The notes under the pieces were generated by a model. That model searched no databases and had not been told where the DNA came from. It saw nothing but the letters and a program-made list of their open reading frames with translations. The translations under genes and the position numbers were made by a program. 64,000 nt of DNA from an uncultured Gammaproteobacteria bacterium (lineage in GTDB: Bacteria > Patescibacteriota > Microgenomatia > Levybacterales > UBA12049): assembly GCA_964416505.1 (NCBI GenBank), contig CAYQEJ010000002.1, forward strand, positions 90,172 to 154,171, written 5' to 3'. Of this stretch, positions 1-64,000 are shown piece after piece (the stretch's first letter is position 1; each line of letters starts with the position of its first letter).

Positions 1-106
1 AAATATTGTTACTTAATGGCGGCTTCCACCTTTGATCTCGCATATCGTAATCAGGCGATACATATCCAGTGGATGCTCCCGCACCTAAAATAATTATTGG
101 TATCAT
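1..106 (-). CDS. Hypothetical protein, N-terminal fragment; gene runs off the window start
   Basis: On the minus strand an ATG at 104-106 opens a frame (MIPIIILGAGASTGYVSPDYDMRDQRWKPPLSNNI...) that stays open to position 1. Confidence 0.3.
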   Translation of the reverse strand, partial: MIPIIILGAGASTGYVSPDYDMRDQRWKPPLSNNI

Positions 107-156
107 TTGTGGAGTTGGTGTCGGGGCGGGCAAAAAATGCGGGTCTCGGCAGGAAC

Positions 157-192
157 TCTAATTAAAAGCAAATTGCAATCGCGCAATTTGCT
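157..192 (-). terminator. Rho-independent terminator downstream of the 288..755 gene
   Basis: Perfect 10-bp inverted repeat agcaaattgc/gcaatttgct with a 6-nt loop at 167-192. On the minus strand it is followed by the T-run ttttaatt. Confidence 0.45.
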
Positions 193-287
193 TTGCGTAT
201 TATACTAAATATAACTAAAAAAATCAATACTATAAACGTATCAAACCTTAGCACAATGAGAGTAAAAGTTACTTTGGAGAGAATATT

Positions 288-755
288 CTAGAGCCATTGG
301 GCTACGCCGCCGTGACCACTACACGTTCCTTGCCTATGTTGACTATAGCTATATGAGCCATCGCGACATTGAGCTGTAGCATCTGAAGGAACAGAATCAG
401 AATATGAGGGTGATTTAACTTTATTTCCATCAACATTTATATAATATTTATCTTCTGATCCCGTATTTGATACTGGAGCTGATGTAGGAATAAATACTGT
501 CGGCTTTGGTGTAAAAATAGGCTTGGAAGTAGGCGCAGGAGAAGGTGTGACTGTCGGTGTTGGTGTATTTGTCGCAGTTGGCGACACAGTAACAATTGGC
601 GTAGGACTAACTTGATCTGAAGTTCCTTTTACAAAAGTTTTAGGTGAAGTGGCTAATGCAATTCCAGAAGAAACAATTAAAAAAGTTATAAAACCAACTA
701 TGTATGGTCTTAAAGATTTTTTTGGTGAAAAATTATTTTGAATTTCTTCTGCCAT
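288..755 (-). CDS. Membrane-anchored secreted protein with Thr/Pro-rich linker and a C-terminal DUF3761-like domain
   Basis: An internal Met (MAEEIQNN...) is followed by one hydrophobic TM/signal segment and a TPTP-rich linker. The C-terminus CRDGSYSYSQHRQGTCSGHGGVAQWL matches the conserved DUF3761 tail. The upstream part of the track ORF (to 887) overlaps gene 803..1369, and a promoter at 778-806 supports the 755 start. Confidence 0.55.
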   Translation of the reverse strand: MAEEIQNNFSPKKSLRPYIVGFITFLIVSSGIALATSPKTFVKGTSDQVSPTPIVTVSPTATNTPTPTVTPSPAPTSKPIFTPKPTVFIPTSAPVSNTGSEDKYYINVDGNKVKSPSYSDSVPSDATAQCRDGSYSYSQHRQGTCSGHGGVAQWL

Positions 756-777
756 TTTATTAGGCAGAATCAAGGCG

Positions 778-806
778 ATCTTACTCCCCTTTTGCTTTTG
801 TGTCAA
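778..806 (-). promoter_or_regulatory. Sigma70-type promoter (TTGACA-17-TAAGAT) for gene 288..755
   Basis: Reverse complement reads TTGACAcaaaagcaaaaggggagTAAGAT, about 20 nt upstream of the ATG at 755. Confidence 0.4.
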
Positions 807-1369
807 GGCTGGGGGTCTTCTGGCAGAACTCTCTTTTCCTGCGCTACTACATCCATAGAAGCATATCTTGGCATTCTTTCCTGACACAACCTAAGAATAA
901 TAGATGGAGGGATAATTGCTGGTGCTAAAAGACGGACTGACTGATCTGATACAGGTCTACCGAATCCTGAAAAAACAAGTATCCCCGCTGGTAATCCACT
1001 TCCTATCAAAGCAGGCGCCGCCCAGCCAAGCATTTGCTCTCCAGTTACAGGCATGTCTGCAAAATCTATGGCCTCTTTTGCCAAAGCATCCTCAGAAAGC
1101 GTAAGGCCTGCAACCTCTCTATAAAAATCTTCTGGGTTGAGATCATCTGCTGTACTAGCTTGAAGTTCTACATCAATTTCTCCGCTTGGTAATGGGACAG
1201 GAAAAACTGCTAGAGCTCCTGTAGGATCAATTTCTTCTTCCACCTCTCCCCTCACAAGCCATTCGGCAAAAAGTTCTCTGTGTCCTCCGAACATTAATCT
1301 TTCAAGATTTGCTTTTCTGAGATGTCTCAATTGCTCTTCTGTTAATATTTGTCTTTCTGGCATTGGCAT
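803..1369 (-). CDS. Hypothetical protein (188 aa)
   Basis: Long ORF with a consensus promoter upstream (TTGACTTT-N17-TATAAT, rc of 1381-1416). No recognisable domain. Confidence 0.5.
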   Translation of the reverse strand: MPMPERQILTEEQLRHLRKANLERLMFGGHRELFAEWLVRGEVEEEIDPTGALAVFPVPLPSGEIDVELQASTADDLNPEDFYREVAGLTLSEDALAKEAIDFADMPVTGEQMLGWAAPALIGSGLPAGILVFSGFGRPVSDQSVRLLAPAIIPPSIILRLCQERMPRYASMDVVAQEKRVLPEDPQP

Positions 1370-1416
1370 AACGAGACATTATAGGTTGTTTTGCTTCAAA
1401 GTCAAATGGAAATTAG

Positions 1417-1998
1417 TTATTCGTGGGGAATATAACCCTGGTCAATTCCAGCATTTTCCATAGCAACCCAAGCTTGCCTAAGAAGTGGGTTAAGCATATC
1501 CGCATAATAATAATGAATAGCGTCTACGCCTAGTGGATGATTTGGAGCAGAAAGTAACTCATCGGACATTGCCTTTTTTCTTTCTCTTGAATACTGATCC
1601 TGGTAGAAAATGTCTCGATGAAACCCCATTAAACCTGAAAGCACTTCTCTTTCTCCTAAAACAGAATCTATATCTGCCAAAAGTACTCCATTACTAGCTA
1701 AAAAATTCGTCCAAGAATCTCCCCACTGTGCAGCTTGAGAAATCATAACTCCAACTTCTCCATATCTTGCATTTGGATCTAGTCTTTGAGCTCTTAAGCC
1801 ATAAAATAATTCAACAAAATTATGACCATAAAGCGCAAAAGGCCTTACGGCTTCTGCCCTTTCTTCTTTTGTTGTTGCTTTAAGAATAGCTTGGATTCTC
1901 GGATCTTCTACCGGAACTGTTGGTAAAGATTTGGCGAGACCAATAAAGTATTCAAATCGTTCCTCAAAGCTCGCTTCTCCTGTATCTGAATCTGTCAT
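1417..1998 (-). CDS. Hypothetical protein (193 aa)
   Basis: ORF with a consensus promoter at 2006-2033. Confidence 0.5.
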   Translation of the reverse strand: MTDSDTGEASFEERFEYFIGLAKSLPTVPVEDPRIQAILKATTKEERAEAVRPFALYGHNFVELFYGLRAQRLDPNARYGEVGVMISQAAQWGDSWTNFLASNGVLLADIDSVLGEREVLSGLMGFHRDIFYQDQYSRERKKAMSDELLSAPNHPLGVDAIHYYYADMLNPLLRQAWVAMENAGIDQGYIPHE

Positions 1999-2005
1999 TT
2001 CGCGG

Positions 2006-2033
2006 ATTATATACTCTTTTCTCCTGAAGTCAA
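2006..2033 (-). promoter_or_regulatory. Sigma70 promoter TTGACTTC-N-TATATAAT
   Basis: Reverse complement of the plus strand reads ...TTGACTTCaggagaaaagagTATATAATc, immediately upstream of the start at 1998. Confidence 0.45.
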
Positions 2034-2040
2034 ATGGAAA

Positions 2041-2448
2041 TTATTTGGCGCGCATGCGGTTATTTCGAGGATTGTGCTCTAACTCTACTAATCCCAAAGC
2101 TTCCATAAGTGGAGGCATATACATCCCAAATCTTCCGCGAAGTCCTTTTTTTAACCCATACCATCCGCCAATGGGATTTTCTGAAGATCTAGCCCATGCT
2201 TCTACTGTTCCTTCTTTGGCCGGCTTTTGCTCGTCAGCACTCCCCAGCTCCATCCAATCTCCATGTTTTTTTAACATTTCATGAAGATCTTTAATCGCGC
2301 GCAAATCATAACTAAGAGTAGTTGATCCTACTACACAAACAATCGCAGGAGGCGTGAGTGATTCATCTTTATACATGAGATATTCACTTGTTCCCGGAGG
2401 AGTCTTAAGTTTCCAAGGATTTTCGCGAGTTCCTAAATCTTTTGTCAT
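2041..2448 (-). CDS. Hypothetical protein (135 aa)
   Basis: ORF preceded by TTGACT-17-TAGATT (rc of 2449-2490). Confidence 0.5.
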   Translation of the reverse strand: MTKDLGTRENPWKLKTPPGTSEYLMYKDESLTPPAIVCVVGSTTLSYDLRAIKDLHEMLKKHGDWMELGSADEQKPAKEGTVEAWARSSENPIGGWYGLKKGLRGRFGMYMPPLMEALGLVELEHNPRNNRMRAK

Positions 2449-2490
2449 AAAACTTAATCTACTATCCTTTTACTTTTAAGTCAACAAGAT

Positions 2491-2832
2491 TTAAGGATTT
2501 TGTGACTTTTGGGAAACTTCTTCTATTTGTCTCATTGTGAGATCGTAATAAACTTTTTCTTTTCTATGCTGAATACCGACAATTGAGGCAAAACCTAAAC
2601 CCACAAGCATAACTCCGGTGACTACATTTACATCATTTCTAGGAATGCTCATAAGATCGCTTATTCCTTCCTGCGTCATGACTGCTAAACCCAAAGAAAA
2701 TAATGTGAAAGCCGCACCCTGTAAATGATCCAGTTTTCTTTTTTCTGCATATTCAGGTTTGCCTACATCCCCTGGCATAATATATGCATTGGCGTTGTAA
2801 ATTTGACCTGATTCCTTATTTCTAAAACCCAT
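2491..2832 (-). CDS. Small two-TM membrane protein, paralogue A
   Basis: 113 aa with two hydrophobic helices. Shares the motif PGDVGKPEY...KLDHLQG...GLAVMTQE with the neighbouring gene 2898..3224. Confidence 0.55.
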   Translation of the reverse strand: MGFRNKESGQIYNANAYIMPGDVGKPEYAEKRKLDHLQGAAFTLFSLGLAVMTQEGISDLMSIPRNDVNVVTGVMLVGLGFASIVGIQHRKEKVYYDLTMRQIEEVSQKSQNP

Positions 2833-2838
2833 CTAAAT

Positions 2839-2866
2839 ATTATAGGCCTTTTTATTATGAAGTCAA
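2839..2866 (-). promoter_or_regulatory. Sigma70 promoter TTGACTTC-16-TATAAT
   Basis: -10 attata at 2839-2844 and -35 agtcaa at 2861-2866, both read on the minus strand. The start codon is at 2830-2832. Confidence 0.5.
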
Positions 2867-2897
2867 GAAATATTTAGCTTAATGTTTAAGGATTATC

Positions 2898-3224
2898 TTA
2901 TTGATCCGGGGCTCCTGAGTTAAATCTTTCGCGTACTCGACGCGCAACTAATTCACTAAAAGAATTACCCTGCATCTCATGTCCTGCTGCAAACAAAGAA
3001 GCACCAGCTACAGCTATAGCTGCACCAACTGAAAGAGCTACTACACTTGCTGGACGACTAGCTACATCGTTAAGCATCTCCTGAGTGACTGTAGCAAGAC
3101 CAATTACAAACATACTAACACCTATCCCCTGCATATGATCCAGAGCTCTTATATCTCTATATTCTGGAGTTCCAACATCTTCTGGTCTCAAAAGAGCATG
3201 CATGTTTTCTCTATTTGCACTCAT
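2898..3224 (-). CDS. Small two-TM membrane protein, paralogue B
   Basis: 108 aa with PEDVGTPEYRDIRALDHMQG...GLATVTQE. Tandem paralogue of 2491..2832, with its own TTGACTTC...TATAAT promoter. Confidence 0.55.
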   Translation of the reverse strand: MSANRENMHALLRPEDVGTPEYRDIRALDHMQGIGVSMFVIGLATVTQEMLNDVASRPASVVALSVGAAIAVAGASLFAAGHEMQGNSFSELVARRVRERFNSGAPDQ

Positions 3225-3298
3225 GCACGCATTATACTTTCTTTTAGTTTGAAGTCAAGAATAGAAGAAATGGTAAACTTAAATGCTAGAATTAAAAA

Positions 3299-3520
3299 AT
3301 GAAAATATCCATAATTGCTCATCCGAATTCAAAGAATGAAAAAGTTGAAGAAGACCTTCTGGGCACACTCCATGTTTACGTAAATGAAGCTCCCTTAGAT
3401 GGTCGTGCAAATGCCGCAATCATAAATAAACTTTCCAATTTTTTTAAAATCCCTAGATCCAAGATAATTCTTTTAAAAGGAGAAAAATCCAAAAATAAAA
3501 TTTTTGAAATATTGAAATAA
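3299..3520 (+). CDS. DUF167/YggU-like small protein
   Basis: 73 aa. The pattern HVYVNEAPLDGRANAAIINKLSNFFKIPRSKIILLKGEKSKNK resembles the YggU family (..A.P..GKAN..L...LA..L....S.I.I..G..SR.K). Confidence 0.45.
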   Translation: MKISIIAHPNSKNEKVEEDLLGTLHVYVNEAPLDGRANAAIINKLSNFFKIPRSKIILLKGEKSKNKIFEILK

Positions 3521-3522
3521 TT

Positions 3523-4053
3523 CTATTTTCCGAAAGTGGCGGTGACTTCTGGTGGCTGAGGAATTCCAAAATGCGCAAGCGTTCCCCTACTTAACCCTTC
3601 ATGATGAGCTTCATGCGCTCTCATATCCTGAAGAACTGAAAAACCAGATAAACCTGGCTGAGAGTAAGGGATATCTACTCTTCTTCCCCAATTTGCAGGA
3701 TTCCTAAAAACTCTTTCAAGTCCCGCTGTTCCAGTGTCATATAAAGCTAAGAGTTCTTCTCGAGAAAGTGTGGAAAGATCTGGCAATTGTTCTCTTTCTT
3801 CAGTCTCAAAAGCTCTTAATCTCACATCAGCATGTTTTACTTGATGCTCCAAATATGTTCTTTGAGCAGCCACATCTACTCCAACTACTTCTCCAAACTG
3901 AGCCTCACTTGTCGCGGCATAAGCTGTTCTATTTGCAGTTCTTAATCCTAAAAGCATGTCCACCGATCTATTTATTTCAAGAGCTAATGCCTCTGGGATA
4001 ACCAATGGTTCTCGGGGCGAAGTTGATTCAGTTCTTTCTGCTGCCATAAGCAA
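3523..4053 (-). CDS. Hypothetical protein, possibly DinB/YfiT-like helical-bundle metal-binding protein
   Basis: 176 aa. The His-rich C-terminal motif MRAHEAHHEG is weakly reminiscent of the DinB_2 superfamily. Consensus promoter TTGACT-16-TATAAT upstream. Confidence 0.35.
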   Translation of the reverse strand: MLMAAERTESTSPREPLVIPEALALEINRSVDMLLGLRTANRTAYAATSEAQFGEVVGVDVAAQRTYLEHQVKHADVRLRAFETEEREQLPDLSTLSREELLALYDTGTAGLERVFRNPANWGRRVDIPYSQPGLSGFSVLQDMRAHEAHHEGLSRGTLAHFGIPQPPEVTATFGK

Positions 4054-4085
4054 ATTATACCTTCTTTTTCCTATCAGTCAAGAAA

Positions 4086-4412
4086 CTATGCTAAGAATCT
4101 CTGAGCATAATCTAAAAATTGACTATTTTCAAATCCTTCAAAATGCGGAGATTTTTTAAGATTCACCAAAGTTGCTCTAAGCTCTGCTGGTGCATGATCA
4201 CCGCTTATTGCATTTTGAATCATTTTACAAACTGCGCTACCTGATCTTTCAAAATGTGCAGCTAAAAGTGCCAATGCCTTCTTATCATTATTATTGACTG
4301 CTTCCTGATATTCTTTTGGATACATTGCTGCAATTGCACTTTCTCTTGAAGCATGCGTCAGCAAACCATCAGCTGTTGTTGCGAATATTATCTCCATAAA
4401 CCTTCTTTGCAC
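4086..4412 (-). CDS. Hypothetical protein (108 aa)
   Basis: ORF with no promoter of its own. It is probably co-transcribed with 4511..5977. Confidence 0.45.
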   Translation of the reverse strand: MQRRFMEIIFATTADGLLTHASRESAIAAMYPKEYQEAVNNNDKKALALLAAHFERSGSAVCKMIQNAISGDHAPAELRATLVNLKKSPHFEGFENSQFLDYAQRFLA

Positions 4413-4510
4413 ATCTGTTAATCTATCAACTTTTTTATAAGCTACCTCTTTATTATGATGACCATCTGTTTCAGGTTTTGGCGCTTTAGTATTTCTTTCA
4501 GGTAATCCAG

Positions 4511-5977
4511 CTACTCCTCTTTTCTGGCAAGAAGAGCAGGAAGTGTTGTTTGCCTAGACATAATTAAACCCACTTCAGCGGGACTAAGATCAGATGGATA
4601 ACCAAACCGCATAAGACCAGCAGCTAATTCTTGAGCATGCTTTTTTTGCTGAAGATTTAAACTTCCCGCACCTCTTTGATCTAAAGCAGCCTTCGCTCTT
4701 ATCCTTTCATAAATAAAAGGAGTCAAAAATCTGGAAACATATTCATCAGCAGCCTTATCTCTCTCATCAGAAGACAAATCAGAGACTTTTGAACCCAACA
4801 AGCTTAAAGCAATATCCCTAAGACTGACATGGATTGGCTCCCGTTGATCATTCATTTCCAAAACTGCTTGTATTATTTTTCTATTAGCTTCTGCTTCTCT
4901 GCGCATCTCCGCTTCAGGATCAGGTACATCTACTCTACTCGGAGCAGGCGAAGCAATGTGAAAGTCTTTTCCTTGAACTGGTTTTAATCCAAACATTCCA
5001 TTTCTTGGATTCTGAACTGATTCAGCTCGCGTTCTACTCAGATCAACTATAATAATTGGGTCTTGAGAAGATAAGCCTCCCGCTTCTTGCTCTTCCCGTG
5101 GATTTCTTAGTATGCTTCTTAAGAAAGTTCTATTGGTGCCTTTTCTAATTCGAATTCTGTCTAAAACTTCTGGGGAAATATTCTCGGGATAACCCTGTGA
5201 AGCTAAATATTCAGTAAAACGCCCCACCTGCTTTAATCTATCTTCAGTTAGACTAGAAGGATCTACTCTGGAAATTTCCAAGTCTCTAATTAAATCTTTT
5301 GTAAAATCACCAATTACCCTAAGCGCATTTCCAAATTGCTGAAATGACTCTGGGGTACCCTTAGGCGGCAACTCACCAGAAAGGATAGCACTTACTGCAT
5401 AAGCGAATTTCCTATACATCAGTCCTCTTCTGTCTCGATCTAAACCAAAAACAGCTTCAATAATTTGTTTTTCCCTAGAAGAAATTTCTAGACTTGCTGT
5501 TCCTTCGAAACTAGCGACTCCTGGAGATGCTACAGCCAAATCCTCATCGTCAGAGAATCCATCCGGCAAGACAACTGGATCATCAAAAAAAGTATCGGGA
5601 CTATCTGGTAATGCAAAAGGGTCTGGCTCATCATCCGGCGTCAAAGCGGTAGGGAGCGCATCTGCAGCCTGTGTAAAAACTAAATCTCCTTCCGATTCTC
5701 CGCCTTTATCTTTAGGCTCAAGTTTAATAGGGTCAAATAAATCTTCTACTGAAATTGGATCTAAGCCCAAACCCATCCTCGCAAATGCGTCCTGAATTAG
5801 ACTTAATCCAGTATAAACATTTCCGCTTTCGCTTAATATTATCTGGTGTCTTCTGGTTGCATCAACTACCGCTTGAGAATCACCTACTGCAAGAGCTTCG
5901 TCAATTCTCCCGCGCGCAGTATCAGCATGCTCTGACAACATACCCTGACTTACTTCTTTAAACCTGCCAAGTGCCAT
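4511..5977 (-). CDS. Large acidic hypothetical protein (488 aa)
   Basis: Long ORF with a D/E/P-rich middle segment. Consensus promoter at 5986-6013. Confidence 0.5.
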   Translation of the reverse strand: MALGRFKEVSQGMLSEHADTARGRIDEALAVGDSQAVVDATRRHQIILSESGNVYTGLSLIQDAFARMGLGLDPISVEDLFDPIKLEPKDKGGESEGDLVFTQAADALPTALTPDDEPDPFALPDSPDTFFDDPVVLPDGFSDDEDLAVASPGVASFEGTASLEISSREKQIIEAVFGLDRDRRGLMYRKFAYAVSAILSGELPPKGTPESFQQFGNALRVIGDFTKDLIRDLEISRVDPSSLTEDRLKQVGRFTEYLASQGYPENISPEVLDRIRIRKGTNRTFLRSILRNPREEQEAGGLSSQDPIIIVDLSRTRAESVQNPRNGMFGLKPVQGKDFHIASPAPSRVDVPDPEAEMRREAEANRKIIQAVLEMNDQREPIHVSLRDIALSLLGSKVSDLSSDERDKAADEYVSRFLTPFIYERIRAKAALDQRGAGSLNLQQKKHAQELAAGLMRFGYPSDLSPAEVGLIMSRQTTLPALLARKEE

Positions 5978-5985
5978 AGCTTGGG

Positions 5986-6013
5986 ATTATATACTTTTTC
6001 ATTGAGGAGTCAA
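5986..6013 (-). promoter_or_regulatory. Sigma70 promoter TTGACTCC-N-TATATAAT
   Basis: Reverse complement reads atattgactcctcaatgaaaaagTATATAATccc, upstream of the ATG at 5977. Confidence 0.45.
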
Positions 6014-6015
6014 TA

Positions 6016-6606
6016 TTATTTATTTGTGGAATATTTTTTACCAATTTTCGAAAGAATTAGAAAACTTAAAACACAGCAAATTAAAAATATATATAGAGGA
6101 AAGCCATAAGTCGCAAAATTCCACTCTTTAATAGTTAAAAGAGTAATCACAGATGCTATTCCTGGTGCCACAAATCCGAATGCACTTTCACTTTCTGGAT
6201 CACGGAAAGATTTAATTACAGTTGGTATGGCAGCCAATAAATCTGAAAGAATACTAAATAAAATCGCTATATTTCCTACTCCAGTTAAGAGCCAAAGCAT
6301 AAGACCTAAAATAGAAAGACCGCCAAAGAGATAATCTCTTTTGTCTATTTTCCAATAAGCTTTTTTATTTACAAAGGAAGCAAAAAATATTAATAGTGGA
6401 TCAAGACCTACAAAAAGAGTAAGTAGTTTTTGAGGTCCTTCCACTTGATCAAGCTGTGCTGCAAATGCAATAAGCGGAACTACTCCCCACAAAAACCATG
6501 TAACTCGATTGGGCTTAGCTTTTCCTTGAATGGTTTTTATAAAATATCCCGCACTCCCCAAAAAAGTAATTATTAAACCCAAATAGACAAAGTTCTCATT
6601 AAGCAT
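6016..6606 (-). CDS. Polytopic membrane protein, unknown function
   Basis: 196 aa with five or six hydrophobic helices. Confidence 0.5.
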   Translation of the reverse strand: MLNENFVYLGLIITFLGSAGYFIKTIQGKAKPNRVTWFLWGVVPLIAFAAQLDQVEGPQKLLTLFVGLDPLLIFFASFVNKKAYWKIDKRDYLFGGLSILGLMLWLLTGVGNIAILFSILSDLLAAIPTVIKSFRDPESESAFGFVAPGIASVITLLTIKEWNFATYGFPLYIFLICCVLSFLILSKIGKKYSTNK

Positions 6607-6648
6607 AAAAAGATTATGTCAACTTTCTTACACAAAATAAACGACTAG

Positions 6649-7272
6649 TTACTCAAGAGGTTTTTCTACTATTAATAGTTCTGTTCCCCTTACAAATCTC
6701 GGTATAAAACTTGAAGCGACAAAAATATTCTCTTCTACTGCCATTTTGACAAATAAATCCATATCTCTTCCATCTGTCTTTAAATCCTTACCATGATGAA
6801 TTATTGCTCTTCCTCCAGGTTTCAATACTCTTCTTATTTCCCTAATTCCCCTTAGCTGAGCCATCTTTTTCAACCAAATGAAAACAAATGCAGAAAAAGC
6901 AAAATCCTGGCTATTATCTGGAAGAGGAATATCTTCTACGCTACCTAACACAGTGGTTAAACCAGCTGGATTATCCAAAACCTGATGAATTAAATCCAGA
7001 TTTGTCATATGAAGATTTTCACCATATCTATCAACTAGTTCTCTTGACGCAGATGATTTATATCCTCCACCTATCTCTAAAGCATTCACTCTTTGCCCAC
7101 TTGCGACTAACCGATCTAAATTATAAGTAACCTGTTTTCCAAGCGTAATATCTATAGAAAAAAATGGTCTATTGGTAAGCTGCGTAAACCCCGCCTCAGT
7201 GGCTAAAAGTTCTCTTTTTTCAGAAAGAGTAGCTCCAGGAACCATTCTATATTTTGGTCTTTCAGTTGCCAT
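6649..7272 (-). CDS. Class I SAM-dependent methyltransferase, paralogue 1
   Basis: Motif I LEIGGG and post-I/II patterns (VLKPGGRAII). Roughly 35-40% identical by eye to gene 8085..8711. Confidence 0.65.
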   Translation of the reverse strand: MATERPKYRMVPGATLSEKRELLATEAGFTQLTNRPFFSIDITLGKQVTYNLDRLVASGQRVNALEIGGGYKSSASRELVDRYGENLHMTNLDLIHQVLDNPAGLTTVLGSVEDIPLPDNSQDFAFSAFVFIWLKKMAQLRGIREIRRVLKPGGRAIIHHGKDLKTDGRDMDLFVKMAVEENIFVASSFIPRFVRGTELLIVEKPLE

Positions 7273-7352
7273 GACGAGAAATTATATATTATTATAGGTC
7301 TAAATTCAAACTTACACGAAGTCATGAAATACTTAAATGCTATAATTTCGTT

Positions 7353-8111
7353 ATGAAAAAAGTAATAGCTATCGGCGGCGGAGAAATTGGAAGAGATGGA
7401 TATCAAATTGAAACTAGAAAAATTGACCAGGAAATCATAAAACTCTCCGGTAAAAAATCTCCAAAAATTCTTTTTATCCCTACTGCTTCAAGTGACTCCA
7501 AAGGTTATATAAAAAATTTTGAAGATTATTTTGGTAAAGAACTAAAGTGCATTACTGATATTTTATTTTTAAATAAAAATATTAAAAATGATGAGATTAA
7601 AGAAAAAATTTTTAGCGCTGATATTATCTATGTTGGCGGAGGAAACACTTTTAGAATGCTAAGGGCCTGGAAGAGATTTGGAGTCGACAAGTTCCTCAAA
7701 CAAGCGTGGGAAAATGGAATAGTAATCGCAGGACTTAGTGCTGGAGCAATCTGTTGGTTTTCATATGGACATAGTGATTCAAGAAGATTTAAATCAAAAA
7801 ATGTTTCTTGGGATTTTATAAAAGTTACAGGACTTGGATGGTTCCCTTTTATTTTCTGTCCACATTATCATTTTGAAAAAAGAGAAGAAAATTTTCAAAA
7901 ACTAATAAAAAGAGATGGCGGAATAGGACTCGCAATGGATAATAAAACTGCAATAGAAATAGTAGATGATAAATTTAGAATTTTAAAATCAGATGATAGT
8001 GCAAAAGCTTACAAAATTACGAGAGACAAAAAGGATTTAAAAATTGAAGAATTAGAATGCGAAGATTTTAAACCCCTGGAAAATCTAAGTTCTGTGATAA
8101 GGCTTAAATAA
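7353..8111 (+). CDS. Peptidase S51 (dipeptidase E/cyanophycinase-like) family protein
   Basis: KILFIPTAS..., IYVGGGNTFRML and AGLSAGAICWF (nucleophile Ser in GxSAG) are typical of the S51/class-I glutamine amidotransferase-like fold. Confidence 0.6.
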   Translation: MKKVIAIGGGEIGRDGYQIETRKIDQEIIKLSGKKSPKILFIPTASSDSKGYIKNFEDYFGKELKCITDILFLNKNIKNDEIKEKIFSADIIYVGGGNTFRMLRAWKRFGVDKFLKQAWENGIVIAGLSAGAICWFSYGHSDSRRFKSKNVSWDFIKVTGLGWFPFIFCPHYHFEKREENFQKLIKRDGGIGLAMDNKTAIEIVDDKFRILKSDDSAKAYKITRDKKDLKIEELECEDFKPLENLSSVIRLK

Positions 8112-8711
8112 ATATAAGATGGGAAATTCAGAACTCTCAACACTTCCCACTTCTCTACCATAAAATAAATTTGATCGTAAACCCATAGATGAGATTGCGC
8201 CTCTTTCATTCTTATAAACATAACGATCAGATCCGTAAAAAATTGCAGCGGTTCCACCCGGCTTGAGAATTCTAGAAACTTCTCCAATCGCCTTCATTCT
8301 TTGAGGATCAGTTAAACAATTAAAAACAAATGATGAATATGCGAGATCTTTACTTTCATCAGCTACAGGCAATTGCTGAGCTAATCCTAAAATCTTTCTT
8401 ACTCCTTCCGGAGAAGGGGTATCTGGAAAGACTGGATTTAAATTTGTCACATTTACCATATCTCCATATAAATTCTTTAATTCCAAAGCTGCTCTAGACT
8501 GCTCTCCTCCACCAATATCTAAAATTTCTATAGGGTCTATCGATCTTACTATTCTTCGAGGTAAATTTAAAGAAATATAGTGACCTAATATGTCATCTAC
8601 TTCTAAAAAAGTTCTATTAGTAATAGGGGTAGTTCTCCCATCAGGAGTTTTTACTACAACATCATAGGAGCAACCTTCTAATATTTGCATTCCCAACCTA
8701 TCCTTAATCAT
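8085..8711 (-). CDS. Class I SAM-dependent methyltransferase, paralogue 2
   Basis: LDIGGGEQS motif I and ILKPGGTAAI. Paralogue of 6649..7272 with a near-identical promoter-proximal sequence (gaattatatattattataggtc). Confidence 0.65.
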   Translation of the reverse strand: MIKDRLGMQILEGCSYDVVVKTPDGRTTPITNRTFLEVDDILGHYISLNLPRRIVRSIDPIEILDIGGGEQSRAALELKNLYGDMVNVTNLNPVFPDTPSPEGVRKILGLAQQLPVADESKDLAYSSFVFNCLTDPQRMKAIGEVSRILKPGGTAAIFYGSDRYVYKNERGAISSMGLRSNLFYGREVGSVESSEFPILYLFKPYHRT

Positions 8712-8956
8712 CGGGGAATTATATATTATTATAGGTCCAAAGACAATTTACTGAAATTAAGAAATTGAATCTTTTTAAGCTTTTTTTGGGCGGAAAGGCA
8801 AGATTTCCCCTGTAGATATGGTTGCCGGAACAGGAGGTCTTCTCCTTGAAGGATGACCTGGTTTTATTTGTCCGATATTAAAACCTTCTGGAATTCTTGG
8901 TGAACTATTTTCCTGATTTCCATTTCCTTCTGACATAAGTTAAGTATACTATAAAT

Positions 8957-9451
8957 TTAATCAGTTCCAAGATTTACATAAGAAGCATCACTTGGATCAA
9001 GCGCTCTTCTAATCCTAGCTCTATTATCACTAGTTTCTGAATCAATTATTACTTTTGTCGAAGAATCATTTAACGGTTCTAAAATTCTATAGGAAGGATT
9101 ATCCCGTGTTGTACGAATTTGTCCTTCACTCATTAGAAGAATTTCATTTCCCACAAAATCTTTTAATCCACTAGGTTCTTCATGTGGGTCTCCTATGGGA
9201 ACTAAGAGTAAATCTACTTTTTCTCCTGCTACCTGACCGTCAACATAAACATTAACTACCTGCCCCACCAACATGGTTTGAGCTCCATCAAATATTACTC
9301 TAGTTTTAGCATTTATATCTGGAAGAATTTGAACAATTGATCCTACTACTTCTCTTTGGGCTGATGTAAGAAGTCTTGCGACTTTTTCCTGCTTAACTAA
9401 CTCTCTTTGCTTTCCTCTAAATTGCCCTAAAGCTTCTATAAGTGCGGCCAT
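8957..9451 (-). CDS. Hypothetical protein (164 aa)
   Basis: ORF preceded by TTGACTCT-17-TATCTT. Confidence 0.5.
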   Translation of the reverse strand: MAALIEALGQFRGKQRELVKQEKVARLLTSAQREVVGSIVQILPDINAKTRVIFDGAQTMLVGQVVNVYVDGQVAGEKVDLLLVPIGDPHEEPSGLKDFVGNEILLMSEGQIRTTRDNPSYRILEPLNDSSTKVIIDSETSDNRARIRRALDPSDASYVNLGTD

Positions 9452-9512
9452 TTAATTCGAAGATACTCTTTTCCCTAAAAAGAGTCAATTATTTTAAAGC
9501 TTTGGAGTACTT

Positions 9513-9875
9513 TTATGGGGTTAAAGCTTGTCGCGCCTTCTGTTCCATACTTCTAATGTTTGCCAAATTAACCGGATCCATTCTTCCATGGTCCATTACT
9601 GATAATACTAATCTAGCAGCTGCATGAGTAACACTCATATTTCCTGCTTCAAAAAAACTAGTCACCGCGCCGCTTGCGTGCAACTCCCTGCTCACTTGAT
9701 AGCTAGGATGTGTTGCAGAAAATGCTTTAAAAAATAAAGCTCCTGCCTGCATCATTCCATCTTTAAAATGTGCATGCATTCCTACTTCTTTTGCTCTTAA
9801 AGCATCTGCAAATTTCGTCTGAGCTTCTAAAGCATAATCAACTCCCCTTCTAGATCCTTCTTTATGTATTTTCAT
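9513..9875 (-). CDS. Hypothetical protein (120 aa)
   Basis: ORF preceded by TTGACG-16-TATAAT (rc of 9876-9905). Confidence 0.45.
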   Translation of the reverse strand: MKIHKEGSRRGVDYALEAQTKFADALRAKEVGMHAHFKDGMMQAGALFFKAFSATHPSYQVSRELHASGAVTSFFEAGNMSVTHAAARLVLSVMDHGRMDPVNLANIRSMEQKARQALTP

Positions 9876-9905
9876 AATTTTATTATATAAGCAATTTCTT
9901 AATCG

Positions 9906-11069
9906 TCAATTAGTACTTTTCTGAGATCTAAATAGTTTTATATAAACAAATAGATTGCTTACCTGAAAAAATTGCAAAATCAGGATTGCTTGCACAGGAG
10001 ATAATTTGTCTGCAATAAGTCCAATTGAAAATGCTACAAATGCAAAAAATAAACTTCCAACAAATGAGTCGAGTGATCCCATTGTTGCTCTTTGTTCTTT
10101 TTTAAATTCTTTTTGCATAAGAGAATTTTTTGCAACAACTGTGGTTCCGAAAAATAAAGAGGTTGTGGACATTAGAATCGGAGTTAATACTGTTGGGTAA
10201 ATAGTTGCGACTACAGTTATAAATCTACTCCAACTATTTCCTGCCAAAAGCATTTTAAGTTCTCCAAATTTCTTAATAGTTTTTCCACTAAAATGAAAAC
10301 TGGTTGCTGCTCCAAAATAAGATATTATTTTTGCGATTGGTATAGCCCACGCAGGCCAAACCATCGAATAAACAGCGGACTGAAATTGAAAAGTTGTTTC
10401 ACCAAAACCGTATCCAAAAATTGAAGAGAGACTTAGGAGTCTTAATTTTGGATTATGTAAAAAACCTAAGAATGCTTCCCTGATGTGATTATAAATATTT
10501 CCACTTTTCTCTGAATGAATCTTTGGCTCTACAAAATAAAATGAGATTATTAAGCAGATTAATTGAGGAATAACTGAGAGCCAAACAAGCATTGAAAAAG
10601 TCCCTTTTATCAATAAAACCGCTCCAATAGCTGCAGAAATTCCTAGAGCAATTTGTGACATTTTACTAATTTTTCCATAGAATTCTGCAAAACGATCCTC
10701 CTCATTTTTTTCCGCTAAAGAATCGTAGAGCATTGCATCATTATTTCCGCTATAAAAAGCAGTGGAAAGTCCCATAAATAATGACCCTATTATTAGGATT
10801 GAATAAGATCCTCCTATTGCATAGAATACTGAAGAGATAAAAGCAGAAGCAGTACCCATAATTACTGTTTTTCTCCTACCTATTCTGTCAGAGAAAATTC
10901 CTGTTGGTACTTCAAGAGCCGCTGAGGAAACTGTTACTAAAGAAAAAACACTCATTCCTAAAGCGAAAGATCCGGTTACTTGTTGAAAATAAAGAATTGC
11001 GATGGGAGCATAAAATTTAAAATCAGTAAAAAAGCTATGCCAAGGTGCTATCTTTAAATTTCTGTTCAC
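9906..11069 (-). CDS. MFS transporter
   Basis: 387 aa with about 12 TM helices. The FSDRIGRRK loop motif between TM2 and TM3 is characteristic of the MFS. Confidence 0.75.
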   Translation of the reverse strand: MNRNLKIAPWHSFFTDFKFYAPIAILYFQQVTGSFALGMSVFSLVTVSSAALEVPTGIFSDRIGRRKTVIMGTASAFISSVFYAIGGSYSILIIGSLFMGLSTAFYSGNNDAMLYDSLAEKNEEDRFAEFYGKISKMSQIALGISAAIGAVLLIKGTFSMLVWLSVIPQLICLIISFYFVEPKIHSEKSGNIYNHIREAFLGFLHNPKLRLLSLSSIFGYGFGETTFQFQSAVYSMVWPAWAIPIAKIISYFGAATSFHFSGKTIKKFGELKMLLAGNSWSRFITVVATIYPTVLTPILMSTTSLFFGTTVVAKNSLMQKEFKKEQRATMGSLDSFVGSLFFAFVAFSIGLIADKLSPVQAILILQFFQVSNLFVYIKLFRSQKSTN

Positions 11070-11099
11070 GAAATGAGTATAGCAAACTTAACCTAAATA

Positions 11100-11756
11100 T
11101 TATTTAAATTTATCTGGGTGATCGGAAATAATTCCTGTAGAGAATTCTACTGCCATTTTTCCTGCCTGGTCATATGCAACCTTCATAAGATTTGCTTCTT
11201 TTGTCTGATCATCATCAGCGTGAGCATCAACTAACGCCAGCGTTCCTGATATATGTTCATTAAATAGGTTGGTTATAGTGCTAGCTGGTAAATTCTGTGA
11301 AGCTAAAAGTGTACCAAAATCTTGAGCTATTTTATTTAAGTTTTGTTTTGCGCTGTCCATTCCTGAATCATTATTATTCTTCTTTGCACTAGTATAATTT
11401 TTATACTCCTGCATATGATTCATCCAAAGTCTTGAAAAATTATTCCCCACTTCTGTTCCATATACATTTATTATAAAATCTGTGACCTTATTTCCGTTTT
11501 CATCCATAAGAGTCTCTAGTTGTGCAGTATCTTTTCCATCATAAGAATTAATAAGCGTCGTACCCCCTAAAACAGCATGCTCTCTTAAAAGATTATTTAA
11601 CTCCATTGTTGCATTTAAATTTGTCATATCTTGATTTGTTTTTGCTCCTGCTATCTCACTATTATTCGATGTGGAACTTCCAAATACATATCCTCCGATT
11701 AATCCTATTACCAGAGCAGCTGCAATAAATACATACAATCCATTTCTACTCATCAT
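11100..11756 (-). CDS. Secreted hypothetical protein
   Basis: An N-terminal signal/anchor (LYVFIAAALVIGLIGGYVFG) precedes a soluble domain. Confidence 0.5.
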   Translation of the reverse strand: MMSRNGLYVFIAAALVIGLIGGYVFGSSTSNNSEIAGAKTNQDMTNLNATMELNNLLREHAVLGGTTLINSYDGKDTAQLETLMDENGNKVTDFIINVYGTEVGNNFSRLWMNHMQEYKNYTSAKKNNNDSGMDSAKQNLNKIAQDFGTLLASQNLPASTITNLFNEHISGTLALVDAHADDDQTKEANLMKVAYDQAGKMAVEFSTGIISDHPDKFK

Positions 11757-11832
11757 TAAATGATAATTTTTATTTGTTAAGAAAATAAATAACTTAGGTA
11801 AGCAATCCGTAAGATAATGTATAATCCAAAAT

Positions 11833-13341
11833 ATGAAATTGGCATTTCAAATATTTCTAAATAAAAATATTTTTCCTATTATTTTATTATTCTTTTTTTT
11901 ATTTAATTCCTATTTACAAATAACCTCTAGCTCAATCACATTTGACGAACCAGCACATATAAAATCAGGTCTTGAATGGCTGACTACTGGTTTTTCGAAT
12001 TCAGATCCTTTCACTCCACCTTTTTCAAAAATTCCCTTTGGAATTTATCAGCTGGTTGGATTAAATTTATTTAATGATCCTTTCCTTATTATTCCTAGAT
12101 TCACAAATACAATTTTAACCGCAGTATTTTTTATTTATTTTTATTTTTTTATAAAAAAACAGTTCTCATTTAAAGTTGCAATTATTTCTCTTTTTTTATT
12201 AATAGTTGAGCCAAATGTAATCGGCTACACTCATTTGGCAACGACTGAAACAATGACTATGATTACTTTCTTTTTAGCATTTTCTCAAATTATAATTTTT
12301 ATTCAAAATAAAAAAAATAATCTATTACCTGTCATAATTTCAATAATTTTTTTATATATTACCAAGAGTGTTTTTTTGCCAGCGTTTTTACCTATCATAA
12401 TTTTAGCGAGCCCTAAATTAAAAAAAATTAAATTTAAAAAATTTTTAACTCAATCTTCTTTGGCCTTTTTAGTATTTATTATTCTTATATTACTGATATC
12501 AGGATTTCATACTTATCCTGCTTTCGCAGATAAATTTTCCATTCCCGGAGGAGGAGTGATTAACTCTACTTTTTCGGCAGTGAGTTACGTAGTAAATCCT
12601 AAATTTATTCCTACACGTCAGATAATTTTTATGGGAAATATAAGCCATGAAAGTTCTTATTTATATATTCCACTTTCATTTTTACTAAAAACTTCTCCTC
12701 ATCTGCTCATCCTGCTAACGACAGGAATATTTTTAGTATTATTCAGAAAAATAAAAGATAAAAAAATAATTTTTGGAATAATAACAATTTTTTCCTGTAT
12801 ATCTATAGTTACATTAGGAAACTATAATACTGGCGTAAGACATTTACTCCCTGCTTTCCCGATTATTTCTTTTATTTCAGGTTTTGTGTTATTAGAGTTT
12901 GTTTTGAAAAAATTAAATCTTAAAAAGATTATCATCTCTTCTCTAATTTTTATTTCAATAATAATTTGTTTAAGAAATAAGGACTCACTTGCTTATTTTA
13001 ATCCGGTAATTGGGTCTAAAGAAGGATCCAAAATATTAACAGAAAGTAATTTTGACTGGGGACAAAGCTTGCCATATCTTCAAAAAGAAAATCAGAAAAT
13101 TGATTATTTAGTATCAAGCACGAATGAAGATTCACAAAAATATGGCATATATGCGCCTCCCCTTCCCTCAGATTGGAAATTAAATATCCAAAAATTAAAT
13201 AATAAAAATATATTCATTTCAAATACTGCTTATTACAAATCAGGGCTTTATGAAGAAAATATATTCTCAATAGATAAAGCAGAATACTCCGCAAACAATA
13301 CTTATTTTATTTTTAAAATCCGGGGAAATAATCAGTTTTAA
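11833..13341 (+). CDS. Membrane glycosyltransferase, GT39/ArnT-PMT-like
   Basis: 502 aa with many TM helices. The N-terminal luminal loop carrying a DE motif (FDEPAH) and the overall architecture are typical of dolichyl/undecaprenyl-phosphate-sugar dependent GT-C enzymes. Confidence 0.55.
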   Translation: MKLAFQIFLNKNIFPIILLFFFLFNSYLQITSSSITFDEPAHIKSGLEWLTTGFSNSDPFTPPFSKIPFGIYQLVGLNLFNDPFLIIPRFTNTILTAVFFIYFYFFIKKQFSFKVAIISLFLLIVEPNVIGYTHLATTETMTMITFFLAFSQIIIFIQNKKNNLLPVIISIIFLYITKSVFLPAFLPIIILASPKLKKIKFKKFLTQSSLAFLVFIILILLISGFHTYPAFADKFSIPGGGVINSTFSAVSYVVNPKFIPTRQIIFMGNISHESSYLYIPLSFLLKTSPHLLILLTTGIFLVLFRKIKDKKIIFGIITIFSCISIVTLGNYNTGVRHLLPAFPIISFISGFVLLEFVLKKLNLKKIIISSLIFISIIICLRNKDSLAYFNPVIGSKEGSKILTESNFDWGQSLPYLQKENQKIDYLVSSTNEDSQKYGIYAPPLPSDWKLNIQKLNNKNIFISNTAYYKSGLYEENIFSIDKAEYSANNTYFIFKIRGNNQF

Positions 13342-14818
13342 TTTTATGAGATTTTATTCCTAACTTTTTTAGTAAATTCTTATATCCTTCGACCATCTCA
13401 TTAGTTCCTGATATGTAGTAGATTCTTTCATTATAATCAGGCACCTCTTTTTTAATAATTTCAGGAGTAAGTCTTCCAACATATCCATTCCAGCTCTTTT
13501 CTTCTGCACCCTTTGTTAAAAGATAAATTGTTCTTATGCCAATATTTTTTGCTAATTCAAAAATATCTTTGTAGACAAAATTTTCTAAGTCTCGATTTGA
13601 ATAAAAAATTACTATATCCCTACTTTGATTTTTATCAATTAAATATTTTACTATGCTTCTAAATGGAGTGACTCCAATTCCACCAGCAATAAAAACTAAT
13701 TTACCATCTGTCTTAGGAAGAATAAAATCCCCAGCTAGATTTCCTGCGTATATTTTTTGTCCAGGGTTCATATTTAATAATGCTTTTTTAAAACTACTGC
13801 TTTTCTCATCCATTCTTATTCCAAGCTTTATTTGATCTTCAGTTGGAGATGAAGAAATAGTGAAAAATCGCCTCATTCCTCTGCTATCAGGCCTCTTATG
13901 TCCTAAGGTCCACTCAAAGTATTGACCAGATTTAAAATTTAAATTTTTTGGTTTTTTAAAAATAAATTCATAGATATTTGGTGAAAGTTGTACTTTTTTG
14001 ATAAATTCTAAAACTAATCTTTTTCTAAAACTTACAAAGTAAGAAAAGATATTTCCAATAACTAACGCTGTTTCAGAAGTAGAATAAAAAGGCCCTATAC
14101 TAATTTGCGACCCCGATAAAATTCCTACTATGGCACCATAAATAATTTGCAATTTTCTTGTAGGAGGAGTTGTAAGTGGTTCAGTTAGCATAATTGTTCC
14201 AAGAAAAATCAAAGGCCACGAAGGAATTGCTTGAGAAAGAATCTGAACTATATCTGCTTTATTTAAATATGCAAAAAATGAAATAGACATCAATGCGCAA
14301 ATAAAGAATGATAAAAACATACTAATTTTCCTTATTTTTCTAACTACTAAAAATCCTATTAACAAAACGAATGGAAAAAGAAATTTATTTCCTATCCACC
14401 ATTCTGTCTGAGTTGCTCCAAGAAGTCCCATTATTACTAATGAAATTGCAACGGGATTAAATATATGTTTTTTATGAAGAACAAATACGTATTTTGAACC
14501 CATTGCAATAACTCCGAATAAAATATAGTTAAGTGGGCTTTCTCCAAATTTATATGGAGTAAGAATTAAAAATAAAATGAGCGATGTAATAGCAAAAGAT
14601 TCAATATTGAATTGTACTTTAAATATCTTTGCAAAAATAAAATTTGAAACAAAACAAATTAAGGTAATTAATCCTAAGGAAATTATTAAATCAAACGTGG
14701 AAAATGGAACTATTCCAATCCCAGAAGAAAAAATTGCTAAAGACGAAAGAAAAATTAAACCATATAAAACTACCTTATACATTGTAAAGTAGTTTAAAAA
14801 TCTATCTATAGCTTTCAT
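13313..14818 (-). CDS. Membrane-anchored oxidoreductase: N-terminal polytopic domain fused to a ferredoxin-NADP reductase-like FAD/NAD(P)-binding domain
   Basis: About 280 aa of TM helices. The C-terminus carries RRFFTISSSP (the RxYS FAD-binding motif) and GGIGVTPF (the NAD(P) GGxGxxP motif). Confidence 0.65.
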   Translation of the reverse strand: MKAIDRFLNYFTMYKVVLYGLIFLSSLAIFSSGIGIVPFSTFDLIISLGLITLICFVSNFIFAKIFKVQFNIESFAITSLILFLILTPYKFGESPLNYILFGVIAMGSKYVFVLHKKHIFNPVAISLVIMGLLGATQTEWWIGNKFLFPFVLLIGFLVVRKIRKISMFLSFFICALMSISFFAYLNKADIVQILSQAIPSWPLIFLGTIMLTEPLTTPPTRKLQIIYGAIVGILSGSQISIGPFYSTSETALVIGNIFSYFVSFRKRLVLEFIKKVQLSPNIYEFIFKKPKNLNFKSGQYFEWTLGHKRPDSRGMRRFFTISSSPTEDQIKLGIRMDEKSSSFKKALLNMNPGQKIYAGNLAGDFILPKTDGKLVFIAGGIGVTPFRSIVKYLIDKNQSRDIVIFYSNRDLENFVYKDIFELAKNIGIRTIYLLTKGAEEKSWNGYVGRLTPEIIKKEVPDYNERIYYISGTNEMVEGYKNLLKKLGIKSHKIKTDYFPGF

Positions 14819-14830
14819 ATAAATATTGTA

Positions 14831-15709
14831 CTAAATTTTCTTTTCAATGAATAATTCTGCAGGAAAATTATTGGATTTCTCAAAAGTATAATCAGGAAAA
14901 AGCACTAAACTTTCGAAATCAAAATACTTCTCTAACTTTTCTTTGGGAACAAAAAATAAACATGTAGCTAACCCATCTGCGATAATAGCTTTTTTTGCAA
15001 CTACCCAGGTAGCAAGAATATTCTTGGGAGACTCCAAGGTCTTAGGATTAATTATATGATGAAATTTATCCCAGGCTCTCCTATTCCCAGAAGAAGCTGC
15101 GATGCTTTCATTTTGAATTTTAGCAATTCCTATTACCTGTTCAAAATTACCTGGATGCTCCAAGCCTATTGAAAGAAATTCTTTTGAATTTCTATAATAC
15201 ATATCCCCTCCACCATCGACGCAAAAATCTTTTATTCCACTATCCTCTAGGATTTTGGAGATTATATCTATCAGATATCCTTTCCCAAGCCCTCCGAAAT
15301 CTAAAAGATATGGAATCTTAGTGCTTAAAACAGGGTGTTTATATATAAAAACTTCTTTTTCAGATGGAATTTTTTCAATTTTTCCTGGCGTTAATGTATA
15401 ACCGGAATCATATCCCGCCTATTCTAAAACATTTCCTACTAAAAGTGTGAACTCTCCATTAGTGATCAAGGAAAGTTTTTCATATAGAGAAAATAAATCT
15501 TTCGCATCTTGTGGAAAATTATATTCCCCTTTTTTCTTAGAAATTTCCCAAACGAGCGAATCATTACGAAATCTGGAATAAGTTTTATCGAAAACTTCTA
15601 TTCTCTTTTTAATATCTGATAAAACTTTCTCTTGAGGATATGGCGAATCTACACAATCGATAACCCAACTGGTTCCGATTGCTTCAAAGCTTAGCTTAAA
15701 AGAATACAT
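14831..15709 (-). pseudogene. apbE: FAD:protein FMN transferase ApbE, interrupted by a single in-frame TAG at 15419-15421
   Basis: Both track ORFs (15419..15709 and 14831..15202) plus the 216 nt between them translate in one frame to a contiguous ApbE (FDKTYSRF...DFGGLGKGYLIDII...VDGGGDM...ADGLATCLFV). The only interruption is one TAG codon. Confidence 0.55.
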
Positions 15710-15711
15710 TT

Positions 15712-16212
15712 TTAAGATTTTGCTTGAGACTTAATGTCATCAAGCGCAGCATTAAATCCAATTGGTGTTAAACTGGATCCAGAAACTTTCGAAAGCTTAA
15801 CTTCATCAATATTTTTACCAATTACCATTTCCTTATAGTTTGCTATGAAATCTGCTTGTTTTTCTTTTGAAACTGGATTCTTAGCTTGAGGAGTAACTGT
15901 TACATCCTTTACTACTCCACTAGATAAAGTAACGCTTACTTTAATTGATTCGGTTCCCGAATGGTATGCATATGATCCTACAGCTTCGTAAGCTCCATCT
16001 TTATAACCCGCGTTCGATGATTTATCTGGTGTATCAGGCTGTATTTGATTAGTTCCATTATTCTGGGCTGCAGGAGCTTGAACGCTTGACTGATTTTTAT
16101 TTTTCATATAGAAAAATACTCCACCTGCGACCAAAGCTATGATTACAATTACAGCTACAACGACCAATATTAAATTTTTATTTCCTCCTGATGTAGATAC
16201 TTGTTCTTCCAT
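15712..16212 (-). CDS. Membrane-anchored FMN-binding domain protein (putative flavinylation substrate)
   Basis: N-terminal TM anchor, then a domain ending in VSGSSLTPIGFNAAL. This resembles the FMN_bind (NqrC/RnfG-like) flavinylation motif [S/T]G[A/S][S/T]. It lies directly upstream of apbE. Confidence 0.5.
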   Translation of the reverse strand: MEEQVSTSGGNKNLILVVVAVIVIIALVAGGVFFYMKNKNQSSVQAPAAQNNGTNQIQPDTPDKSSNAGYKDGAYEAVGSYAYHSGTESIKVSVTLSSGVVKDVTVTPQAKNPVSKEKQADFIANYKEMVIGKNIDEVKLSKVSGSSLTPIGFNAALDDIKSQAKS

Positions 16213-16371
16213 AATTCACCTCCTTTTTTACTTAATATGAGAATCGATTAGATTACCATTATAACAAAATTTTCTTACATAAAATCAATTATTTTAATCT
16301 AATTTCGTCAGGATATTGTCTTTTTAGAGTCAAGTCTAAATTGCATAAATTTTATAGAATTACTGGATTAG

Positions 16372-17940
16372 ATGACTACAGAATTACCATCAAAAGCTTC
16401 GCCAGATCAGCATATACCAGGTACCAGAACAAGAACAACACAGCCTACTTTAGGTGATGCTCTTCGTTCTGATCCGGAGCTGATTGAGCATGTCACTAGA
16501 CCTGATAGGTCTGGACTTTCCGTGGCAGAAGCCGCCTTCTTGGCAGAGCATTCGGGATTCGTACCCCAAAGACACCCCACAGAATTAGGTCCACTGCTAG
16601 GACTTAGCGAAGGATTTGTCCATCAAGGAAGAGAGTTTACGTTGATGGAAGTGCATGCGGGAGCTCGACCTTTATACCATCATGAAATGCCGAAAGAACA
16701 GGCAGACATTTCTCAAGCTATTGCAGGTATGGGCGTCTATAATACCGTAGTTGATTCTAATGGATCAAGAGGAAATGTCGATATTCATTCTGAAGTTGCT
16801 ACAGCTGTTCATGACAGAGCAAGAGAAACATTAGCTAATGGTCAATTTACTGTTATCCTCCCTTTTGCAAACGAAGCAGGAACTATCGGAAAAGCTATGC
16901 GCCATTCCGCATCAAGAGTAGGAAAAGACAATATTATTGCTATAGATGCAGAAACTGATCCCCTAGCATCATCAGAAGCACAGGCAACTAGCGAAGAACT
17001 TGGCGACGCTGATGTTGTAAAGCAATCTGATGTGTTAAGTGGAATAGACTGGGATTTACTTCGCAGAGAAGGCATTGTTCCTCCCGATTTTCAACCCAAA
17101 GGCGCAAAAGGACTAACAATGTATGCGGGTGTAATTGCAGCACAAGCTCTAGGTCAACTTGATGGAAAAACCGTTATTTTCCATGATACTGATATCACAA
17201 ACCCTGGAAGTGAAGATGCCCAAAGAAGTGAATCCGGATCTTATGGAGCACTTGAACATTTAGCAATTCCTTATACCTATCCTTTAGATTCAGGAACTAT
17301 ACATAGCACTATGATTGCTAGAACTGGTACAGGCAGAAATAATGAACCATGGCTTTATCAAGCAAACATGATCGCTGCTATGTCTCATTTACCTAAAATG
17401 CAAAGATTAGCTGTTCTACTAGGAAGTCTTGAATGGCCATTAAGCGGTGAGAGAACAATTGGCGGAAATATAACATCACACGACGGATCAATTAAGCCCC
17501 TAATTCACGAATTAGCTTTCCCTGTAGGAATGGGTGTTGAAACCTACATGAATATTGCTCTTGCTGGAATCGATGCTAAAACAGGAAGACGAAGTGTATT
17601 TCAAGTAGCGAATCCTAATCCAAAATTAGAAAATAGAGAAAGCCCAAGAGATAGAGAATATGGATTGATTTTTGGTTGCGCTAAAAATTTAAACTTCCTG
17701 GCTAGACATGTTGAAGAAACAGGAAAACATGTTATCGACTGGGATATAGACGATATCGCAAGTTTTAATCAAAAACATGGTGGAAGAAGAGACATGTTGT
17801 CCGTCCCAAGTCCGATTGACCATCAACCAAATAGAGTCGTATCATCAGGAGTGGATGTTCTCCTACCAAGTATCTCTATGCTTGAATCCTTGGGTGCTGT
17901 AAACTGGGATAAGGTTAAAGGAGCAATTAGGCCTAACTAA
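16372..17940 (+). CDS. GT-A type glycosyltransferase-like protein (glucosyl/mannosyl-3-phosphoglycerate synthase-like), compositionally distinct
   Basis: VILPFANEAGTIGKAMRH...NIIAIDAETD resembles the GpgS/MpgS pattern (V(I/L)PALNEE.TIG.V....D..(I/L)V(I/L)DSGSTD). The extra roughly 150-aa N-terminus has no match. Its stop overlaps the next start (TAATG). Confidence 0.4.
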   Translation: MTTELPSKASPDQHIPGTRTRTTQPTLGDALRSDPELIEHVTRPDRSGLSVAEAAFLAEHSGFVPQRHPTELGPLLGLSEGFVHQGREFTLMEVHAGARPLYHHEMPKEQADISQAIAGMGVYNTVVDSNGSRGNVDIHSEVATAVHDRARETLANGQFTVILPFANEAGTIGKAMRHSASRVGKDNIIAIDAETDPLASSEAQATSEELGDADVVKQSDVLSGIDWDLLRREGIVPPDFQPKGAKGLTMYAGVIAAQALGQLDGKTVIFHDTDITNPGSEDAQRSESGSYGALEHLAIPYTYPLDSGTIHSTMIARTGTGRNNEPWLYQANMIAAMSHLPKMQRLAVLLGSLEWPLSGERTIGGNITSHDGSIKPLIHELAFPVGMGVETYMNIALAGIDAKTGRRSVFQVANPNPKLENRESPRDREYGLIFGCAKNLNFLARHVEETGKHVIDWDIDDIASFNQKHGGRRDMLSVPSPIDHQPNRVVSSGVDVLLPSISMLESLGAVNWDKVKGAIRPN

Positions 17941-19097
17941 TGAATAAACAAGATCTTTCTTATCTTAATACAGTTAAATCCGCCTTTGCAGTTTACAAAT
18001 CAGGAGTTAAAAGAAAAGCAAATGGAAAATTAACATATGACTACTTAGTACCATCGGGAGTTTATGAAGAACAATGGGACTGGGATGCATTCTTCATGGG
18101 AATTGCGTTGTCTCATGAAATTCCTTCTGAAGCCATTTACTTAAAAAATTGGGTTTTAAATTTTTTAAATAATAGTGATAAAAATGGTTTTACACCCGGA
18201 TGTATTACACCGGAAGGTAGAGACAAAAGACTGCATCAAATGAAACCTTTCTTAGCACAAGGAGCATATGTAGCTTCAGTGAAAATGAATGATTTTTCTT
18301 GGCTCGAAAAAAATGTAAATCAGCTAGAGAAAATTGTACTTTTTAGAGAGAAAAATTTATGGAATTCAAAGTATGACCTAGGAGTTTGGTTTAACTCCAT
18401 GGAATCCGGTGCAGATGATAATCTCGCAGCATTAAATTTTGAAGATAAATCAATAATTGGGACTGACTTAAATTCATTTATTTATAAAGAATACGAATCA
18501 TTAAGTAAAATTTATAAAAATTTAAAGAAACCTAATTCCGCAAAAATATTTGAAGATCGTGCGAATGAAATAAAAAATAATATAAATAAATTCCTTTGGT
18601 CTGATGAATTAAACTCATATCTTAACTTAGATATATCCTCAAATAATCACGTCAAACGAATCTCCTATAACTCAATCCATCCTCTTTGGGCTGGAATTGC
18701 ATCGCAAAAAAGAGCAGAAAATTTTGTAAATAAATATCTTTTAAATAAAAATAAATTATGGTCAAATTATGGCATTAGAACGCTTTCAAAAGATGATCCT
18801 GGATATAATAATGAAAATAAAATAAAACCACACTCCAACTGGCAAGGACCAATATGGGTTATCTCAAATTACTTTTATACTCAAGCTCTTATTAGATACG
18901 GTTTTCAAAAAAAATCAGTTGAAGTAGTAAAAAAAATTGCCGAAATTTGCATAGACGACATTAAAAAATCTGGAGGGATGCATGAGAATTATGATGCAGA
19001 AAATGGAAAACCTTTGGCTGCTCCAAATTTTATATCTTGGAATCTACTACTCCCTGAAATGCTAGAAAGCTCATTATCAAATAAATTAATTTATTAA
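17940..19097 (+). CDS. GH63-like (alpha/alpha)6 glycoside hydrolase (mannosyl/glucosylglycerate hydrolase-like)
   Basis: 385 aa. The pattern WDWDAFFMGIALSH...GFTPG and the C-terminal GGMHENYDAENGKP match the GH63 / MGH / trehalase-like catalytic domain. Confidence 0.6.
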   Translation: MNKQDLSYLNTVKSAFAVYKSGVKRKANGKLTYDYLVPSGVYEEQWDWDAFFMGIALSHEIPSEAIYLKNWVLNFLNNSDKNGFTPGCITPEGRDKRLHQMKPFLAQGAYVASVKMNDFSWLEKNVNQLEKIVLFREKNLWNSKYDLGVWFNSMESGADDNLAALNFEDKSIIGTDLNSFIYKEYESLSKIYKNLKKPNSAKIFEDRANEIKNNINKFLWSDELNSYLNLDISSNNHVKRISYNSIHPLWAGIASQKRAENFVNKYLLNKNKLWSNYGIRTLSKDDPGYNNENKIKPHSNWQGPIWVISNYFYTQALIRYGFQKKSVEVVKKIAEICIDDIKKSGGMHENYDAENGKPLAAPNFISWNLLLPEMLESSLSNKLIY

Positions 19098-19103
19098 TCT
19101 TCT

Positions 19104-20171
19104 ATGAATTTAATTCAAATAAAAAAAATCCGAGATAACTTTATTGAAGAATTAAATTTATCAGAAAGAAAAAATAAAACAAGCCTTCCTTTCATTATCA
19201 ATCCTCTTCCCTCCAAAAAAATTGTTAAAAATGAAGAAGTATTCCAAGCGATTGTGGTTGGAGGAAGCATGGGCAAAATAGCAAAACTAAAAAATAACAC
19301 CAATGGATTAGAAATCTTATCAACTGAAGAAAAGGAACAACCAAGATTTGATTCTTATGAAATTTTTATGGAGTATTTAGAAAATCAGCTTCATGTAGAT
19401 ACAAAAATTCTTGCTGTTGATTTTGCTTTTCCGCTCTCCCCTATTTTAGAAGATGGAATTTTAGATGGAATTTTGCTTCGAGGAACAAAAGAACATTTAT
19501 TTCATGGACTTGTTGGAAAAAAAATTGGTGAAGAGATTAGTAATTATTTTCTAAAAAAAAGAGGACAAAAAATATTAGTCTCTTGCGCAAATGACACAGT
19601 CTGCCTACTCCTTTCAGGACTAACTAAATATTCTAAGGATAATCTGGCATGTGGAATTTTAGGAACCGGAATGAATGCCGCTTTTTTCTTAGATGAAAAT
19701 AAATGTGTCAACTTAGAATCAGCTAGTTTTGATAAATTTCCAAAATCTCCAGAAGGAGAAATTATTGATGCTTCTTCAACTCAACCGGGAACAGCACTTT
19801 TCGAAAAAGAAATTACAGGCGCCTATCTTTACAAACATTTTAATTTAATAATTAAAGAAAAAGGAATTGATTTCAAACCCATAAACTCTACCCTAGAACT
19901 AAAAAATTTATCGCACGAAAACAGTGGCGAAGTTTCCAAAATTGCAAACGAATTATTAGATAAATCTGCTGCGTATATCTCTGCTCAAATTGCTGCTATC
20001 AGTGAATTTAAAAAGAGAGATATGGTTTTCGTGATGGATGGAAGCTTTTTTTGGGAAAGTACTTATAAAAAAAGAGTTGACGAAATGATTCCTAGATTAA
20101 CAAATTATAAAATAGAATTGGTTGAAATAAAAAATAATACCGTCTTAGGACCTGCGCAACTCGTAATATAA
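19104..20171 (+). CDS. Hexokinase-family sugar kinase
   Basis: CANDTVCLL (hexokinase ...NDTVGTL...), ILGTGMNAAFF (GTGTNAAY) and VMDGSFF (DGS) are hexokinase signatures. Confidence 0.6.
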   Translation: MNLIQIKKIRDNFIEELNLSERKNKTSLPFIINPLPSKKIVKNEEVFQAIVVGGSMGKIAKLKNNTNGLEILSTEEKEQPRFDSYEIFMEYLENQLHVDTKILAVDFAFPLSPILEDGILDGILLRGTKEHLFHGLVGKKIGEEISNYFLKKRGQKILVSCANDTVCLLLSGLTKYSKDNLACGILGTGMNAAFFLDENKCVNLESASFDKFPKSPEGEIIDASSTQPGTALFEKEITGAYLYKHFNLIIKEKGIDFKPINSTLELKNLSHENSGEVSKIANELLDKSAAYISAQIAAISEFKKRDMVFVMDGSFFWESTYKKRVDEMIPRLTNYKIELVEIKNNTVLGPAQLVI

Positions 20172-21380
20172 TTATTCGTACCTGATTGCCTCGATTGGAG
20201 AAAGATCTGCAGCCTTTTTTGCAGGAAAAACTCCAAAGAAAATTCCTATAACTGATGAGATCCCTAAAGCTGCTAAAACTGATACCAAATTAATGCCAGC
20301 AGGAAAAAAAGGCTGAATAAGAATAACAATTAGTACTGCAATCAAAAGCCCTAATACGCCTCCAAAAACTGAAAGAATTAATGCCTGAGCTAAAAACTGA
20401 AGAAGAATATCTTGCTTTGTTGCCCCAATAGCACGCCTTATACCAACTTCCTTTGTGCGTTCTGTAACTGTTGCATACATAATATTCATTATTCCAATAC
20501 CCCCTACTATTAATGAGATGGATCCAATTGCTATAAGAATATAATTTAAGATTGAGAATATTTGAGTTACTATATTTAATATTTCTGTTTGTTCGACAAC
20601 TTGAAATTCATCCTCTTTATATTTTTTCAATAATTGCTTCTTTAATTCATTTTTTACAGTCGGAATAGATTCCTTATTCACCGCGGTAACGTAAATAGCG
20701 GAATATTTTTTATTTGGATTAAGAGAATTAATTTTAGAGGAAACATAAGTGAAACTGTCAAAACTTGGACCTCCCAATCCTCCACCACCTTTTGAATTCA
20801 ACACTCCTTTTATTTTAAAAGATTGATCAGAAATTCTTATTTTTTTCCCAACTGCAGATTCAGGGGAACCATACAAATCCTCTGCAAGCTTGGGACCGAT
20901 CATTACCTCTTTAGCACGCCTATCAACATCTGCTTTAGTAAGTAATCTTCCTGCTTGAGCTTCAAGATTTAATACATTAGAAATTTCCTGATTAGTCATA
21001 ACTATACTCGTTGATTTCTTCTCCCCATTTGCCTGGGCAATCGAACTTTTCTGTAAAATTGGAACCACATATAACACTCCATCCAACTTTTTCAGTTTAA
21101 AAACATCTGAATCCGTAAATCTTTCTCCAAGCGCACCATTTCCTCCACCAAATCCCCCATCTTCACTTAAAACCTGTCCAGGAAAAACATAAATAATATT
21201 CGAGCCTAAATTATCAAATTGTTGTTGAATATAATTCCTAAGCCCAATTCCAAAAGCAATAAGTAAAACTACAGACAAAACACCAATAAGAATTCCAAGA
21301 GAAGTTAAAAAAGTTCTCACTCTGTTTCTCTTGAAATCATCAAGAGCTGATTTGACTAAAAACATTATCTTACCCATCAT
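20172..21380 (-). CDS. ABC transporter permease, MacB/FtsX family
   Basis: N-terminal TM, a large periplasmic domain and a C-terminal FtsX-type four-TM domain. Confidence 0.8.
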   Translation of the reverse strand: MMGKIMFLVKSALDDFKRNRVRTFLTSLGILIGVLSVVLLIAFGIGLRNYIQQQFDNLGSNIIYVFPGQVLSEDGGFGGGNGALGERFTDSDVFKLKKLDGVLYVVPILQKSSIAQANGEKKSTSIVMTNQEISNVLNLEAQAGRLLTKADVDRRAKEVMIGPKLAEDLYGSPESAVGKKIRISDQSFKIKGVLNSKGGGGLGGPSFDSFTYVSSKINSLNPNKKYSAIYVTAVNKESIPTVKNELKKQLLKKYKEDEFQVVEQTEILNIVTQIFSILNYILIAIGSISLIVGGIGIMNIMYATVTERTKEVGIRRAIGATKQDILLQFLAQALILSVFGGVLGLLIAVLIVILIQPFFPAGINLVSVLAALGISSVIGIFFGVFPAKKAADLSPIEAIRYE

Positions 21381-22048
21381 ACATTTACAATCTCCCCGTC
21401 TTTCATACTGATCTGTCTTCTTGCTTTTGCAGCAATTTCTTTGTCATGCGTAACAATAAGAATAGTAACTTTTAAATCTTTATTAAGTTCTTCTAAAAGT
21501 TTTAAGATTTCAGCGCCTGATTTTGAATCAAGATTTCCGGTAGGTTCGTCTGCAAGAATTAACTTTGGATTCATAATAAGCGCTCTTGCAATTGCAACTC
21601 TTTGCTGTTGTCCGCCAGAAATTTTATTAGGTCTATAATCACGTCTTTCTATTATTCCAAATCTCTGTAAAAGCTCATCTGCTCTTTTATATGGATCAAA
21701 ATCAAGCTTAGTCTTCGAATATCGTGCTGGTAAAACTATATTTTCAATTACTGACAATTTATTTATTAAATTAAATTGTTGAAAAATAAATCCAACATAT
21801 CTGTTCCTAAATTCTGATAACGCATCATCTCCCAATTTTGAAACATCTTTCTCGTCCAATAAAACTTTTCCTGTAGTTGGCTTGTCCAATAGACCAAGAA
21901 TGTGCATCATTGTAGATTTTCCGCATCCAGAAGGCCCGACAATAGATGTAAACTCTCCATCTTTTATATTTAAATTAATTTTCTTGAGGACTTTTGCGGT
22001 TTCTTCGCCAATCTCGTAATCTTTCTCTACATCAATCAGCTTAATCAT
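21377..22048 (-). CDS. ABC transporter ATP-binding protein (MacB/LolD-type)
   Basis: Walker A GPSGCGKST, signature LSGGQQQRVAIARAL and Walker B LILADEPT. Confidence 0.9.
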   Translation of the reverse strand: MIKLIDVEKDYEIGEETAKVLKKINLNIKDGEFTSIVGPSGCGKSTMMHILGLLDKPTTGKVLLDEKDVSKLGDDALSEFRNRYVGFIFQQFNLINKLSVIENIVLPARYSKTKLDFDPYKRADELLQRFGIIERRDYRPNKISGGQQQRVAIARALIMNPKLILADEPTGNLDSKSGAEILKLLEELNKDLKVTILIVTHDKEIAAKARRQISMKDGEIVNV

Positions 22049-23063
22049 AGACTATGTCACCTTTGCTTACTCCTTCAACAATTTCAACTGATTCATCACT
22101 CTCCAACCCTGTTTTTACATATTTTTTTTCTTTTTTCTTCCCAAGAAGAATATAACTGCCTTTTTCATCAGATTTAATAAATTTTGAAGGCAAATATAAA
22201 GCATTCTCTTTTTCTTTAATAATAAATGTTGCATCTCCAGTCATTCCAATTCTAAAAGAAGGAATATCCCCAGTAACTGAAACTTTAACTTTATAAACAG
22301 TACCTGATTCATTTTCATCTGGAACAAAAGAGATACTCTCAATCACACCTTTAATTCTTTTTCCCTCAAATGCATCAAGCGTAATTTCACAATCATCTCC
22401 AATATTCAAAGAAACTACCTCCGTTTGATCTGCAGAAACTGAAAAATAAATTGTTTCGGGATTTAAAATAGTAAAAATCGTAGTACCAAATGTAATATTA
22501 TTCCCAACATAATAATTTGATTTACTTGCCACAATCCCTTTAAAAGGCGAAGTCAAAATAGAATCTCTTTTAGCAATATCCTTCAACTCAACAGCTAAAA
22601 CTGCTTTATCTAAATCATACTGATTATTTTCTAAAATTCTCTTAATTTCAGCGTTTGGGGCTGTAGCAGGAGTCCCATTTCCATTATCATCTTTTGTTTG
22701 CTCGAAATTGTTTCTCTGTTTTGAATAATCAAGAAGTGTAGATTGTAAACTTTTTACAACAGACGATTGATCCAAACTTGCCAGTGTCTGATTTTTTGAA
22801 ATTTCATCTCCTTCATTTACCCCTATCCAATTTATTTTTCCTGAAACTGGAAAAAAAAGATTTGTTTTTTCAGTTGCATTTATTTCTCCGGATAAAACTA
22901 ATTCTTCTTTTAAATTTCCTGACTTAACTGTGGCTGAGTCTTGAGGTTTTGAATTCCTGTTCTTAATAAAAATTCCGACAATAACTAAAGCAATTATTAT
23001 GAGAATTGCTAGTAACTTTTTTTTATTCTTAAAAAAATTAATAAAGGCAGTAATTCGGGACAC
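22041..23063 (-). CDS. Efflux periplasmic adaptor (HlyD/MacA family)
   Basis: N-terminal TM anchor with coiled-coil and beta-barrel regions. Overlaps the ATPase gene, forming an adaptor-ATPase-permease operon. Confidence 0.6.
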   Translation of the reverse strand: MSRITAFINFFKNKKKLLAILIIIALVIVGIFIKNRNSKPQDSATVKSGNLKEELVLSGEINATEKTNLFFPVSGKINWIGVNEGDEISKNQTLASLDQSSVVKSLQSTLLDYSKQRNNFEQTKDDNGNGTPATAPNAEIKRILENNQYDLDKAVLAVELKDIAKRDSILTSPFKGIVASKSNYYVGNNITFGTTIFTILNPETIYFSVSADQTEVVSLNIGDDCEITLDAFEGKRIKGVIESISFVPDENESGTVYKVKVSVTGDIPSFRIGMTGDATFIIKEKENALYLPSKFIKSDEKGSYILLGKKKEKKYVKTGLESDESVEIVEGVSKGDIVYD

Positions 23064-23101
23064 TTATAAAATAATAGCAGTTTTTAGCCTTAAAATAAAG
23101 A

Positions 23102-24118
23102 CTATTTTAGATATTTATCAAAGAAATCTACGCTTCTTCTTGAAGCAGTCCCAAAGTTATTAGCGATATTATGATCATCTCCAGAATACTCATAGTATTC
23201 AACTTTTTTATTCGCAGACAATAACTGCTCTTTCAATTTTTGTGAAAATTCTACAGGAACAGACTCATCAGCAGTTCCATGATGAAGCTGAATTGGACCT
23301 GAAACATCTTCAAGATATGAGTTTGCAGAAAGAGAATTCCAAAACTTGGGATTTGTCTTAGGCGTTCCGTATTCGTCCATTAAGGCTTGTCTCCATCGCC
23401 TTGCGCCTGAAGGAATACTTGATGGAATAGGTCGACGCCAATTATTTATGAGATCATCATAGCTAGCAACTACTCCAGCCCAAATGACTCCAACTTTTAT
23501 ATCTTTATTTACAACCATCGCGCGAAGGGTTATAAACCCTCCCATTGAATGTCCCCACATTCCAATTTTTTCTTTGTTTACATTTGGATATTTTTTTAAG
23601 GAAGAAAGAGCATTTAAAACATCAATTGCATAATCATTGGATCCATATGCTCCTCCCGCATCCCCCTCGCTGTTGCCATGTCCTCTATAATCAGGGCGAA
23701 GCAAAATATATCCATTTCTTGAAAAAGCATCCGTATATGCTACGTATCTTTCAGTAGTTCTATACTCGTCCGGTGGAATATATCCATGATTAAAAACAAT
23801 CGCAGGAAATCCACCCTTTGGCATTTCTCCATCCGGAACAGTTAATAAAGCATATATTTTTAATCCTTCTGATCGATAGCTCACTATGTATCTTTGGTAA
23901 TTGCTACCAGGTTGAAGTTTTTCCTCTATCACTAAATCACTACCAGGATAATTTCCGCTACGTAAGTAATCTATAGATAAAGCAAATGGCTGTGTTTTCA
24001 TTGTTTCAAGATTATCTAAATTATCCGTTTTAAAATTTGAAATATTTAATTTCCCGGATTTCAAAATCAGAATAATCAAAATAATCACAATGGGAATAAA
24101 CAGGAAAATTTTTCTCAT
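23102..24118 (-). CDS. Alpha/beta-hydrolase, S9 prolyl-oligopeptidase-like peptidase/esterase
   Basis: N-terminal anchor, nucleophile elbow GHSMGG and a C-terminal catalytic D...H (GTADESVP...HN). Confidence 0.65.
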   Translation of the reverse strand: MRKIFLFIPIVIILIILILKSGKLNISNFKTDNLDNLETMKTQPFALSIDYLRSGNYPGSDLVIEEKLQPGSNYQRYIVSYRSEGLKIYALLTVPDGEMPKGGFPAIVFNHGYIPPDEYRTTERYVAYTDAFSRNGYILLRPDYRGHGNSEGDAGGAYGSNDYAIDVLNALSSLKKYPNVNKEKIGMWGHSMGGFITLRAMVVNKDIKVGVIWAGVVASYDDLINNWRRPIPSSIPSGARRWRQALMDEYGTPKTNPKFWNSLSANSYLEDVSGPIQLHHGTADESVPVEFSQKLKEQLLSANKKVEYYEYSGDDHNIANNFGTASRRSVDFFDKYLK

Positions 24119-24145
24119 GAGGTCTAAAGAGTATAAACGAGATGA

Positions 24146-25240
24146 CTATCTCAAATCAAGAGTTTCAGCTTTATAGATTAAATTTTTAGGTTTTATTACT
24201 ACTTGCTTCTCTCCTTTTTCTACATATCCTGCATCAATTGCCTGGAATTTATTTTTTTTGATAATACCCAAACATTTATCTACATCTTTTGGTGAAATAA
24301 TCAAACAATAATCCTGTCCCATATTATATGTTTCATACATTTCATAGTCTGATAATCCTGCATGTTTTTGAATAAATTCAAAAACTGGTTGAGGTTTAAA
24401 AATTTTTTCAACTACATACGTAAACTCAGGTCTTCCTCTCATAATTTTCCTGACACCATGTCCCGTGATATTCGAGATATAATGAATATCTACGTTATTT
24501 TTTTGCAAATCCTGAATTACTTTTGCATAAATATTTGATGGCGAAAGTAAATCTTCCCCATATGTCTTATTACCAATCTTTGTCTGATAACCCTTTGGTA
24601 GTTTTTTGGCAATTGCACGAGTTAAAGAAATTCCATTTGCATTTACTCCGTTACTCTTTATTAAAACAATTCTATCTCCTGCATTTATTTTTTTGTCAGT
24701 AACTAAATGTTTTTTATTTTTTATAATTCCAACTGCAGAACCACCCAGATCTACAGATTTACTTTCAATAATTCCTTTTAACGCTGGTGTTTCTCCCCCT
24801 CCCCAAACAACACCGGCTAAATTACATGCTTTTTCCCAACCTTTTATAAAATCCTTCATTCTTTTTCCATCCTGGAGAAATCCGTCTCCAGAATCCGCCC
24901 AGTAAGCATTTAAAACAAGAGGGCTAGCGCCCACGCTAACCAAATCATTAATAATAGTAGCAACTGTATCTTGTGCAATTTCTGCATAAAAAGATTTTTC
25001 TTGTTTTTCCCAAACGGCATCAGCGACTAAACTTTTAGTTCCCAATCCTTCCATTACGAATGCCATAAGGTACTCATTTTGCTCCCAAAGAAATGCTGAT
25101 TCACCACGCGAACCAGAAACCTCCTTAAAAGCTTTTAATAAATTTTTTGATGTATTTTTTGCACTATCTTGTGCAAGTTTTTTTATAGGATCTAATTTTG
25201 AGTAATCTACTCCAGATTTTTTATAAGTAACTTTTTTCAT
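24146..25240 (-). CDS. purM: Phosphoribosylformylglycinamidine cyclo-ligase (AIR synthetase)
   Basis: YKKSGVDYSK N-terminus and a PurM-like N/C domain pattern. Last gene of the pur operon. Confidence 0.8.
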   Translation of the reverse strand: MKKVTYKKSGVDYSKLDPIKKLAQDSAKNTSKNLLKAFKEVSGSRGESAFLWEQNEYLMAFVMEGLGTKSLVADAVWEKQEKSFYAEIAQDTVATIINDLVSVGASPLVLNAYWADSGDGFLQDGKRMKDFIKGWEKACNLAGVVWGGGETPALKGIIESKSVDLGGSAVGIIKNKKHLVTDKKINAGDRIVLIKSNGVNANGISLTRAIAKKLPKGYQTKIGNKTYGEDLLSPSNIYAKVIQDLQKNNVDIHYISNITGHGVRKIMRGRPEFTYVVEKIFKPQPVFEFIQKHAGLSDYEMYETYNMGQDYCLIISPKDVDKCLGIIKKNKFQAIDAGYVEKGEKQVVIKPKNLIYKAETLDLR

Positions 25241-25545
25241 TCTGCTTTTATTTCATGCACTACTGCTAATTCGCTTTGGACATTTCTAAGACTAATTACT
25301 CTTCCATCACCCGCTCCAAAAACATCTCCTCTTACAAATTCTTCCATTCCTCCTCCATCTGCAGCCCAAATTAATCTTCTACCGTCGACAGTATGCATAA
25401 TACTACCATACCTGACCAAACAGCTTCCTTCTAAAATTTGGAAATATCTTTTTGGACCTTCTTCTCCCAGCATGGAACTTTTCCCTGGTTCTATTACTAA
25501 ATCTATTTCTCCCCAGGATTCTCTACCTTCATTTGGTCTTGTCAT
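25237..25545 (-). CDS. Small cupin-like protein inserted between purQ and purM
   Basis: Internal Met (MTRPNEGRESWGEIDLVIEPGKSS...) gives about 100 aa with a beta-rich, cupin-like pattern. G+C visibly higher than the flanking genes. The longer track ORF would overlap purQ. Confidence 0.35.
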   Translation of the reverse strand: MTRPNEGRESWGEIDLVIEPGKSSMLGEEGPKRYFQILEGSCLVRYGSIMHTVDGRRLIWAADGGGMEEFVRGDVFGAGDGRVISLRNVQSELAVVHEIKAE

Positions 25546-25558
25546 GTTGGGAATTATA

Positions 25559-26341
25559 TTAAGAAGTAACAAATTTAACAATATTCTTAAATAAAGGTAA
25601 CCCTTGTGGTGAATCGATCGTACCACGACGCCAATTTGGATGCTGCTCGCGCCTCACAAAACATTCGGGATGTGGCATAAGACCCAAAACTCTTCCGGTT
25701 TCGTCCGATATGCCTACGATTGCATTCGTTGAACCGTTCGGATTATCAGGGTATTTTTGAGTAGGATTTCCCTTTTCATCAACGTACCGAAATGCAACTA
25801 AATTTTCTTTTTCAATTTTTTCTAAATTCTCCAAATTTGCTACAAACTTTCCTTCCCCATGCGCCACTGGGTACCAAAGAATTTGATTTTCCATACCTTT
25901 CAAGAACATAGACTTAGAATTTTCTTCAACCTTCACTTTTACCCATCTGCATTCGAAATGCCCTGAATCATTATTAACTAAGGTTGCATCCATCTCTCCA
26001 ATATTTCCAAAAGGCACCAGCCCAGTTCTGACTAAAACTTGAAAACCATTACATACCCCAATAACTGCGGTGTTCGGTCTTTTTATAAATTTGCGAATCT
26101 CATCTCCAAGATATGACACTATCTCAATTGCCAGCACTTTTCCGGAAACTATATCATCTCCATATGCAAATCCTCCAGGAATTCCCAAAATTTGATAATC
26201 AGATAATTTTTCTTTTTTATTTTTTAAGTCATTTATATGAACTAATTTTGCATCTGCTCCCGCTAGATTAAATGCGAATACCATATCCTCATCTCTATTT
26301 ATTCCATCAGCTTTTATGATTATTGCTTTAGGTTTTTTCAT
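25559..26341 (-). CDS. purQ: Phosphoribosylformylglycinamidine synthase, glutaminase subunit
   Basis: Class I amidotransferase triad: GVCNGFQVL (Cys) and HPE at the C-terminus. Start taken at MKKPKAIIIK. Confidence 0.85.
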   Translation of the reverse strand: MKKPKAIIIKADGINRDEDMVFAFNLAGADAKLVHINDLKNKKEKLSDYQILGIPGGFAYGDDIVSGKVLAIEIVSYLGDEIRKFIKRPNTAVIGVCNGFQVLVRTGLVPFGNIGEMDATLVNNDSGHFECRWVKVKVEENSKSMFLKGMENQILWYPVAHGEGKFVANLENLEKIEKENLVAFRYVDEKGNPTQKYPDNPNGSTNAIVGISDETGRVLGLMPHPECFVRREQHPNWRRGTIDSPQGLPLFKNIVKFVTS

Positions 26342-29157
26342 GAAAACATTTCCCTCATTGGCTTCTGCCAAACTTTTTTTAGTTCATCTATGTTTGCTGT
26401 AATTTTTTTATTAGCCAACCCAATTTCAATATTTTTATCTTTTTTTGTTTTTCCAAGAATTTTATAATTCAATTTTTTGAACATTTTATTTGCAATTTTT
26501 TCATTTTCAACTTCTACTAAAAAAGCTCCTGCCGTTTCATTAAAAAGAAAATAATCTTCTCTTTTATTTTTTGGCAGTTTAATATTTACCCCTAAATCCC
26601 CTCCAACACACATTTCAAAAATACTTGAAAAAATCCCCCCTTCGCTTATGTCGTGACAAGATAAAATATTTCCGGAAATGATTTCTTTATTAATTACTTT
26701 TGCTATTTTCCTAAATTTCTTTAAGTCAATTTTAGGGACGTCTTTTCCAACCAAATTATTTACATCAAAGTATGTCGATCCACCCATCGATTCGATATCT
26801 AAATCTCCAACGAGACAAACTGTAGAATTTTCCTTTTTAAAATCGGATGAAATAGTCTTTGATGCATCCGGAATCCTGCCAAAAACCGAGATACATAAAA
26901 CTGGTGGAATTTTTATTACCATATCTCCTTTTCGATAAGTTGATGACAAACTATCTTTTCCAGAAATTACAGGAATTTTTAAATTTCTCATTATGCTCAC
27001 AACTGCATCTACCGAGCTATCAAGACTAGCGAGTGATTCTTCATCAGGAAATGGCCAAATATAATTATTTATGAGTGACGCATCTTCGATATTTCCCCCA
27101 ACTGAGACAAAATTTGACAATGCCTCCACACCAGCCCAAATACTTCCATGAAATGAATCAATTCTATTTAAAATTGGGTTAAGCCCATGAGATAAAACCA
27201 TTCCGTATTTTTTATTAAGGAGAGGTCTTAATACAACACTGTCATTTGGGCTATCTAAATTCTCTCCGGAATACGGCTGCAAATCAGTTGTCCCCTGCAC
27301 TGAATGATCATACATTCGAACTATTGGTTCTTTTGAATTTATATTTCCATGCGACAAAACTTTTTTAAATATTTCAATCCATTCCTTTTCATTTTTTGGA
27401 GATTTAGGAGTTTTATTATCTAAAACATACCTGACAGTATTTCCGATCATATTTCTTTGAGGAAGACCGTTATGTAGAAATTCCATTGAAAGATTTGCGA
27501 CATTTTTTTTACCGAAAAATACTTCAAGTTTTTTTGTATTCGTAAAACTTCCCAAGACAGTCGATTCAACATTATACTTTCTGCAAATTTCCAAAAACTT
27601 TTTTGAGTTTTTCCTAGATACAGCTAAAACCATTCTTTCTTGAGATTCAGAGACCCAAATTTCCCATGGAGAAAGTCCATGATATTTAAGTGGCGCTAAA
27701 GCTAAATCAATTTTTACTCCAGTTTTAGAACCCATCTCCCCAATCGCTGAAGAAAATCCGCCTGCACCACAGTCCGTCATCGCGTTTATAAGTCCACTAT
27801 CACGCGCTTCAATAATCGCATCAAACATTCTTTTCTCTTCAATCGCATTCCCAATTTGAACAGCAGAAGAATTTACTGAAATCGTTTTATCTGTCATCTC
27901 TCCAGATGAAAATGTTGCCCCATGAACACCATCTCTTCCTGTTCTACTCCCAACTGCAATAACTAAATCTCCTTTATTAGGAATCCCTTTTTTTGCATAT
28001 TTTGTCGGAATTATTCCATAAGCTCCAACGATAACAGTTGGCTTAGCACGAAAATCATTATGAAAATGCACTGATCCATTATTTGTGGGAATTCCCATTC
28101 TGTTACCATAATCCCTGACACCATATACAACTCTCTTAAATAAATAATCAGGAGGGAGGCATCCTGCCGGCAATTCCTTAGAAGATAAATTTGGTTTTGC
28201 AAAACAGAAAATATCTGTGGAAGCAATTGTCTTAGCACCTTGTCCTGTTCCTAAAACATCACGAAATACACCACCGCTTCCTGTCATCGCCCCTCCATAT
28301 GGTTCTATTGCAGAAGGACTATTATGAGTTTCGACTTTTCCGCAAATTGAATAACCGTCATAAAATTTCATTACCCCAGAATTGTCCGAAAATGCAGAAA
28401 CTATATTTTTCGGGTGCTTTAATGCTTCTTTTCTAATTCTTTCCATTAATGGCATTTTCTTTTTTCCATCAATTGTTAAATTTGCTTTAAAAGTTTTATG
28501 AGCACAGTGCTCACTCCAAGTCTGAGCTAAAGTTTCTAGCTCTAAATCCGTTGGATCTCTTTTAATTTTTATAAAATAATTTTGAATAACTTTCATCTCA
28601 TCCAAATTAAGAAATAATTTATCTTTTGAAAGATTTATCAGATCATCGTCTGAACAATTTCTAATAGATACCACATTTGTAGGTCCAACTTTCCCTTCTA
28701 TAATTAGAGTCTCTGGTTCTTTTTCTACAACATATTCAATAAGCGGATTATAAAGTCTTTCATGATTTATAAATTCATGTATCTCTTCAAGATTTATTTT
28801 TCCAAAAAAATAATATTCCGTTGAAGAGTCTGCAGCTATAATTTTTGTTTTAAGATCTTTTGCGGATTTTAAAATTGATCCAACTTCAGGATTCATAACT
28901 CCTGGTTTATATGCAATTTCAATTTTTTTTGAACTATCATTAAATACTTTTTTATCAATAGTGTATTCTTGATTAATTTCCTCGGAAAATAATTTATCAG
29001 CTAAATATTTAGCAGTTTTTTTATCTGTACCTTCTAACCTGTAAACTCTCGCTGTTCTAATTTTGGAAGTATTATTTTTACCTAACTGAGCAAATAAATG
29101 CGTAGCTTTTAAATCATCTTTTTCTTCTTTCGAAACAACTCTAATTACATGAATCAT
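26338..29157 (-). CDS. purL: Phosphoribosylformylglycinamidine synthase II with fused N-terminal PurS-like domain
   Basis: 939 aa. The first roughly 80 aa resemble PurS (VRVTLK-like). The rest carries PurL AIR-synthase-related repeats (DFGAGG-like CGAGGFSSAIGE). Confidence 0.85.
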   Translation of the reverse strand: MIHVIRVVSKEEKDDLKATHLFAQLGKNNTSKIRTARVYRLEGTDKKTAKYLADKLFSEEINQEYTIDKKVFNDSSKKIEIAYKPGVMNPEVGSILKSAKDLKTKIIAADSSTEYYFFGKINLEEIHEFINHERLYNPLIEYVVEKEPETLIIEGKVGPTNVVSIRNCSDDDLINLSKDKLFLNLDEMKVIQNYFIKIKRDPTDLELETLAQTWSEHCAHKTFKANLTIDGKKKMPLMERIRKEALKHPKNIVSAFSDNSGVMKFYDGYSICGKVETHNSPSAIEPYGGAMTGSGGVFRDVLGTGQGAKTIASTDIFCFAKPNLSSKELPAGCLPPDYLFKRVVYGVRDYGNRMGIPTNNGSVHFHNDFRAKPTVIVGAYGIIPTKYAKKGIPNKGDLVIAVGSRTGRDGVHGATFSSGEMTDKTISVNSSAVQIGNAIEEKRMFDAIIEARDSGLINAMTDCGAGGFSSAIGEMGSKTGVKIDLALAPLKYHGLSPWEIWVSESQERMVLAVSRKNSKKFLEICRKYNVESTVLGSFTNTKKLEVFFGKKNVANLSMEFLHNGLPQRNMIGNTVRYVLDNKTPKSPKNEKEWIEIFKKVLSHGNINSKEPIVRMYDHSVQGTTDLQPYSGENLDSPNDSVVLRPLLNKKYGMVLSHGLNPILNRIDSFHGSIWAGVEALSNFVSVGGNIEDASLINNYIWPFPDEESLASLDSSVDAVVSIMRNLKIPVISGKDSLSSTYRKGDMVIKIPPVLCISVFGRIPDASKTISSDFKKENSTVCLVGDLDIESMGGSTYFDVNNLVGKDVPKIDLKKFRKIAKVINKEIISGNILSCHDISEGGIFSSIFEMCVGGDLGVNIKLPKNKREDYFLFNETAGAFLVEVENEKIANKMFKKLNYKILGKTKKDKNIEIGLANKKITANIDELKKVWQKPMREMFS

Positions 29158-30449
29158 ATTACTCTTTCTAAATCACGCCAGCCGATATCAGTTCTGTAAT
29201 GAAGATTATTTCCTGAAACATTTATATAAGAAATTGCACCATATGCCCTACTCCTTGCAGAATCTAAATTTAATCCTTCACCTACAATATGAAAAACTCT
29301 TCCACCATTAACGATAAATCTATCTTTTTCTTTCGAAATCCCTGCTCCAAAAACTAAAACGTTTGGAAATTTATTTATTTTTTCTAAACCTCTTACATTT
29401 TTTCCTTTAACGGAGGCATAATCCAATGGATAACCTTTCGCACATCCTGCAACACTTACTCTTTTTAAATTATCAGTTTTCAGTTTTGTTTTTTTAAGTT
29501 TTTTATTAATTACTGATTCTATCAAGTTTAAATAATCAGTTTTAATTCCCGGTATTAAAACTTCAGCTTCCGGATCTCCCCATCTAGAATTAAATTCAAC
29601 AATTTTTACACCATCATTAGTTATCATGCCTCCTAAGTAAAGTATTCCACTATAATTTCTTTTTTCTTTTTTCATTCCGTTCATAAAGGGGATTAAAATT
29701 TTTTTGTCAATTTCATTTAATGTTTTACTGTTTATAATCTGAGGATTGGACACGCATCCCATTCCTCCGGTATTAAGACCCTCATCGCCATTAAAGACTC
29801 TTTTATGATCCTGCGCACTTCCAATTATTTGATAATTTTCTCCATCACATATTACGAATAAAGAAAATTCTTCACCTATCATTTCTTCTTCAACTAAAAA
29901 AATCTTACCTGAATCTCCAAAATTTTTCATTTGCTTTATGGCATCAATTGCTTCTTTTTTATTCCCAGCTCTAATAGCGCCTTTTCCCAAAGCTAGTCCT
30001 GATGCTTTTATAAAAAGAGACTGCTCTCTCAAACTTTTTACGTAAAATATTCCTTTTTTAGGATCACTAAAAGATTTAAAATGCGGAATCGGCAAGTGAT
30101 ACTTAAGCATAAAATTTCTGGACCACTCTTTATTCCATTCAATTTCAGATGCCAGCTTAGTCGGCCCAAACACCTTAATTCCTAATTCACCTAGCTTATC
30201 AACAAATCCTAAAGATAGTGGATCATCCGAAGATACATCTACTAAATCAATTTTATATTTATAAATTATTTTTTTTATATTTTCAAAATCTACAGAAGAT
30301 ATTTCGATTAAAGAAATAGACTTTTTATTTTTATAGTCTATAAAAGGATTTCCAGGAGTTATAAATATTTTTTTTACTTTTTTATTCTTAGCATAAGCAT
30401 CTGCTAGAACATGTTCCCTTCCACCAGATCCAATTATTAAAATATTCAT
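29154..30449 (-). CDS. purD: Phosphoribosylamine--glycine ligase
   Basis: MNILIIGSGGREH N-terminus with an ATP-grasp fold. Confidence 0.9.
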   Translation of the reverse strand: MNILIIGSGGREHVLADAYAKNKKVKKIFITPGNPFIDYKNKKSISLIEISSVDFENIKKIIYKYKIDLVDVSSDDPLSLGFVDKLGELGIKVFGPTKLASEIEWNKEWSRNFMLKYHLPIPHFKSFSDPKKGIFYVKSLREQSLFIKASGLALGKGAIRAGNKKEAIDAIKQMKNFGDSGKIFLVEEEMIGEEFSLFVICDGENYQIIGSAQDHKRVFNGDEGLNTGGMGCVSNPQIINSKTLNEIDKKILIPFMNGMKKEKRNYSGILYLGGMITNDGVKIVEFNSRWGDPEAEVLIPGIKTDYLNLIESVINKKLKKTKLKTDNLKRVSVAGCAKGYPLDYASVKGKNVRGLEKINKFPNVLVFGAGISKEKDRFIVNGGRVFHIVGEGLNLDSARSRAYGAISYINVSGNNLHYRTDIGWRDLERVI

Positions 30450-31042
30450 TTACAAATTTTACTTAGTACATCTACGTACATTTTATTTTCTTTTTTCTTA
30501 AGTCTTGTATACAAAGATTCTATAGAGTCTCCCTTCTCAATCTTTTCAAATGTTTTTCCTAAGACCTTACCAAAATCAAATTGATTAGATAAAAAATGTA
30601 TTGTCGATCCAGCATAAGTTGCATTATTATCTAAAAAATTTTTAATTGCAACATCTGTTAATTTACCCCTATTCCAAATTCCTTTTGTCTTATCGGGATT
30701 ATAAACAAATCCATCAATTTTATCCGGAATAAGCCCTGGATGAAGATTTAATATTTTATATTTTTTTATAATCTCATCAGGTACTATTAACTTCCATCCC
30801 GCTAAACAAATGTAATCTATATTATATTTACTTAATGAGCTTTCTAATTCATCTTTTTTAACAATTTCTGTTTTTATATTATTTTCTTTAGCTCGTACTA
30901 AACCGTATGCATCAATATCACTGCTAATAACAATGCTTATTCTTGCATTTATTTTTTTTGAATTTATTCCCTCAATAATCGCCTGAAGATTTGAACCTGT
31001 TCCAGCATTTGATATGAGAACTGCGAGGTTTTTCATTAACAA
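30446..31042 (-). CDS. purN: Phosphoribosylglycinamide formyltransferase
   Basis: LAVLISNAGTGSNLQAII and the NLHPGL motif, as in PurN. Confidence 0.8.
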   Translation of the reverse strand: MLMKNLAVLISNAGTGSNLQAIIEGINSKKINARISIVISSDIDAYGLVRAKENNIKTEIVKKDELESSLSKYNIDYICLAGWKLIVPDEIIKKYKILNLHPGLIPDKIDGFVYNPDKTKGIWNRGKLTDVAIKNFLDNNATYAGSTIHFLSNQFDFGKVLGKTFEKIEKGDSIESLYTRLKKKENKMYVDVLSKICK

Positions 31043-32457
31043 TTAAAATTAATTAAACGTGAGTATTTTCCAATATCAATTGGATAATTTCCAGTAAAAC
31101 ATGCGGTGCATAATTTCTCTTCAGGAACACCTATTGCCCTAAGCAATCCTTTGTATGAAAGATAATATAACGAATCAGATCCGATAAATTTTCTAATATT
31201 TGCGATACTCATATTGGCTCCAATCAAATTTTTTTGTTTTGGAGTATCGATACCATAAAAATCAGGAAATTTTACAGGAGGAGACGAAGAAATCAAGTGA
31301 ACTTTTTTGGCACCATTTTTCTTAAGCATTAATACAAGTTTTTTAGATGTGGTTCCCCTAACTATGGAATCATCAATTACAACTACAGTTTTCCCCTTTA
31401 TAGTTTCTCCAATTGGATTATGCTTCATTTCAACTCCCCTTTCCCTAAGATGTTGATCTGGCATTATGAAAGTTCTTCCAATATATCTATTTTTAGTTAA
31501 AGCAAACTCTAACGGAATTTTTAATTTAGAAGCATATCCAATTGCAGCTGGAACGGAAGAATCAGGAACTGGAATAACCATATCAGCTTTTATGGGATTT
31601 TCCTTAGCAAGTTGAATTCCCATGTTCTTCCTAACCTCATAAATACTTTTTCCCATAAGATAACTATCCGGTCGAGAAAAGTAAACAAACTCAAAAATAT
31701 CTAATTTTAAATTTGGTTGTGCTAACTGATATGACTTAAGACCTTTTGAGCTAACAACAACCATTTCTCCTGGTTTTATATCTCTTAAAACAATTCCATC
31801 AACAGTGTCTATCGCACATGTCTCAGATGAAAAAACGTAACCTCCTCCAAGTCTCCCAATCGAAAATGGTCTTATTCCATATGAATCCCTCACTGCAGCG
31901 ATTTTATCTTTTGTCATTACCAACAAGCAAAATGCACCTTTAAACATAGGGAAAGATTTTTTTATAGCCTCTTCCAGAGATCCGGTCTTAACTAAAAAAT
32001 ATCTTATGATCTGATGCATAAGTTCAGAATCATTCAAACCATCTGTATAAAAACCTTGCTCTTTAAGAAATTTAGAAAGATTATCCGTAACAGGAAGATT
32101 TCCATTGTGTGCTAGAACCAAAACATCATCTGGACCTCTTCTAGATGTTACTGGCTGAATGTGAGTATCGTGTATTCCTCCTGAGGTTGCATATCTATTA
32201 TGACCTATTGCCATGTGACCTTTTAAATTTTTAAAATTCTCCTCATTGTAGACCTGAGCTACTAAACCTTGTCCTTTATGTGTTCTTATTCTTTTTCCAT
32301 TCGATGCAGAAATTCCCGAACTCTCCTGACCTCTGTGTTGAAGTGTATATAATCCGAAATATGTTAATCTAGCAGCTTGAAGACCCTTTCTACCATACAC
32401 GCCAAATAAGGCGCATTTTTCATTTATTTTTTCTGGATCCTTTTTTAAACTCATCAA
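31036..32457 (-). CDS. purF: Amidophosphoribosyltransferase
   Basis: N-terminal nucleophile Cys (CALFGVYG), the glutamine amidotransferase type 2 domain and a PRTase motif (VVVIDDSIVRGTT). Confidence 0.9.
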   Translation of the reverse strand: MMSLKKDPEKINEKCALFGVYGRKGLQAARLTYFGLYTLQHRGQESSGISASNGKRIRTHKGQGLVAQVYNEENFKNLKGHMAIGHNRYATSGGIHDTHIQPVTSRRGPDDVLVLAHNGNLPVTDNLSKFLKEQGFYTDGLNDSELMHQIIRYFLVKTGSLEEAIKKSFPMFKGAFCLLVMTKDKIAAVRDSYGIRPFSIGRLGGGYVFSSETCAIDTVDGIVLRDIKPGEMVVVSSKGLKSYQLAQPNLKLDIFEFVYFSRPDSYLMGKSIYEVRKNMGIQLAKENPIKADMVIPVPDSSVPAAIGYASKLKIPLEFALTKNRYIGRTFIMPDQHLRERGVEMKHNPIGETIKGKTVVVIDDSIVRGTTSKKLVLMLKKNGAKKVHLISSSPPVKFPDFYGIDTPKQKNLIGANMSIANIRKFIGSDSLYYLSYKGLLRAIGVPEEKLCTACFTGNYPIDIGKYSRLINFNC

Positions 32458-33902
32458 CTACTTAGGGCTTCCAAATTTTTTTGATTAAATTCTTTATAAA
32501 TAATTTTTTTACCAGTGATCTTTTGATAAATTTTACTATAACGATTGCTTACTTGTTTTGCAAGAGATTGAGTCATTTTTGGCGGCTCTCCATTTCCTTT
32601 ATATCCTCTTTTTGCATACCAAAGTCTCAAAAATTCTTTATCAAAATTTTCTGGCTCTAGTCCCTTTTTAAAACGATCTACATAGGTCTTTTTTATCCAA
32701 AATCTTGATGAATCTGGTGTATGAATCTCATCAATTAAAATTAATTTCCCTTTTTCATCAATTCCGAATTCATACTTAGTATCAACTAAAATAATTCCGC
32801 CTTTTGCGCAAATTTTTTCTCCTCTTTCAAATAATTTGATCGCTACATTTTTCATCTCTCGCCAAATTTTAGGAGTAACTATTTTTCTTTGAATTATTTC
32901 TTTTTCTGTCAATCTTTCATCATGGCCTTTTTCTGCTTTTGTAGTAGGGGTAACTATTGGTTTTTCCAATTTTTGATTTTTTTTCAGTCCGTCAGGAAAC
33001 TTAATTCCATAAATTACCCTATCGCCTTTTTGATATGAACCCCAAATAGAAGTATCTGTAACGCCTGTAATATAACCCCTAACAACCATCTCTATCGGTA
33101 TGGATTTCACATTCTTAGCAATCATTACGTTTGGATGAGGGATGGAAATCATATGATTTTGGACTATGTCTTTTGTTTTATCAAACCAAAATGCAGATAT
33201 CTGATTTAGTACCGCACCTTTACCTGGTATCAAACCAAGCACGCGATCAAAAGCTGAAATTCTATCAGTTGTGATTAATATTCTCTTTCCATTACTAACA
33301 TAATAATCTCTAACTTTACCCTGATATTTTTTACCAAATCCATTTAAATCCACAGTGTCAATTTTTTTCTTCCTACTTAAAGCTGCTACCATACCATCGT
33401 ACAAAACATCTGGACAAGCCCAAAATGCATCACCAAAAATTTCTGGTTTTTCCACAAGATTTTTCATAAGTAATTTTTTTGAAAATTTTTTAAAACTTAC
33501 AGATTCATGATTTAATTTTGGCTTTTGATCAGATTTAATTTCAAAAATAATAAAATAATGATTTTCATCTCTTCCAAGAATTTTTCTCTGGAAAATTGTT
33601 TTACCAATATATTTATACTTAAATTTTGAGATTCCCAGTTCTTCCAAAGCTTCTCTTTTTAAAGCATCTTCATAGGATTCACCAGAACGAATATGTCCTC
33701 CAACGGGAGAAACATATTTTCCTGGATCCTGCCTATCTTTTGCTTGCTTCACTAAAAGAAAATTTCCTTTAGAATCAATTACCTGAGCTATAACTATTTT
33801 ATGTAGCAATCCCTTTTTATGAGCTGCTAACTTATCAACTGAATAAGTTTTTTTCAAATTCTTATCTACAATATCAATTTTTTCTAAATTATTATTTTTC
33901 AT
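32454..33902 (-). CDS. purC: NUDIX hydrolase domain fused to SAICAR synthetase
   Basis: N-terminal Nudix box [24 protein letters not shown]. The C-terminal roughly 300 aa are PurC-like (KVRDYYV...[12 protein letters not shown]). Confidence 0.8.
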
Positions 33903-34404
33903 CTAAATATTTTTGGAATCCAAGTTTTTCTAATTTACTCACTTTCTTCAATACTTCTTTTTCCATATTTTTTTTAAATTCTAAAACCTTATTTGCAACT
34001 TTTTTATTTGATATTCCTATAATACTTGCTGCTAAAATCCCTGCATTTTTTGCTCCGTTTACAGCAACAGTCGCGACAGGAATCCCGGGTGGCATTTGAA
34101 CAATAGATAGAAGCGAATCCATTCCATCGAATGTTTTACTTTTTACTGGAACTCCAATAACTGGAATATTTGTTAGCGATGCAACCATTCCTGGCAAATG
34201 AGCTGACCCACCAGCTCCGGCAATTATTACTTTCGATTTTTTATTTGCAGATTTAGCAAATTCAAACATTCTCTCAGGAGTTCTATGCGCAGATACTATT
34301 GTAAGTTCATAAGTAACACCTAGTAAATCAAGAATTTCAGCTGCTTCCTTCATAACTCCTAAATCTGAATCGGATCCCATTATTATGGCTACATCTTTTT
34401 TCAT
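33892..34404 (-). CDS. purE: N5-carboxyaminoimidazole ribonucleotide mutase
   Basis: [13 protein letters not shown]...[10 protein letters not shown] and [13 protein letters not shown] match PurE. Confidence 0.9.
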
Positions 34405-35531
34405 ATTTGAAGCGCCTTTCTTGCTTTATTTGCTTTTTGAAGGTTTACCTTAGCAGAATCGCCTACTACAGTAATGTGCCCCATTTTTCTTCCAATCTTC
34501 GAATTTTTCTTATTGTACAAATGGTATGAAACTCCAGGAATTTTTAACGCTTTTTCAATTCCCTTAGGATGACCTGACCCTTCATGTTCACCCAGAATAT
34601 TTTTCATAACTGCTGATTTTACAATTAGATCTGTCGAACCAAGAGGAAGTCCAGTAATTGCTCTTATATGTTGCTCAAACTGAGAAGTAACGCTCGCCTC
34701 AATTGTATAGTGACCAGAATTATGTACCCTTGGAGCGATTTCGTTTATTAAAACTTTTCCATCTTTCGTTAGAAACATTTCAATCCCGAATACCCCAGCT
34801 CCTTTAAGTGAATTCATCGTTTTCTTAGCTAATGCTTGCGCTTTTTTATTTGAAATACTAGAGACCTTAGCTGGCACAATAACTGTGTCACAAACACTAT
34901 TTACATGAATTGTCTCTACTACTGGATATACTTTAATTTCTCCATTTACGCTTCTTGCAACCATAACAGCAAGCTCTTTAACAAAAGGAACAAACTTTTC
35001 TACATAAAGTTTTCTATCTTTTAATTTTTCTAAACCTTTATCAATATCTTTTTTACTTTTTATTAAAAAATTTCCTTTTCCATCATATGCATCTTCGCGA
35101 GCTTTTAACAAAACCGGTAAACCGAAATTTTCAATTGCTTTTTCAATTTCATTTTTATTTTCAACAGCAATAAAATCTGCAACAGGAATTTTATTTTTCT
35201 TTAAAAATTCTTTTTGCCTAAGCTTATCTTTAATTATTGAAATTGTTTTTGGAGATGGATGAACTTCTTTTTTCTTTGCAATTTCCTCAAGAACTTCGTC
35301 ATTCACAAATTCTGCATCAATTGTGATAATGTCAGAAATTTTTGCTAACTCTCTGGTAACATTCTCATCTTTATAACCACCTATTAATTGCTTGTCAGCA
35401 ATCTGACCAGCGGGGCTTTCGGGGGTGGGATCAGTAACAACTACCATGAATCCCATTTTTTTTGCAGCAATCGTTAGCATCTTAGCGAGTTGTCCTCCAC
35501 CCACAATGCCTATTGTTGCTGGATAAGTCAT
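34401..35531 (-). CDS. purK: N5-carboxyaminoimidazole ribonucleotide synthetase
   Basis: ATP-grasp with an [13 protein letters not shown]-terminus. TGA stop overlaps the purE start. Promoter TTGACA-16-TAAAAT upstream. Confidence 0.85.
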
Positions 35532-35586
35532 GCTTTGATTTTATTTTTTTTCTAGAAATTGTCAATGGGTTATCTTTTCAACCAAA

Positions 35587-37242
35587 TTACCAACTTCCTC
35601 CTCCGCCACCCCCTCCTCCGCCACCAGAAAAACCTCCTGAAGACCCACTGGAGGAAGAAGGAGCAGACGTTGTCATATTAGAGCTAACTGAACTATAAAA
35701 AGCGCCATAAGATAAATAGAAATTTCCATGATATCCACTGTACCACGTAGGATTATAATCTGGTTTTATAATTTTTAATTGATCCATGAATTTGTCTATA
35801 TATCCAAGCGCCATGGCGTACGGAATCATTTGCTCAACTGTGTAAAATTTCTTTGCCTGCCATTCATAATTTCTATCCATACTTTTAAGAAACAGTTTTA
35901 GTCCATCAATTTTGAAATCTATTTCATCTCCAAGCGCAGTTCTTCCAATTAACTTTCTTGATAAATAAATTAGAACAATTCCCAGAATAAAACCTCCGCT
36001 AAAAAGCGCAATCATACCTAAAACTACAAGAAGTCCTTTTTGAATTTTAGGGTTTTTAAAATAATATTTTTTATCTACAAGCTCTTTAAAAATATCATCT
36101 TCCATACTCTGAAATGTTTTATAGAAATCTTTTTTTAAATCTTCAGCAAGGACACTTTGCCCATCTTCAAAAAGCCTGTCGAAAACTCGTTCTTCAAATT
36201 TACTAAAAGTCTTATCTCTTTCTTTTAATTTTGTAATTTTTTGTTCTACTTTATCTGGACGAAGTTGTTTTTTTATTTTTATTTCCTCAAGTTTTATATA
36301 TTTTCTGATTGCCAAATCAAAAATAGTCGCTACTACGTCATCTCTCTCAAGTTTTGCACTATCTATTGTTCCTGAAATCGCGGGAGCAATTCGTTTACCA
36401 AATTCATCTTTTGGAATGTCAAAATTTACAGATGGGGGGCCAAATCTTTTTTTATTTTTCTTTTTTTCATACCAGATCATTAGGACAATTGGTAAAACTA
36501 AATTTATAAATAAAAAAATTAACCAAATATTTTTTAAGAAAGTCTCACCTATTTTTTCTGATGTGGTCTTTGGCAATTCTTTGTATAGAACACTGGGAGG
36601 AAACGTTCCTTTTGGAAAAACTGCTACTCCCGTTAGACCATAGCCCGGATAAAGAATTTGTCCAGATGAAATTACGCCTTTATTAATTGAACAACTTTTA
36701 TCTTTTCCTCCATATGCGCCTTCATAACAAATATAATTCGTGGGTTTGATATTAAAATCAGAATTAATTTTTAAACTTGCTTTATTAATTGTCGCTTCCC
36801 ATTCATTACCAGTCGCATTCCAATAAATCTCATCATAATCAGGGAAATTACTACCGATACCATTTTGCACTGTGTACGAAATTTTATATAAATGTTCTCC
36901 AGTTATAGTCTTGTTGGCATTTCCAATTTTAAAAGAAATTTTTTCTTTAGAATTTGTAGTTTCAAATTTTTCTTTTTTTCCGTCACGCTCTATAAGAACA
37001 TTTTGTATTTTAATGATTCTATATAAATCTCCTACTTTTGAAAAAAGCGGTATATCTCTATAAATTCCATGACGTGACGAGTAACCAAAATCGTATTGAA
37101 TATTTTCAACAACATCCATTGATCCATCTTTATGCGCTGTAAGACTTACATCAAAAGAATTTATTTCTTCAGCGAATGCAGATGGGGCAATAAAAAACAA
37201 ATACAGAACAAAAGTAAGAACAATAAAAAAAATCTTCTTCAT
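35587..37242 (-). CDS. DUF2207-family membrane protein with Gly-rich C-terminal tail
   Basis: Signal peptide MKKIFFIVLTFVLYLFFIAPSAFA, a large extracellular domain, TM helices and a C-terminal SGGFSGGGGGGGGGGSW tail characteristic of DUF2207. Confidence 0.55.
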   Translation of the reverse strand: MKKIFFIVLTFVLYLFFIAPSAFAEEINSFDVSLTAHKDGSMDVVENIQYDFGYSSRHGIYRDIPLFSKVGDLYRIIKIQNVLIERDGKKEKFETTNSKEKISFKIGNANKTITGEHLYKISYTVQNGIGSNFPDYDEIYWNATGNEWEATINKASLKINSDFNIKPTNYICYEGAYGGKDKSCSINKGVISSGQILYPGYGLTGVAVFPKGTFPPSVLYKELPKTTSEKIGETFLKNIWLIFLFINLVLPIVLMIWYEKKKNKKRFGPPSVNFDIPKDEFGKRIAPAISGTIDSAKLERDDVVATIFDLAIRKYIKLEEIKIKKQLRPDKVEQKITKLKERDKTFSKFEERVFDRLFEDGQSVLAEDLKKDFYKTFQSMEDDIFKELVDKKYYFKNPKIQKGLLVVLGMIALFSGGFILGIVLIYLSRKLIGRTALGDEIDFKIDGLKLFLKSMDRNYEWQAKKFYTVEQMIPYAMALGYIDKFMDQLKIIKPDYNPTWYSGYHGNFYLSYGAFYSSVSSNMTTSAPSSSSGSSGGFSGGGGGGGGGGSW

Positions 37243-37264
37243 TACCAAAATTATACACGAGATT

Positions 37265-38059
37265 TTGTATAATCTTATAATGAATTTAATCACTCTTAAT
37301 ACATGGGGTGGAAAAGCTCTAGAGCCACTACTTGATTTCATTTCAAAAAAATCATCTAAAGTAGATATTTTTTGCTTTCAAGAGATATATGACTCATCGA
37401 TATCCAAAAATACTCCTTCTGAATTCCGAGCAAATCTTTTATCTGAAATAAAAAATATATTACCTGGATACCATTATTTATATTCACCACAGTTTAGTGG
37501 TCGTGAATTCCATGCAAAAGTTGATTATCCACTTTCTCAAGGCTTAGCTACATTTTGGAAAAAAGATTTAGAAATAAAAAGCAAAGGAGACATTTTTTTA
37601 TTTGCACAAAAAGATGAAATAATTGAAGTGCCAGGTGAAGATTTTATTATCCCGCCTCGAAATATTCAGTATTTAATTTTTGAAAATTTTATGTGTCTGA
37701 ATCTACACGGATACTGGGCTCCTCTTCCAAAATTCGACACTCCTCAAAGATTAGAACAATCCATAAAAATAATTGAGTTCATTAAGAAGATAAATTTGCC
37801 AGTTATTTTATGTGGAGATTTTAATCTTGGAATAAACACTCAATCTATTTTAATGTTTGAAAATTTTGGACTAGAAAATTTAGTTAGAAAATATAAATTA
37901 AAAACAACAAGAACTAATCTATATGATGAAAAATGGAAAAAGTTTGATGAATTCGCCGATTATATTTTTACAAAAGATATTAAAATAAACGTTTTTAAAA
38001 CTATGAATGATGATATCTCTGATCACTTACCACTTTTTCTCGAATTTGAGCTAAAGTAA
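37265..38059 (+). CDS. Endonuclease/exonuclease/phosphatase (EEP) family protein
   Basis: LNTWGG N-terminus, FCFQE and a C-terminal SDHLPL, as in EEP family catalytic motifs. Confidence 0.65.
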
Positions 38060-39575
38060 CAGGAGAAACAAGCTCTAACGCATTTTGCAAAGAAGTTACG
38101 ACTGTTGGATTATAACCTTTAGAGAGCAACTTCAAATATGCTCCTCGTACTCTATCCAACGAGAGCTGATCATCTATTACGGCTTCCACTTCCTCTTTCA
38201 CATAACGATTGTCCCTGTAATAATAGCTAACTGGATGAGCATTCCTTAGGTGTTCACTTAACTCATCAATAATTCTTTTATCTGGTACGTGGAGCAAAAT
38301 CCTCGTATTATCATTTCCACGTTGTAATCCTACTATTAATTCAAAGAGCTTTGATCTATCTACACCTTCCTCCAAATCTGCTTCAGTTAACCCAAGCATT
38401 GTCACTCCTATTGCCCTCCTCCATGACTCCGGTGGAACACCCAATGTATGCCAGGTTCTGTCTTCAATTGGACGTTCTGAAATATGCTCAACTAAATCCA
38501 AATCCCCATCTCTCAATTGAACCTCAGCACTACCAATTCCCATTGCTCTCAAGATTGCATTTCTTCTTTGTCTAGCCTTTTCAAGCTGCATTTCTCTTTG
38601 TCTTTCGCTGGTCGAATAAACTCGCTCGTCTCCTGAATAAACATGATCTCCCAATGATATCTGCATTCGATGCGTTAATTTTCTTAAAGCTTTCCTCTCA
38701 ATCTGCCTAATTCTTTCCCGGGTAACATTGAAAGCTCTGCCTAATTCTTCATAGGTCATAACCCCCGTACCGTTAAATCCAAATCTTGAAATTATTACCT
38801 GCTTTTCTCTATCTTTAAGGTCTCCCATTGCACTAATTATTGCAATTTCAGCTTCGCTCTTAAAACCTTCCATAGGCTTATAACTACCATCATCTGCTTC
38901 CTGCAATTCTCCGCTTGAGACAATTAATTTGTCGACATATTTTTCAACTTCATCTTTTTGCTCTCCAAAAGCTTCGACAATTTCCATAACTAATTCTTCA
39001 CGGCTATAATGAGACTGAATCCCAGACATAACAGCTTCCTTAATATTTAAATATTTTCCTGATCTAATCCAACCGAGTGGCATACTTTCCCTATCTGCAA
39101 TAAAACGCATTGCACCTTTTTGGATTAAATTAGGTACCATCCAGTTACTATGGTCTGTATAGTCAGCTGCGTTTTGAAAATAATTATCAATTCCTGCATG
39201 AAGCGCTTCTCCATCAAAATCTTCATCACCACTTGAAAAAGAATCAATTACTGATACAGCACTCCTCATTCTAAGAAAAAGCAGTGTCCTTTTTGCATTT
39301 GCTGAAGTATCAGGATCTTCGGACTTCATGTCAGAAATTAGACTATCGCTTACTGATTTAGGGATTCGAAAATCTACCAACTGAGCATACCTCCTATAAA
39401 ATGCCATAGGACTTATATCTGGTGCTTCTGCATATATTTCGGTAGCTAAATTTGTAGTAAGATCTCCAAGATTTTCTATAGAGCCGGATCTAACTTCCCT
39501 GGCAAGCATTATAGCTCTCGTATTTGGATCCCTAGCTTGATCTAATGGATTTGGTCTTAAGGCCTCAATTAACAT
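38001..39575 (-). CDS. Sigma-70 family protein with long N-terminal region and an unusual ~210-aa extension C-terminal to region 4.2
   Basis: [15 protein letters not shown]...LGWIRSG is a diverged region 2.2/2.3. [12 protein letters not shown]...[28 protein letters not shown] is a canonical region 4.1/4.2 HTH. Another 210 residues follow it. Composition differs from the neighbours. Confidence 0.6.
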
Positions 39576-39611
39576 CTGGGAATTATACTATAAGACGTAA
39601 TAGATAACAAG

Positions 39612-40310
39612 CTAAATTTTGCCTTCGAGGTATTTTTTGCGGGTACTTTCAGGAAATTTTTCAATAGAATATCGAAGCGCAGTTCTACCCATCAGCTTAT
39701 AATTTTCCTTTAGAAATTCTTCTTCTGTTTTTAAATCTTTCTTTCCAATTTCCCTTAACATCCACCCAAGTGCTTTTTGTATAAGATCATTTTGATCACT
39801 AATTAGTAATCCCGCGAGTTTTAAAGAATCCTCAAAGTCTCCTCTTCTTATAAAATTAAAAGTTGAAATTAAGGCAATTCTTTTTTCCCATAAATTCTTT
39901 GATTTTGCTAAAGTAAATAATATATTTCTGGGTTTATCCAATAAATATCCTCCTACTATTTTATGTGCTGAAAGATCAACTAAATCCCAGTTGTTAATAA
40001 ATTTTGTGTTTTTAAGATAGAACTCATAAATTCTTCTCTCTAACATTTCTACGTGCTCAAATTGATGTACTAAAATAAGAAGCGCTATTAACCTCTCTTC
40101 ATGAATTTCAGATCTTAATAATTGTCCTATATCTTCGAAAGTTAAATCTTTATACTTAAGCGCAATTTTTCTGCACTGAGGAACTGAAAGACCAAGAAAT
40201 ATATCTCCAAAACCATACTCACCTTCTCCAGTTTTAAAATATCCCGCCATAAGCTTCGCTCTTTTTTTACTTCCTAGCTTTTGGGTTTCTTGTTGGAGAT
40301 TTGTTAACAT
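39612..40310 (-). CDS. DNA alkylation repair glycosylase, AlkD/AlkC-like HEAT-repeat protein
   Basis: KRAKLMAGYFKTGEGEYGFGD and the helical-repeat architecture match PF08713 DNA_alkylation proteins. Confidence 0.6.
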   Translation of the reverse strand: MLTNLQQETQKLGSKKRAKLMAGYFKTGEGEYGFGDIFLGLSVPQCRKIALKYKDLTFEDIGQLLRSEIHEERLIALLILVHQFEHVEMLERRIYEFYLKNTKFINNWDLVDLSAHKIVGGYLLDKPRNILFTLAKSKNLWEKRIALISTFNFIRRGDFEDSLKLAGLLISDQNDLIQKALGWMLREIGKKDLKTEEEFLKENYKLMGRTALRYSIEKFPESTRKKYLEGKI

Positions 40311-40321
40311 TTGTACGCTGT

Positions 40322-40397
40322 ATTTTACTCTTTTTTGAGGCTAAAGTCAATTTTATTTGTAACCTTACTTGACAAAAATATTCATTAAGAATATCTT
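40322..40397. promoter_or_regulatory. Divergent promoter pair
   Basis: Plus strand: TTGACA at 40369-40374, 17 nt spacer, TATCTT at 40392-40397, serving the gene at 40408. Minus strand: TTGACT (rc of 40345-40350), 17 nt spacer, TAAAAT (rc of 40322-40327), serving the gene starting at 40310. Confidence 0.45.
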
Positions 40398-40407
40398 GAA
40401 ATAACTA

Positions 40408-41511
40408 ATGAAAAGTCGAAACTTTTTTATCATTGGCATATCTATAATTTTAATTCTTTTTTTTGTTTTTCAAAAAAAAGAAAAGATAAATAATCCTTTG
40501 ACAAATTCTTCAATTCCCCAAAAAACTACTAATGATAAGGTTAGTATTTTAGCAAAAAACCTTGACACGCCATGGTCACTTGCCTTTCTACCAAACCATG
40601 ATTTAATTTTTACAGAAAGAAAAGGATCACTAAATCTTATATCAAATAATAATATTACGAAAATTGATGATATAGAAGATGTTTTAGAGTATGGCGAAGG
40701 TGGACTAATGGGAGTCGAAGTTCATCCAAATTATAAGAAAAATAAATTTATTTATTTGATGTACACATTTAGAGGATCAGGAAATAACACCTTAAATAGA
40801 TTAGTCCGCTACAAATTAGAAAATAATAAATTATCTGATAAAAAAATTATAATAGATAATATTCCAGGGGCAATTTATCATAATGGAGGAAAAATTAAAT
40901 TTGGCCCCGACGGATTTCTTTATATTACAACAGGTGACTCACTGGAGCCCTCACTCGCACAGAATAAAAATTCTCTTGCTGGAAAAATTCTTAAAATTAC
41001 AGATGATGGCAAACCAGCACCCGGAAATCCTTTTAACAACTTAATTTACTCTTATGGGCACAGAAATCCACAAGGAATAACTTGGGATTCAGATGGAAAT
41101 TTATGGGAAACTGAACATGGAAGATCAAATCCTAGCGGTTACGATGAACTAAATTTAATAGTAAAAGGTGCAAATTATGGTTGGCCTGAAATTCAAGGAA
41201 CTGAAAAAAAATCTGGCATGCAAACTCCCCTAGCTCAAAGTGGAAACGAGACGTGGGCCCCCGGAGGAATAATATTTTTTAAGGATGAATTATTTTTTGG
41301 AGGACTTAAAGGAGAAAGTTTATACAAAGTAAAAATAGAAAATGAAAACGCAATAATTAATAAACTTTTTCTAAATCAGTTTGGGAGAATTAGAGATGTT
41401 ATCTTAGGCCCCGATAATTTTATCTATATCACCACTAGTAATTTAGATGGTAGAGGATCTCCAAAATCAGGAGATGATAAAATAATCAAAATAGATCCAC
41501 AAGATATTTAG
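40408..41511 (+). CDS. Soluble PQQ-dependent aldose sugar dehydrogenase (YliI/sGDH family)
   Basis: N-terminal anchor followed by beta-propeller motifs LDTPWSLAFLPN, GPDGFLYITTGD and HRNPQGITWDSDGNLW. Confidence 0.7.
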   Translation: MKSRNFFIIGISIILILFFVFQKKEKINNPLTNSSIPQKTTNDKVSILAKNLDTPWSLAFLPNHDLIFTERKGSLNLISNNNITKIDDIEDVLEYGEGGLMGVEVHPNYKKNKFIYLMYTFRGSGNNTLNRLVRYKLENNKLSDKKIIIDNIPGAIYHNGGKIKFGPDGFLYITTGDSLEPSLAQNKNSLAGKILKITDDGKPAPGNPFNNLIYSYGHRNPQGITWDSDGNLWETEHGRSNPSGYDELNLIVKGANYGWPEIQGTEKKSGMQTPLAQSGNETWAPGGIIFFKDELFFGGLKGESLYKVKIENENAIINKLFLNQFGRIRDVILGPDNFIYITTSNLDGRGSPKSGDDKIIKIDPQDI

Positions 41512-41556
41512 TGTTTTAAATCAACTTCTTACGCTTTTGCTTGACATAAAAGCAAT

Positions 41557-42096
41557 TTGCGTTTTATAGTAAATTTACCTTTCTCTTACAAGAATATAAT
41601 AATCAAAATGAGCATACTTCAAAAAATAAATTCGCCACTATTTGATTACGGACATTACAAATTATATGTGAGAACTGATTATAACCAAACATCAATTACC
41701 ATGTTTTTGCAAACTCCTTTCTATCACACCAAATCAGTTCCGAACACTCACGAAATTTTAAATAATATTCTTCCTCAGGTTCTCAAGAACAAATGTTTCA
41801 ATGATTCAAATCTACCCTTTAAAGAAGAGGTAAAAAATACAGAAATTGGACATTTATTTGAACACATCATTCTTGAATATTTATGTCAAATTAAAGTAAG
41901 AAATGGATACAGAAAAGCAAGTTTTAGTGGATTAACAGAATGGGATTGGAAGAAAGATTTAAAAGGAACATATCATATTAAAATAAAAATTGATCCTACC
42001 GATTTGATATTTTTTAATAAAGCCCTTAATGAAAGCGTAATACTTTTAAATAAAATTTTGATAAGCGCATACTCAAAGCAAATCACAATTAACTAA
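41557..42096 (+). CDS. Hypothetical protein
   Basis: ORF; the real start may be the internal MSILQK at about 41608. Followed by a hairpin terminator. Confidence 0.4.
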   Translation: MRFIVNLPFSYKNIIIKMSILQKINSPLFDYGHYKLYVRTDYNQTSITMFLQTPFYHTKSVPNTHEILNNILPQVLKNKCFNDSNLPFKEEVKNTEIGHLFEHIILEYLCQIKVRNGYRKASFSGLTEWDWKKDLKGTYHIKIKIDPTDLIFFNKALNESVILLNKILISAYSKQITIN

Positions 42097-42098
42097 AC

Positions 42099-42126
42099 AA
42101 ACCGCAGTTTCTTGCGGTTTGTTTTT
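42099..42126. terminator. Bidirectional rho-independent terminator
   Basis: aaaccgcag-tttct-tgcggttt followed by gttttt on the plus strand. It sits between the convergent genes at 41557..42096 (+) and 42147..42323 (-). Confidence 0.55.
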
Positions 42127-42146
42127 AGCCCAAAGAGATCATGCTC

Positions 42147-42323
42147 TTATTCTTCCTTTAGATCTTCCTGATTTGTAATATCATTATTCACTATCTCTTC
42201 ATCTAAATTAGAATTATCAGCATCTGTATCAGTTGAAGCTTCTCCACCTGCTATTCCTGAGTCATTATTCTCATTCAAATCAGATTGATCGTCTGTATTT
42301 TGATTTCTTTTTGGATCAAACAT
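42147..42323 (-). CDS. Small acidic protein (58 aa), not in the ORF track
   Basis: Minus-strand ORF MFDPKRNQNTDDQSDLNENNDSGIAGGEASTDTDADNSNLDEEIVNNDITNQEDLKEE. A strong SD (GAAGGGGGGTG) sits 8-10 nt upstream, and the terminator follows directly downstream. Confidence 0.35.
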   Translation of the reverse strand: MFDPKRNQNTDDQSDLNENNDSGIAGGEASTDTDADNSNLDEEIVNNDITNQEDLKEE

Positions 42324-42408
42324 AAACTAATTCACCCCCCTTCTTATTAAGCACTATAAAGCTTAGGAATATGAAGATTACTAGGAAAAGGTAATAAAAA
42401 TGAAAGAA

Positions 42409-43704
42409 TTATTTTCTACTTAGAGGTAATTTTATAATGAAAACCGAACCTTTTCCTATCTTGCTTTTTACATCTAATTCTCCACCATGAGCTTCAATAA
42501 TTTTTCTTGATATAAATAGTCCTACACCAATTCCTTTATAAGACTTTACATCAGAACTTCTATTAAATATTTCAAAAATATGTTTTTTATCCTCATCCTT
42601 TATACCGATTCCTTTATCTGTAACTGAAATTATTGCGAATTTATTTTCTTTTTCTACCTTTAGTAAAATAGGTTTCCCTTCTCCATATTTAATTGCATTT
42701 GAAATTAAATTTGATACCACCTGTTCAATTCTGACTTTATCCCAAATACCATAAAAATTACCTTTTATCTCTATTTTCAATTTTATTTTTTTATTTTTTA
42801 AAATAACATCAAACTTTTTTTGTATATCTAAAATTAATTTATTAAGATCAACTCGATCTGAGTCAATCTGAAAATAATCTGTTGAGGCCAATGAGACATT
42901 TAAAAGATCATTTATGAGCTTAGACATTCTTTTACTTTGTTCTATACCTACTTCAATCGCACTGATTAATTCATCTGATGCATCAATCTGAGTAGTACTT
43001 TTTTTAATTTTTTTTAGGACTAATTGAAGACTTAAAAGAATGGAAGTCAATGGAGTTTTCAGCTCATGAGAAGCAATAGAAAGAAATTCATCCCTAAGCC
43101 TAATCGCCTCTTGCGCCTTCGTAAAGAGCATTGCCTTATCCACAGTTATTGCAGCTCTATCAGCTAACTCTTGAATAAAAATTGCATCTTCTTCAGAATA
43201 AGAAAAGTTTTTTTCAGTAGATCCAATCGTCATGACCCCAATCACCTGTCCCCTACTATGAAGAGGCACAAACATAAAAGAAGAAAAATTAAAAAATTTC
43301 ATTAATTCTTTTTCTTCTTTAATTTTAGACACTGAGTTAATCCACTTATCGCTAACATTCCTAATAATTATTGGTCTACCTAATTTAATGGTTTCATATG
43401 TAGCGTTTTTATTTTTTGGATCAGAAGGAAATTCATAAAATTTTTGAGCCTCAATATTTTTCTTATGATCGTGCATTTTAACAACTACTCTTTGAAGCTG
43501 CCCATCTTCCAAAATATCTATCGTACAAAAGTCAGCAATGGAATCCACAATCATTTTACCTATGCTAACTAACGTGACATGATAATCAAGACTTGAAGAA
43601 AGAATTTTACTGGCAGATGAAAGGAAAAGAATCTTATCCTTAACTATATATGGCATCCCAGGTATTTTACCAGAAATAGCCTTTATAACTTGTAATAAAA
43701 GCAT
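42409..43704 (-). CDS. Sensor histidine kinase with GAF domain
   Basis: N-terminal GAF-like region, HisKA (ASHELKTPLTSI) and HATPase_c (DKGIGI..., GGIGLGLFISRKIIEAHGG). Confidence 0.8.
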   Translation of the reverse strand: MLLLQVIKAISGKIPGMPYIVKDKILFLSSASKILSSSLDYHVTLVSIGKMIVDSIADFCTIDILEDGQLQRVVVKMHDHKKNIEAQKFYEFPSDPKNKNATYETIKLGRPIIIRNVSDKWINSVSKIKEEKELMKFFNFSSFMFVPLHSRGQVIGVMTIGSTEKNFSYSEEDAIFIQELADRAAITVDKAMLFTKAQEAIRLRDEFLSIASHELKTPLTSILLSLQLVLKKIKKSTTQIDASDELISAIEVGIEQSKRMSKLINDLLNVSLASTDYFQIDSDRVDLNKLILDIQKKFDVILKNKKIKLKIEIKGNFYGIWDKVRIEQVVSNLISNAIKYGEGKPILLKVEKENKFAIISVTDKGIGIKDEDKKHIFEIFNRSSDVKSYKGIGVGLFISRKIIEAHGGELDVKSKIGKGSVFIIKLPLSRK

Positions 43705-43717
43705 TTTATGGTTAAAA

Positions 43718-44953
43718 TTGTTTGCTTATATGTCAGCTAATGAAAAAGGGCCAAAAATGCCACCCAGAGGTGAAGTAAGAATTGTTACAAGCGGTAGAAG
43801 TTACGGAGGCGAAACTGAGATACACGAAAAAGCAAAACCTTTGATTTCTTTAGTTGATGGAATTTCACCCTTTGGACCACCACCATTATGGCAAAGGACT
43901 CAACTAGATATTCTACAAAGTCCTGAAGGTAAAAGAGCAATGGAAACATACTGGACCCCAGGAATAGATGCAGCAAAAAAACAAATCATGGCAAGATATG
44001 GATTGGATGAAGATTCATATGTTGTTCCAAACGCAAGAACAGGCGTAGATGGACTACTTAGAACATCACTTATTTTGATACCCAGAAAAACAGTTCGTGG
44101 ACCTCGGATTGCACAAGTAGGTCCATATTACCCAGGATACAGAAATCAAATGACTGTTGTAGGAGGTGTAACTCCTTATCCATATTCACCTAGTATAGAA
44201 ATGACTGCCGATGAAGGAATACTAAGTATTATCGAAAAACATGAAAAAGATCCAGTACCATTTACTAATCTTTATTTTTCAAGAGTCGATTTCAAAGGAG
44301 ATGTAGTTAGTCGTGAAGTCGCACTAAAAGCTGTAAAACATTTTACAGATGCTGGAATTCAAGTTGATCTTGATGAAGTAGGTCTTGAAGCAGTTGCAAC
44401 AGAAGAATCTTTAGCAAAAGAAACGCAAACAAATCCCAGATTAAGAGTTTATTCTGATGCTTCTAAAGTACTCGGAGTTCCTGGACTAGGGTTTGGGTTT
44501 GTAATTACAAACAATTCTCTAGGACCAATATTTGAAAGAGCTATGGGAGACAGATACATTCGAGGAGTTGATGCACTACTACTAAATGCATTTTGGCAAA
44601 ACGCTAATATACAACCTCATTTAGAGACTGTAAGACCTAAAATAAAACATGCAAAAGGCACATTAACTCAAGAGTTAAAAAGACTGGGTGTTAAGATTTT
44701 ACCTACCGATGAAAGGACAACAACATTAGTTGTAGATGGAATAGAACCAGGATTAGCAAATGCTACGAGAAAGGCAGGGCTAATTCTTGCCGGAGGAGGA
44801 GGATATGATAAAACAAGCGAACCTTCTTTATCTACCCAACACGTAAGAATTGTAATTTCTGAAACTGACAGAATGAACCTTGAAGTTGCTCAACGCATAA
44901 ATGTTGCTGTCAGAGCAAATCTGCGGGATAAAACCCCAACTAGAAAAAGATAG
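43718..44953 (+). CDS. PLP-dependent aminotransferase-like protein (class I/II fold, HisC/CobD-like), divergent
   Basis: SDASKVLGVPGLGFGFVITN aligns with the SxSKxxxxPGLRxG PLP-lysine motif, but the Arg is replaced by Gly. A DLDEVGLEA segment resembles the D(E)AY motif. Opposite strand to the flanking HK and RR genes. TAG stop. Confidence 0.45.
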   Translation: MFAYMSANEKGPKMPPRGEVRIVTSGRSYGGETEIHEKAKPLISLVDGISPFGPPPLWQRTQLDILQSPEGKRAMETYWTPGIDAAKKQIMARYGLDEDSYVVPNARTGVDGLLRTSLILIPRKTVRGPRIAQVGPYYPGYRNQMTVVGGVTPYPYSPSIEMTADEGILSIIEKHEKDPVPFTNLYFSRVDFKGDVVSREVALKAVKHFTDAGIQVDLDEVGLEAVATEESLAKETQTNPRLRVYSDASKVLGVPGLGFGFVITNNSLGPIFERAMGDRYIRGVDALLLNAFWQNANIQPHLETVRPKIKHAKGTLTQELKRLGVKILPTDERTTTLVVDGIEPGLANATRKAGLILAGGGGYDKTSEPSLSTQHVRIVISETDRMNLEVAQRINVAVRANLRDKTPTRKR

Positions 44954-44955
44954 GA

Positions 44956-45618
44956 TTATTTAATTACATAACCAAATCCACGAACCGATTCGATTAACTT
45001 TTTATTTTGCCCTTTATCAATTTTATTTCTTAAATATCCAACATACACATCAACTACTCTTGTCTCAACGTCAGGTGAATATGCCCACACATGATTCAAA
45101 ATCCTGTCACGACTTAGAACAACTCCTTGATTTAACATGAGATACTCAAGTAGCTTAATTTCTTTTGCTGTTAATTCAATTTTCTTACCCCCTCTAACTA
45201 CTTCTAGTGAATGCGTATTTAAACTTAAATCATCAATTGAAAGCACAGGAGTCGGACTTTTTTTAAGCCTTGTTTTTATACGCGCCAATAATTCCTCGAA
45301 ATCAAATGGCTTAGAAATATAATCATCTGCTCCAAGACCTAAACCATTAACCACATCTTGTGCCTTATTTTTTGCAGTCAAGATTATAATTGGGAGATCA
45401 GGAAATATTTTTTTTGCTTCCTGACAAACTGTTTCACCGCTTACATTTTCTATGCCTAAATCTAATACTACTAAATCAATATTTCCTTCTTTAATAGTTT
45501 TTAATGCTTGTGCGCCATCAGAGGTTTCGAAAACTTTAAATCCTGATTCAAGAAGAGCCTGCTTTACAAACTCACGAATATTCTTGTCATCTTCTACCAA
45601 AAGTATATTTTGAACCAT
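44956..45618 (-). CDS. OmpR-family response regulator
   Basis: Receiver domain (LLVEDD...DLVVLDL..., the K of TAKNK) and a winged-helix C-terminus (RVVDVYVGYLRNKID). Confidence 0.9.
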   Translation of the reverse strand: MVQNILLVEDDKNIREFVKQALLESGFKVFETSDGAQALKTIKEGNIDLVVLDLGIENVSGETVCQEAKKIFPDLPIIILTAKNKAQDVVNGLGLGADDYISKPFDFEELLARIKTRLKKSPTPVLSIDDLSLNTHSLEVVRGGKKIELTAKEIKLLEYLMLNQGVVLSRDRILNHVWAYSPDVETRVVDVYVGYLRNKIDKGQNKKLIESVRGFGYVIK

Positions 45619-45950
45619 AAAGCTTGGTTATTTTCTCACAATTCTTACAGTATTTCACATCAAAAACATGTAAGAAATTCGTAAGATTTATCTATCAACG
45701 GCATTTATAATGAATAGGTAGCGACCATCCAAAAACTTTTGGCAGTATTTTTTATTTTGCTAGGAATAAATTTGGAAAAAGATATTTTAGGTAGTTTTAA
45801 TTTTATCTCCACATGGGATTCCGAAATACTTGTCGGTAGATATACTCCATTATTATTTATTAAGGCAGTTTTCATAATTTAAATTTACCATTTAAATATT
45901 AGATTAACTTTCATTTTAAGTAAGAATTTAAACATACTTTTATACAAAAA

Positions 45951-45985
45951 ATAACAGCTCCAATATTTAGAGCTGTTATTTTTGC
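45951..45985. terminator. Bidirectional rho-independent terminator
   Basis: ataacagctc-caatattta-gagctgttat flanked by A/T runs on both sides. Immediately downstream of the small minus-strand gene 45996..46130. Confidence 0.55.
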
Positions 45986-45995
45986 TTAGGAGGCT

Positions 45996-46130
45996 TATCT
46001 TGATGTAGAACTATTTTCCCTATTATTCATAGAAGCTCTTCTTCCCCTCGCTTGACCGCCTTTTCTTCCTGCTTTAGAATGGCCCTGTGAGTCCCCAAAC
46101 CATCCTCTTCCTCTACTACTCTGTGGCATA
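45996..46130 (-). CDS. KGG-repeat stress-induced small basic protein (44 aa), not in the ORF track
   Basis: MPQSSRGRGWFGDSQGHSKAGRKGGQARGRRAS... matches the KGG/YciG-YmdF 'stress-induced protein' repeat (A..AGRKGGQ). SD AAAGGGGGTGAAG upstream, and the terminator downstream. Confidence 0.45.
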
Positions 46131-46218
46131 TTCTTCACCCCCTTTCATATACAACCAATATAAGGTGATTTTTTATGACAAAAGACAAAAAAGAGTATGA
46201 ATTATGTTAACAAAGAAG

Positions 46219-46611
46219 CTAGAATGAGGAATCTTTTTCTAATGAATTTAATTCTGTAGTAAGAGTAGTATCTGTTTGATTCAAGTCTTTATCTATCGAA
46301 TTAAGCTCATCAGTTCCTGAAACGGGTTGTATGCTTTCAGTTGGAGTAGGTGTAGATTCAACCGGAGAGGGACTAGGAACAGAAGCAACATCTGTATTTA
46401 TTCTAGCTGAATTCATAAAATAATAGCCTCCTATGCCTAATGCTCCTACAAATATTATCCCAACTAAAGCCCCAATTAAAGCAAATTTCTTCAGTGATCG
46501 AGAAGGTTTAACTTCTGGAGTTGGCGCTGGAACTGAATCAACCTGGGGTGCATCGATTGAAGCAGGTGTCTGATTTACTGGAGGCGGTGCTTGATTTAAT
46601 TTAGGATCCAT
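46219..46611 (-). CDS. Pro-rich single-pass membrane protein (MDPKL family, see 57928..58326)
   Basis: MDPKLNQAPPPV... Pro-rich N-terminus, one TM (FALIGALVGIIFVGALGIGGYYF) and an S/T/P-rich tail. Confidence 0.45.
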   Translation of the reverse strand: MDPKLNQAPPPVNQTPASIDAPQVDSVPAPTPEVKPSRSLKKFALIGALVGIIFVGALGIGGYYFMNSARINTDVASVPSPSPVESTPTPTESIQPVSGTDELNSIDKDLNQTDTTLTTELNSLEKDSSF

Positions 46612-47309
46612 TACTGATTTACCTCCTCTGGAGTTACGCTAGGAATCATGGTGGGAACAGGTGTAACTGAAATTTTTTCTAGCTTAGCAGTTTTAGCTAA
46701 ATCTCTAACTGCTTTTACAAATACGTGGATTGAATCTTTATATGCTTTATTCGCAAGAATAAGCTCTTTCATATCTTCTTTAAATGCATCCACTTCCCCT
46801 TTAGGATCATCCGAATTACAATCAAAACCCTCACCTGTATCTTTCAATGCAGAATGAAGAGCTATAACTTTTGCTTTATTATCTTCTACATTTTTCTTAA
46901 GAGTATCGTAATTTGATAACTTATAACCATTTGCAACTAACTTTTCATTATAAAATTTATCAACTCTTAAGTAGATCTTCTCATGACCTTCATGAATTAT
47001 TTTTGCTCTGGCATTTAAAGATTTTAGTCTCCCCTTAATAACACTCGATCTTGCTTCGCAAATTTTTAGCCTAGCTTCTGAGAGTCTTTCCTCTTTTTTC
47101 TGCGCTCTTTCCGAAATTCTTGCTTCAACCTTTTCTTTTCTATCTAGCTTTATGGAATCGAGCTTATCTTTCATTGTGGTTGGACTAGCAGTTACAGTTG
47201 TATTTGCGGTCAACGAGTCATCATCCTGAGCATAGCTTTTAGAATTAAATGCAAAAGCTATTATTAAAAGAAAAATTGAGAAAGAAAATAACTTGAGAAT
47301 TTTACTCAT
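46611..47309 (-). CDS. Secreted coiled-coil protein
   Basis: Signal peptide (LFSFSIFLLIIAFAFNSKSYA) followed by charged helical repeats. Start overlaps the downstream gene, so it is an operon with 46219..46611. Confidence 0.5.
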   Translation of the reverse strand: MSKILKLFSFSIFLLIIAFAFNSKSYAQDDDSLTANTTVTASPTTMKDKLDSIKLDRKEKVEARISERAQKKEERLSEARLKICEARSSVIKGRLKSLNARAKIIHEGHEKIYLRVDKFYNEKLVANGYKLSNYDTLKKNVEDNKAKVIALHSALKDTGEGFDCNSDDPKGEVDAFKEDMKELILANKAYKDSIHVFVKAVRDLAKTAKLEKISVTPVPTMIPSVTPEEVNQ

Positions 47310-47346
47310 TTATATAAGACTATATTTTTAGTTGAAGAATGTCAAG

Positions 47347-48285
47347 TTAGCGAACTAACTCAAGAATCACAAATGCTATATAGATTCCAATCATAAATAA
47401 GCCATTTTTTCTCGATATAAAATTTTTGACTCTAAAAAAATAATAAAGAAGTCCTACTCCTAAAAGAATGAAGCCAAAAGTTAGCAAGAAATTATTAACT
47501 GTAATAATTTCTCCTTTACCTAGAACTGTAAAAATACCAAATAAAAGAGTACTTGCAGCTGCAGCACCCATATAATCCCCCATCGCAATTTCCTTTTTAC
47601 CATGAATTACCGCGCGAATTGCTAAAGATATTTCTGGAAGATCAGTTCCCACTGCGATTACCAAAAGTCCGATATAAAACGCTGGGATAGAAAATAAATT
47701 TGCAAAATAAATAGTGTTGTTAACTATTAGCACACTTGATATAAAAACAAGCGCAATCCCTAGAATGACTTTTAGAATATCCCTATAGGAATATGACTTT
47801 TTATCCAGAATTTTTTCATTTCGCCTATCAAATAACCCATTTTTCCTTTCAATTAAGTAAATCAATGCTAAATAAAGTCCAATTAAAACAAATCCTTCAA
47901 TTGTAGTAACTCTTTTATCTAAAATTGCTATAGAAGGCGCCATGACCACTGAGAAAGTAGCCACAAGCATTTTATGATCCATCTCATTTTTTAGATTTAT
48001 TCCATTTCCAAAAACGGCAAGCAAAGGAATAATAAGAAGAAAAATCACAATTATTCCCCCGATTAAATTTCCTACAAATATTTCCGGAGTCTTATCAAAT
48101 ATAGAATGCAAACCAACTGAAAACTCAGGAGTCGAAGTCAAAATTCCTAGAAGAAGAAAGGAAACAGCAAAAGAAGAAAGTCTTAATTTTTCCGCAAATT
48201 TACTTGTAGATTTTACAATTAATCCAGCCCCAAACCAGATAAGTATAAATGCAAAAATATATATGATTAAATTTAGCAACAACAT
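47347..48285 (-). CDS. Na+/Ca2+ exchanger (CaCA/YrbG) family membrane protein
   Basis: Two alpha-repeat motifs, LTSTPEFSVGL and GTDLPEISLAI, with about 10 TM helices. Start chosen at the internal MLLLNLII, because the longer track ORF precedes the TM core. Confidence 0.6.
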   Translation of the reverse strand: MLLLNLIIYIFAFILIWFGAGLIVKSTSKFAEKLRLSSFAVSFLLLGILTSTPEFSVGLHSIFDKTPEIFVGNLIGGIIVIFLLIIPLLAVFGNGINLKNEMDHKMLVATFSVVMAPSIAILDKRVTTIEGFVLIGLYLALIYLIERKNGLFDRRNEKILDKKSYSYRDILKVILGIALVFISSVLIVNNTIYFANLFSIPAFYIGLLVIAVGTDLPEISLAIRAVIHGKKEIAMGDYMGAAAASTLLFGIFTVLGKGEIITVNNFLLTFGFILLGVGLLYYFFRVKNFISRKNGLFMIGIYIAFVILELVR

Positions 48286-48349
48286 CCTCTTTAGATTAAC
48301 ATATAACTTATGCTTCTTAAAACCTTGACAATTTAAGCCAGTCAGAATT

Positions 48350-48817
48350 TTGTCAAGAATTAGCAATTGTGCTATATTAAATTTAATTATGGCAATTTCA
48401 ATTCCATACTTGGGAGGAATTCTTTCAAGATTTTCTCCAGCAAGAACAAACACTCAAACTCAAACTCAAAGTCCCAAAACCGCAGAACAACCTATCCCAT
48501 CCGTAACTGAAACCCAAAGAGTTCAGGGCATTCAAGAATTAAATCAAGCACATCGTGAAAGCCTCAATCCTACTCAAGCTTTAAAATTGGATGAACAATA
48601 TTTAAATTCAAGCGCAGAAGGACATCCAAATACGCGAGAAGCTACACCTGATGAAATTGTTGGAGAAAGATTTCTCGGTGATAACAAGTGGTTTGCAAAA
48701 AGAGACGCTGAAGTAAAAGGAGTAGAATTTCAAGATACTGCGCCGAATCTCTATGATACAGCTAAAGAAGTCTTACCTCAAAAATCAACGATAGACTCTG
48801 GCGAAGGTAAGGTTTAA
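48350..48817 (+). CDS. Hypothetical protein (compositionally distinct)
   Basis: 155-aa ORF filling the gap between two minus-strand genes. Q/T/E-rich with no known domain. The true start may be internal (MAISIPYLGG, about 48389). Confidence 0.3.
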   Translation: MSRISNCAILNLIMAISIPYLGGILSRFSPARTNTQTQTQSPKTAEQPIPSVTETQRVQGIQELNQAHRESLNPTQALKLDEQYLNSSAEGHPNTREATPDEIVGERFLGDNKWFAKRDAEVKGVEFQDTAPNLYDTAKEVLPQKSTIDSGEGKV

Positions 48818-50124
48818 ATTTTTCTAATTTTTATTCCGTCTTTAGAATCTTCAACTGCAAATCCCAATTCTAAAATCTCTTCGCGAATCCTATCAGCTTC
48901 TTCATAATTCCCTGATTTTCGAAGCTCTTCTCTTTTATTTGCTAATTCCTGAATTTCAGATGGAATTTCAATCTCTTCAGAATTCATCTTGGATAAACCC
49001 AAACCCAAAACTTCATCTAACTTTTCTATTGAAGCTTTATTCAAATCATCAATATTTTCCCAAACAACAGATAGAGCACGTGGTAAATTTAAATCATCAT
49101 TTATGGCCTCTATAAATTCTTTTGGAATAATTACTTCCCCATCTTTACTATCTGCATATTTTTTTCTTAGCTTATTTAGAGCGTTTTGTGCACCTTCCAA
49201 GGCTTCCCAGGTAAAATTCATTTCCTGCCTGTAGTGAGTTTGAAGATATAAGTACCTTAATGCGAGTGGATCAATTCTCTTATCAATAATGTCTTTTAAT
49301 TTATAAAAATTTCCAAGAGACTTACTCATCTTTTTTCCATCTACTAAAATAAATGCGCCGTGTATCCAATAATTTACAAATTTTTTTCCTGTTTTGGCTT
49401 CTGATTGTGCAATTTCATTTTCATGATGCGGGAATAAAAGGTCAATCCCACCCATATGAAAATCCAATGTTTCACCCAGATTCTCCTGACTCATGACAGA
49501 ACACTCTATATGCCAACCTGGCCTTCCCCATCCCCATTGAGATGCATACCCCACACTGTCTTTTGGCTCAGCTTTCCAAAGTGCAAAATCTTGAATATCA
49601 TCCTTAGAATATTCATCAGATAAAACACGTGTTCCAGATTTTAGATTTTTTGCTTCAATTCTTGAAAGCTTTCCGTAATTTGAGAATTTGGAAATATCAA
49701 AATATACTGACCCTTCTTTCTCAACGTAAGCAAATCCTTTTTCAATCAGATCAGCAATATATGCCTCCATTTTTTGAATATACGCTGTGGCTTTTGTGAC
49801 TACGTCCTTAGGTAGAATGTTTAAACTTTTTATATCATTGAAGAAAAATTCTTCATATTCATGCGAAAGCTCTGCTATCCCAATTCCTCTTTCATGAGCC
49901 CGTCTGATAATTTTGTCATCAATATCTGTAATATTTTGAACAGTCTTTAATTTAAAGTCATTAAACCTAAGTGCTCTTTCAAAAAGATCGGCCATAAGGA
50001 AAGTTCTTAAATTTCCTATATGCATGAAATCATAAGTAGTAGGCCCACAGGTGTAAATTGTTACAACATCTGACTGAGGTTTAAATTCTTCAACCGATCT
50101 TGATAAGCTATTATAAATTCTCAC
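48814..50124 (-). CDS. cysS: Cysteinyl-tRNA synthetase
   Basis: Class I HIGN motif (FMHIGNLRT) and KMSKS (KMSKSLGN). Confidence 0.9.
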   Translation of the reverse strand: MRIYNSLSRSVEEFKPQSDVVTIYTCGPTTYDFMHIGNLRTFLMADLFERALRFNDFKLKTVQNITDIDDKIIRRAHERGIGIAELSHEYEEFFFNDIKSLNILPKDVVTKATAYIQKMEAYIADLIEKGFAYVEKEGSVYFDISKFSNYGKLSRIEAKNLKSGTRVLSDEYSKDDIQDFALWKAEPKDSVGYASQWGWGRPGWHIECSVMSQENLGETLDFHMGGIDLLFPHHENEIAQSEAKTGKKFVNYWIHGAFILVDGKKMSKSLGNFYKLKDIIDKRIDPLALRYLYLQTHYRQEMNFTWEALEGAQNALNKLRKKYADSKDGEVIIPKEFIEAINDDLNLPRALSVVWENIDDLNKASIEKLDEVLGLGLSKMNSEEIEIPSEIQELANKREELRKSGNYEEADRIREEILELGFAVEDSKDGIKIRKI

Positions 50125-50145
50125 TTTTTTTTATTTTACCCTAAA

Positions 50146-50901
50146 CTAACCTGACACTCCAACCACACTTTCCCCCGTACCTTGTTTAACTGTGGCTGGA
50201 AGGGGTGGTGGTTTTTCTTTTTGCGTCTCTAGATCTGCAAGTTTTTTCTCCTGATCTTCTCTTTCTATTTTCTCAGAAACACTTTCTTCAGGCGCCCTTC
50301 GAGGATTAATAAGATTTTGATAGTAAGCTCCATGGAGTTCTTTTCGAAGGGATTCAATTTTCGCAAGCTCTTCCGGAGTTTTCTCTTTATTGTTAATTAC
50401 AGGAATTCCAAGCGCATCTTTAACTGCTTGATTTGCCGGCTGTTTTGGTTTCTCTTCTTTCGAAACATTTAAACCAAGCGCAGTTTTCACTACGTCTGAG
50501 GAAGGGATAGCGTTTTCCTGTGTCTTTTTTGTACCCGTCAAACCGAGCGCCGCCTTAACGGATTGTTGATTTTGTACTGGCTTTTTACTTTGCAAGGCCT
50601 GGCCTTGCGAGGCTAAATTCTGTTGAGAGTTAGTATTTTGAGCAGAAGTCTTTACACCATATAAATCCTGAAGGAATTTTTTTGCATCATCATCTGACAT
50701 CTGCTGTTGAGCTGCGCTTCCACCTGCTTCATCTGTACCATGATCTGCCTGAGCTGAACCTGCTGGATCAGAATTAGCAATCTGTGAAGCAGTTGTAGAA
50801 GCAAAATTAGAAACCCCTTGAGCAGCAGACTTAGCTGCATTTTTGACAGTTGTTTGACCTTTTTCGATTACATCTTCGAAGCCACCAATTTGTCCAATCA
50901 T
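50146..50901 (-). CDS. Hypothetical Q/A-rich protein with three VK(A/T/D)ALG(L/I) repeats
   Basis: 251 aa. Repeats VKAALGLTGTKK, VKTALGLNVSKEEK and VKDALGIPVINNKEK. Co-directional with and overlapping recR (operon dnaX-ybaB-prs-recR-this gene-cysS). Confidence 0.5.
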   Translation of the reverse strand: MIGQIGGFEDVIEKGQTTVKNAAKSAAQGVSNFASTTASQIANSDPAGSAQADHGTDEAGGSAAQQQMSDDDAKKFLQDLYGVKTSAQNTNSQQNLASQGQALQSKKPVQNQQSVKAALGLTGTKKTQENAIPSSDVVKTALGLNVSKEEKPKQPANQAVKDALGIPVINNKEKTPEELAKIESLRKELHGAYYQNLINPRRAPEESVSEKIEREDQEKKLADLETQKEKPPPLPATVKQGTGESVVGVSG

Positions 50902-51500
50902 AATTCACTTCTGCCTTCAAGAGCTCTTTGGAGGGTTATTTCATCAGCATACTCTAAATCCGCACCAATTGGCAAACCTCTTCCGATACGAGTAACCCTT
51001 ATTTCAACACCCAAACCTTTAAGCTCTTTATCTATATACATAGCTGTTGCCTCTCCTTCCATAGTTGGATTAGTAGCCAAGATTATTTCAGAAATATCAT
51101 TTTTCCTTACTCTATCGATTAATTTCTCGATATAAATTTCATCAGGGCCTATATTGTTAAGAGGATCAATTCTACCATGTAAAACATGATAAACACCTTT
51201 ATATTTTCCTCCTCGCTCAAGCGCTAGAACATCAAGGGGTTCTTCCACAACGCAAATAAGACCTTGATCTCGATTTTTATCACTGCAAATCTCACAAGGA
51301 TCAGTTTCCCCTACAGTAAAACAATTAGAACAAATCACTGTAGCAGTTTTTAGATTTGTTAAGCTTGCAGCAAATTTATCAAGCTCATATTGAGGAACAT
51401 GAAGTAAATAAAAAGTAAGCCTCTGTGCGGTCTTTGGACCCACACCTGGAAGCTTCTCAAAACTTTCTATGAGATTTTGGATTGCCTTGGGTATTTTCAT
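50898..51500 (-). CDS. recR: Recombination protein RecR
   Basis: HhH (LPGVGPKTAQRL), Cys4 zinc finger (CSNC...CEIC) and Toprim domain. Confidence 0.9.
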   Translation of the reverse strand: MKIPKAIQNLIESFEKLPGVGPKTAQRLTFYLLHVPQYELDKFAASLTNLKTATVICSNCFTVGETDPCEICSDKNRDQGLICVVEEPLDVLALERGGKYKGVYHVLHGRIDPLNNIGPDEIYIEKLIDRVRKNDISEIILATNPTMEGEATAMYIDKELKGLGVEIRVTRIGRGLPIGADLEYADEITLQRALEGRSEL

Positions 51501-52399
51501 TTGAGTATTTCTGAGATAAGCGGAGAAACAGAAACTATGTGTAATTTTTCAAATCTTCTTTGAGGACGAGTCTCAACCGTATCTGCAATTGTCACTCTTT
51601 TTATAACGGAATTTTGAAGAGCTACGGGCGCATCTCCTGCAAAAATTCCATGAGTTGCCATAACATAAACTTCTTCTGCACCATTTTTCTTAAGCAGATT
51701 TGCAGCTGCGATTAATGTTTTTCCAGTAGAGATAACATCATCAACTATTACTGCAATTTTTCTAACTTCCCCATTTATTTTTGTAGATTCAATTTCTCCT
51801 GTGTTTAAATCTCTATTTTTTTCTATTGAAACATATGGTACTTTTTCACTTAAAAGATCTGCAAGCATTTTTATTCTTCTTATACCTCCCATATCGGGAG
51901 AGACTAAAACTACATTTTTCATATCCATTTTTTCTATCTCTTTTGCGAAAACAGGAAGCGCAGATAAGTGATCAATTTTTATTTTTTTATTTATGAAAAA
52001 CTCAGCTATTCTTGGAGCATGTAAATCAAAACAAACTACCCGATCTACCTGCATCGCCTTGATAAGATTTACTATTACTTCCAAAGATACTGCTTCACCT
52101 GTTCTAAAAATATGATCTTGCCTTTGATATCCGAGGTACGGGATCACGAGTGTAACTTCAGAACCTCCGCTTCGTTTTATGGCATCGAGGATAAAGAAAA
52201 GCTGCATGTAATAATGGTTTGGATGTACTCCCGTAGATTGCACTACAATAGCATGCTTATCTAAAACATTTTCCAATACTCTCACCCTTACTTCCTTATC
52301 AGGAAATTTAAAAATTTCCATTGAAGAAAGCTTGGTGTCTAAATTCTTTGCAATTTTTTTTGCCAGAGTCGGGTTAGATGTACCCGAAAAAATCAGCAT
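51497..52399 (-). CDS. prs: Ribose-phosphate pyrophosphokinase
   Basis: PRPP-synthetase pattern: the Pribosyltran N-terminal domain and the PRPP-binding loop IVDDVISTGKT. Confidence 0.85.
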   Translation of the reverse strand: MLIFSGTSNPTLAKKIAKNLDTKLSSMEIFKFPDKEVRVRVLENVLDKHAIVVQSTGVHPNHYYMQLFFILDAIKRSGGSEVTLVIPYLGYQRQDHIFRTGEAVSLEVIVNLIKAMQVDRVVCFDLHAPRIAEFFINKKIKIDHLSALPVFAKEIEKMDMKNVVLVSPDMGGIRRIKMLADLLSEKVPYVSIEKNRDLNTGEIESTKINGEVRKIAVIVDDVISTGKTLIAAANLLKKNGAEEVYVMATHGIFAGDAPVALQNSVIKRVTIADTVETRPQRRFEKLHIVSVSPLISEILK

Positions 52400-52400
52400 A

Positions 52401-52679
52401 TTATTTTCCTAATAAACCTCCGAGACCACCTTGCATTTGTGCAAGTTTTTTGGCTGCAATTTCTTGTGATTTCTTAACTGCTTCGTTAATTGCTTCCTTA
52501 ATATCATTATCACTCTTTCCGTTTGTTTTTATCTCTTTAATTTTTTGATCTCCAGTAATTGTAATTTTAACTCCGTTTTTTTCTACCTCTACTTCTTCAG
52601 CGGAAAGAAGACGTTGAATTTGCATCGCCTGATCTCTCATCTTCTTAAGTTCTCCTATTTGTCCAAATGGATTATTCAT
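52401..52679 (-). CDS. ybaB: Nucleoid-associated protein YbaB/EbfC
   Basis: 92 aa. MQ..Q.. and the helical pattern typical of YbaB, positioned directly after dnaX as in most bacteria. Confidence 0.8.
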   Translation of the reverse strand: MNNPFGQIGELKKMRDQAMQIQRLLSAEEVEVEKNGVKITITGDQKIKEIKTNGKSDNDIKEAINEAVKKSQEIAAKKLAQMQGGLGGLLGK

Positions 52680-52693
52680 AAAATCACCTCCTA

Positions 52694-54037
52694 TTACTTT
52701 AATTCTATTGAAAAATTAATTTTACCACTTATTTGCTCTAATTTCTTTTCAATTAGTTCAATAACTTTTTTGTCACCTAATCTCTCTTTATGAAATTTAA
52801 AATTTGTAGAAAGAACTAAATCTTTTCCATCAAATTTTTCTATCTTACACCCTCTAAGCACTCCAGCTATAGAGAAGTTTTCTTTCTTTATTTCCTCTAT
52901 GAGACTTTCTAATATATTAGCAGATTCATCATTTCTGGCAATGGGTTTTTTTACCTCTGTCTTAATCTCTACTTTAGTATCTGATTCTTTTTCATCTGAT
53001 TTCTGATCAGAAGCACACCATTCGATAATAGTAAGCTCTAGAGGAAGCTGTGGAAGAATTGCATACTTAATACTTGAGTGAGATTTAACAAGCATTTCTA
53101 TTAATCTTTTTATTTCTTCAACTTTTTCTAAATTTCCTGATGAAATCTCATTAATCAATTCTTTGTGCAAATTATCTATTAAATTTTCAACTAATAATTT
53201 AAAATCTGCATTTTCTGCTGATAAATTACCGACAATTCCAATTCCTTTTTTCGAGTCTTTATTTTTAAATGATTCAATTAAATCATTCACACTTTTTTCA
53301 ATCGATTGAGTTTTAAATTTTTCCTCAATTAAATCGGATGTAATCTGATTTGAATGAATACTTAACTCTTCAAGAATTTTTGCACCGTCTCTAAAACTCC
53401 CGTCAGATAATTTAACAAGCTCAACAAGCGCATCCTTCTCAATTTTCAAGTTCTCTCCTTTAGCAATTCTTGAGAATGAATTCTCAAAATCCTCGATTGT
53501 TGCTTTTGAAAATTTGATATTAAAGCATCTGGATTTTATGGTCTCTGGAACTTTCTGCACCTCCGTAGTACAAAGTATAAAAACAGCATGCTTTGGAGGC
53601 TCTTCAAGTGTTTTTAAAAGTGCATTAAATGCCTCAGTTGTAAGCATGTGCACTTCATCGATTATGTAAATTTTCTTTCTTGACGCAACTGGAGCTAAAC
53701 GAATTTTTTCTCTAAGATCTCTTATTTCATCAATACCTCTATTGCTTGCGCCATCAATTTCCAAAACATCCAGACTAGATCCGCCGCTAATGGCTTTACA
53801 TGAATCGCATTTATTACAAGGCTCAATTTCTCCGTCTTTTCTATTTGTACAATTTATGGCTTTTGCTAAAATCCTGGCCGTGGATGTTTTTCCAAGACCT
53901 TTTGGACCAGTAAATAGAAAGGCATGAGGAATCTCATCTGGAAGCTTACCCTTAAGAGTATTTGTTAATCTTTCAACCAAATCCTGACTATCGAGTTCTG
54001 AGATTTTTGAAGGGCGATATTTTAAATAAAAAACCAT
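52694..54037 (-). CDS. dnaX: DNA polymerase III subunit gamma/tau
   Basis: AAA+ Walker A GPKGLGKTS, zinc module CNKCDSC and SRC motif KSRC. Confidence 0.9.
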   Translation of the reverse strand: MVFYLKYRPSKISELDSQDLVERLTNTLKGKLPDEIPHAFLFTGPKGLGKTSTARILAKAINCTNRKDGEIEPCNKCDSCKAISGGSSLDVLEIDGASNRGIDEIRDLREKIRLAPVASRKKIYIIDEVHMLTTEAFNALLKTLEEPPKHAVFILCTTEVQKVPETIKSRCFNIKFSKATIEDFENSFSRIAKGENLKIEKDALVELVKLSDGSFRDGAKILEELSIHSNQITSDLIEEKFKTQSIEKSVNDLIESFKNKDSKKGIGIVGNLSAENADFKLLVENLIDNLHKELINEISSGNLEKVEEIKRLIEMLVKSHSSIKYAILPQLPLELTIIEWCASDQKSDEKESDTKVEIKTEVKKPIARNDESANILESLIEEIKKENFSIAGVLRGCKIEKFDGKDLVLSTNFKFHKERLGDKKVIELIEKKLEQISGKINFSIELK

Positions 54038-54134
54038 AAGATTTGTTTTAAGAGAATACTACAAACTGAGAAAAATAGAAATACATCCATCGTTAATTGT
54101 ATTTAGTTTATATTTATGTAATTATTAGTCCAAA

Positions 54135-54983
54135 GTGGGCATTTATTTTATTTTTTTAATAGGATTTATAATTTTTATTGTTATTTGCCTTGCATTTGCA
54201 TTTATCTACTCCCTATCTAACGAGAAGAGAGATTTTGGCGATGATTTTAAGCTAGTAATTTCCGCAGCAATTTTACTATTCATAATCCTTGGATCCCCAT
54301 TTGCAATTGTTATCGCAGCCATACATTATAATCTAAACCTATCTACAGTCTCTCCGTTTTTAATATTAGCTTTATTAATATTTTCAGGAATAACTGTACC
54401 AATTTTTTTTATAAAACAAAGAAGATCTATTTTAAAGGATAATCCAAAAAAACACTTACCCCTAAATCCATTGATTGATGTAAAAAAACTATTACCAATA
54501 ATAAAACCAGATGAAGAAATACAAAGAACTTATAAAATAAAATCGGTGCTTATTCGCGAAGGAGGTAAAATCACTCAATTCTTCTCAAATACAAAAAGTT
54601 ATCGTTTACCAGAAACTTTTCCCACGTCAACACTTATCGAAACAAATAAGGCTTATTATGTGGATAGAAGAAAATCAATTGTAAATTATGGAATTATATT
54701 ATTCTGCGTATCATCTTTAATGCTCTTAGGTAGCATACATTTTTTATTTATAGCATTTGGATTTGTATCGCTAATTATTTCATTAACTATCTTTGTTTGT
54801 CTTCTGGTAATACCTTACAGATATGTAAGACGTATTGAAAAGACATGGATAACAACAGAGGAAAAAAATAATAATACGTTTGAAATCGAAGGAGTTTATC
54901 CTCGGGGGGCTAAAATAATGATCCAAGGAGGAGAAGTGCCTCTAGCAAAATTGCAATTTCATTATAAATATCAAATCCTCTAA
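54135..54983 (+). CDS. Polytopic membrane protein, unknown function
   Basis: 282 aa with several TM helices. Confidence 0.45.
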   Translation: MGIYFIFLIGFIIFIVICLAFAFIYSLSNEKRDFGDDFKLVISAAILLFIILGSPFAIVIAAIHYNLNLSTVSPFLILALLIFSGITVPIFFIKQRRSILKDNPKKHLPLNPLIDVKKLLPIIKPDEEIQRTYKIKSVLIREGGKITQFFSNTKSYRLPETFPTSTLIETNKAYYVDRRKSIVNYGIILFCVSSLMLLGSIHFLFIAFGFVSLIISLTIFVCLLVIPYRYVRRIEKTWITTEEKNNNTFEIEGVYPRGAKIMIQGGEVPLAKLQFHYKYQIL

Positions 54984-54991
54984 TTAAAAGC

Positions 54992-55384
54992 TTACTCGTG
55001 GTGGAGACCGAGGAGATGCTTCATTCCGTGAACAACTAACTCATCAATCTTGTCATCTACCAAAACCTCATCCCTAACTGCTTCATTGATAACCACAGGA
55101 TACGAGATAACTATATCTCCGAGTCTCAGTACCCCAGCAGGTACTAAATGCTTTTCTCCTTCATTTAGCGAAAAAGAAAGTATATTTCTGGTTTTATCTT
55201 CACCCTTATATTTCTTAGAAAGCTCGCGCATTTTTCGATCCCCTACTATAGCAACTGACACTTCAACGGGAGAATTTACACCCTGCTCTTCGAGTAAATT
55301 TGCGAGTGCGGTTTTTATTCTTTTTCTATTAACCTTATATCTGCTTTCAACGAAAATTAAAACTTTGAGGTTACTCATTACCAA
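54992..55384 (-). CDS. ybeY: rRNA maturation endoribonuclease YbeY
   Basis: C-terminal metal-binding motif HGMKHLLGLHHE (H..H....H). Confidence 0.8.
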   Translation of the reverse strand: MVMSNLKVLIFVESRYKVNRKRIKTALANLLEEQGVNSPVEVSVAIVGDRKMRELSKKYKGEDKTRNILSFSLNEGEKHLVPAGVLRLGDIVISYPVVINEAVRDEVLVDDKIDELVVHGMKHLLGLHHE

Positions 55385-55557
55385 ACTTTCTTAACCCTTC
55401 TAGCATCTTCAATTTTTTGTTTTCTAGCAAGAGAAGGTTTCAAATAAAATTCTCTTCTTTTTGCCTCCTGAACTATTCCCTCAGACATAACTTTCCTTGA
55501 AAATTTTCTAATCAAAGAATCGTCACTGTCCCCTGGATTTTTCTTAACTACTACCAT
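55378..55557 (-). CDS. rpsU: 30S ribosomal protein bS21
   Basis: Internal start MVVVKKNPG... with ...IRKFSRKV...EAKRREFYLKPS..RK, typical of S21. The upstream 23 aa in the track ORF are unlikely to be coding. Confidence 0.65.
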   Translation of the reverse strand: MVVVKKNPGDSDDSLIRKFSRKVMSEGIVQEAKRREFYLKPSLARKQKIEDARRVKKVW

Positions 55558-55627
55558 AAATATAAAAACACCCCCTTTTAAATACTTTTGTGTGTAAATT
55601 GTACTGCAAATGAAGGAAATTGACAAG

Positions 55628-56032
55628 CTAATTTGACCTAAGCTTATCTAATGTTTTTGTTAATTCTTCACTTATTTTTGAATCAGTTAAGCTTTGAACA
55701 ACTTTCCCTCCATCATTTTTAAATCTAGGAATTAAATGAATATGAAGGTGTGGAACACCTTTCTCTTCTTTATGATTAATTCCAATTGTTATGGAATCAG
55801 TTTTAAGATTATCTTCCATAATTTTCGCAACTTTTTTAACTCCCCCCATCAGCTCTCCCAATTCTTCTTCAGAGTAATCCAAAATACTTAAACCATGCTT
55901 TCTAGGAACTACCAGCGTGTGCCCATCTGAAGCACCAAAAATATCCAAAAATGCAACATAGTTTTTTTCTTCCAATACAAAATATCCAGGAACAACTTTT
56001 GCTATTACTTTACAAAAAATACAATCTTTCAT
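55628..56032 (-). CDS. HIT-family hydrolase
   Basis: Histidine triad HLHIHLIP. Confidence 0.8.
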   Translation of the reverse strand: MKDCIFCKVIAKVVPGYFVLEEKNYVAFLDIFGASDGHTLVVPRKHGLSILDYSEEELGELMGGVKKVAKIMEDNLKTDSITIGINHKEEKGVPHLHIHLIPRFKNDGGKVVQSLTDSKISEELTKTLDKLRSN

Positions 56033-56940
56033 TTTTTTAATACATTAATAATTTGATCAATTTTTAATTTTGTAGGAATCATTTTTGGATTTTTCGGAGT
56101 TCCGTTTAAAAGCATTCTTTTTCCAACATGAAGAAACCAAGTTGCATCAGGATCCATTTTTTTAAGCTGTTCATAAGTATTTGTGAAATCCACTTCGTAT
56201 GCAGGTGATGCTTTAATTCGCACGTATCCTTTTCTTGGATCTTTTCTTATTGCGACTGCAAATCCCATTTTCTGAGAAAGTTTAATCACGTCATCATTTA
56301 TGGTCTCAAAAGCAATTGCTTTTCCAAAAACAGATTCAAATTCTTTTCCATTTTCCTTAATTTCTTTTTCTGCCCAAATTTTATTTTCAAAATTATGAAG
56401 AATTGCACTAAGCGCTGTCATACTAAATTCAATATAATATGAATCCTCGTTGGGCTTCATAAGCTTTAAGCCGTCCAAAATATCAGTAAACATAAAATCA
56501 TAGTAGTCTGCTGTCGGATCAGGTCTGAAGACATCTTTAAAATGATCATCATCTACAACTACATTTATCATTCTTGAAATTGCCTCTTCTCTAGTCTGAA
56601 CTTTATCCGACTCTTTCTCATTTTCAAACATTTGTCCATTTTTTCTGACATATTCCCAAGTAAGACTTGCACCGCAAACCTTATCTGAAAATGTTTGATG
56701 GTGATCTAGTGGTCCCATTCCCGTATCCACATGAATAACCTCATTTTCTCCAATTTTTTCAACTGGATCAGTTAATTTATCTGCACGAGAACCTTCTAAG
56801 CGAGATCCTGCTGGTACGAATTTTACCTGTGCATCTTTCCATTCCTGTAAAAAAGTTTTAATTAGCCAAACAGATGTCACAGCATCTAAATCCGGAGCAG
56901 AGTGAGTTACTATTATTTTCATATCGCAAGTATACCCCAT
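56029..56940 (-). CDS. DHH-family phosphoesterase (NrnA-like)
   Basis: Motif I IVTHSAPDLDAVTS (DxD) and motif III LDHHQ. Confidence 0.5.
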   Translation of the reverse strand: MGYTCDMKIIVTHSAPDLDAVTSVWLIKTFLQEWKDAQVKFVPAGSRLEGSRADKLTDPVEKIGENEVIHVDTGMGPLDHHQTFSDKVCGASLTWEYVRKNGQMFENEKESDKVQTREEAISRMINVVVDDDHFKDVFRPDPTADYYDFMFTDILDGLKLMKPNEDSYYIEFSMTALSAILHNFENKIWAEKEIKENGKEFESVFGKAIAFETINDDVIKLSQKMGFAVAIRKDPRKGYVRIKASPAYEVDFTNTYEQLKKMDPDATWFLHVGKRMLLNGTPKNPKMIPTKLKIDQIINVLKK

Positions 56941-56982
56941 TTTTGATTTATCGACAATTTTATGTTAATCTAGCTCTTCTAC

Positions 56983-57873
56983 ATGAAGATTCTTATCATA
57001 ACTGGTGGAAACTCTTCTGAAAGAATTGTTTCTTTAAATTCTTCAATAAATGTAAAAAAAGAGCTGGAAAACTCCGGGCATATCGTTAAAGAGTACGATG
57101 TTAAAAATGGCTATGATCCGATCGTAAATTTAGCAAAAAGTTTCGATGTCCTATTCCCTATCATTCATGGCGAAGAAGGCGAAGGCGGAAAACTACACAA
57201 ACACCTAAGTAAAATTAAAAAACCAATTGTAGGAACTAGAAATCATATTGGAATGAATAAAGGCTGGTATAAGATTCCTTTTAAAAAATTTGCTACAAAA
57301 TCCCAAATTCCAACCTCCCCCTGGATAGAAATAAAAAATCGTGAAGACATTATAAAATTTGGCTTCCCTTCTGTTTTAAAAGCTTCGCACGGCGGATCTT
57401 CTCACGAAGTTGTGTTGCTTAGGGAAGAAAAAGATCTTGATTCAAAAGAAGCTAAAAAACTTCTAAAATCCAGTTTTAAATTATATGTAGAAAAATATAT
57501 AAAAGGAGTCGAGATTACAGTAGGAGTTTTAAACGGAAAAGCACTTCCCGTTATAGAAATAAAACCACCAGAGGGACAATGGTTTAATTATGAAAATAAA
57601 TATACATCTGGAACCAAAGAAATTCCGTTCGCTCCGTCTGTGCCAATCAATAAACAAAAAGAGGCACAAAAAATTGCTTTAAAAATTCACAACAATTTTA
57701 ATCTAGGTACATATTCGCGTACTGATTTTATTTTTGCTAACAACATCCCTTTTGCCTTGGAAATTAATACTATTCCAGGTCTTACTTCAGAAAGTCTCAT
57801 GCCAAAAGCAGCAAAAGCTGCAGGAATAAATTTCGGAGAGTTTCTGGAAATTTTAATTAGAGAAGCAAAATAA
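56983..57873 (+). CDS. ddl: D-alanine--D-alanine ligase
   Basis: MKILIITGGNSSERIVSL N-terminus and ATP-grasp; the C-terminus ends with the EINTIPGLT motif. Confidence 0.8.
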   Translation: MKILIITGGNSSERIVSLNSSINVKKELENSGHIVKEYDVKNGYDPIVNLAKSFDVLFPIIHGEEGEGGKLHKHLSKIKKPIVGTRNHIGMNKGWYKIPFKKFATKSQIPTSPWIEIKNREDIIKFGFPSVLKASHGGSSHEVVLLREEKDLDSKEAKKLLKSSFKLYVEKYIKGVEITVGVLNGKALPVIEIKPPEGQWFNYENKYTSGTKEIPFAPSVPINKQKEAQKIALKIHNNFNLGTYSRTDFIFANNIPFALEINTIPGLTSESLMPKAAKAAGINFGEFLEILIREAK

Positions 57874-57927
57874 GCTAATCTATTCCAAAATACTTGACAA
57901 AAAAACCCCATAAGTTAAACTAGATTT

Positions 57928-58326
57928 ATGGATCCAAAGCTGCCCGGAACTGACCCAAAACTTCAAGAAGCATATAACCGCGTGATGAATGGTCCAAGCG
58001 TTCCACCTCCTCCGGCACCTATGCCTGCTGCACCTACAATGCCTCAACAGGCACAAGCTCCTATGCAACCAGCGCCCATGCCTGCTGCACCTGTTCAACC
58101 AAGCGCGGTTCCCACCCAACCCGCAGCGCCAATGACTGCATCCACTTTAGCTTTTAATGCAAATAATCCATCCAAGAATCAAGGGGCCACAGTAAAAAGA
58201 GGTGGATCAAAAATAATGTCCTTAGTAGTAGCTTTAGGAATAATTGTACTTTTAGTAGTCTATACTTTCGTGTGGATTTATGTTTTTAAGCTTCAGATTC
58301 CTTTTCTTCCTCAATTTTCTCAATAA
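57928..58326 (+). CDS. Pro/Ala-rich single-pass membrane protein (MDPKL family)
   Basis: MDPKLPGTDPKL..., a PAPMPAAP-rich region, then one TM (IMSLVVALGIIVLLVVYTFVWIYVF). Promoter TTGACA-16-TAAACT upstream. Confidence 0.45.
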   Translation: MDPKLPGTDPKLQEAYNRVMNGPSVPPPPAPMPAAPTMPQQAQAPMQPAPMPAAPVQPSAVPTQPAAPMTASTLAFNANNPSKNQGATVKRGGSKIMSLVVALGIIVLLVVYTFVWIYVFKLQIPFLPQFSQ

Positions 58327-59557
58327 TCTTATCTAAGCCTAATAATTCCACTTCTACTTCTGCTCTTTTTTTGAATTCAATCTGATCTCCAGTCTTCGCA
58401 GAAATAACGAGCCTATATGGAAAACCTAGAAGATCAGCATTGGAAAATTTTTCCCCCGCCGAAGTATCCCGGTCATCATATAAAACATCTATCCCTTTCT
58501 CTTCTAATTCTTTCTCAATTTTCTCTGCCTCTTCATTTCTCCCAAGACTAACTAAGTAAACCTGATAAGGCGCGACACTTTTTGGCCATATAATTCCATG
58601 ATCATCGTGATAAAGCTCTACAAGCGTTCCCATAACACGAGTTGGTCCGATTCCATAAGAAGCAAACCATACATTCTGAGGTGATCCATCTTTGTCTTGA
58701 AATAGAACTTTCATGTTTTGTGAATATTTAGTCCCTAAAGGAAATATGTTTCCAACTTCAATTGACTTAGCAGACTTTACACTACAATCATCACAATTAG
58801 GACATTTATCGCCATCTTGACCTTTAAATAATTCTTTGTTCTGAGCGAATCTACAATCGCAACTTTTTCCATCACAATCACAGAAGTAGATTGTGTCTTC
58901 CCCTACTTCTGATAAAACTTGAAACTCATGACTATTTTTATCTGTAAAAACTCCCCCACTAGCTTCAACGGTTAAAGCATCAAGTCCCATTCTTTTGAAA
59001 ATCTTTGGGTATGCTTCTTTTACGACGTTGTAATAAACATACATATCTTCTTCGGATACATGCGCAGAATAAAGATCTTTCATCATAAATTCTCTTCCTC
59101 TTAAAATTCCTGATTTTGCACGAGGTTCATTCCTGAATTTCGTAGAAAAATGATAAACCTTTACCGGTAAATCTTTATATGATTGCACAAACTTTCCCAA
59201 TAAATTCATGACAATTTCTTCATGAGTAAAAGAAAGTCCAAATTCTCTATCATGAATATCCTTAAACTGATACATTATCTGCTTAACATCTGGATCACTC
59301 CAGCGACCCGTTTGATCCCAAATATCTCGTGGATGAAGCAAAGGCATAAGAAGTTCCTGTGCACCAGTTTTATCCAATTCTTCCCTAATTATATTTTTAA
59401 TATTTTCAATTACCCTAAAACCCAAAGGAAGCAGTGTATAAGATCCTGCCATAAGCTGGTCAATGTAACCAGCCTTTACCAATAACTTGGCATTAACTGA
59501 CAAATCTTCTTTAAATTCCGATTTTTTAGCTTTTGGGAAAAATGAAGAGTATTTCAT
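58286..59557 (-). CDS. proS: Prolyl-tRNA synthetase (bacterial type, editing INS domain replaced by a short Cys-rich insert)
   Basis: Alignable to E. coli ProRS: motifs 1-3 and the anticodon-binding domain. The INS position holds CDCDGKSCDCRF...CPNCDDC instead. Confidence 0.8.
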   Translation of the reverse strand: MKYSSFFPKAKKSEFKEDLSVNAKLLVKAGYIDQLMAGSYTLLPLGFRVIENIKNIIREELDKTGAQELLMPLLHPRDIWDQTGRWSDPDVKQIMYQFKDIHDREFGLSFTHEEIVMNLLGKFVQSYKDLPVKVYHFSTKFRNEPRAKSGILRGREFMMKDLYSAHVSEEDMYVYYNVVKEAYPKIFKRMGLDALTVEASGGVFTDKNSHEFQVLSEVGEDTIYFCDCDGKSCDCRFAQNKELFKGQDGDKCPNCDDCSVKSAKSIEVGNIFPLGTKYSQNMKVLFQDKDGSPQNVWFASYGIGPTRVMGTLVELYHDDHGIIWPKSVAPYQVYLVSLGRNEEAEKIEKELEEKGIDVLYDDRDTSAGEKFSNADLLGFPYRLVISAKTGDQIEFKKRAEVEVELLGLDKIIEKIEEEKESEA

Positions 59558-59577
59558 TTAGCTTCAAGTATAGCACA

Positions 59578-60489
59578 TCACTTCCTGATTTGATGTCCTC
59601 CAAATGCGTGACGCAGGGCATTTATCACTCTAGCAGTCATTGAATTTTGAATATTTACATCATTCTGTGATTTTTTTCTATACTCCAATGATTCATCGAT
59701 AATTTCCACATCCAATCCTTCTTCTTTTGCAGTGTTTACTGTCCATTCTCCCTCACCCGAAGCGGCAATAGGACCATTAAAACTTTCCAAATATTTCTCT
59801 TTTTCAAACATTTCAGAAAGTCTATCAACTAAAAAACCAGAAACTATCGTTCCACTGGTCCACAGTTTTGAAACCTTATGAAGATCGAATTTAAAATCAG
59901 ATTTTGATAAAACATCAAACCCTTCACCAAGAGACTGCATCATACCGTACTCAACTCCGTTATGTACCATTTTTACAAAATGACCAGCGCCTCCGTTACC
60001 AAAATACTCATGTCCTCCGTTTGGCTTTGCTAAAGAATCAAGAATTGGTTTTATAATTTCGTATCCCTCACGACTACCACCTACCATCATGGGATAACCT
60101 TCACTAGCTGCAATTAAACCTCCACTTGTACCAATCCCCAAATAATGAACTTCTGATTTTTCAAAATCTGAAAATCTCCTATCAGTATCTTTAAAGAAAG
60201 AATTCCCTCCATCGATTACAATATCCCCTGAAGAAACAAAACTTTTTAATTCAGCTAATACTTCATCTACTGCCTGATGACTAACCATAATCCAAATAAC
60301 CCGTGGCTTATCTAATTTAGAAATTAAATCTTCAATAGAGCTAGCTATTTCAGATGTGGGGTTTTCGGTTTTAAACTCATCTAGAACATCTTTGGACCTA
60401 TTCCAAGCAACTACTTCATGTCCATCTTCAATTAACTTCGCTGCCATTCTAGATCCCATTTTCCCAAGTCCTATAAATCCAATTTTCAT
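59578..60489 (-). CDS. gnd: 6-phosphogluconate dehydrogenase-like NAD(P)-binding enzyme (short Gnd/YqeC type)
   Basis: Rossmann fold MKIGFIGLGKMGSRMA and a 6PGD C-terminal signature region. Start taken at the internal Met. Confidence 0.65.
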   Translation of the reverse strand: MKIGFIGLGKMGSRMAAKLIEDGHEVVAWNRSKDVLDEFKTENPTSEIASSIEDLISKLDKPRVIWIMVSHQAVDEVLAELKSFVSSGDIVIDGGNSFFKDTDRRFSDFEKSEVHYLGIGTSGGLIAASEGYPMMVGGSREGYEIIKPILDSLAKPNGGHEYFGNGGAGHFVKMVHNGVEYGMMQSLGEGFDVLSKSDFKFDLHKVSKLWTSGTIVSGFLVDRLSEMFEKEKYLESFNGPIAASGEGEWTVNTAKEEGLDVEIIDESLEYRKKSQNDVNIQNSMTARVINALRHAFGGHQIRK

Positions 60490-60547
60490 ACCCTTTGAGT
60501 CTATCAATTTTATTGTAAAAATTAAAGTCAAATGCTAGACTCAGATT

Positions 60548-61216
60548 ATGAATTTTGATTTCGAAGAAATTATCAATCAAATAAAAAATCATAAATATTA
60601 TGAGCTTTCAAAAAATGTTATTGAAAATAATGAAAACCATCATCGAGATCCAATAAGTGAACATCTTGAAAGAACATTTGAGAAAGCAAAAGAAATTTCG
60701 GATGGAAATATCATTCTAAATCCAAATATAAAAAGTGAATTTGAAAAAATTCTAAATACCAAAGTCGGTGGAATTAAAAAAAGTTATTTACTACAAATAG
60801 TTTCACTCCTTCATGATATTGGAAAAATTATAATTTTTGTTGATGATGGAAAAGAAATTCCATTATTAAAACCGACTGTCGACGCAAACAACTCCTTTCC
60901 TGCTCATGAATATTGGGGATCAGTATTAGCAAAAGAAATACTAACAGAACTAAATTTACCATCAGATTCTATCGAATTCATTTGTAAATGCATCAGACTT
61001 CACAATGCGGGATTTAATGTCTGGTACGAAGATTTATCAAATAAAGAAAGACTTTGGGAAATTAAACTTAGATCTGAAAATATACATTTTGAATTAATTT
61101 TTGGCACATTTTGCGATCTTTTTTATGGAAAAGCTTTTCAAGATAAAATAAATAATGTTTTAGAAGTTTTAAATTTAGAAGATACTTATAAAAAAGTGGA
61201 AATTAAAAAGAATTAA
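60548..61216 (+). CDS. HD-domain phosphohydrolase
   Basis: H...LLHDIGK motif. Confidence 0.55.
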   Translation: MNFDFEEIINQIKNHKYYELSKNVIENNENHHRDPISEHLERTFEKAKEISDGNIILNPNIKSEFEKILNTKVGGIKKSYLLQIVSLLHDIGKIIIFVDDGKEIPLLKPTVDANNSFPAHEYWGSVLAKEILTELNLPSDSIEFICKCIRLHNAGFNVWYEDLSNKERLWEIKLRSENIHFELIFGTFCDLFYGKAFQDKINNVLEVLNLEDTYKKVEIKKN

Positions 61217-61542
61217 ACCACCTCAGATCCAGGCTCAATATCGCGATTTGGCTCAAGCAAAACAACATTGTCACTTCCGGTTCCTGTTGCCACTAACATT
61301 CCCTGAGATTCTTCTCCTTTAAATTTTCTATATTCAAGATTAACTACGAATGGTAAAGTTTTTCCTACTAAATCTTCTGGAGCATAACTCTCTGCAATTC
61401 CTGAAACAATTTGGCGTTGAAACTCACCGAAATCCACTTGAAGTCGAAGCAACTTATCTGCATCCTCAACTTTCTCGCATTCGGTTATTTTCCCCATTAA
61501 AATTTTTACTTTTTTAAATTCTTCAAAATTTATTTGATCCAT
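61213..61542 (-). CDS. tRNA-binding domain protein (CsaA/Trbp111/MetRS-C-like)
   Basis: 109 aa. The pattern VKILMGKITECEKVEDADKLLRLQVDFGE...QIVSGI matches the OB-fold tRNA-binding domain (VG.I.......A.KL....VD.G). Confidence 0.65.
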   Translation of the reverse strand: MDQINFEEFKKVKILMGKITECEKVEDADKLLRLQVDFGEFQRQIVSGIAESYAPEDLVGKTLPFVVNLEYRKFKGEESQGMLVATGTGSDNVVLLEPNRDIEPGSEVV

Positions 61543-62975
61543 TGTTTTCCGTCCTTTTCTAGTAGCACATTTCCTTCATTCGGCCCCCATCCACCTGATT
61601 GATAAACTGAAATATTTTTTTCATTCTCCCATGTTTTTAGAATATTGTCCAGAAGTTTCCAAGAATTTTGAATTTCATCTGATCTTGAAAACAAAATCTG
61701 ATCACCTGAAAAAATATCGAGTAAAATTTTTTCGTATGCATCAAGACCAACTGTTCCAAAATCGTCTTTATAATTAAATTTCATATTCACACTCCCTAAT
61801 TTTAGTTTTGCACCCGGCTGCTTTGCGATTAGACGAAGAGTAATTCCTTCATCAGGCTGAATTCTAAAAGTTAGTACATTTCCAATTTCAGGACATCCGT
61901 ATTCTTTAAATAAAATATGACAAGTTTGGTAAAAGACTATAGAAATTGTTATGACTTCTTTTTCCATTCGCTTTCCAGCTCTAATATAAAACGGCACACC
62001 CGAAAAGCGTGGAGTATTAACTAAAAGCTTCATGGCTACATATGTTTCCGTATCTGAACCTTTCTCTACCTCTTCTTCATTTTTATAATCATCGTACTGC
62101 CCTCTTATTACATTCTTATCAGCAAGAGTTACTGCGCTAGTTACCTTTGCTCTTTCATTTCTAACATCTTCCTTCGTAAAACTTCGAGGCTGCTCCATCG
62201 CAATGGATGAAATAAGCTGCATAATATGATTTTGAACTACATCCCTTAGCATTCCGACTCCATCAAAAAAATTTCCTCTATTTTCAATTCCTTCCTTTTC
62301 CGCCCAAGTAATCTGAACGTGATCGATAAATTTTGAACTCCATACCGGTTCAAAAATGCTATTCGCAAATCTAAAAGCCAGAATATTTTGAACCGTTTCT
62401 TTTCCAAGATAATGATCTACTCTAAAGATTTGTTTTTCGTCAAAGATATTTGATAGTTTTTCTTCAAGCATTTTTGCGGTTTCTGCGTCCTTTCCAAATG
62501 GTTTTTCAATAATTACTCTCGTCCACTTATTACTTCCTTGACCACAACCCTCAGAAAGCTTGGTGCTAACTAATTTATCTAAAATATCTGAATAATGCTG
62601 TGGTGGTGTAGCTAAATAAAAGAATCTCGTGATACATGCGCCAATTTTTTCATCAAGCTTATTTAAATGTTTTATTAGATTTTCATATCCTTCGTTTTTT
62701 TCAAAAGTTCCTTTCTCGTAATGAAGATGTTTTGAAAATTCATCCCATCCTTCCTCCTTACTTAATCCATCAAAAGAATTTCGGAAATCTTCATCAGAAT
62801 ATGCTCGACGAGAGTATCCGATAATTGAAAACTCTTCTGGCAACATTTTTTTATTAAAAAGAGAAAGGAGCCCTGGGATCAGTTTATGATGAGATAAGTC
62901 TCCCGTGGCACCGAAAATTATCATTACAAAAGGACTATTCATTTGAGAAAAAACTTCCGGAGATTGCATATCCAA
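61530..62975 (-). CDS. zwf: Glucose-6-phosphate 1-dehydrogenase
   Basis: IIFGATGDLSHHKL (NADP binding), RVDHYLGKE and the active-site region. Confidence 0.9.
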   Translation of the reverse strand: MDMQSPEVFSQMNSPFVMIIFGATGDLSHHKLIPGLLSLFNKKMLPEEFSIIGYSRRAYSDEDFRNSFDGLSKEEGWDEFSKHLHYEKGTFEKNEGYENLIKHLNKLDEKIGACITRFFYLATPPQHYSDILDKLVSTKLSEGCGQGSNKWTRVIIEKPFGKDAETAKMLEEKLSNIFDEKQIFRVDHYLGKETVQNILAFRFANSIFEPVWSSKFIDHVQITWAEKEGIENRGNFFDGVGMLRDVVQNHIMQLISSIAMEQPRSFTKEDVRNERAKVTSAVTLADKNVIRGQYDDYKNEEEVEKGSDTETYVAMKLLVNTPRFSGVPFYIRAGKRMEKEVITISIVFYQTCHILFKEYGCPEIGNVLTFRIQPDEGITLRLIAKQPGAKLKLGSVNMKFNYKDDFGTVGLDAYEKILLDIFSGDQILFSRSDEIQNSWKLLDNILKTWENEKNISVYQSGGWGPNEGNVLLEKDGKQWIK

Positions 62976-62987
62976 TGATTATAGTTC

Positions 62988-63383
62988 TTGACGCAGCAAA
63001 CTTCAAAGTGTATATTTACGCACATGACAGAAGGAAGAAGACCAACCCCTACGGAAGCTATAGTAAGACACTCTACCCAAACAGCTCAGGGAGAACTAGC
63101 TGGAGCAAGTGGCATACGAACTCGCAGATGGACATTGGATTTAACACAGGATGGAGGATTACTCATTAGAAGACTTAAAAATGGAGCAACACAAAGACTA
63201 ATTACAGTTTCACCAGGAAGCCCAGATACTTTAATTCCAGAAGCAAGAATAACTGTTCTCGATTTAGAGTCAGGAAATATAATTAATGAAGGCCAAAAAC
63301 CTAGGAGAATTCTAAGAAGTGCAATTAGACAAATTTTTCCCGACAGAACCGCAATTCAAGATGAATCAAACAGAACTCTCTAG
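62988..63383 (+). CDS. Hypothetical protein (compositionally distinct) between zwf and pgl
   Basis: 131-aa ORF on the opposite strand in the 400-bp gap. R/T/Q-rich with no known domain. A non-coding RNA is an alternative (see findings). Confidence 0.3.
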   Translation: MTQQTSKCIFTHMTEGRRPTPTEAIVRHSTQTAQGELAGASGIRTRRWTLDLTQDGGLLIRRLKNGATQRLITVSPGSPDTLIPEARITVLDLESGNIINEGQKPRRILRSAIRQIFPDRTAIQDESNRTL

Positions 63384-64000
63384 ACAATCTGATCTGTAAC
63401 GATAATTGTCTTGGCAGCTATTTCTGGTTTTAAATAAAATTTCGCTGGAAACTTTTCAATCTCCTCATTGGTCCCCTCAAATTTAAACATTTGATTTAAA
63501 ATCTCTCTTTTTTCCTGACCCAAAACTAAAAGAATAATAAGATCCAATACGCCGATCGCATTAAAATTCATGGTAATTCTTGAACCATATTTTTCTGCTT
63601 CATAAAAAGATATAAGAGAACTACCATCTTCCATCATTTTTTTTGAAATTTCTGGAATCGCTGGAATTCCTGCGGTATGACCGTCTGCTCCAAGCCCCAT
63701 TATTCCTACGCTTTTTGGAAAATACTTAAGCACAAATCTAAGTGCTTCATCATAATTTCTTGCGCTAGTTTCCATATCTAATCCTTCTTCTATCATTGGA
63801 TAAAACCTCATGTTTGAATTCTCAAAATAATCTAAAAGTCCCGTTTCTTTTATCATTAGCTCATTACTTTTTTTATGCATTTTTTCTCCAAATCTTTCAT
63901 CAACTTGCCCTACAGCACCAGCTCTTAATTTTTTATCTGTCGCAAAATATTCATAAAGCTTTGTAGGCGTAGTTCCACCTGAAAGAAATAATGCAGTTTT
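63380..64000 (-). CDS. pgl: 6-phosphogluconolactonase (runs off the window end)
   Basis: GLGADGHTAG active-site motif. The frame stays open upstream of the track ORF to the window edge (..KTALFLSGGTTPTKLYEYF.. matches the Pgl N-terminus). Confidence 0.75.
   Translation of the reverse strand, partial: KTALFLSGGTTPTKLYEYFATDKKLRAGAVGQVDERFGEKMHKKSNELMIKETGLLDYFENSNMRFYPMIEEGLDMETSARNYDEALRFVLKYFPKSVGIMGLGADGHTAGIPAIPEISKKMMEDGSSLISFYEAEKYGSRITMNFNAIGVLDLIILLVLGQEKREILNQMFKFEGTNEEIEKFPAKFYLKPEIAAKTIIVTDQIV

What the first reader, a model, noticed from the sequence alone, without database searches (positions are those of the whole stretch)
1..9905. 10-kb island of individually promoted, compositionally distinct genes of unknown function
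About 15 genes, nearly all minus-strand, lack operon structure. Almost every gene is preceded by its own near-consensus promoter (rc TTGACT[T/C]C, 16-17 nt spacer, TATAAT or TATATAAT; typical plus-strand signature gaagtcaaga...attata). The encoded proteins are A/G/R/P/T/V-rich and K/N/I-poor, giving visibly higher G+C than the pur/housekeeping genes. The island contains a DUF3761-like secreted protein, tandem two-TM paralogues, a duplicated methyltransferase pair, and DinB-like and DUF167 proteins. No mobility gene is present. This looks like an accessory region whose function (stress, defence or host interaction) is not deducible from homology.
Basis: partly seen in the sequence, partly recalled or inferred. 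Interest (0 to 1): 0.6.

Follow-up and report, generated by a model that had tools for sequence, protein, structure and literature searches.

The report
Strain-variable array of self-promoted leaderless genes
This 10-kb stretch is a real accessory region of a small low-GC (probably candidate-phyla-radiation) bacterium, made of single genes that each carry their own promoter placed so the transcript starts at the ATG. Individual genes are swapped in and out between closely related strains, but what most of them do remains unknown.

Summary
Positions 288-9905 carry 17 ORFs (16 genes, 14 on the minus strand) with no operon structure. Nine genes match TTGAC-N17/18-TATAAT-like-N6-8-ATG ending exactly on their start codon (0.11 matches expected in the whole 64 kb).

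Two refinements matter:
- **Leaderless layout.** The -10 box sits 6-8 nt before the ATG and there is no Shine-Dalgarno sequence. First genes of operons elsewhere in the window, and related contigs, show the same layout. A leaderless gene needs its own promoter, which explains the missing operons.
- **Composition.** The higher G+C lies only in codon positions 1 and 2 (A/R/P-rich, K/I/N-poor proteins). GC3, synonymous codon usage and tetranucleotide signature match the host, so this is not a recent import from a high-GC donor.

Contigs from strains 89-95% identical keep the flanks and most genes. They lack g14 and carry unrelated self-promoted genes in place of g12, g3, g1 and g7-g8. Adjacent genes differ up to 6-fold in dS.

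Most proteins are near-orphans under purifying selection (dN/dS 0.06-0.23). g8 is a DinB-fold protein, g4 is DUF6855, and g9 is a frameshifted tail of g10. There are no phage, defence, integron or mobility signals.

Verdict: a flexible island of autonomous leaderless cassettes, of moderate interest.

The parts
1..106 (-). Left flank: start of a gene that runs off the window (MIPIIILGAGASTG..., Rossmann-like N-terminus). It marks the probable left border of the array.
   Evidence: Sequence read. Composition and motif judged by inspection only.
288..755 (-). g1: membrane-anchored protein with a Thr/Pro-rich linker and a DUF3761 domain. Promoter at 778-806 (TTGACA-N17-TAAGAT) with a roughly 22-nt leader. 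A related MAG contig carries other cassettes in this slot.
   Evidence: Pfam DUF3761 3.8e-25. Promoter. L093 has 209-aa, 215-aa and 132-aa genes here instead.
803..1369 (-). g2: 188-aa orphan. Promoter at 1378-1405. Its TGA stop codon lies inside the -35 hexamer of the g1 promoter.
   Evidence: No Pfam, PHROG, PADLOC or NCBIfam hit. 89% nt-identical copy in L093, dN/dS 0.15. Junction shown.
1417..1998 (-). g3: 193-aa orphan. Promoter at 2006-2033. This slot varies between strains.
   Evidence: One homologue in 5.8e9 proteins (51% identity, different context beside a Phd/ParE pair in L086). Replaced by a 110-aa membrane-protein gene in L093, L094, L096 and apparently in L097-L099, where only its 5' end is on the contig.
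2041..2448 (-). g4: DUF6855 protein. Promoter at 2456-2484 (TTGACT-N17-TAGATT).
   Evidence: Pfam 9.3e-72. At least 578 loci in genome contigs at 73-85% identity across many phyla, best hit a Ca. Levyibacteriota MAG. dN/dS 0.06.
2491..2832 (-). g5: 113-aa two-TM orphan. Promoter at 2839-2866.
   Evidence: Paralogue of g6. dS of 0.066 to L096, against 0.39 for g6 and 0.24 for g4 next to it.
2898..3224 (-). g6: 108-aa two-TM paralogue of g5. Promoter at 3231-3258.
   Evidence: Homology with L094/L097 starts exactly at its -35 hexamer.
3299..3520 (+). g7: DUF167 (YggU-like) protein with host-like composition, divergent from g6.
   Evidence: Pfam 1.1e-17. GC 0.30. Absent upstream of g6 in L094/L097.
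3523..4047 (-). g8: DinB/YfiT-superfamily four-helix-bundle protein from a rare subfamily. Promoter at 4054-4081.
   Evidence: 13 hits in 1.84e9 representatives. Profile vs PDB DinB-like 3dka 1.8e-7. AF2 pLDDT 90, Foldseek DR0053 2e-5. Homologues on other low-GC contigs carry the same promoter type in other contexts.
4086..4412 (-). g9: C-terminal fragment of g10, split off by a 1-nt deletion (GGG to GG) near 4511-4516. Not an independent gene.
   Evidence: P0002 (630 aa, related strain) is g10+g9 in one frame. Frames shown. The Logan contig L001 has the same sequence.
4511..5977 (-). g10: 488-aa acidic orphan. Promoter at 5986-6013.
   Evidence: Only a self-hit in 5.8e9 proteins. Nothing in genome, metagenome or viral contigs. 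dN/dS 0.50 over the N-terminal 149 codons.
6016..6606 (-). g11: 196-aa multi-pass membrane protein with host-like composition. Conserved in related strains.
   Evidence: dN/dS 0.12.
6649..7272 (-). g12: class-I SAM methyltransferase. Promoter at 7281-7309. This slot varies between strains.
   Evidence: Pfam Methyltransf_11 1.9e-12. L002/L003 carry an unrelated 268-aa gene with its own TTGACT-N16-TATAAT-N7-ATG here.
7353..8111 (+). g13: Peptidase_S51 (dipeptidase E-like) with host-like composition. Conserved in related strains.
   Evidence: Pfam 4.3e-52. 93% nt identity in L002.
8085..8711 (-). g14: second methyltransferase, 36% identical to g12. Promoter at 8718-8746. Absent from related strains. 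Its 3' end overlaps the 3' end of g13 by 27 nt.
   Evidence: L002/L003 have 18 bp in place of window 8078-8774, and their S51 C-terminus differs.
8775..8936 (-). g15: 53-aa Pro/Arg-rich orphan.
   Evidence: Conserved in L002. dN/dS 0.23.
8957..9451 (-). g16: 164-aa orphan. Promoter at 9460-9488 (TTGACT-N17-TATCTT).
   Evidence: 45%-identical homologue in L088, 1 kb from a g8 homologue. dN/dS 0.15.
9513..9875 (-). g17: 120-aa orphan. Promoter at 9882-9909 (TTGACG-N16-TATAAT).
   Evidence: Conserved in L002-L005. dN/dS 0.10.
9906..11069 (-). Right flank: MFS transporter, conserved in all related-strain contigs.
   Evidence: Pfam MFS_1 1.3e-20. L002-L005.

Best explanation
Positions 288-9905 are a flexible, strain-variable accessory region of a small low-GC bacterium. 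The organism is probably a member of Patescibacteria/CPR, Microgenomates group; that assignment is an inference.

**Building block.** The region is a tandem array of autonomous single-gene cassettes. Each cassette is a sigma-70-type promoter followed directly by an ORF with no Shine-Dalgarno sequence. The promoter has the form TTGAC(T/A), a 16-17-nt spacer whose 3' half is an A-rich purine tract (AAAAGAG-like), and TATAAT. The -10 box ends 6-8 nt before the ATG.

**Expression (inferred).** Transcription should start at or within 1-2 nt of the A of the start codon, giving leaderless mRNAs that ribosomes load from the 5' end. A gene expressed this way cannot be an internal operon gene. Every cassette therefore needs its own promoter, and the 38-65-nt intergenic spacers are essentially nothing but promoter.

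**Turnover (shown).** Cassettes are gained, lost and replaced one at a time between closely related strains. Junctions fall in the inter-cassette promoter region, and adjacent cassettes have different divergence histories.

**Origin (inferred).** The proteins belong to rare families restricted to similar low-GC genomes. Their A/R/P-rich composition is a property of the proteins, not a trace of a high-GC donor.

**Function (guess).** The content is heterogeneous: a DinB-fold metalloenzyme, DUF6855, two SAM methyltransferases, an S51 peptidase, small membrane and surface proteins, and several orphans. My best guess is a niche or stress-adaptation toolbox, with the DinB and DUF6855 genes pointing to chemical or thiol stress. 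This is weakly supported.
For: **Promoter-ATG layout.**: 21 cassettes from at least 7 contigs share -35, spacer motif, -10 and a 6-8-nt gap, and 18 of 21 have AAAG in the spacer.

**Distance typical of leaderless starts.** A 6-8-nt gap between Pribnow box and start is the published signature of leaderless transcription in GeneMarkS-2 group C genomes (PMC6028130, read).

**Genome-wide use.** First genes of operons at 11833, 13313, 34401, 38001 and 48814 show the same layout. So do related contigs L006, L086 and L088-L091.

**No operons.** (Fisher p=0.0015).

**Host-like synonymous composition.**

**Strain variation.**
- g14 is absent and g12 is replaced by a 268-aa gene in L002/L003.
- g3 is replaced by a 110-aa gene in L093, L094, L096 and apparently L097-L099.
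- g7-g8 are replaced upstream of g6 in L094/L097.
- g1 is replaced by three other cassettes in L093.

**Mosaic divergence.** dS is 0.066 for g5, against 0.39 for g6 and 0.24 for g4 on the same contig.

**Cassettes travel with their promoters.**
- The g8 homologue in L088 is 87% identical in protein, while a backbone gene on the same contig (homologue of window 13313-14818) is 66% identical.
- Alignment of five g8 loci shows homology running from the -35 to the stop codon only.
- The g3 homologue carries the same promoter type beside a toxin-antitoxin pair.

**Real genes.** dN/dS is 0.06-0.23 for 11 island genes.

**Rarity.**

**All five g8-family loci read lie on 34-40% G+C contigs.**
Against: - No transcription start site has been mapped, so 'leaderless' is inferred from spacing alone.
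- The related-strain contigs are short Logan assemblies (1-7 kb) from metagenomes. Linkage across the whole island in any one strain is not shown, and assembly breaks could mimic some variation.
- Several resident genes (g7, g11, g13) look like ordinary core genes, so 'island' overstates homogeneity.
- Breakpoints cannot be placed exactly. All cassette promoters resemble each other, so apparent junctions at the -35 may partly reflect functional convergence. Four of eight junctions are not at the -35.
- The taxonomic assignment rests on the best hit of one transfer-prone gene.
- The function proposed is guilt by association only.
Confidence: 0.7

Rival explanations
1. This is a classical horizontally acquired genomic island, imported en bloc and recently from a higher-GC donor.
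For: - G+C is 0.39-0.44 in genes g2-g10, against about 0.33 elsewhere.
- GC3 of the left ten genes is slightly raised (0.246 vs 0.218, p=0.04).
- DUF6855 and DUF3761 are common in high-GC phyla.
Against: - GC3 over the whole island is not different (p=0.34). RSCU r=0.958 is within controls, and the tetranucleotide signature is not unique.
- Shared cassettes diverge in step with the flanking MFS gene.
- The g8 and g3 relatives whose encoding contigs were read all lie on 34-40% G+C contigs.
- There is no integrase, tRNA or direct-repeat border.
- Variation is gene by gene, not as a block.
Confidence: 0.06
2. This is a prophage remnant or an anti-phage defence island.
For: Small orphan genes in one orientation with strain-level variability are typical of both. 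One g3 homologue sits beside a Phd/ParE pair.
Against: - No PHROGs or PADLOC hit for ten orphans at E<=0.01.
- No relatives in 2.9 million IMG/VR contigs for g2, g10, g16, the g8 family or DUF6855.
- No blastn match to 50,697 phage or 72,556 plasmid records.
Confidence: 0.06
3. This is an ordinary chromosomal stretch of lineage-specific hypothetical genes. The promoter regularity merely reflects the genome's general leaderless habit, and nothing sets the region apart.
For: - Leaderless-type starts occur throughout the window.
- A similar lone cassette lies at 63024-63383, and similar ones are scattered among housekeeping genes in L006.
- The oligonucleotide signature is unremarkable.
Against: - Nine of the eleven full promoter-ATG matches cluster in 15% of the window.
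- At least five slots differ among strains that are 89-95% identical in the shared parts.
- Amino-acid composition differs significantly.
Confidence: 0.12
4. The TATAAT-like box 6-8 nt upstream of the ATG is a non-Shine-Dalgarno translation signal on leadered or polycistronic mRNA, not a promoter element.
For: A/T-rich motifs at this distance act as ribosome-binding signals in some phyla (GeneMarkS-2 group B; PMC6028130). No terminators separate the genes.
Against: A -35 hexamer TTGAC(T/A) lies at a fixed 16-17 nt upstream in 21 of 21 cassettes. That is expected of a promoter and not of a ribosome-binding site. Canonical GGAGG sites exist before other genes in the window (15712, 52401, 46219), so the ribosome uses Shine-Dalgarno pairing where it is present.
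Confidence: 0.05

Closest known systems
Leaderless transcription units of GeneMarkS-2 'group C' bacteria (Actinobacteria, Deinococcus-Thermus)
   Same: The Pribnow box lies 6-8 nt from the start codon of first genes in operons, with no Shine-Dalgarno sequence. Leaderless and SD-led genes are mixed in one genome (PMC6028130; window).
   Different: - Here the genome is low-GC and probably CPR. My searches found no paper reporting leaderless starts in that group.
- The leaderless genes are packed into a tandem array with near-consensus -35 and -10 boxes and a shared purine-rich spacer motif.
Flexible (hypervariable) genomic islands of bacterial pangenomes, i.e. strain-variable content at a conserved chromosomal locus (own knowledge)
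   Same: Flanks are conserved (the MFS gene and the backbone beyond it) while gene content differs in strains 89-95% identical. Most content is of unknown function. No dedicated mobility gene is present.
   Different: The variation unit is a single promoter-plus-ORF module of 0.4-0.9 kb rather than a multi-gene block. Junctions lie in the promoters. Synonymous composition is fully host-like.
Integron gene-cassette arrays
   Same: A tandem, mostly co-oriented array of single-gene units of unknown function that differ between strains.
   Different: There are no attC-like inverted repeats and no integrase among the Pfam hits in the window. Every unit has its own promoter, whereas integron cassettes are usually promoterless and expressed from Pc.
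DinB/YfiT superfamily (for g8 only)
   Same: Four-helix-bundle fold with a conserved H-x3-H motif (H145, H149). Foldseek hits to DR0053, YfiT and BH3987.
   Different: It is a very small subfamily: 13 hits in 1.84 billion representatives. It falls below Pfam's gathering threshold. No thiol cofactor pathway was examined.

Membership tests
Leaderless gene starts (GeneMarkS-2 group C type) | -10 (Pribnow) box ending about 6-8 nt upstream of the start codon | tested here: met
   13 of 17 island genes. 21 of 21 cassettes in the window and related contigs have a gap of 6-8 nt.
Leaderless gene starts (GeneMarkS-2 group C type) | No Shine-Dalgarno sequence between promoter and start | tested here: met
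   The 6-8 nt between -10 and ATG leave no room for one and contain no GGAG/GAGG.
Leaderless gene starts (GeneMarkS-2 group C type) | Transcript 5' end mapped at the start codon | not testable with these tools
   No transcriptome data available.
Flexible / hypervariable genomic island | Conserved flanks with different gene content in closely related strains | tested here: met
   L002/L003, L093, L094, L096 and L097 vs the window.
Classical horizontally acquired genomic island | Atypical codon usage / GC3 / oligonucleotide signature | tested here: not met
   GC3 p=0.34. RSCU r=0.958 within controls. Tetranucleotide r=0.82, equalled elsewhere in the window.
Classical horizontally acquired genomic island | Integrase/transposase, tRNA insertion site, flanking direct repeats | tested here: not met
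   No tRNA in the window. No such Pfam domain. The only repeat families are the promoters themselves. The contig to the left of position 1 could not be seen.
Integron cassette array | attC recombination sites (imperfect inverted repeats) after each cassette | tested here: not met
   Intergenic spacers of 38-65 nt are filled by the promoter. No local inverted repeats.
Integron cassette array | IntI tyrosine recombinase with attI next to the array | tested here: not met
   Absent from 1-12 kb. Sequence beyond the left edge of the window is unseen.
Prophage / phage-derived region | Homology to phage protein families or viral contigs | tested here: not met
   PHROGs gave 0 hits. IMG/VR gave 0 hits. 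The phage collection gave 0 hits.
Anti-phage defence island | Proteins matching known defence-system models | tested here: not met
   PADLOC gave 0 hits for ten proteins. The remaining seven were not scanned.
DinB superfamily (g8) | Four-helix-bundle DinB/YfiT fold | tested here: met
   AF2 pLDDT 90. Foldseek 6iz2 2e-5, 1rxq 5e-4, TM 0.66-0.79.
DinB superfamily (g8) | Metal-binding His triad | tested here: inconclusive
   H145 and H149 are invariant in 12 sequences. The expected first His (H68/H72 region) is not invariant.
DUF6855 (g4) | Score above the Pfam gathering threshold over the full model | tested here: met
   239.5 bits against a cut-off of 27, model positions 3-131 of 132.

The most novel reading that the evidence does not exclude
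The promoter itself, meaning the conserved core TTGACTTC plus the purine-rich spacer shared by all cassettes, may be the recombination site of a dedicated cassette-exchange system. If so, 'promoter + leaderless ORF' modules would be a previously undescribed kind of mobile gene cassette in CPR bacteria. They would be expression-ready on arrival because they need neither a host promoter nor Shine-Dalgarno pairing. This would be functionally analogous to integrons but with a different site, and with an unidentified recombinase or a microhomology mechanism.

Compatible observations:
- Four of eight mapped junctions coincide with the -35 hexamer.
- One stop codon is embedded in the next -35.
- Island cassettes prefer TTGACT, whereas promoters elsewhere in the window mostly have TTGACA.
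- Members of the same cassette families (268-aa family, g8, g3, g16) turn up in different slots and different genomes, always with the same promoter type.
Probability: 0.12. Interest if true: 0.8.

Novelty: new variant of a known kind. Interest (0 to 1): 0.42.

Why it matters

**What this locus offers.**
- It gives a compact, testable picture: genes packaged as self-sufficient promoter-ATG modules that are leaderless (so independent of ribosome-binding-site compatibility) and swapped singly between strains.
- If transcript mapping confirms it, gene callers and start-site models for these lineages should allow for leaderless starts.
- Such modules would be convenient natural parts for expressing genes in CPR-like hosts.

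**A general caution.** A raised G+C confined to codon positions 1 and 2 is not evidence of foreign origin.

**Limits.** The functional content remains unknown, and flexible islands as such are common. That limits the significance.

Tried and rejected
**Searches that failed or found nothing.**
- Concatenating nine orphan proteins into one query for the search for homologous proteins returned nothing, not even self-hits, and wasted a search.
- g10 found no relative in genome contigs, JGI metagenome contigs or IMG/VR. The window's own contig is not in those collections, so the sequence left of position 1 could not be recovered.
- Exact look-ups of g2, g3 and g4 found nothing on record.
- The g8-family scan of metagenome contigs only re-found L090.
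- PHROGs, PADLOC and NCBIfam gave no hits for ten orphans. Pfam at E<=1 gave only noise.
- blastn of 1-8000 against phages and plasmids gave no match.
- PDB sequence searches for g8 (single sequence), g10 and g4 gave nothing. The one exception was a match of DUF6855 to a de novo designed TIM barrel, which sums four weak repeats and is an artefact.

**Structure prediction.**
- The AF2 model of g3 from two sequences had pLDDT 47 and is unusable.

**Literature.** Searches for leaderless genes in CPR, Patescibacteria or Saccharibacteria, for DUF6855, and for CPR genomic islands found nothing pertinent.

**Ideas rejected.**
- A high-GC donor: GC3, RSCU and the low G+C of all homologue contexts argue against it.
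- An integron: no attC sites and no integrase.
- Spurious ORFs: dN/dS is 0.06-0.23.
- An assembly chimera: related contigs run continuously from the backbone into the array.

Full report
**1. What is there**

The window is about 33% G+C. It carries a purine-biosynthesis operon (purM, purL, purD, purF, purC, purK) at 24-35 kb. There are no tRNAs and no Rfam hits at gathering thresholds.

Positions 288-9875 hold 17 ORFs, 15 on the minus strand. An MFS transporter gene lies to the right (9906-11069). To the left, the start of a Rossmann-like gene runs off the window (1-106, minus strand).

Pfam recognises six families:
- DUF3761 (g1)
- DUF6855 (g4, 9e-72)
- DUF167 (g7)
- Methyltransf_11 (g12 and g14, 36% identical to each other)
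- Peptidase_S51 (g13)

The other eleven ORFs have no Pfam hit. Ten orphans also have no hit in PHROGs, PADLOC or NCBIfam.

**2. The promoter observation is real and more specific than described**

- TTGACT-N15-19-TATAAT occurs six times in 64 kb, all on the minus strand between 1378 and 6013 (0.26 expected).
- In every case the -10 box ends 6-8 nt before the ATG.
- The composite pattern TTGAC-N17/18-TA[TGA][AC][AT]T-N6-8-ATG has 11 matches in the window (Markov expectation 0.11). Nine lie in the island, and each ends on an annotated island start codon.
- There is no room for, and no trace of, a Shine-Dalgarno sequence.

This distance is the published signature of leaderless transcription in 'group C' bacteria (PMC6028130). 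The layout is not confined to the island. First genes of operons at 11833, 13313, 34401, 38001 and 48814 have it. A few other genes (15712, 46219, 52401) have canonical GGAGG sites instead.

Same-strand gaps in the island are 20-98 nt and never overlap. Outside the island, half the gaps are 2 nt or less (Fisher p=0.0015).

My inference is that a leaderless gene must sit at a transcript's 5' end. Each such gene therefore needs its own promoter, which by itself explains the absence of operon structure.

**3. Composition**

- The island is richer in G+C, but only at codon positions 1 and 2 (p=0.008 and 8e-5). GC3 is 0.230 vs 0.218 (p=0.34).
- Synonymous codon usage correlates with the rest of the window at r=0.958. 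This lies just inside the range of random subsets of host genes (mean 0.973, 5th percentile 0.956).
- Tetranucleotide usage (r=0.82) is at the low end but is matched by windows at 40-52 kb.
- The signal is amino-acid composition: more A, R and P, and fewer K, I and N.
- All five g8-family loci read, and the single g3 homologue, lie on 34-40% G+C contigs. The composition is therefore intrinsic to these protein families and not a residue of a high-GC donor.

**4. Are the orphans real genes, and how rare are they?**

Against related-strain contigs, dN/dS is 0.06-0.23 for g2, g4-g8, g11, g13 and g15-g17. These are comparable with the MFS gene at 0.04. g10 is relaxed at 0.50.

| Gene | Relatives found |
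|---|---|
| g10 | Only itself in 5.8 billion proteins |
| g3 | One homologue, 51% identical |
| g8 | 13 hits in an exhaustive HMMER scan of 1.84 billion representatives |

A profile of the g8 family hits DinB-like structures in PDB (3dka, 1.8e-7). An AF2 model (pLDDT 90) matches DinB/YfiT folds.

g9 is not a gene of its own. A 630-aa protein from a related strain is g10 and g9 in one frame, and the window has a 1-nt deletion in a G run.

**5. Relatives show cassette-by-cassette turnover**

Contigs from other samples are 89-95% identical to the window in the shared parts. They keep the order MFS-g17-g16-g15-S51-g11-g10 and g8-g7-g6-g5-g4. They differ as follows:

| Slot in the window | Related contigs | What they carry |
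|---|---|---|
| g14 | L002, L003 | Gene absent |
| g12 | L002, L003 | Unrelated 268-aa gene |
| g3 | L093, L094, L096, apparently L097-L099 | 110-aa membrane-protein gene |
| g7-g8 (upstream of g6) | L094, L097 | A 99-aa gene and a member of the 268-aa family |
| g1 | L093 | Three other genes |

Every replacement gene has its own TTGAC(T/A)-N16/17-TATAAT-N6-8-ATG. Each is A/G/R/P-rich with GC3 of 0.18-0.27.

Across 21 cassettes the promoters share the -35 and -10 boxes and also a purine-rich spacer motif (AAAAGAG-like; 18 of 21 contain AAAG).

Junctions lie in the inter-cassette spacer. Four of eight coincide with the -35 hexamer. In one case the stop codon of g2 is part of the next -35. Because all these promoters resemble each other, exact breakpoints cannot be fixed.

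Adjacent cassettes have very different synonymous divergence on one contig: g5 at 0.066, against g6 at 0.39 and g4 at 0.24. That indicates recombination at the cassette scale.

Between more distant genomes the same holds:
- The g8 homologue in L088 is 87% identical, while a backbone gene on the same contig (homologue of window 13313-14818) is 66% identical. A g16 homologue (45%) lies 1 kb away.
- Homology among five g8 loci runs from the -35 to the stop codon and no further.

**6. What it is not**

- There are no attC-like repeats; the only repeat families are the promoters.
- There is no integrase, transposase or tRNA.
- There are no relatives in IMG/VR, phage or plasmid collections.
- There is no defence-system model hit.

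**7. Function**

I can only offer weak leads. DUF6855 (g4) is 73-85% identical across Chloroflexota, Dormibacterota, Actinomycetota, Bacteroidota, Paenibacillus, cyanobacteria and CPR, with at least 578 loci. Across 64 of these loci its recurrent neighbours are ECF sigma factors, SRPBCC, YCII, ArsR and DinB proteins. Together with the DinB-fold g8, this hints at chemical or thiol stress functions for part of the array. The remaining content (methyltransferases, S51 peptidase, small membrane proteins, surface DUF3761) gives no common theme.

**8. Organism**

The closest DUF6855 copy (85%) is in a Ca. Levyibacteriota MAG of 37% G+C that shows the same leaderless promoters. This suggests, but does not prove, a Microgenomates-group CPR bacterium.

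**9. Verdict**

The added value has three parts:
- a mechanistic reading: leaderless, self-promoted cassettes;
- the demonstration that the compositional signal is protein-level only;
- direct evidence of single-cassette turnover between strains.

It is a new variant of a known kind (a flexible genomic island). Interest is moderate. A dedicated promoter-site recombination mechanism is not excluded but is unproven.

Noticed in passing
window 2041-2448; loci L006-L085: DUF6855 is extraordinarily conserved: mean column identity is 81% and copies are 73-85% identical to the window copy. It spans at least ten phyla and at least 578 loci, yet is absent from IMG/VR. Recurrent neighbours are ECF sigma factors, SRPBCC, YCII, ArsR and DinB genes. 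No paper in the library mentions the family.
   Followed up: partly
window 4413-4520: A 1-nt deletion in a G run (GAGGGAGTA to GAGGAGTA) splits a 630-aa gene into g10 and g9. The same sequence occurs in the Logan contig L001, which may derive from the same sample as the window's genome. This may be a pseudogene or a phase-variable tract.
   Followed up: partly
window 801-806: The TGA stop codon of g2 is embedded in the -35 hexamer (TTGACA) of the g1 promoter. The same stop-in-TTGAC arrangement occurs at two junctions in L093.
   Followed up: partly
window 63024-63383 (+): A lone A/G/R/P-rich 119-aa orphan with the full TTGACG-N17-TATATT-N7-ATG layout sits between housekeeping-type genes, far from the island. 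Similar single cassettes lie among argH, argG, metK and rpoB in the Levyibacteriota contig L006.
   Followed up: partly
window 165-227: A promoter-like site (TTGATT-N17-TATAAT, 227-199, minus strand) is followed at once by a perfect 12-bp palindrome with a 6-nt loop (AAAGCAAATTGC-GCGATT-GCAATTTGCTTT, 194-165). It lies upstream of the Rossmann-like gene at the left edge. It could be an operator or a 5' hairpin.
   Followed up: no
L091 4405-4920; L090 878-1396: A g8-family DinB-like gene sits on the opposite strand between rplA and rplJ, inside the conserved secE-nusG-rplKAJL cluster. L090 also has a partial opposite-strand ORF directly downstream whose DNA aligns with the rplA end of L091, which suggests the same context in a second, distantly related genome.
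   Followed up: partly
window 3264-3305 and 7318-7359: The 5' regions of the two plus-strand, host-like genes (g7 DUF167 and g13 S51) share a 42-nt stretch at 74% identity. It includes the -10 box and the ATGAAAA start. Each is divergent from a minus-strand cassette promoter.
   Followed up: no
window 38001-39575 (-): A 524-aa protein has a Sigma70_r4 domain in its middle (residues 249-300) and no other recognised domain. It has a leaderless-type start (TATAAT, then 6 nt, then ATG). It may be an unusual sigma-related regulator.
   Followed up: no
L086 18-42, 591-616, 1761-1790: There are three copies in 2 kb of a promoter-like repeat, TTGACA-N-(C)GAAAAGGGGAG-TAA. They flank a Phd/ParE pair and the g3 homologue. 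The g1 promoter in the window (TTGACAcaaaagcaaaaggggagTAAGAT) is of the same type.
   Followed up: partly
window 8078-8111 vs L002 3877-3900: The presence of g14 changes the last ~7 residues (and the length, 252 vs 248 aa) of the convergent S51 peptidase (...ENLSSVIRLK vs ...SKIAET). The cassette insertion or deletion therefore remodelled the neighbouring gene's 3' end.
   Followed up: partly

What the first reader, a model, noticed from the sequence alone, without database searches (positions are those of the whole stretch)
13313..16212. Putative membrane flavinylation / electron-transfer module
Three co-oriented genes sit together: a polytopic membrane domain fused to an FNR-like FAD/NAD(P) reductase (RRFFTISSSP, GGIGVTPF); ApbE (FMN transferase); and a membrane-anchored protein with an FMN_bind-like flavinylation motif (VSGSSLTPIGF). 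This resembles ApbE-dependent extracytosolic flavinylation systems (Nqr/Rnf-like, or flavin-based extracellular electron transfer, where ApbE/FmnB flavinylates a PplA-like FMN-binding protein). Here the ApbE has no signal peptide and carries the amber codon. The membrane GT39-like glycosyltransferase lies adjacent.
Basis: partly seen in the sequence, partly recalled or inferred. Interest (0 to 1): 0.55.

Follow-up and report, generated by a model that had tools for sequence, protein, structure and literature searches.

The report
Nqr/Rnf-like flavinylation operon, apbE nonsense allele
This is an ordinary member of a previously catalogued but never tested three-gene bacterial module thought to carry electrons from NAD(P)H across the membrane through flavins. 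The odd stop codon in its flavin-attaching enzyme is a one-base change that is absent from a near-identical strain.

Summary
Three tightly packed minus-strand genes (gaps of 2 and 12 nt) encode:
- a membrane-anchored FMN_bind-fold protein (15712-16212);
- ApbE (14831-15709), with one in-frame TAG at codon 97;
- a 501-aa fusion of an RnfD/NqrB-like membrane domain to an FNR/NqrF-like FAD/NAD(P)H domain (13313-14818).

This is the "NQR/RNF-like" flavinylation-associated cluster defined by Méheust et al. 2021 and modelled by Huang et al. 2024. The gene order recurs in candidate phyla radiation (CPR), Chloroflexota and Actinomycetota genomes: at least 587 species-level genomes carry the fusion, and 71 of 80 loci inspected have ApbE beside it.

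The amber codon is not recoding. TAG ends many genes in the window. A contig 99.9% identical from another sample differs in apbE by a single base, CAG (Gln) instead of TAG. dN/dS for apbE is 0.09, so the lesion is a very recent nonsense allele or a consensus error.

The adjacent glycosyltransferase is not a conserved part of the module.

One point the two key papers do not appear to discuss: ApbEs of this cluster type lack a signal peptide family-wide, although the substrate domain is modelled outside the membrane. The acceptor motif is an invariant SGSS rather than SGA[ST].

Verdict: new member of a known, uncharacterised kind; modest interest.

The parts
15712..16212 (-). Gene 1: 166-aa FMN_bind-fold subunit (RnfG/NqrC-like). 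It has an N-terminal signal anchor, a low-complexity linker, and a C-terminal flavin-carrying domain (residues ~68-166).
16105..16173 (-). Single transmembrane anchor of gene 1 (residues 14-36, LILVVVAVIVIIALVAGGVFFYM). It is too long to be the hydrophobic core of a cleavable signal peptide.
   Evidence: Helix 12-37 in the model; hydrophobicity scan; translation.
15772..15792 (-). Predicted ApbE acceptor motif S141-K-V-S-G-S-S147; the predicted FMN-carrying residue is Ser147 (AGT, 15772-15774). It is a variant of D-x-x-[ST]-G-A-[ST].
   Evidence: S144, G145, S146, S147, L148 and T149 are invariant or nearly so in 35 homologues. SGSS is present in 101 of 120 homologues. It aligns with SGAT of the 8p2a FMN-binding domain. 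Canonical motif from PMC12052999.
14831..15709 (-). Gene 2: apbE (FAD:protein FMN transferase), 292 codons, with no signal peptide or lipobox. It is interrupted by one TAG.
   Evidence: Pfam ApbE E=4.8e-37 over residues 12-263. Motifs GGLGKGY, DGGGD, SGNRR, HHIINP and ADGLAT are intact. 120 homologues are ~288-299 aa, with 4-8 residues before the FxAxGT motif.
15419..15421 (-). In-frame TAG at apbE codon 97. This is a single C->T change from CAG (Gln).
   Evidence: L088 (99.92% identical over 2,584 bp) has CAG, the only difference in 879 nt. L007 also has CAG. 120 homologues have E, D or Q at this position.
14024..14818 (-). Gene 3, N-terminal part: RnfD/NqrB-like polytopic membrane domain (residues 1-~265). 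It lacks the flavinylated Thr loop of RnfD/NqrB.
   Evidence: PF03116 E=7e-5, below cut-off. NCBIfam rnfD 1e-3. About half of the listed homologues carry PF03116. Profile against PDB hits RnfD 8ahx_D, E=5e-4. Only 2 of 120 homologues have any [ST]G[AS][ST] in this domain. The same was reported in PMC11334425.
13313..14017 (-). Gene 3, C-terminal part: FNR/NqrF-like FAD- and NAD(P)H-binding domain (residues ~268-501), with RRFFTISS (13850-13873) and GGIGVTPF (13661-13684).
   Evidence: PF00175 E=1e-13. NCBIfam nqrF 8e-15 and other FNR-type families. Foldseek hits to NqrF FAD domains and flavohaemoglobins, E 1e-14 to 1e-17. Model pLDDT 86.6.
16213..16266 (-). Putative 5' control region of the operon: an extended -10-like TGTTATAAT (16258-16266) and a Shine-Dalgarno-like AAAGGAGGTG just upstream of the ATG. 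Inferred only.
   Evidence: Read directly from the sequence. The promoter scan is not above chance. No riboswitch or other Rfam family in 13000-16600.

Best explanation
This locus is a three-gene operon, FMN_bind subunit -> ApbE -> RnfD-like/FNR-like fusion. It belongs to the 'Nqr/Rnf-like' class of flavinylation-associated clusters. The host is a CPR/Patescibacteria genome; its nearest named relatives are Candidatus Levybacteria.

Proposed mechanism (inferred, not shown):
1. NAD(P)H reduces FAD in the cytosolic FNR-like domain of the fusion protein.
2. Electrons pass to a non-covalently bound flavin inside the RnfD/NqrB-like membrane domain, which has lost its own flavinylation site.
3. They then pass to FMN attached by ApbE as a phosphoester to Ser147 of the small membrane-anchored FMN_bind subunit on the outer face.
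4. That FMN reduces an unidentified extracytosolic acceptor.
This is a one-way, two-subunit reduction of the Nqr/Rnf wiring.

In this particular sequence apbE carries a very recent C->T nonsense change (CAG Gln97 -> TAG). As written, the gene yields a 96-residue fragment. Unless the base call is a consensus error or another ApbE exists elsewhere in the genome, the module in this strain would lack its covalent flavin.
For: Shown:
- Domain identities.
- Tight co-orientation, with gaps of 2 and 12 nt.
- The same gene order in relatives at 44-99% identity (L002, L004, L005, L007, L088).
- ApbE lies beside the fusion gene in 71 of 80 species-level loci, almost always directly upstream on the same strand.
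- At least 587 species-level genomes encode the fusion.
- The literature defines exactly this architecture and notes the missing Thr site in the membrane domain: PMC8238504, PMC11334425.
- I reproduced the missing-site result independently.

Nonsense allele:
- TAG is an ordinary stop here, ending 18 of 72 large ORFs.
- No tRNA genes lie in the window.
- L088 differs from the window in apbE by only this one base.
- dN/dS between the window and L007 is 0.086 for apbE (0.09 downstream of the TAG), against 0.06 and 0.12 for the two neighbouring genes.
- All catalytic motifs are intact.
Against: - No member of this cluster type has been tested experimentally, so electron flow, donor, acceptor and even flavinylation of the SGSS motif are inferred.
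- The motif departs from D-x-x-[ST]-G-A-[ST] at two positions: the Asp is not conserved, and Ala is replaced by an invariant Ser.
- ApbE has no export signal in this or any related cluster, yet the model needs the flavinylated domain outside the membrane.
- The charge-difference rule on the anchor is ambiguous. For the window protein itself it favours the C-terminus facing in.
- The RnfD match of this sequence is below Pfam's cut-off.
- I could not inspect reads, so a real nonsense allele and a consensus error cannot be told apart. L001 is identical to the window but may derive from the same sample.
Confidence: 0.8

Rival explanations
1. The module faces the cytoplasm. The FMN_bind domain sits on the cytosolic side (N-out/C-in anchor) and is flavinylated there by the signal-less ApbE. 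It shuttles electrons between the FNR-like domain and the membrane domain, so the system is not an extracytosolic electron exporter of the kind proposed.
For: - ApbE lacks any signal peptide in all 120 closest homologues. In 71 neighbouring loci the open frame upstream is too short or not hydrophobic.
- Cytosolic ApbE/FMN_bind pairs are known, for example the K. pneumoniae fumarate reductase (PMC12052999).
- For the window protein, the C-terminal flank of the anchor is the more positive.
Against: - The subunit is homologous to RnfG/NqrC, whose domains are periplasmic.
- The published AlphaFold-multimer model docks this subunit on the outer face, near the flavin site of the membrane domain (PMC11334425).
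- Across the family, the net-charge difference weakly favours N-in/C-out: 65 against 36 of 121.
Confidence: 0.15
2. The TAG is a sequencing, assembly or consensus artefact, or a minority allele that was fixed in the consensus. The organism's apbE would then be intact.
For: - It is one transition in an otherwise perfectly conserved gene.
- The intact allele exists in a 99.92%-identical contig from another sample.
- dN/dS is 0.09.
Against: The same TAG appears in the Logan assembly of SRR12487045 (L001). That assembly may, however, come from the same reads as the window. C->T substitution errors are uncommon at normal coverage.
Confidence: 0.25
3. The TAG is decoded, either by programmed read-through, a suppressor tRNA or codon reassignment, and ApbE is made full-length.
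For: The reading frame downstream is intact and conserved.
Against: - TAG terminates 18 of 72 large ORFs in the window.
- No tRNA gene lies in the window.
- None of 120 homologues, nor the two closest strains, carries a stop at this position, so nothing conserves it.
Confidence: 0.03
4. The locus is a Listeria-type flavin-based extracellular electron transfer system, with an FmnB/PplA-like pair.
For: It contains an ApbE together with an FMN_bind protein.
Against: - There is one FMN_bind domain on a signal anchor, not a two-domain lipoprotein.
- ApbE is not a lipoprotein.
- No Ndh2, EetA/B, DmkA/B or FmnA lies within about 10 kb on either side.
- The partner is an RnfD-FNR fusion.
Confidence: 0.02

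Closest known systems
NQR/RNF-like flavinylation-associated gene clusters (Méheust et al. 2021, eLife, PMC8238504; Huang et al. 2024, mSystems, PMC11334425)
   Same: - A fusion of an NqrB/RnfD-like membrane domain with a C-terminal PF00175 NAD-binding domain.
- An NqrC/RnfG-like FMN_bind subunit and apbE in the same cluster.
- Found mainly in the candidate phyla radiation and Actinobacteria.
- The membrane domain lacks the flavinylated Thr.
   Different: - This sequence falls just below Pfam's PF03116 and PF04205 cut-offs, so the published operational definition would miss it.
- apbE carries a nonsense codon.
- The family is far larger than the 127 clusters reported: at least 587 species-level genomes.
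- The absence of a signal on the cluster's ApbE and the invariant SGSS motif did not turn up in my searches of those papers.
Rnf and Na+-NQR complexes (RnfD/RnfG; NqrB/NqrC/NqrF)
   Same: - RnfD/NqrB-like membrane fold at sequence level.
- RnfG/NqrC-like FMN_bind fold.
- NqrF-like FAD/NAD(P)H domain.
- ApbE-dependent flavin attachment.
   Different: - Only two polypeptides.
- No RnfA/B/C/E or NqrA/D/E, and no Fe-S domain.
- No covalent-FMN site in the membrane subunit.
- Electron flow is presumed to be one-way rather than semicircular, and no ion pumping is implied.
Cytoplasmic ApbE of Klebsiella pneumoniae (flavinylates a soluble fumarate reductase)
   Same: An ApbE without a signal peptide that acts in the cytosol (PMC12052999).
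   Different: Its substrate is a soluble cytosolic enzyme. Here the only candidate substrate is membrane-anchored and is modelled outside the membrane.
NOX/FRE-type ferric reductases and MsrQ-like-NAD fusions
   Same: A membrane electron-transfer domain fused to a cytosolic FNR-like NAD(P)H/FAD domain. Foldseek also hits the S. pneumoniae NOX dehydrogenase domain.
   Different: Their membrane domain is a di-haem cytochrome b. Here it is an RnfD-like flavin-binding domain with no conserved haem ligands identified.

Membership tests
NQR/RNF-like flavinylation-associated cluster (Méheust 2021 operational definition) | An ApbE (PF02424) or FMN_bind (PF04205) gene in the cluster | tested here: met
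   PF02424 E=4.8e-37, 128 bits against a cut-off of 25.6. The C-terminal fragment alone also carries PF02424 in the Logan annotation.
NQR/RNF-like flavinylation-associated cluster (Méheust 2021 operational definition) | One protein with an N-terminal NqrB/RnfD domain (PF03116) and a C-terminal PF00175 domain | tested here: inconclusive
   PF00175 is met (52 bits against 22). PF03116 scores 22.8 bits, below the 27.7 cut-off. At family level it is met: about half of the listed homologues at 48-58% identity carry PF03116, and a profile of the domain hits RnfD 8ahx_D at E=5e-4.
NQR/RNF-like flavinylation-associated cluster (Huang 2024 description) | The membrane subunit lacks the flavinylated Thr conserved in NqrB/RnfD | tested here: met
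   The alignment has no conserved [ST]GA[ST]. The segment between HIFNP and G155 is only ~30 residues. Only 2 of 120 homologues have any such motif. The RnfD match covers only the part of the domain after the site.
NQR/RNF-like flavinylation-associated cluster (Huang 2024 description) | A second subunit homologous to NqrC/RnfG that carries the flavinylation site | tested here: met
NQR/RNF-like flavinylation-associated cluster (Méheust 2021 filter) | ApbE or the FMN_bind protein carries a signal peptide or lipidation site (extracytosolic) | tested here: inconclusive
   ApbE has none, in this sequence and family-wide. The FMN_bind protein has an uncleaved-type 23-residue anchor whose orientation the charge rule does not settle. 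No SignalP or TMHMM tool was available.
FMN_bind domain (PF04205) | Score at or above Pfam's gathering cut-off | tested here: not met
   16.4 bits against 22, E=0.015, covering profile positions 5-74 of 77. 19 of 35 homologues match at E<=1, best 4.5e-6.
FMN_bind domain (PF04205) | FMN_bind fold | tested here: met
ApbE substrates | Acceptor motif D-x-x-[S/T]-G-A-[S/T] | tested here: not met
   The sequence is S-K-V-S-G-S-S. The first position is Asp in only 11 of 101 homologues, and Ala is replaced by an invariant Ser. Published mutagenesis shows D->A has little effect and A->V roughly halves flavinylation (PMC12052999), so function remains plausible but is untested.
ApbE (FAD:protein FMN transferase) | ApbE domain with FAD/Mg-binding and catalytic motifs | tested here: met
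   PF02424 E=4.8e-37. GGLGKGY, DGGGD, SGNRR, HHIINP and ADGLAT are present and invariant or conserved among orthologues.
ApbE (FAD:protein FMN transferase) | Uninterrupted reading frame | tested here: not met
   TAG at codon 97. An intact allele exists in L088.
ApbE (canonical periplasmic lipoprotein form) | N-terminal lipoprotein signal peptide | tested here: not met
   The profile starts at residue ~9, and the ATG lies 2 nt after the upstream stop. The E. coli-type model aligns from its position 40.
Canonical Rnf or Na+-NQR complex | Remaining subunits (RnfA/B/C/E or NqrA/D/E/F) encoded together | tested here: not met
   No such families were found among the ORFs of 120 aa or more that I scanned between positions 1420 and 31042.
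Listeria-type flavin-based EET locus | Lipoprotein PplA with two FMN_bind domains, lipoprotein FmnB, Ndh2, EetA/B, DmkA/B | tested here: not met
   There is a single FMN_bind domain on a signal anchor, a signal-less ApbE, and none of the other genes in the flanks.

The most novel reading that the evidence does not exclude
In Nqr/Rnf-like systems the flavin is attached in the cytoplasm, because the dedicated ApbE never has an export signal. There are two ways this could work. Either the FMN_bind subunit faces the cytoplasm, in which case the published 'extracytosolic electron export' model for this whole cluster class is wrong. Or a polypeptide that already carries FMN on a variant SGSS motif near its C-terminus is threaded through Sec afterwards, which would be a route for covalent flavoprotein export not described before.
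Probability: 0.3. Interest if true: 0.55.

Novelty: new member of a known kind. Interest (0 to 1): 0.3.

Why it matters
The instance itself changes little. It confirms that the bioinformatically defined Nqr/Rnf-like module is common in CPR bacteria, which have few recognisable redox systems. It also shows that Pfam cut-offs undercount the module: both the RnfD-like and the FMN_bind domains of this copy fall below threshold.

Two family-level points are worth passing to people who work on flavinylation:
1. The cluster's ApbE has no export signal, so the compartment in which flavinylation happens is unresolved. This also helps explain why a signal-peptide filter found CPR 'strikingly underrepresented'.
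2. The acceptor motif is an invariant SGSS rather than SGA[ST].

The natural CAG/TAG allele pair in near-identical strains is a ready-made contrast, with and without ApbE, if the organism or a metagenome time series can be followed.

Tried and rejected
- Codon reassignment or suppression of TAG: rejected. TAG ends 18 of 72 large ORFs, and no other split gene was explained by it. There are no tRNA genes in the window.
- Internal restart after the TAG: rejected. There is no ATG, GTG or TTG in frame until Met170, which would drop the FAD-binding GGLGKGY segment (read).
- FMN riboswitch or other RNA element upstream: none in 13000-16600 at E<=1.
- Promoter and terminator scans: not above chance.
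- Second copies of ApbE, FMN_bind or the fusion in the window: none.
- Flavinylation site in the membrane domain: 'LLGATQTE' (residues ~132-139) looked like a relic SGAT, but it is not conserved.
- Positive-inside and charge-difference analysis of the anchor: ambiguous.
- Foldseek of the whole fusion model: swamped by FNR-domain hits and uninformative for the membrane half.
- Look-up of the source contig through P0121: failed.
- The NQR/RNF-like sheet of the eLife supplement was truncated in the stored copy, so the authors' signal-peptide column for these ApbEs could not be read.
- Glycosyltransferase as part of the module: rejected because it is not syntenic beyond the closest strain.

Full report
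**1. What is there**

Window 13313-16212 holds three minus-strand ORFs packed head to tail.
- Gene 1 (15712-16212) ends in TAA 2 nt before the ATG of gene 2.
- Gene 2 (14831-15709) ends 12 nt before the ATG of gene 3 (13313-14818).
- A strong Shine-Dalgarno-like AAAGGAGGTG and an extended -10-like TGTTATAAT precede gene 1. This is read from the sequence only; the promoter scan is not above chance.

**2. Gene 3: RnfD-like membrane domain fused to an FNR-like reductase**

- Pfam gives NAD_binding_1 at E=1e-13. The NQR2_RnfD_RnfE match is sub-threshold (22.8 against 27.7 bits).
- NCBIfam gives a series of FNR-type reductases, including nqrF (8e-15), and weak rnfD/rsxD matches.
- More than 5,600 database proteins match at E<=1e-5. 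About half of the best 120 (48-58% identical) carry PF03116 as well as PF00175, and several are named RnfD or NqrB fusions by their sources.
- A profile of the first 268 residues hits RnfD of the Azotobacter Rnf structure (8ahx_D) at E=5e-4. The match covers only the part after the flavinylation loop.
- The AlphaFold model is confident (pLDDT 86.6) and shows about ten membrane helices followed by an FNR fold. Foldseek matches NqrF FAD domains, flavohaemoglobins and bacterial NOX dehydrogenase domains at 1e-14 to 1e-17.
- The membrane domain has no conserved [ST]GA[ST]. Only ~30 residues separate the invariant HxFNP from G155, where RnfD has its long flavinylated loop. Only 2 of 120 homologues carry any such motif.

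**3. Gene 1: FMN_bind subunit**

- On its own the 166-aa protein fails Pfam's FMN_bind cut-off: E=0.015, 16.4 against 22 bits, though the match is nearly full-length.
- 19 of 35 homologues match PF04205 (best 4.5e-6), and JGI names many of them 'uncharacterized protein with FMN-binding domain'.
- The AlphaFold model has a helix at residues 12-37, a disordered linker, and a domain with pLDDT 96-98.
- The stretch K-[VI]-S-G-S-S-L-T-P-x-G-F is invariant or nearly so. SGSS aligns with the SGAT of 8p2a, so Ser147 is the predicted FMN-carrying residue.
- Against the canonical D-x-x-[S/T]-G-A-[S/T] (PMC12052999), the Asp position is Asp in only 11 of 101 homologues, and Ala is replaced by an invariant Ser.
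- Published mutagenesis suggests such changes reduce flavinylation rather than abolish it. This variant has not been tested.

**4. Gene 2: ApbE, and the amber codon**

- The 292-codon frame matches Pfam ApbE across both halves (E=4.8e-37). It keeps GGLGKGY, DGGGD, SGNRR, HHIINP and ADGLAT.
- Codon 97 is TAG.
- TAG is a normal stop in this genome: it ends 18 of 72 ORFs of at least 120 codons. No tRNA gene lies in the window.
- In 120 homologues the position is E, D or Q, just before an invariant A-G-Y-D.
- The decisive comparison is L088, a 2,584-bp contig from another run (SRR14234033). It is 99.92% identical to the window, and its apbE differs in exactly one of 879 bases: CAG (Gln) where the window has TAG.
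- A more distant strain (L007, ~93% nt identity) also has CAG.
- Between the window and L007, dN/dS is 0.086 for apbE (0.09 downstream of the TAG). The FMN_bind gene gives 0.06 and the fusion 0.12.
- The gene has therefore been under purifying selection until essentially now. The TAG is a very recent nonsense allele or a consensus error, not recoding.
- L001 (SRR12487045) carries the same TAG, but it is identical to the window and may come from the same reads.
- L007 has its own lesion, an A8 run instead of A7 (window 14990-14996), which shifts the frame. This may be a homopolymer error.

**5. Conservation of the module**

- The order FMN_bind -> ApbE -> fusion is found in relatives at 44-99% identity: L002, L004, L005 (a Saccharibacteria MAG), L007 and L088.
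They include Patescibacteria/CPR lineages, Chloroflexota (including Dictyobacter) and Actinomycetota.
- In 71 of the 80 best loci an ApbE gene lies next to the fusion, almost always directly upstream on the same strand.
- The flanking genes differ between lineages. The PMT_2-like membrane glycosyltransferase (11833-13341) is shared only with the closest strain. The divergent upstream genes (16372-20171) form a separate sugar-related group.
- No Rnf/Nqr, EET, VIT1 or cytochrome genes were found among the ORFs scanned between positions 1420 and 31042.

**6. Comparison with what is known**

- Méheust et al. 2021 defined 'NQR/RNF-like systems' as flavinylation-associated clusters that encode an N-terminal NqrB/RnfD domain fused to a C-terminal PF00175 domain. 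[quoted passage not shown]
- Huang et al. 2024 modelled the two-subunit complex from Ktedonobacter racemifer. They noted that the membrane subunit lacks the Thr conserved in NqrB/RnfD. They suggested that the flavin covalently bound to the small subunit reaches a non-covalent flavin site in the membrane subunit.
- The window's genes fit this description feature by feature, so the finding is a new member of a known, experimentally uncharacterised kind.
- It would be missed by the published operational definition, because both PF03116 and PF04205 fall below cut-off here.

**7. How it most likely works**

- Inferred pathway: NAD(P)H -> FAD (FNR-like domain, cytosol) -> non-covalent flavin in the RnfD-like domain -> FMN on Ser147 of the anchored subunit (outer face) -> unknown acceptor.
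- Shown here: domain identities, operon structure, conservation, absence of a flavinylation site in the membrane domain, and intact ApbE catalytic motifs.
- Not shown: any cofactor, the donor's identity, the direction of flow, the acceptor, or flavinylation of SGSS.

**8. The unresolved compartment question**

- ApbE indeed has no export signal. This holds for the whole cluster family:
  - The 120 closest homologues have 4-8 residues before the first conserved motif.
  - In most of the 71 neighbouring loci the open frame upstream of the domain is at most ~20 codons. Where it is longer, it is not hydrophobic.
- The substrate domain is placed outside the membrane by homology with RnfG/NqrC and by the published multimer model.
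- The charge-difference rule is weak evidence. Across 121 family members it leans to N-in/C-out (65 against 36). For the window protein itself, the C-terminal flank is the more positive.
- My searches of the two key papers found no discussion of this.
- Possible resolutions:
  - Flavinylation of the C-terminal motif before Sec translocation. ApbE accepts 7-residue linear tags.
  - A cytoplasm-facing FMN_bind domain.
  - Non-classical export of ApbE.
- I could not test these.

**9. Verdict**

- The amber codon is a one-base strain difference.
- The glycosyltransferase is incidental.
- Interest is modest (0.3). The residual interest lies in the family-wide signal-less ApbE and the SGSS motif, not in this particular locus.

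Noticed in passing
L007:1118-2003 (equivalent to window 14990-14996): In the ~93%-identical strain from SRR22840552, apbE has an A8 run where the window has A7. This gives a +1 frameshift and a scrambled C-terminus (protein P0241). Two close relatives therefore carry different disabling lesions in apbE. This one could be a homopolymer sequencing error.
   Followed up: partly
L079:3148-5413: In a Patescibacteria MAG (JBBTSF010000049), ApbE and the RnfD-like/FNR fusion lie in one continuous open frame. This is either a three-domain fusion protein or an assembly or frameshift artefact.
   Followed up: no
L008-L087 (80 species-level loci): Two ApbE subtypes sit next to the fusion gene. In 21 loci the ApbE resembles the window's (E<1e-90 to my profile). 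In 50 loci it is much more divergent (E about 1e-10 to 1e-21). In L056 and L077 it lies downstream instead of upstream. None shows a signal peptide.
   Followed up: partly
window 16372-20171 (+): A divergently transcribed gene group lies here. It starts with a 522-aa ORF with no Pfam family, a noticeably higher G+C (about 39% against ~31% nearby) and a faint glucosyl-3-phosphoglycerate-synthase match (E=0.004). An MGH1/GH63/trehalase-like hydrolase and a hexokinase-like protein follow. It could be a glucosylglycerate- or mannosylglycerate-type compatible-solute operon.
   Followed up: no
window 24146-31042 (-): A run of de novo purine biosynthesis genes: purM-like, purQ (GATase_5), purL (939 aa), purD and purN. 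This is notable because many CPR genomes lack the pathway.
   Followed up: no
window 13313-13341: The 3' ends of the fusion gene (minus strand) and the convergent PMT_2-like membrane glycosyltransferase gene (plus strand) overlap by 29 nt. The same neighbour is present in L007 but not in more distant relatives.
   Followed up: partly
L008, L009, L012, L015, L017 and others: Many species-representative MAG records that carry this CPR-type operon are titled 'uncultured Gammaproteobacteria bacterium'. The closest hit to the window (L008, 71% identity) is one of them. These organism labels look unreliable.
   Followed up: no
window 2041-2448 (-): A 135-aa protein gives a very strong full-length match to DUF6855 (E=9e-72). 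Its function is unknown.
   Followed up: no
window 20172-23063 (-): A MacB-type ABC exporter set (MacB_PCD/FtsX permease, ABC ATPase, HlyD-like adaptor) lies here. An alpha/beta hydrolase of the same kind that lies directly upstream of the flavinylation operon in L002 and L004 follows at 23102-24118.
   Followed up: no

What the first reader, a model, noticed from the sequence alone, without database searches (positions are those of the whole stretch)
14831..15709. apbE interrupted by a single in-frame amber codon
The two track ORFs 15419..15709 and 14831..15202 and the 216 nt between them read in one frame as a complete ApbE (FMN transferase). The only interruption is one TAG at 15419-15421 (...GNVLE*AGYDSGYTLTPG...DFGGLGKGYLIDII...). 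No alternative start follows the TAG until Met 15202, which would delete the conserved GLGKGY/VDGGGDM core. TAG and TGA terminate other genes here, so global recoding is unlikely. The options are a recent nonsense mutation (pseudogene), an assembly error, or programmed read-through/suppression of a flavinylation enzyme.
Basis: seen in the sequence. Interest (0 to 1): 0.55.

Follow-up and report, generated by a model that had tools for sequence, protein, structure and literature searches.

The report
Recent nonsense mutation in apbE
A flavin-attaching enzyme gene (apbE) in an uncultured Levybacteria-like bacterium is cut short by one stop codon that arose from a single C-to-T change, because an almost identical strain from another sample still has the intact gene; it is an ordinary, very young loss-of-function mutation rather than programmed recoding.

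Summary
On the minus strand, 15709..14831 reads as one 292-codon ApbE (FAD:protein FMN transferase). Its only interruption is TAG at 15421..15419 (codon 97).

The cause is a strain-private C>T transition, CAG (Gln) to TAG.
- A contig from a different sequencing run (L021) is 99.92% identical over 2,584 nt. It differs at two bases, one of which is this one, and it encodes an intact 292-aa ApbE.
- Six contigs of a sister lineage (92-94% identical) also have CAG.
- Fifteen more distant homologues have sense codons and no in-frame stop.

An independent assembly of run SRR12487045 reproduces the TAG, so it is not an assembler artefact.

TAG ends 16 of 66 genes in the window. No other gene carries an in-frame stop. 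No tRNA gene, Rfam match or stable RNA structure lies near the site. dN/dS across apbE is 0.09, the same on both sides of the stop, so the lesion is too recent to have left any decay.

Best reading: a very recent nonsense allele that removes the catalytic part of the enzyme. The gene sits in a known NQR/RNF-like flavinylation operon of the candidate phyla radiation.

One curiosity: the sister lineage carries an independent poly-A frameshift in the same gene. Interest is low.

The parts
14831..15709 (-). apbE (FAD:protein FMN transferase), 292 codons plus the natural TAG stop, interrupted at codon 97
   Evidence: The match to Pfam PF02424 is E=4.8e-37 over residues 12-263. It matches solved ApbE structures 3pnd and 6nxi. 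It is colinear with 31 homologues. The L021 orthologue is intact at 292 aa.
15419..15421 (-). In-frame TAG (amber) at codon 97, derived from CAG (Gln) by a C>T change at window 15421
   Evidence: The sequence shows it directly. L021 has C where the window has T at 15421. Contigs L001, L023, L024, L026, L027 and L028 all read CAG. Among homologues the column is E, Q, D, A or R.
15419..15709 (-). 5' ORF, the 96-aa truncated product expected if TAG terminates
   Evidence: It appears in the ORF list. The Logan annotation of L012 calls it as a separate 96-aa gene. It lacks every invariant motif from G99 onward.
15203..15418 (-). 72 codons with no ATG, GTG or TTG start in frame. They encode DFGGLGKGY and VDGGGD and would stay untranslated after termination.
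   Evidence: Invariant columns D137, G139, G142, K143, G144, Y145, G168 and D169 lie here.
14831..15202 (-). 3' ORF (123 aa) from the internal Met of GGGDM. This is a gene-caller artefact, not a plausible independent product.
   Evidence: It holds H218, which aligns with the His of SHIIDP in V. cholerae ApbE 6nxi. The ApbE review names His257 of that enzyme as the general base (PMC12052999). Equating H218 with His257 is my inference. The ORF lacks the N-terminal two-fifths of the fold.
14831..14833 (-). Natural terminator of apbE, also a TAG. Four codons later comes the ATG at 14818 of the next gene, in the same frame.
   Evidence: It is conserved in L001, and homologues end at the same place.
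14990..14996 (-). A7 tract (GC-AAAAAAA-GC, codons 236-238). It is intact here but A8 in the sister lineage, which gives a +1 frameshift.
   Evidence: One search gives the coordinates. L001 and L030, from two different runs, both have A8. L021 and L031 have A7.
15712..16212 (-). Upstream operon gene: a 166-aa single-pass membrane protein with an FMN-binding-like domain, the presumed flavinylation substrate. Its stop lies 2 nt before the apbE ATG.
   Evidence: The match to PF04205 FMN_bind is weak: E=0.015, 16.4 bits, below the cut-off of 22. The motif K-[VI]-S-G-S-S-L-T is invariant in 20 homologues. JGI names homologues 'uncharacterized protein with FMN-binding domain', and some carry PF04205.
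15772..15783 (-). Codons 144-147 (S-G-S-S) of the FMN-binding protein, the candidate flavinylation motif corresponding to the canonical S-G-A-T
   Evidence: Motif search. The columns S144, G145, S146 and S147 are invariant. Assigning it as the modified site is an inference from the family's known motif.
15993..15993 (-). The second of the only two differences from strain L021: ACT>GCT (T74A) in the FMN-binding protein, derived in the window strain
   Evidence: The column is variable among homologues.
13313..14818 (-). Downstream operon gene: a 501-aa fusion of an NqrB/RnfD-like membrane domain with an NqrF-like FAD/NAD-binding reductase
   Evidence: PF00175 matches at E=1e-13. PF03116 matches at E=7e-5, which is below its cut-off. 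NCBIfam nqrF matches at 8e-15 and rnfD at 1e-3. Many homologues carry PF03116.

Best explanation
The TAG is a real and very recent C>T nonsense substitution, CAG(Gln97) to TAG, private to the strain or population this window was assembled from.

Mechanism, shown and inferred:
- Shown: TAG is a normal terminator in this genome.
- Inferred: translation of apbE therefore ends after 96 residues. The truncated product lacks the GLGKGY and GGGD motifs, the histidine I equate with the catalytic base (H218), and the C-terminal ADGLAT segment. The allele is thus null or nearly null.
- Inferred: the next in-frame start lies 72 codons downstream, inside the fold, so no useful second polypeptide is made.
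- Inferred: apbE is the middle gene of a tightly packed three-gene NQR/RNF-like flavinylation operon (FMN-binding protein, ApbE, NqrB/RnfD-like reductase fusion). The FMN-binding protein, and probably the NqrB-like domain, would therefore stay unflavinylated. The 588 untranslated nucleotides may also reduce expression of the downstream gene by polarity.
- Shown: the rest of the gene shows no decay. This is an incipient pseudogene or a segregating loss-of-function allele, not an old pseudogene and not a recoding site.
For: - L021 (Logan, run SRR14234033) matches window 13812-16395 at 2,582 of 2,584 positions. The two differences are 15421 (C in L021, T here) and 15993. Its apbE is an uninterrupted 292-aa ORF.
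- Both differences are derived in the window strain, because the sister lineage L001 agrees with L021 at both.
- Six contigs of the sister lineage, from six different runs, read TTA GAA CAG GCG at codons 95-98.
- Thirteen more distant loci have no stop in the matched gene, and in all fifteen examined the residue before the GY[D/G] motif is a sense residue.
- The TAG is reproduced in an independent assembly: L012, Logan, run SRR12487045, 100% identical over 7,257 nt.
- dN/dS against L001 is 0.086 for the whole gene, 0.068 before the stop and 0.091 after it. Neighbouring genes give 0.06-0.175. Only 13 nonsynonymous differences lie downstream of the stop.
- Polarising the amino-acid differences with outgroups gives 6 changes on the window branch and 3 on the L001 branch downstream of the stop, all at variable columns.
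- TAG terminates 16 of 66 genes, including apbE itself and purM with complete domains.
- No other same-frame ORF pair in the window looks like a split gene.
- All invariant catalytic-core columns lie after codon 97.
Against: - No reads are available. I cannot show that the T is fixed rather than a majority allele, or rule out a read-level error.
- The two assemblies that share the TAG probably derive from the same sample, so they are not independent at the level of reads.
- Loss of function is inferred from the sequence, not measured.
- A second apbE elsewhere in the genome cannot be excluded. The window has none, and the genome is not in the searchable genome collection.
- Low-level near-cognate read-through would restore the wild-type Gln and could leave residual activity.
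Confidence: 0.77

Rival explanations
1. Sequencing or consensus artefact, or a minority variant. The organism really has CAG, and the T at 15421 comes from read errors, mis-polishing, or a sub-population allele chosen by the assembler.
For: The difference from the intact strain L021 is a single base. The gene shows no other sign of decay. The window strain is seen in only one run in the collection, so confirmation from another sample is missing.
Against: Two different assemblies, the window itself and the Logan contig L012, agree at every one of 7,257 bases including the TAG. The Logan contig runs through the site without a break. No other gene among 66 in the window is disrupted, which argues against a generally error-prone assembly.
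Confidence: 0.12
2. Tolerated leaky stop. TAG mostly terminates, but near-cognate decoding by tRNA-Gln, or an unseen suppressor tRNA, yields a small amount of full-length enzyme. Because the ancestral codon is CAG, that enzyme would have the wild-type sequence. ApbE is needed only in catalytic amounts, so this could suffice and the allele would be a hypomorph rather than a null.
For: The ancestral residue is Gln. From general knowledge, Gln is the usual near-cognate insertion at UAG. The base after the stop is G, which follows only 1 of the 16 genuine TAG terminators in the window. The sister lineage's lesion sits in a poly-A run, a kind that can be partly rescued by transcriptional slippage (general knowledge). 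The gene remains under purifying selection between lineages.
Against: No measurement supports it. The window holds no tRNA gene. The 111 nt around and after the stop fold no better than shuffles, z=-0.15. The purifying-selection signal is fully explained by the lesion being very recent, given the 2-base difference from L021. A sample of 16 TAG contexts is too small to define a weak context.
Confidence: 0.08
3. Programmed recoding: selected stop-codon read-through, TAG reassignment, or pyrrolysine-type decoding of apbE.
For: Only that the frame stays open and conserved on both sides of a single TAG.
Against: The stop is absent from a 99.92%-identical strain and from every other relative examined. 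TAG terminates 24% of the genes here, and apbE's own terminator is TAG. The window has no in-frame TAG in any other gene, no tRNA gene, no Rfam match and no RNA structure at the site.
Confidence: 0.02
4. Split gene. The 96-aa N-terminal piece and a separately initiated C-terminal piece assemble into an active two-chain ApbE.
For: Gene callers report two ORFs.
Against: No ATG, GTG or TTG lies in frame for 72 codons after the TAG. The first Met sits inside the GGGDM motif, so the invariant DFGGLGKGY segment would be missing from both chains. No relative is split there.
Confidence: 0.01

Closest known systems
ApbE / Ftp family FAD:protein FMN transferase (Pfam PF02424; solved examples 3pnd, 6nxi, 4xgw)
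   Same: It has the full-length domain architecture and the conserved core motifs: DFGGLGKGY, GGGD, SSGNRR, HHI and ADGLAT. It sits next to a predicted flavinylation substrate.
   Different: It is interrupted by a nonsense codon at residue 97. It has no N-terminal signal peptide or lipobox, because the Pfam domain starts at residue 12. It therefore resembles the cytosolic ApbE type mentioned in PMC12052999 more than the classical periplasmic lipoprotein. It is only distantly related to the characterised enzymes (E about 1e-10 to PDB chains).
NQR/RNF-like flavinylation gene clusters of Actinobacteria and the candidate phyla radiation (Meheust et al. 2021, eLife, PMC8238504, section 'NQR/RNF-like systems')
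   Same: It has the same component set: a protein with an N-terminal NqrB/RnfD-like membrane domain fused to an NqrF-like NAD-binding domain (PF00175), a protein with an FMN-binding domain, and ApbE. The lineage is also the same, Levybacteria-like candidate phyla radiation.
   Different: In this strain the ApbE component carries a premature stop. The FMN-binding protein has S-G-S-S where the canonical motif is S-G-A-T. No VIT1 iron transporter is adjacent.
Ordinary nonsense-mutation pseudogenes and segregating loss-of-function alleles in bacterial populations
   Same: It is a single transition that creates a stop. An otherwise identical strain has the intact allele, and no compensating feature is present.
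   Different: It is too young to show the further lesions or the raised dN/dS that define an established pseudogene.

Membership tests
ApbE family (PF02424) | Significant full-length match to the family profile | tested here: met
   128.4 bits against a gathering score of 25.6, residues 12-263 matched to profile positions 2-255 of 266. NCBIfam ApbE matches at E=1e-11, far below the equivalog cut-off, so it is a distant subfamily.
ApbE family (PF02424) | Catalytic general-base histidine (His257 of V. cholerae ApbE, PMC12052999) and the conserved FAD/Mg-binding core | tested here: met
   H218 aligns with the His of 'SHIIDP' in 6nxi; equating that His with His257 is my inference. H218, I219, D137, G142, K143, G144, Y145, G168 and D169 are invariant, and D245 and T249 nearly so, in 32 sequences including this one. 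All lie downstream of the stop.
ApbE family (PF02424) | Uninterrupted reading frame, i.e. a functional member | tested here: not met
   TAG at codon 97. By descent it is a member of the family but a disabled allele.
ApbE family (PF02424) | N-terminal signal peptide or lipoprotein anchor (typical, but not universal) | tested here: not met
   Only 11 residues precede the domain. Homologues start at the same point. Cytosolic ApbEs are known (PMC12052999).
NQR/RNF-like flavinylation cluster (Meheust 2021) | NqrB/RnfD-like membrane domain fused to a PF00175 NAD-binding domain | tested here: met
   PF00175 matches at E=1e-13. PF03116 matches at E=7e-5, 22.8 bits against a cut-off of 27.7. Many homologues carry PF03116 in precomputed hits. 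NCBIfam rnfD and nqrF hits also appear.
NQR/RNF-like flavinylation cluster (Meheust 2021) | Adjacent protein with an FMN-binding domain and a flavinylation motif | tested here: inconclusive
   PF04205 matches at E=0.015, below the cut-off. The motif K[VI]SGSSLT is invariant. Three homologues carry PF04205 and JGI names the family as FMN-binding. Flavinylation itself was not tested.
Programmed stop-codon read-through or recoding site | The stop codon is conserved among orthologues | tested here: not met
   CAG in L021 (99.92% identical) and in six sister-lineage contigs. Sense codons in 15 distant loci.
Programmed stop-codon read-through or recoding site | Stimulatory RNA structure or context 3' of the stop | tested here: not met
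   Minimum free energy -15.1 kcal/mol against a shuffle mean of -14.7, z=-0.15. No Rfam match.
Programmed stop-codon read-through or recoding site | Suppressor tRNA, or genome-wide in-frame use of the codon | tested here: inconclusive
   The window holds no tRNA gene at all. There is one in-frame TAG in 66 genes, and 16 genes end in TAG.
Established (decaying) pseudogene | Several disabling lesions and/or relaxed selection (dN/dS approaching 1) | tested here: not met
   There is a single lesion. dN/dS downstream of the stop is 0.091. There is no significant excess of window-branch changes. A strain differing at 2 bases has the gene intact.

The most novel reading that the evidence does not exclude
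apbE is recurrently and reversibly switched off in this Levybacteria-like species group. Of the three lineages in which the whole gene can be read, one has Q97* (the window), one has an A7-to-A8 frameshift seen in two runs (L001, L030), and one is intact (L021). Long-term dN/dS nevertheless stays near 0.09.

Both lesions are of a 'soft' kind that could be partly rescued. Near-cognate Gln read-through at the TAG would restore the wild-type residue, and transcriptional slippage could correct the poly-A frameshift. This could mean on/off or dosage tuning of the flavin-based electron-transfer module in a candidate phyla radiation bacterium, rather than plain decay.
Probability: 0.06. Interest if true: 0.45.

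Novelty: already known. Interest (0 to 1): 0.12.

Why it matters
It matters mainly for annotation. The two short ORFs should be merged and labelled as one apbE with a premature stop, not listed as two hypothetical proteins and not treated as evidence for an alternative genetic code.

Biologically, this strain probably cannot flavinylate the adjacent FMN-binding protein and NqrB-like reductase. Metabolic reconstructions from this genome should therefore not assume a working NQR/RNF-like electron-transfer module. The near-identical strain L021 gives a natural intact/null pair for that module.

The independent frameshift in the sister lineage hints that the module is dispensable under some conditions. 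That is a modest point about accessory redox functions in candidate phyla radiation bacteria.

Tried and rejected
- **Global or partial TAG reassignment.** Rejected: 16 of 66 genes end in TAG, with neighbouring genes or complete Pfam domains right at the stop.
- **Other split genes, as a sign of a poor assembly or of leaky TAG.** Same-frame neighbouring ORFs were listed and Pfam was run on 36 gene models. The other pairs are distinct genes, for example purM followed by an alpha/beta hydrolase.
- **Suppressor tRNA or RNA element.** ARAGORN found no tRNA in the window and Rfam found nothing. The fold around and 3' of the stop is no better than shuffles.
- **Second apbE copy in the window.** tblastn finds only the locus itself.
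- **Finding the window's own genome.** The genome-contig scan returned only relatives at 70% identity or less. The metagenome-contig scan returned only 52% or less. Neither helped with the close comparison.
- **The first protein search.** It did not return the intact 292-aa allele of L021. That allele was found only by searching with the neighbouring FMN-binding protein and fetching its contig.
- **Paper search for the run accessions.** Nothing found, so the sample origins are unknown.
- **Pyrrolysine.** Considered only from general knowledge and dropped. The site is a variable surface-type column (E, Q, D, A or R), the stop is not conserved, and nothing Pyl-related was seen among the genes annotated. 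No specific search was run.
- **Old pseudogene.** Rejected on dN/dS and the branch-polarised substitution counts.

Full report
**1. The observation**

The minus strand from 15709 to 14831 translates as one frame with a single internal stop...FTLLVGNVLE*AGYDSGYTL.... The ruler places that TAG at 15421..15419.

The mechanical ORF list shows a 96-aa ORF (15419..15709) and a 123-aa ORF (14831..15202). The second starts at the first ATG, GTG or TTG after the stop, which is the Met of the VDGGGDM motif.

Joined across the stop, the 292-residue protein matches Pfam ApbE (PF02424) in one stretch covering residues 12-263, E=4.8e-37. It also matches solved ApbE structures along its whole length. The finding is therefore accurate in every factual detail.

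**2. The organism and its genetic code**

The best homologues are from uncultured Levybacteria and other Patescibacteria of the candidate phyla radiation.

The window has a G+C content of 26-42% and is densely coded. Of 66 gene models, 39 end in TAA, 16 in TAG and 11 in TGA.

TAG-terminated genes have complete domain sets and are followed at once by the next gene. One example is purM at 24146-25240. apbE's own terminator is TAG, conserved in the sister lineage.

Same-frame neighbouring ORFs plus Pfam on 36 gene models revealed no other interrupted gene. The window contains no tRNA gene and no Rfam family. The code is the standard bacterial one, and apbE is the only gene with an in-frame stop.

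**3. Which residue belongs at the stop**

In an alignment of 31 homologues the column is variable and hydrophilic: mostly E, sometimes Q or D. In more distant loci it is also A or R. It lies in the segment that aligns with 'VGPLVNLWGF' of the solved enzymes.

**4. Close relatives settle the origin**

The closest protein hit, P0001, led to contig L001 (Logan, run SRR22840552). L001 is syntenic, 92.4% identical over 4.9 kb, and has CAG at the site.

Searching with the neighbouring 166-aa gene found a cluster of three near-identical proteins. One of them lies on L021 (Logan, run SRR14234033).
- L021 matches window 13812-16395 at 2,582 of 2,584 bases.
- The two differences are 15421 (C in L021, T here) and 15993.
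- L021 encodes an uninterrupted 292-aa ApbE.
- At both positions the sister lineage agrees with L021, so both changes are derived in the window strain.

Five further sister-lineage contigs, from five other runs, reach past codon 97. All read TTA GAA CAG GCG.

The TAG is therefore a private C>T transition of a Gln codon. It is separated from an intact allele by essentially no other divergence.

**5. Is it an assembly error?**

Contig L012, assembled independently by Logan from run SRR12487045, is 100% identical to window 14355-21611, including the TAG. Its annotation shows the same 96-aa and 123-aa fragments.

This excludes an assembler-specific error. The two assemblies probably share their reads, so a read-level or population-consensus explanation remains possible. 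I give it 0.12.

**6. Selection**

Nei-Gojobori estimates against L001 are as follows.

| Region | dN/dS |
|---|---|
| apbE, whole gene | 0.086 |
| apbE, before the stop | 0.068 |
| apbE, after the stop | 0.091 |
| apbE, after the sister lineage's frameshift site | 0.021 |
| Four neighbouring genes | 0.06-0.175 |

Polarising the amino-acid differences downstream of the stop with ten outgroups gives 6 changes on the window branch and 3 on the L001 branch. All fall at variable columns. There is no sign of decay, which fits a lesion only two substitutions removed from an intact allele.

**7. Consequence (inferred)**

Every invariant core column of the family lies downstream of codon 97. These include D137, G139, G142-Y145, G168, D169, S202, S206, R211, W213 and H218, along with the nearly invariant D245 and T249. 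H218 aligns with the His of 'SHIIDP' in V. cholerae ApbE 6nxi. I take this to be His257, which the ApbE review describes as the general base (PMC12052999). That equation is my inference.

No canonical start lies in frame for 72 codons after the stop. The expected product is therefore an inactive 96-residue fragment.

**8. Context**

apbE is the middle gene of a compact operon on the minus strand.
- Upstream is a 166-aa single-pass membrane protein with a weak FMN_bind match (E=0.015) and an invariant K-[VI]-SGSSLT motif. Its stop lies 2 nt before the apbE ATG.
- Downstream, 12 nt after apbE, is a 501-aa fusion of an NqrB/RnfD-like membrane domain and an NqrF-like reductase.

This is the 'NQR/RNF-like system' described for Actinobacteria and the candidate phyla radiation by Meheust et al. 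2021 (PMC8238504). In this strain the module has probably lost its flavin transferase. Polarity on the downstream gene is possible but untested.

**9. Read-through and recoding**

The stop is not conserved. The 111 nt around and after it fold no better than shuffled sequence, z=-0.15. There is no tRNA gene or RNA family nearby. Programmed recoding is effectively excluded.

Unprogrammed near-cognate read-through cannot be excluded. Because the ancestral codon is CAG, it would regenerate the wild-type protein. The G after the stop follows only 1 of the 16 genuine TAG terminators here. This is a speculation about residual activity and has no supporting measurement.

**10. A second lesion in the sister lineage**

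L001 has A8 where the window, L021 and L031 have A7 (window 14990-14996, codon ~237). This shifts the frame and gives the 263-aa product P0001. The same A8 appears in L030 from a second run, SRR22840554.

Of the three lineages in which the whole gene can be read, two therefore carry independent disabling lesions and one is intact, while long-term selection is strongly purifying. The simplest reading is that the module is dispensable in some settings and loss-of-function alleles arise repeatedly. Homopolymer sequencing error is not excluded, since the platform is unknown.

A JGI contig, L031, matches from codon 126 onward but has 46 unrelated bases upstream. That is too little to interpret.

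**11. Verdict**

Nonsense alleles are ordinary and the operon type is already described. Interest is low. The parallel frameshift in the sister lineage is the only slightly unusual point.

Noticed in passing
window 14990-14996 (equivalent: L001 ~1830, L030 ~84-91): The sister lineage (92% identical) has A8 instead of A7 in the apbE poly-A tract, which gives a +1 frameshift at codon ~237. It is seen in two different runs, SRR22840552 and SRR22840554. This is an independent second disruption of the same gene. The sequence after it is still under strong purifying selection (dN/dS 0.021).
   Followed up: partly
L031:1-46 (JGI 3300045332, Ga0490005_019639), boundary at window 15333: This relative, 93.7% identical, matches apbE only from codon 126 onward. 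The 46 bases before that are unrelated to apbE and to anything else fetched. This could be a chimeric contig end or a 5'-truncated apbE in a third lineage.
   Followed up: partly
window 16336-20163 (compare L022:2010-4573, L023, L024): A three-gene cassette lies between the FtsX permease gene and the FMN-binding gene. It holds a 522-aa protein with no Pfam hit and atypical composition (GC 0.42 against about 0.33, rich in Ala, Arg, Pro and His), an MGH1-like/GH63 glycosidase, and a hexokinase-like protein. In three sister-lineage contigs an unrelated cassette sits between the same flanks: a 627-aa APH-like protein (GC 0.41) and a HAD hydrolase. L001 has the window-type cassette. This is a variable island next to the operon.
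   Followed up: partly
window 16372-17940 (+): The 522-aa protein has no Pfam or PDB sequence match. Its only hit is a sub-threshold NCBIfam match to glucosyl-3-phosphoglycerate synthase (E=0.004). Together with the MGH1-like hydrolase next to it, this hints at a glucosyl- or mannosyl-glycerate type compatible-solute module.
   Followed up: partly
window 14816-14833 (-): apbE's natural TAG stop, four codons, and the ATG of the NqrB/RnfD-like reductase gene are all in one frame. Three consecutive ORFs (15709-15419, 15418-14831, 14830-13313) are thus separated only by single TAG codons. The arrangement is conserved in L001. It is probably coincidence, with a chance of about 1 in 3.
   Followed up: no
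window 15993 (-), FMN-binding protein codon 74: This is the only other difference from strain L021 in 2,584 nt, and it is also nonsynonymous (T74A) and derived in the window strain. Both recent substitutions therefore hit the flavinylation module. The column is variable among homologues, so the change is probably neutral.
   Followed up: yes
window 15677-15709 (-) and 15712-16212 (-): This ApbE clade has no room for a signal peptide, because the domain starts at residue 12. The partner FMN-binding protein has more positive charge after its single membrane helix than before it, and it carries an invariant SGSS motif where SGAT is canonical. The topology of this candidate phyla radiation module (cytosolic versus extracytosolic flavinylation) may differ from the textbook case.
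   Followed up: no
window 24146-35531 (-): An apparently complete, intact de novo purine biosynthesis operon: purM-like, purQ, purL, purD, purN, purF, a NUDIX-purC fusion and purE. From general knowledge this is notable, because many candidate phyla radiation genomes lack nucleotide biosynthesis.
   Followed up: no
window 1-6000: G+C is higher here (0.39-0.42) than in the rest of the window. The region holds a run of minus-strand genes mostly without Pfam matches, apart from DUF3761 and DUF6855. ORFs 288-887 and 803-1369 overlap by 85 nt in different frames. It may be foreign DNA or a frameshifted gene.
   Followed up: no
(database behaviour): The intact 292-aa ApbE of L021 is 99.7% identical to the query, yet the protein homology search did not return it. 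It surfaced only through the neighbouring gene. Absence of an intact allele from such a search is therefore not evidence that none exists.
   Followed up: yes
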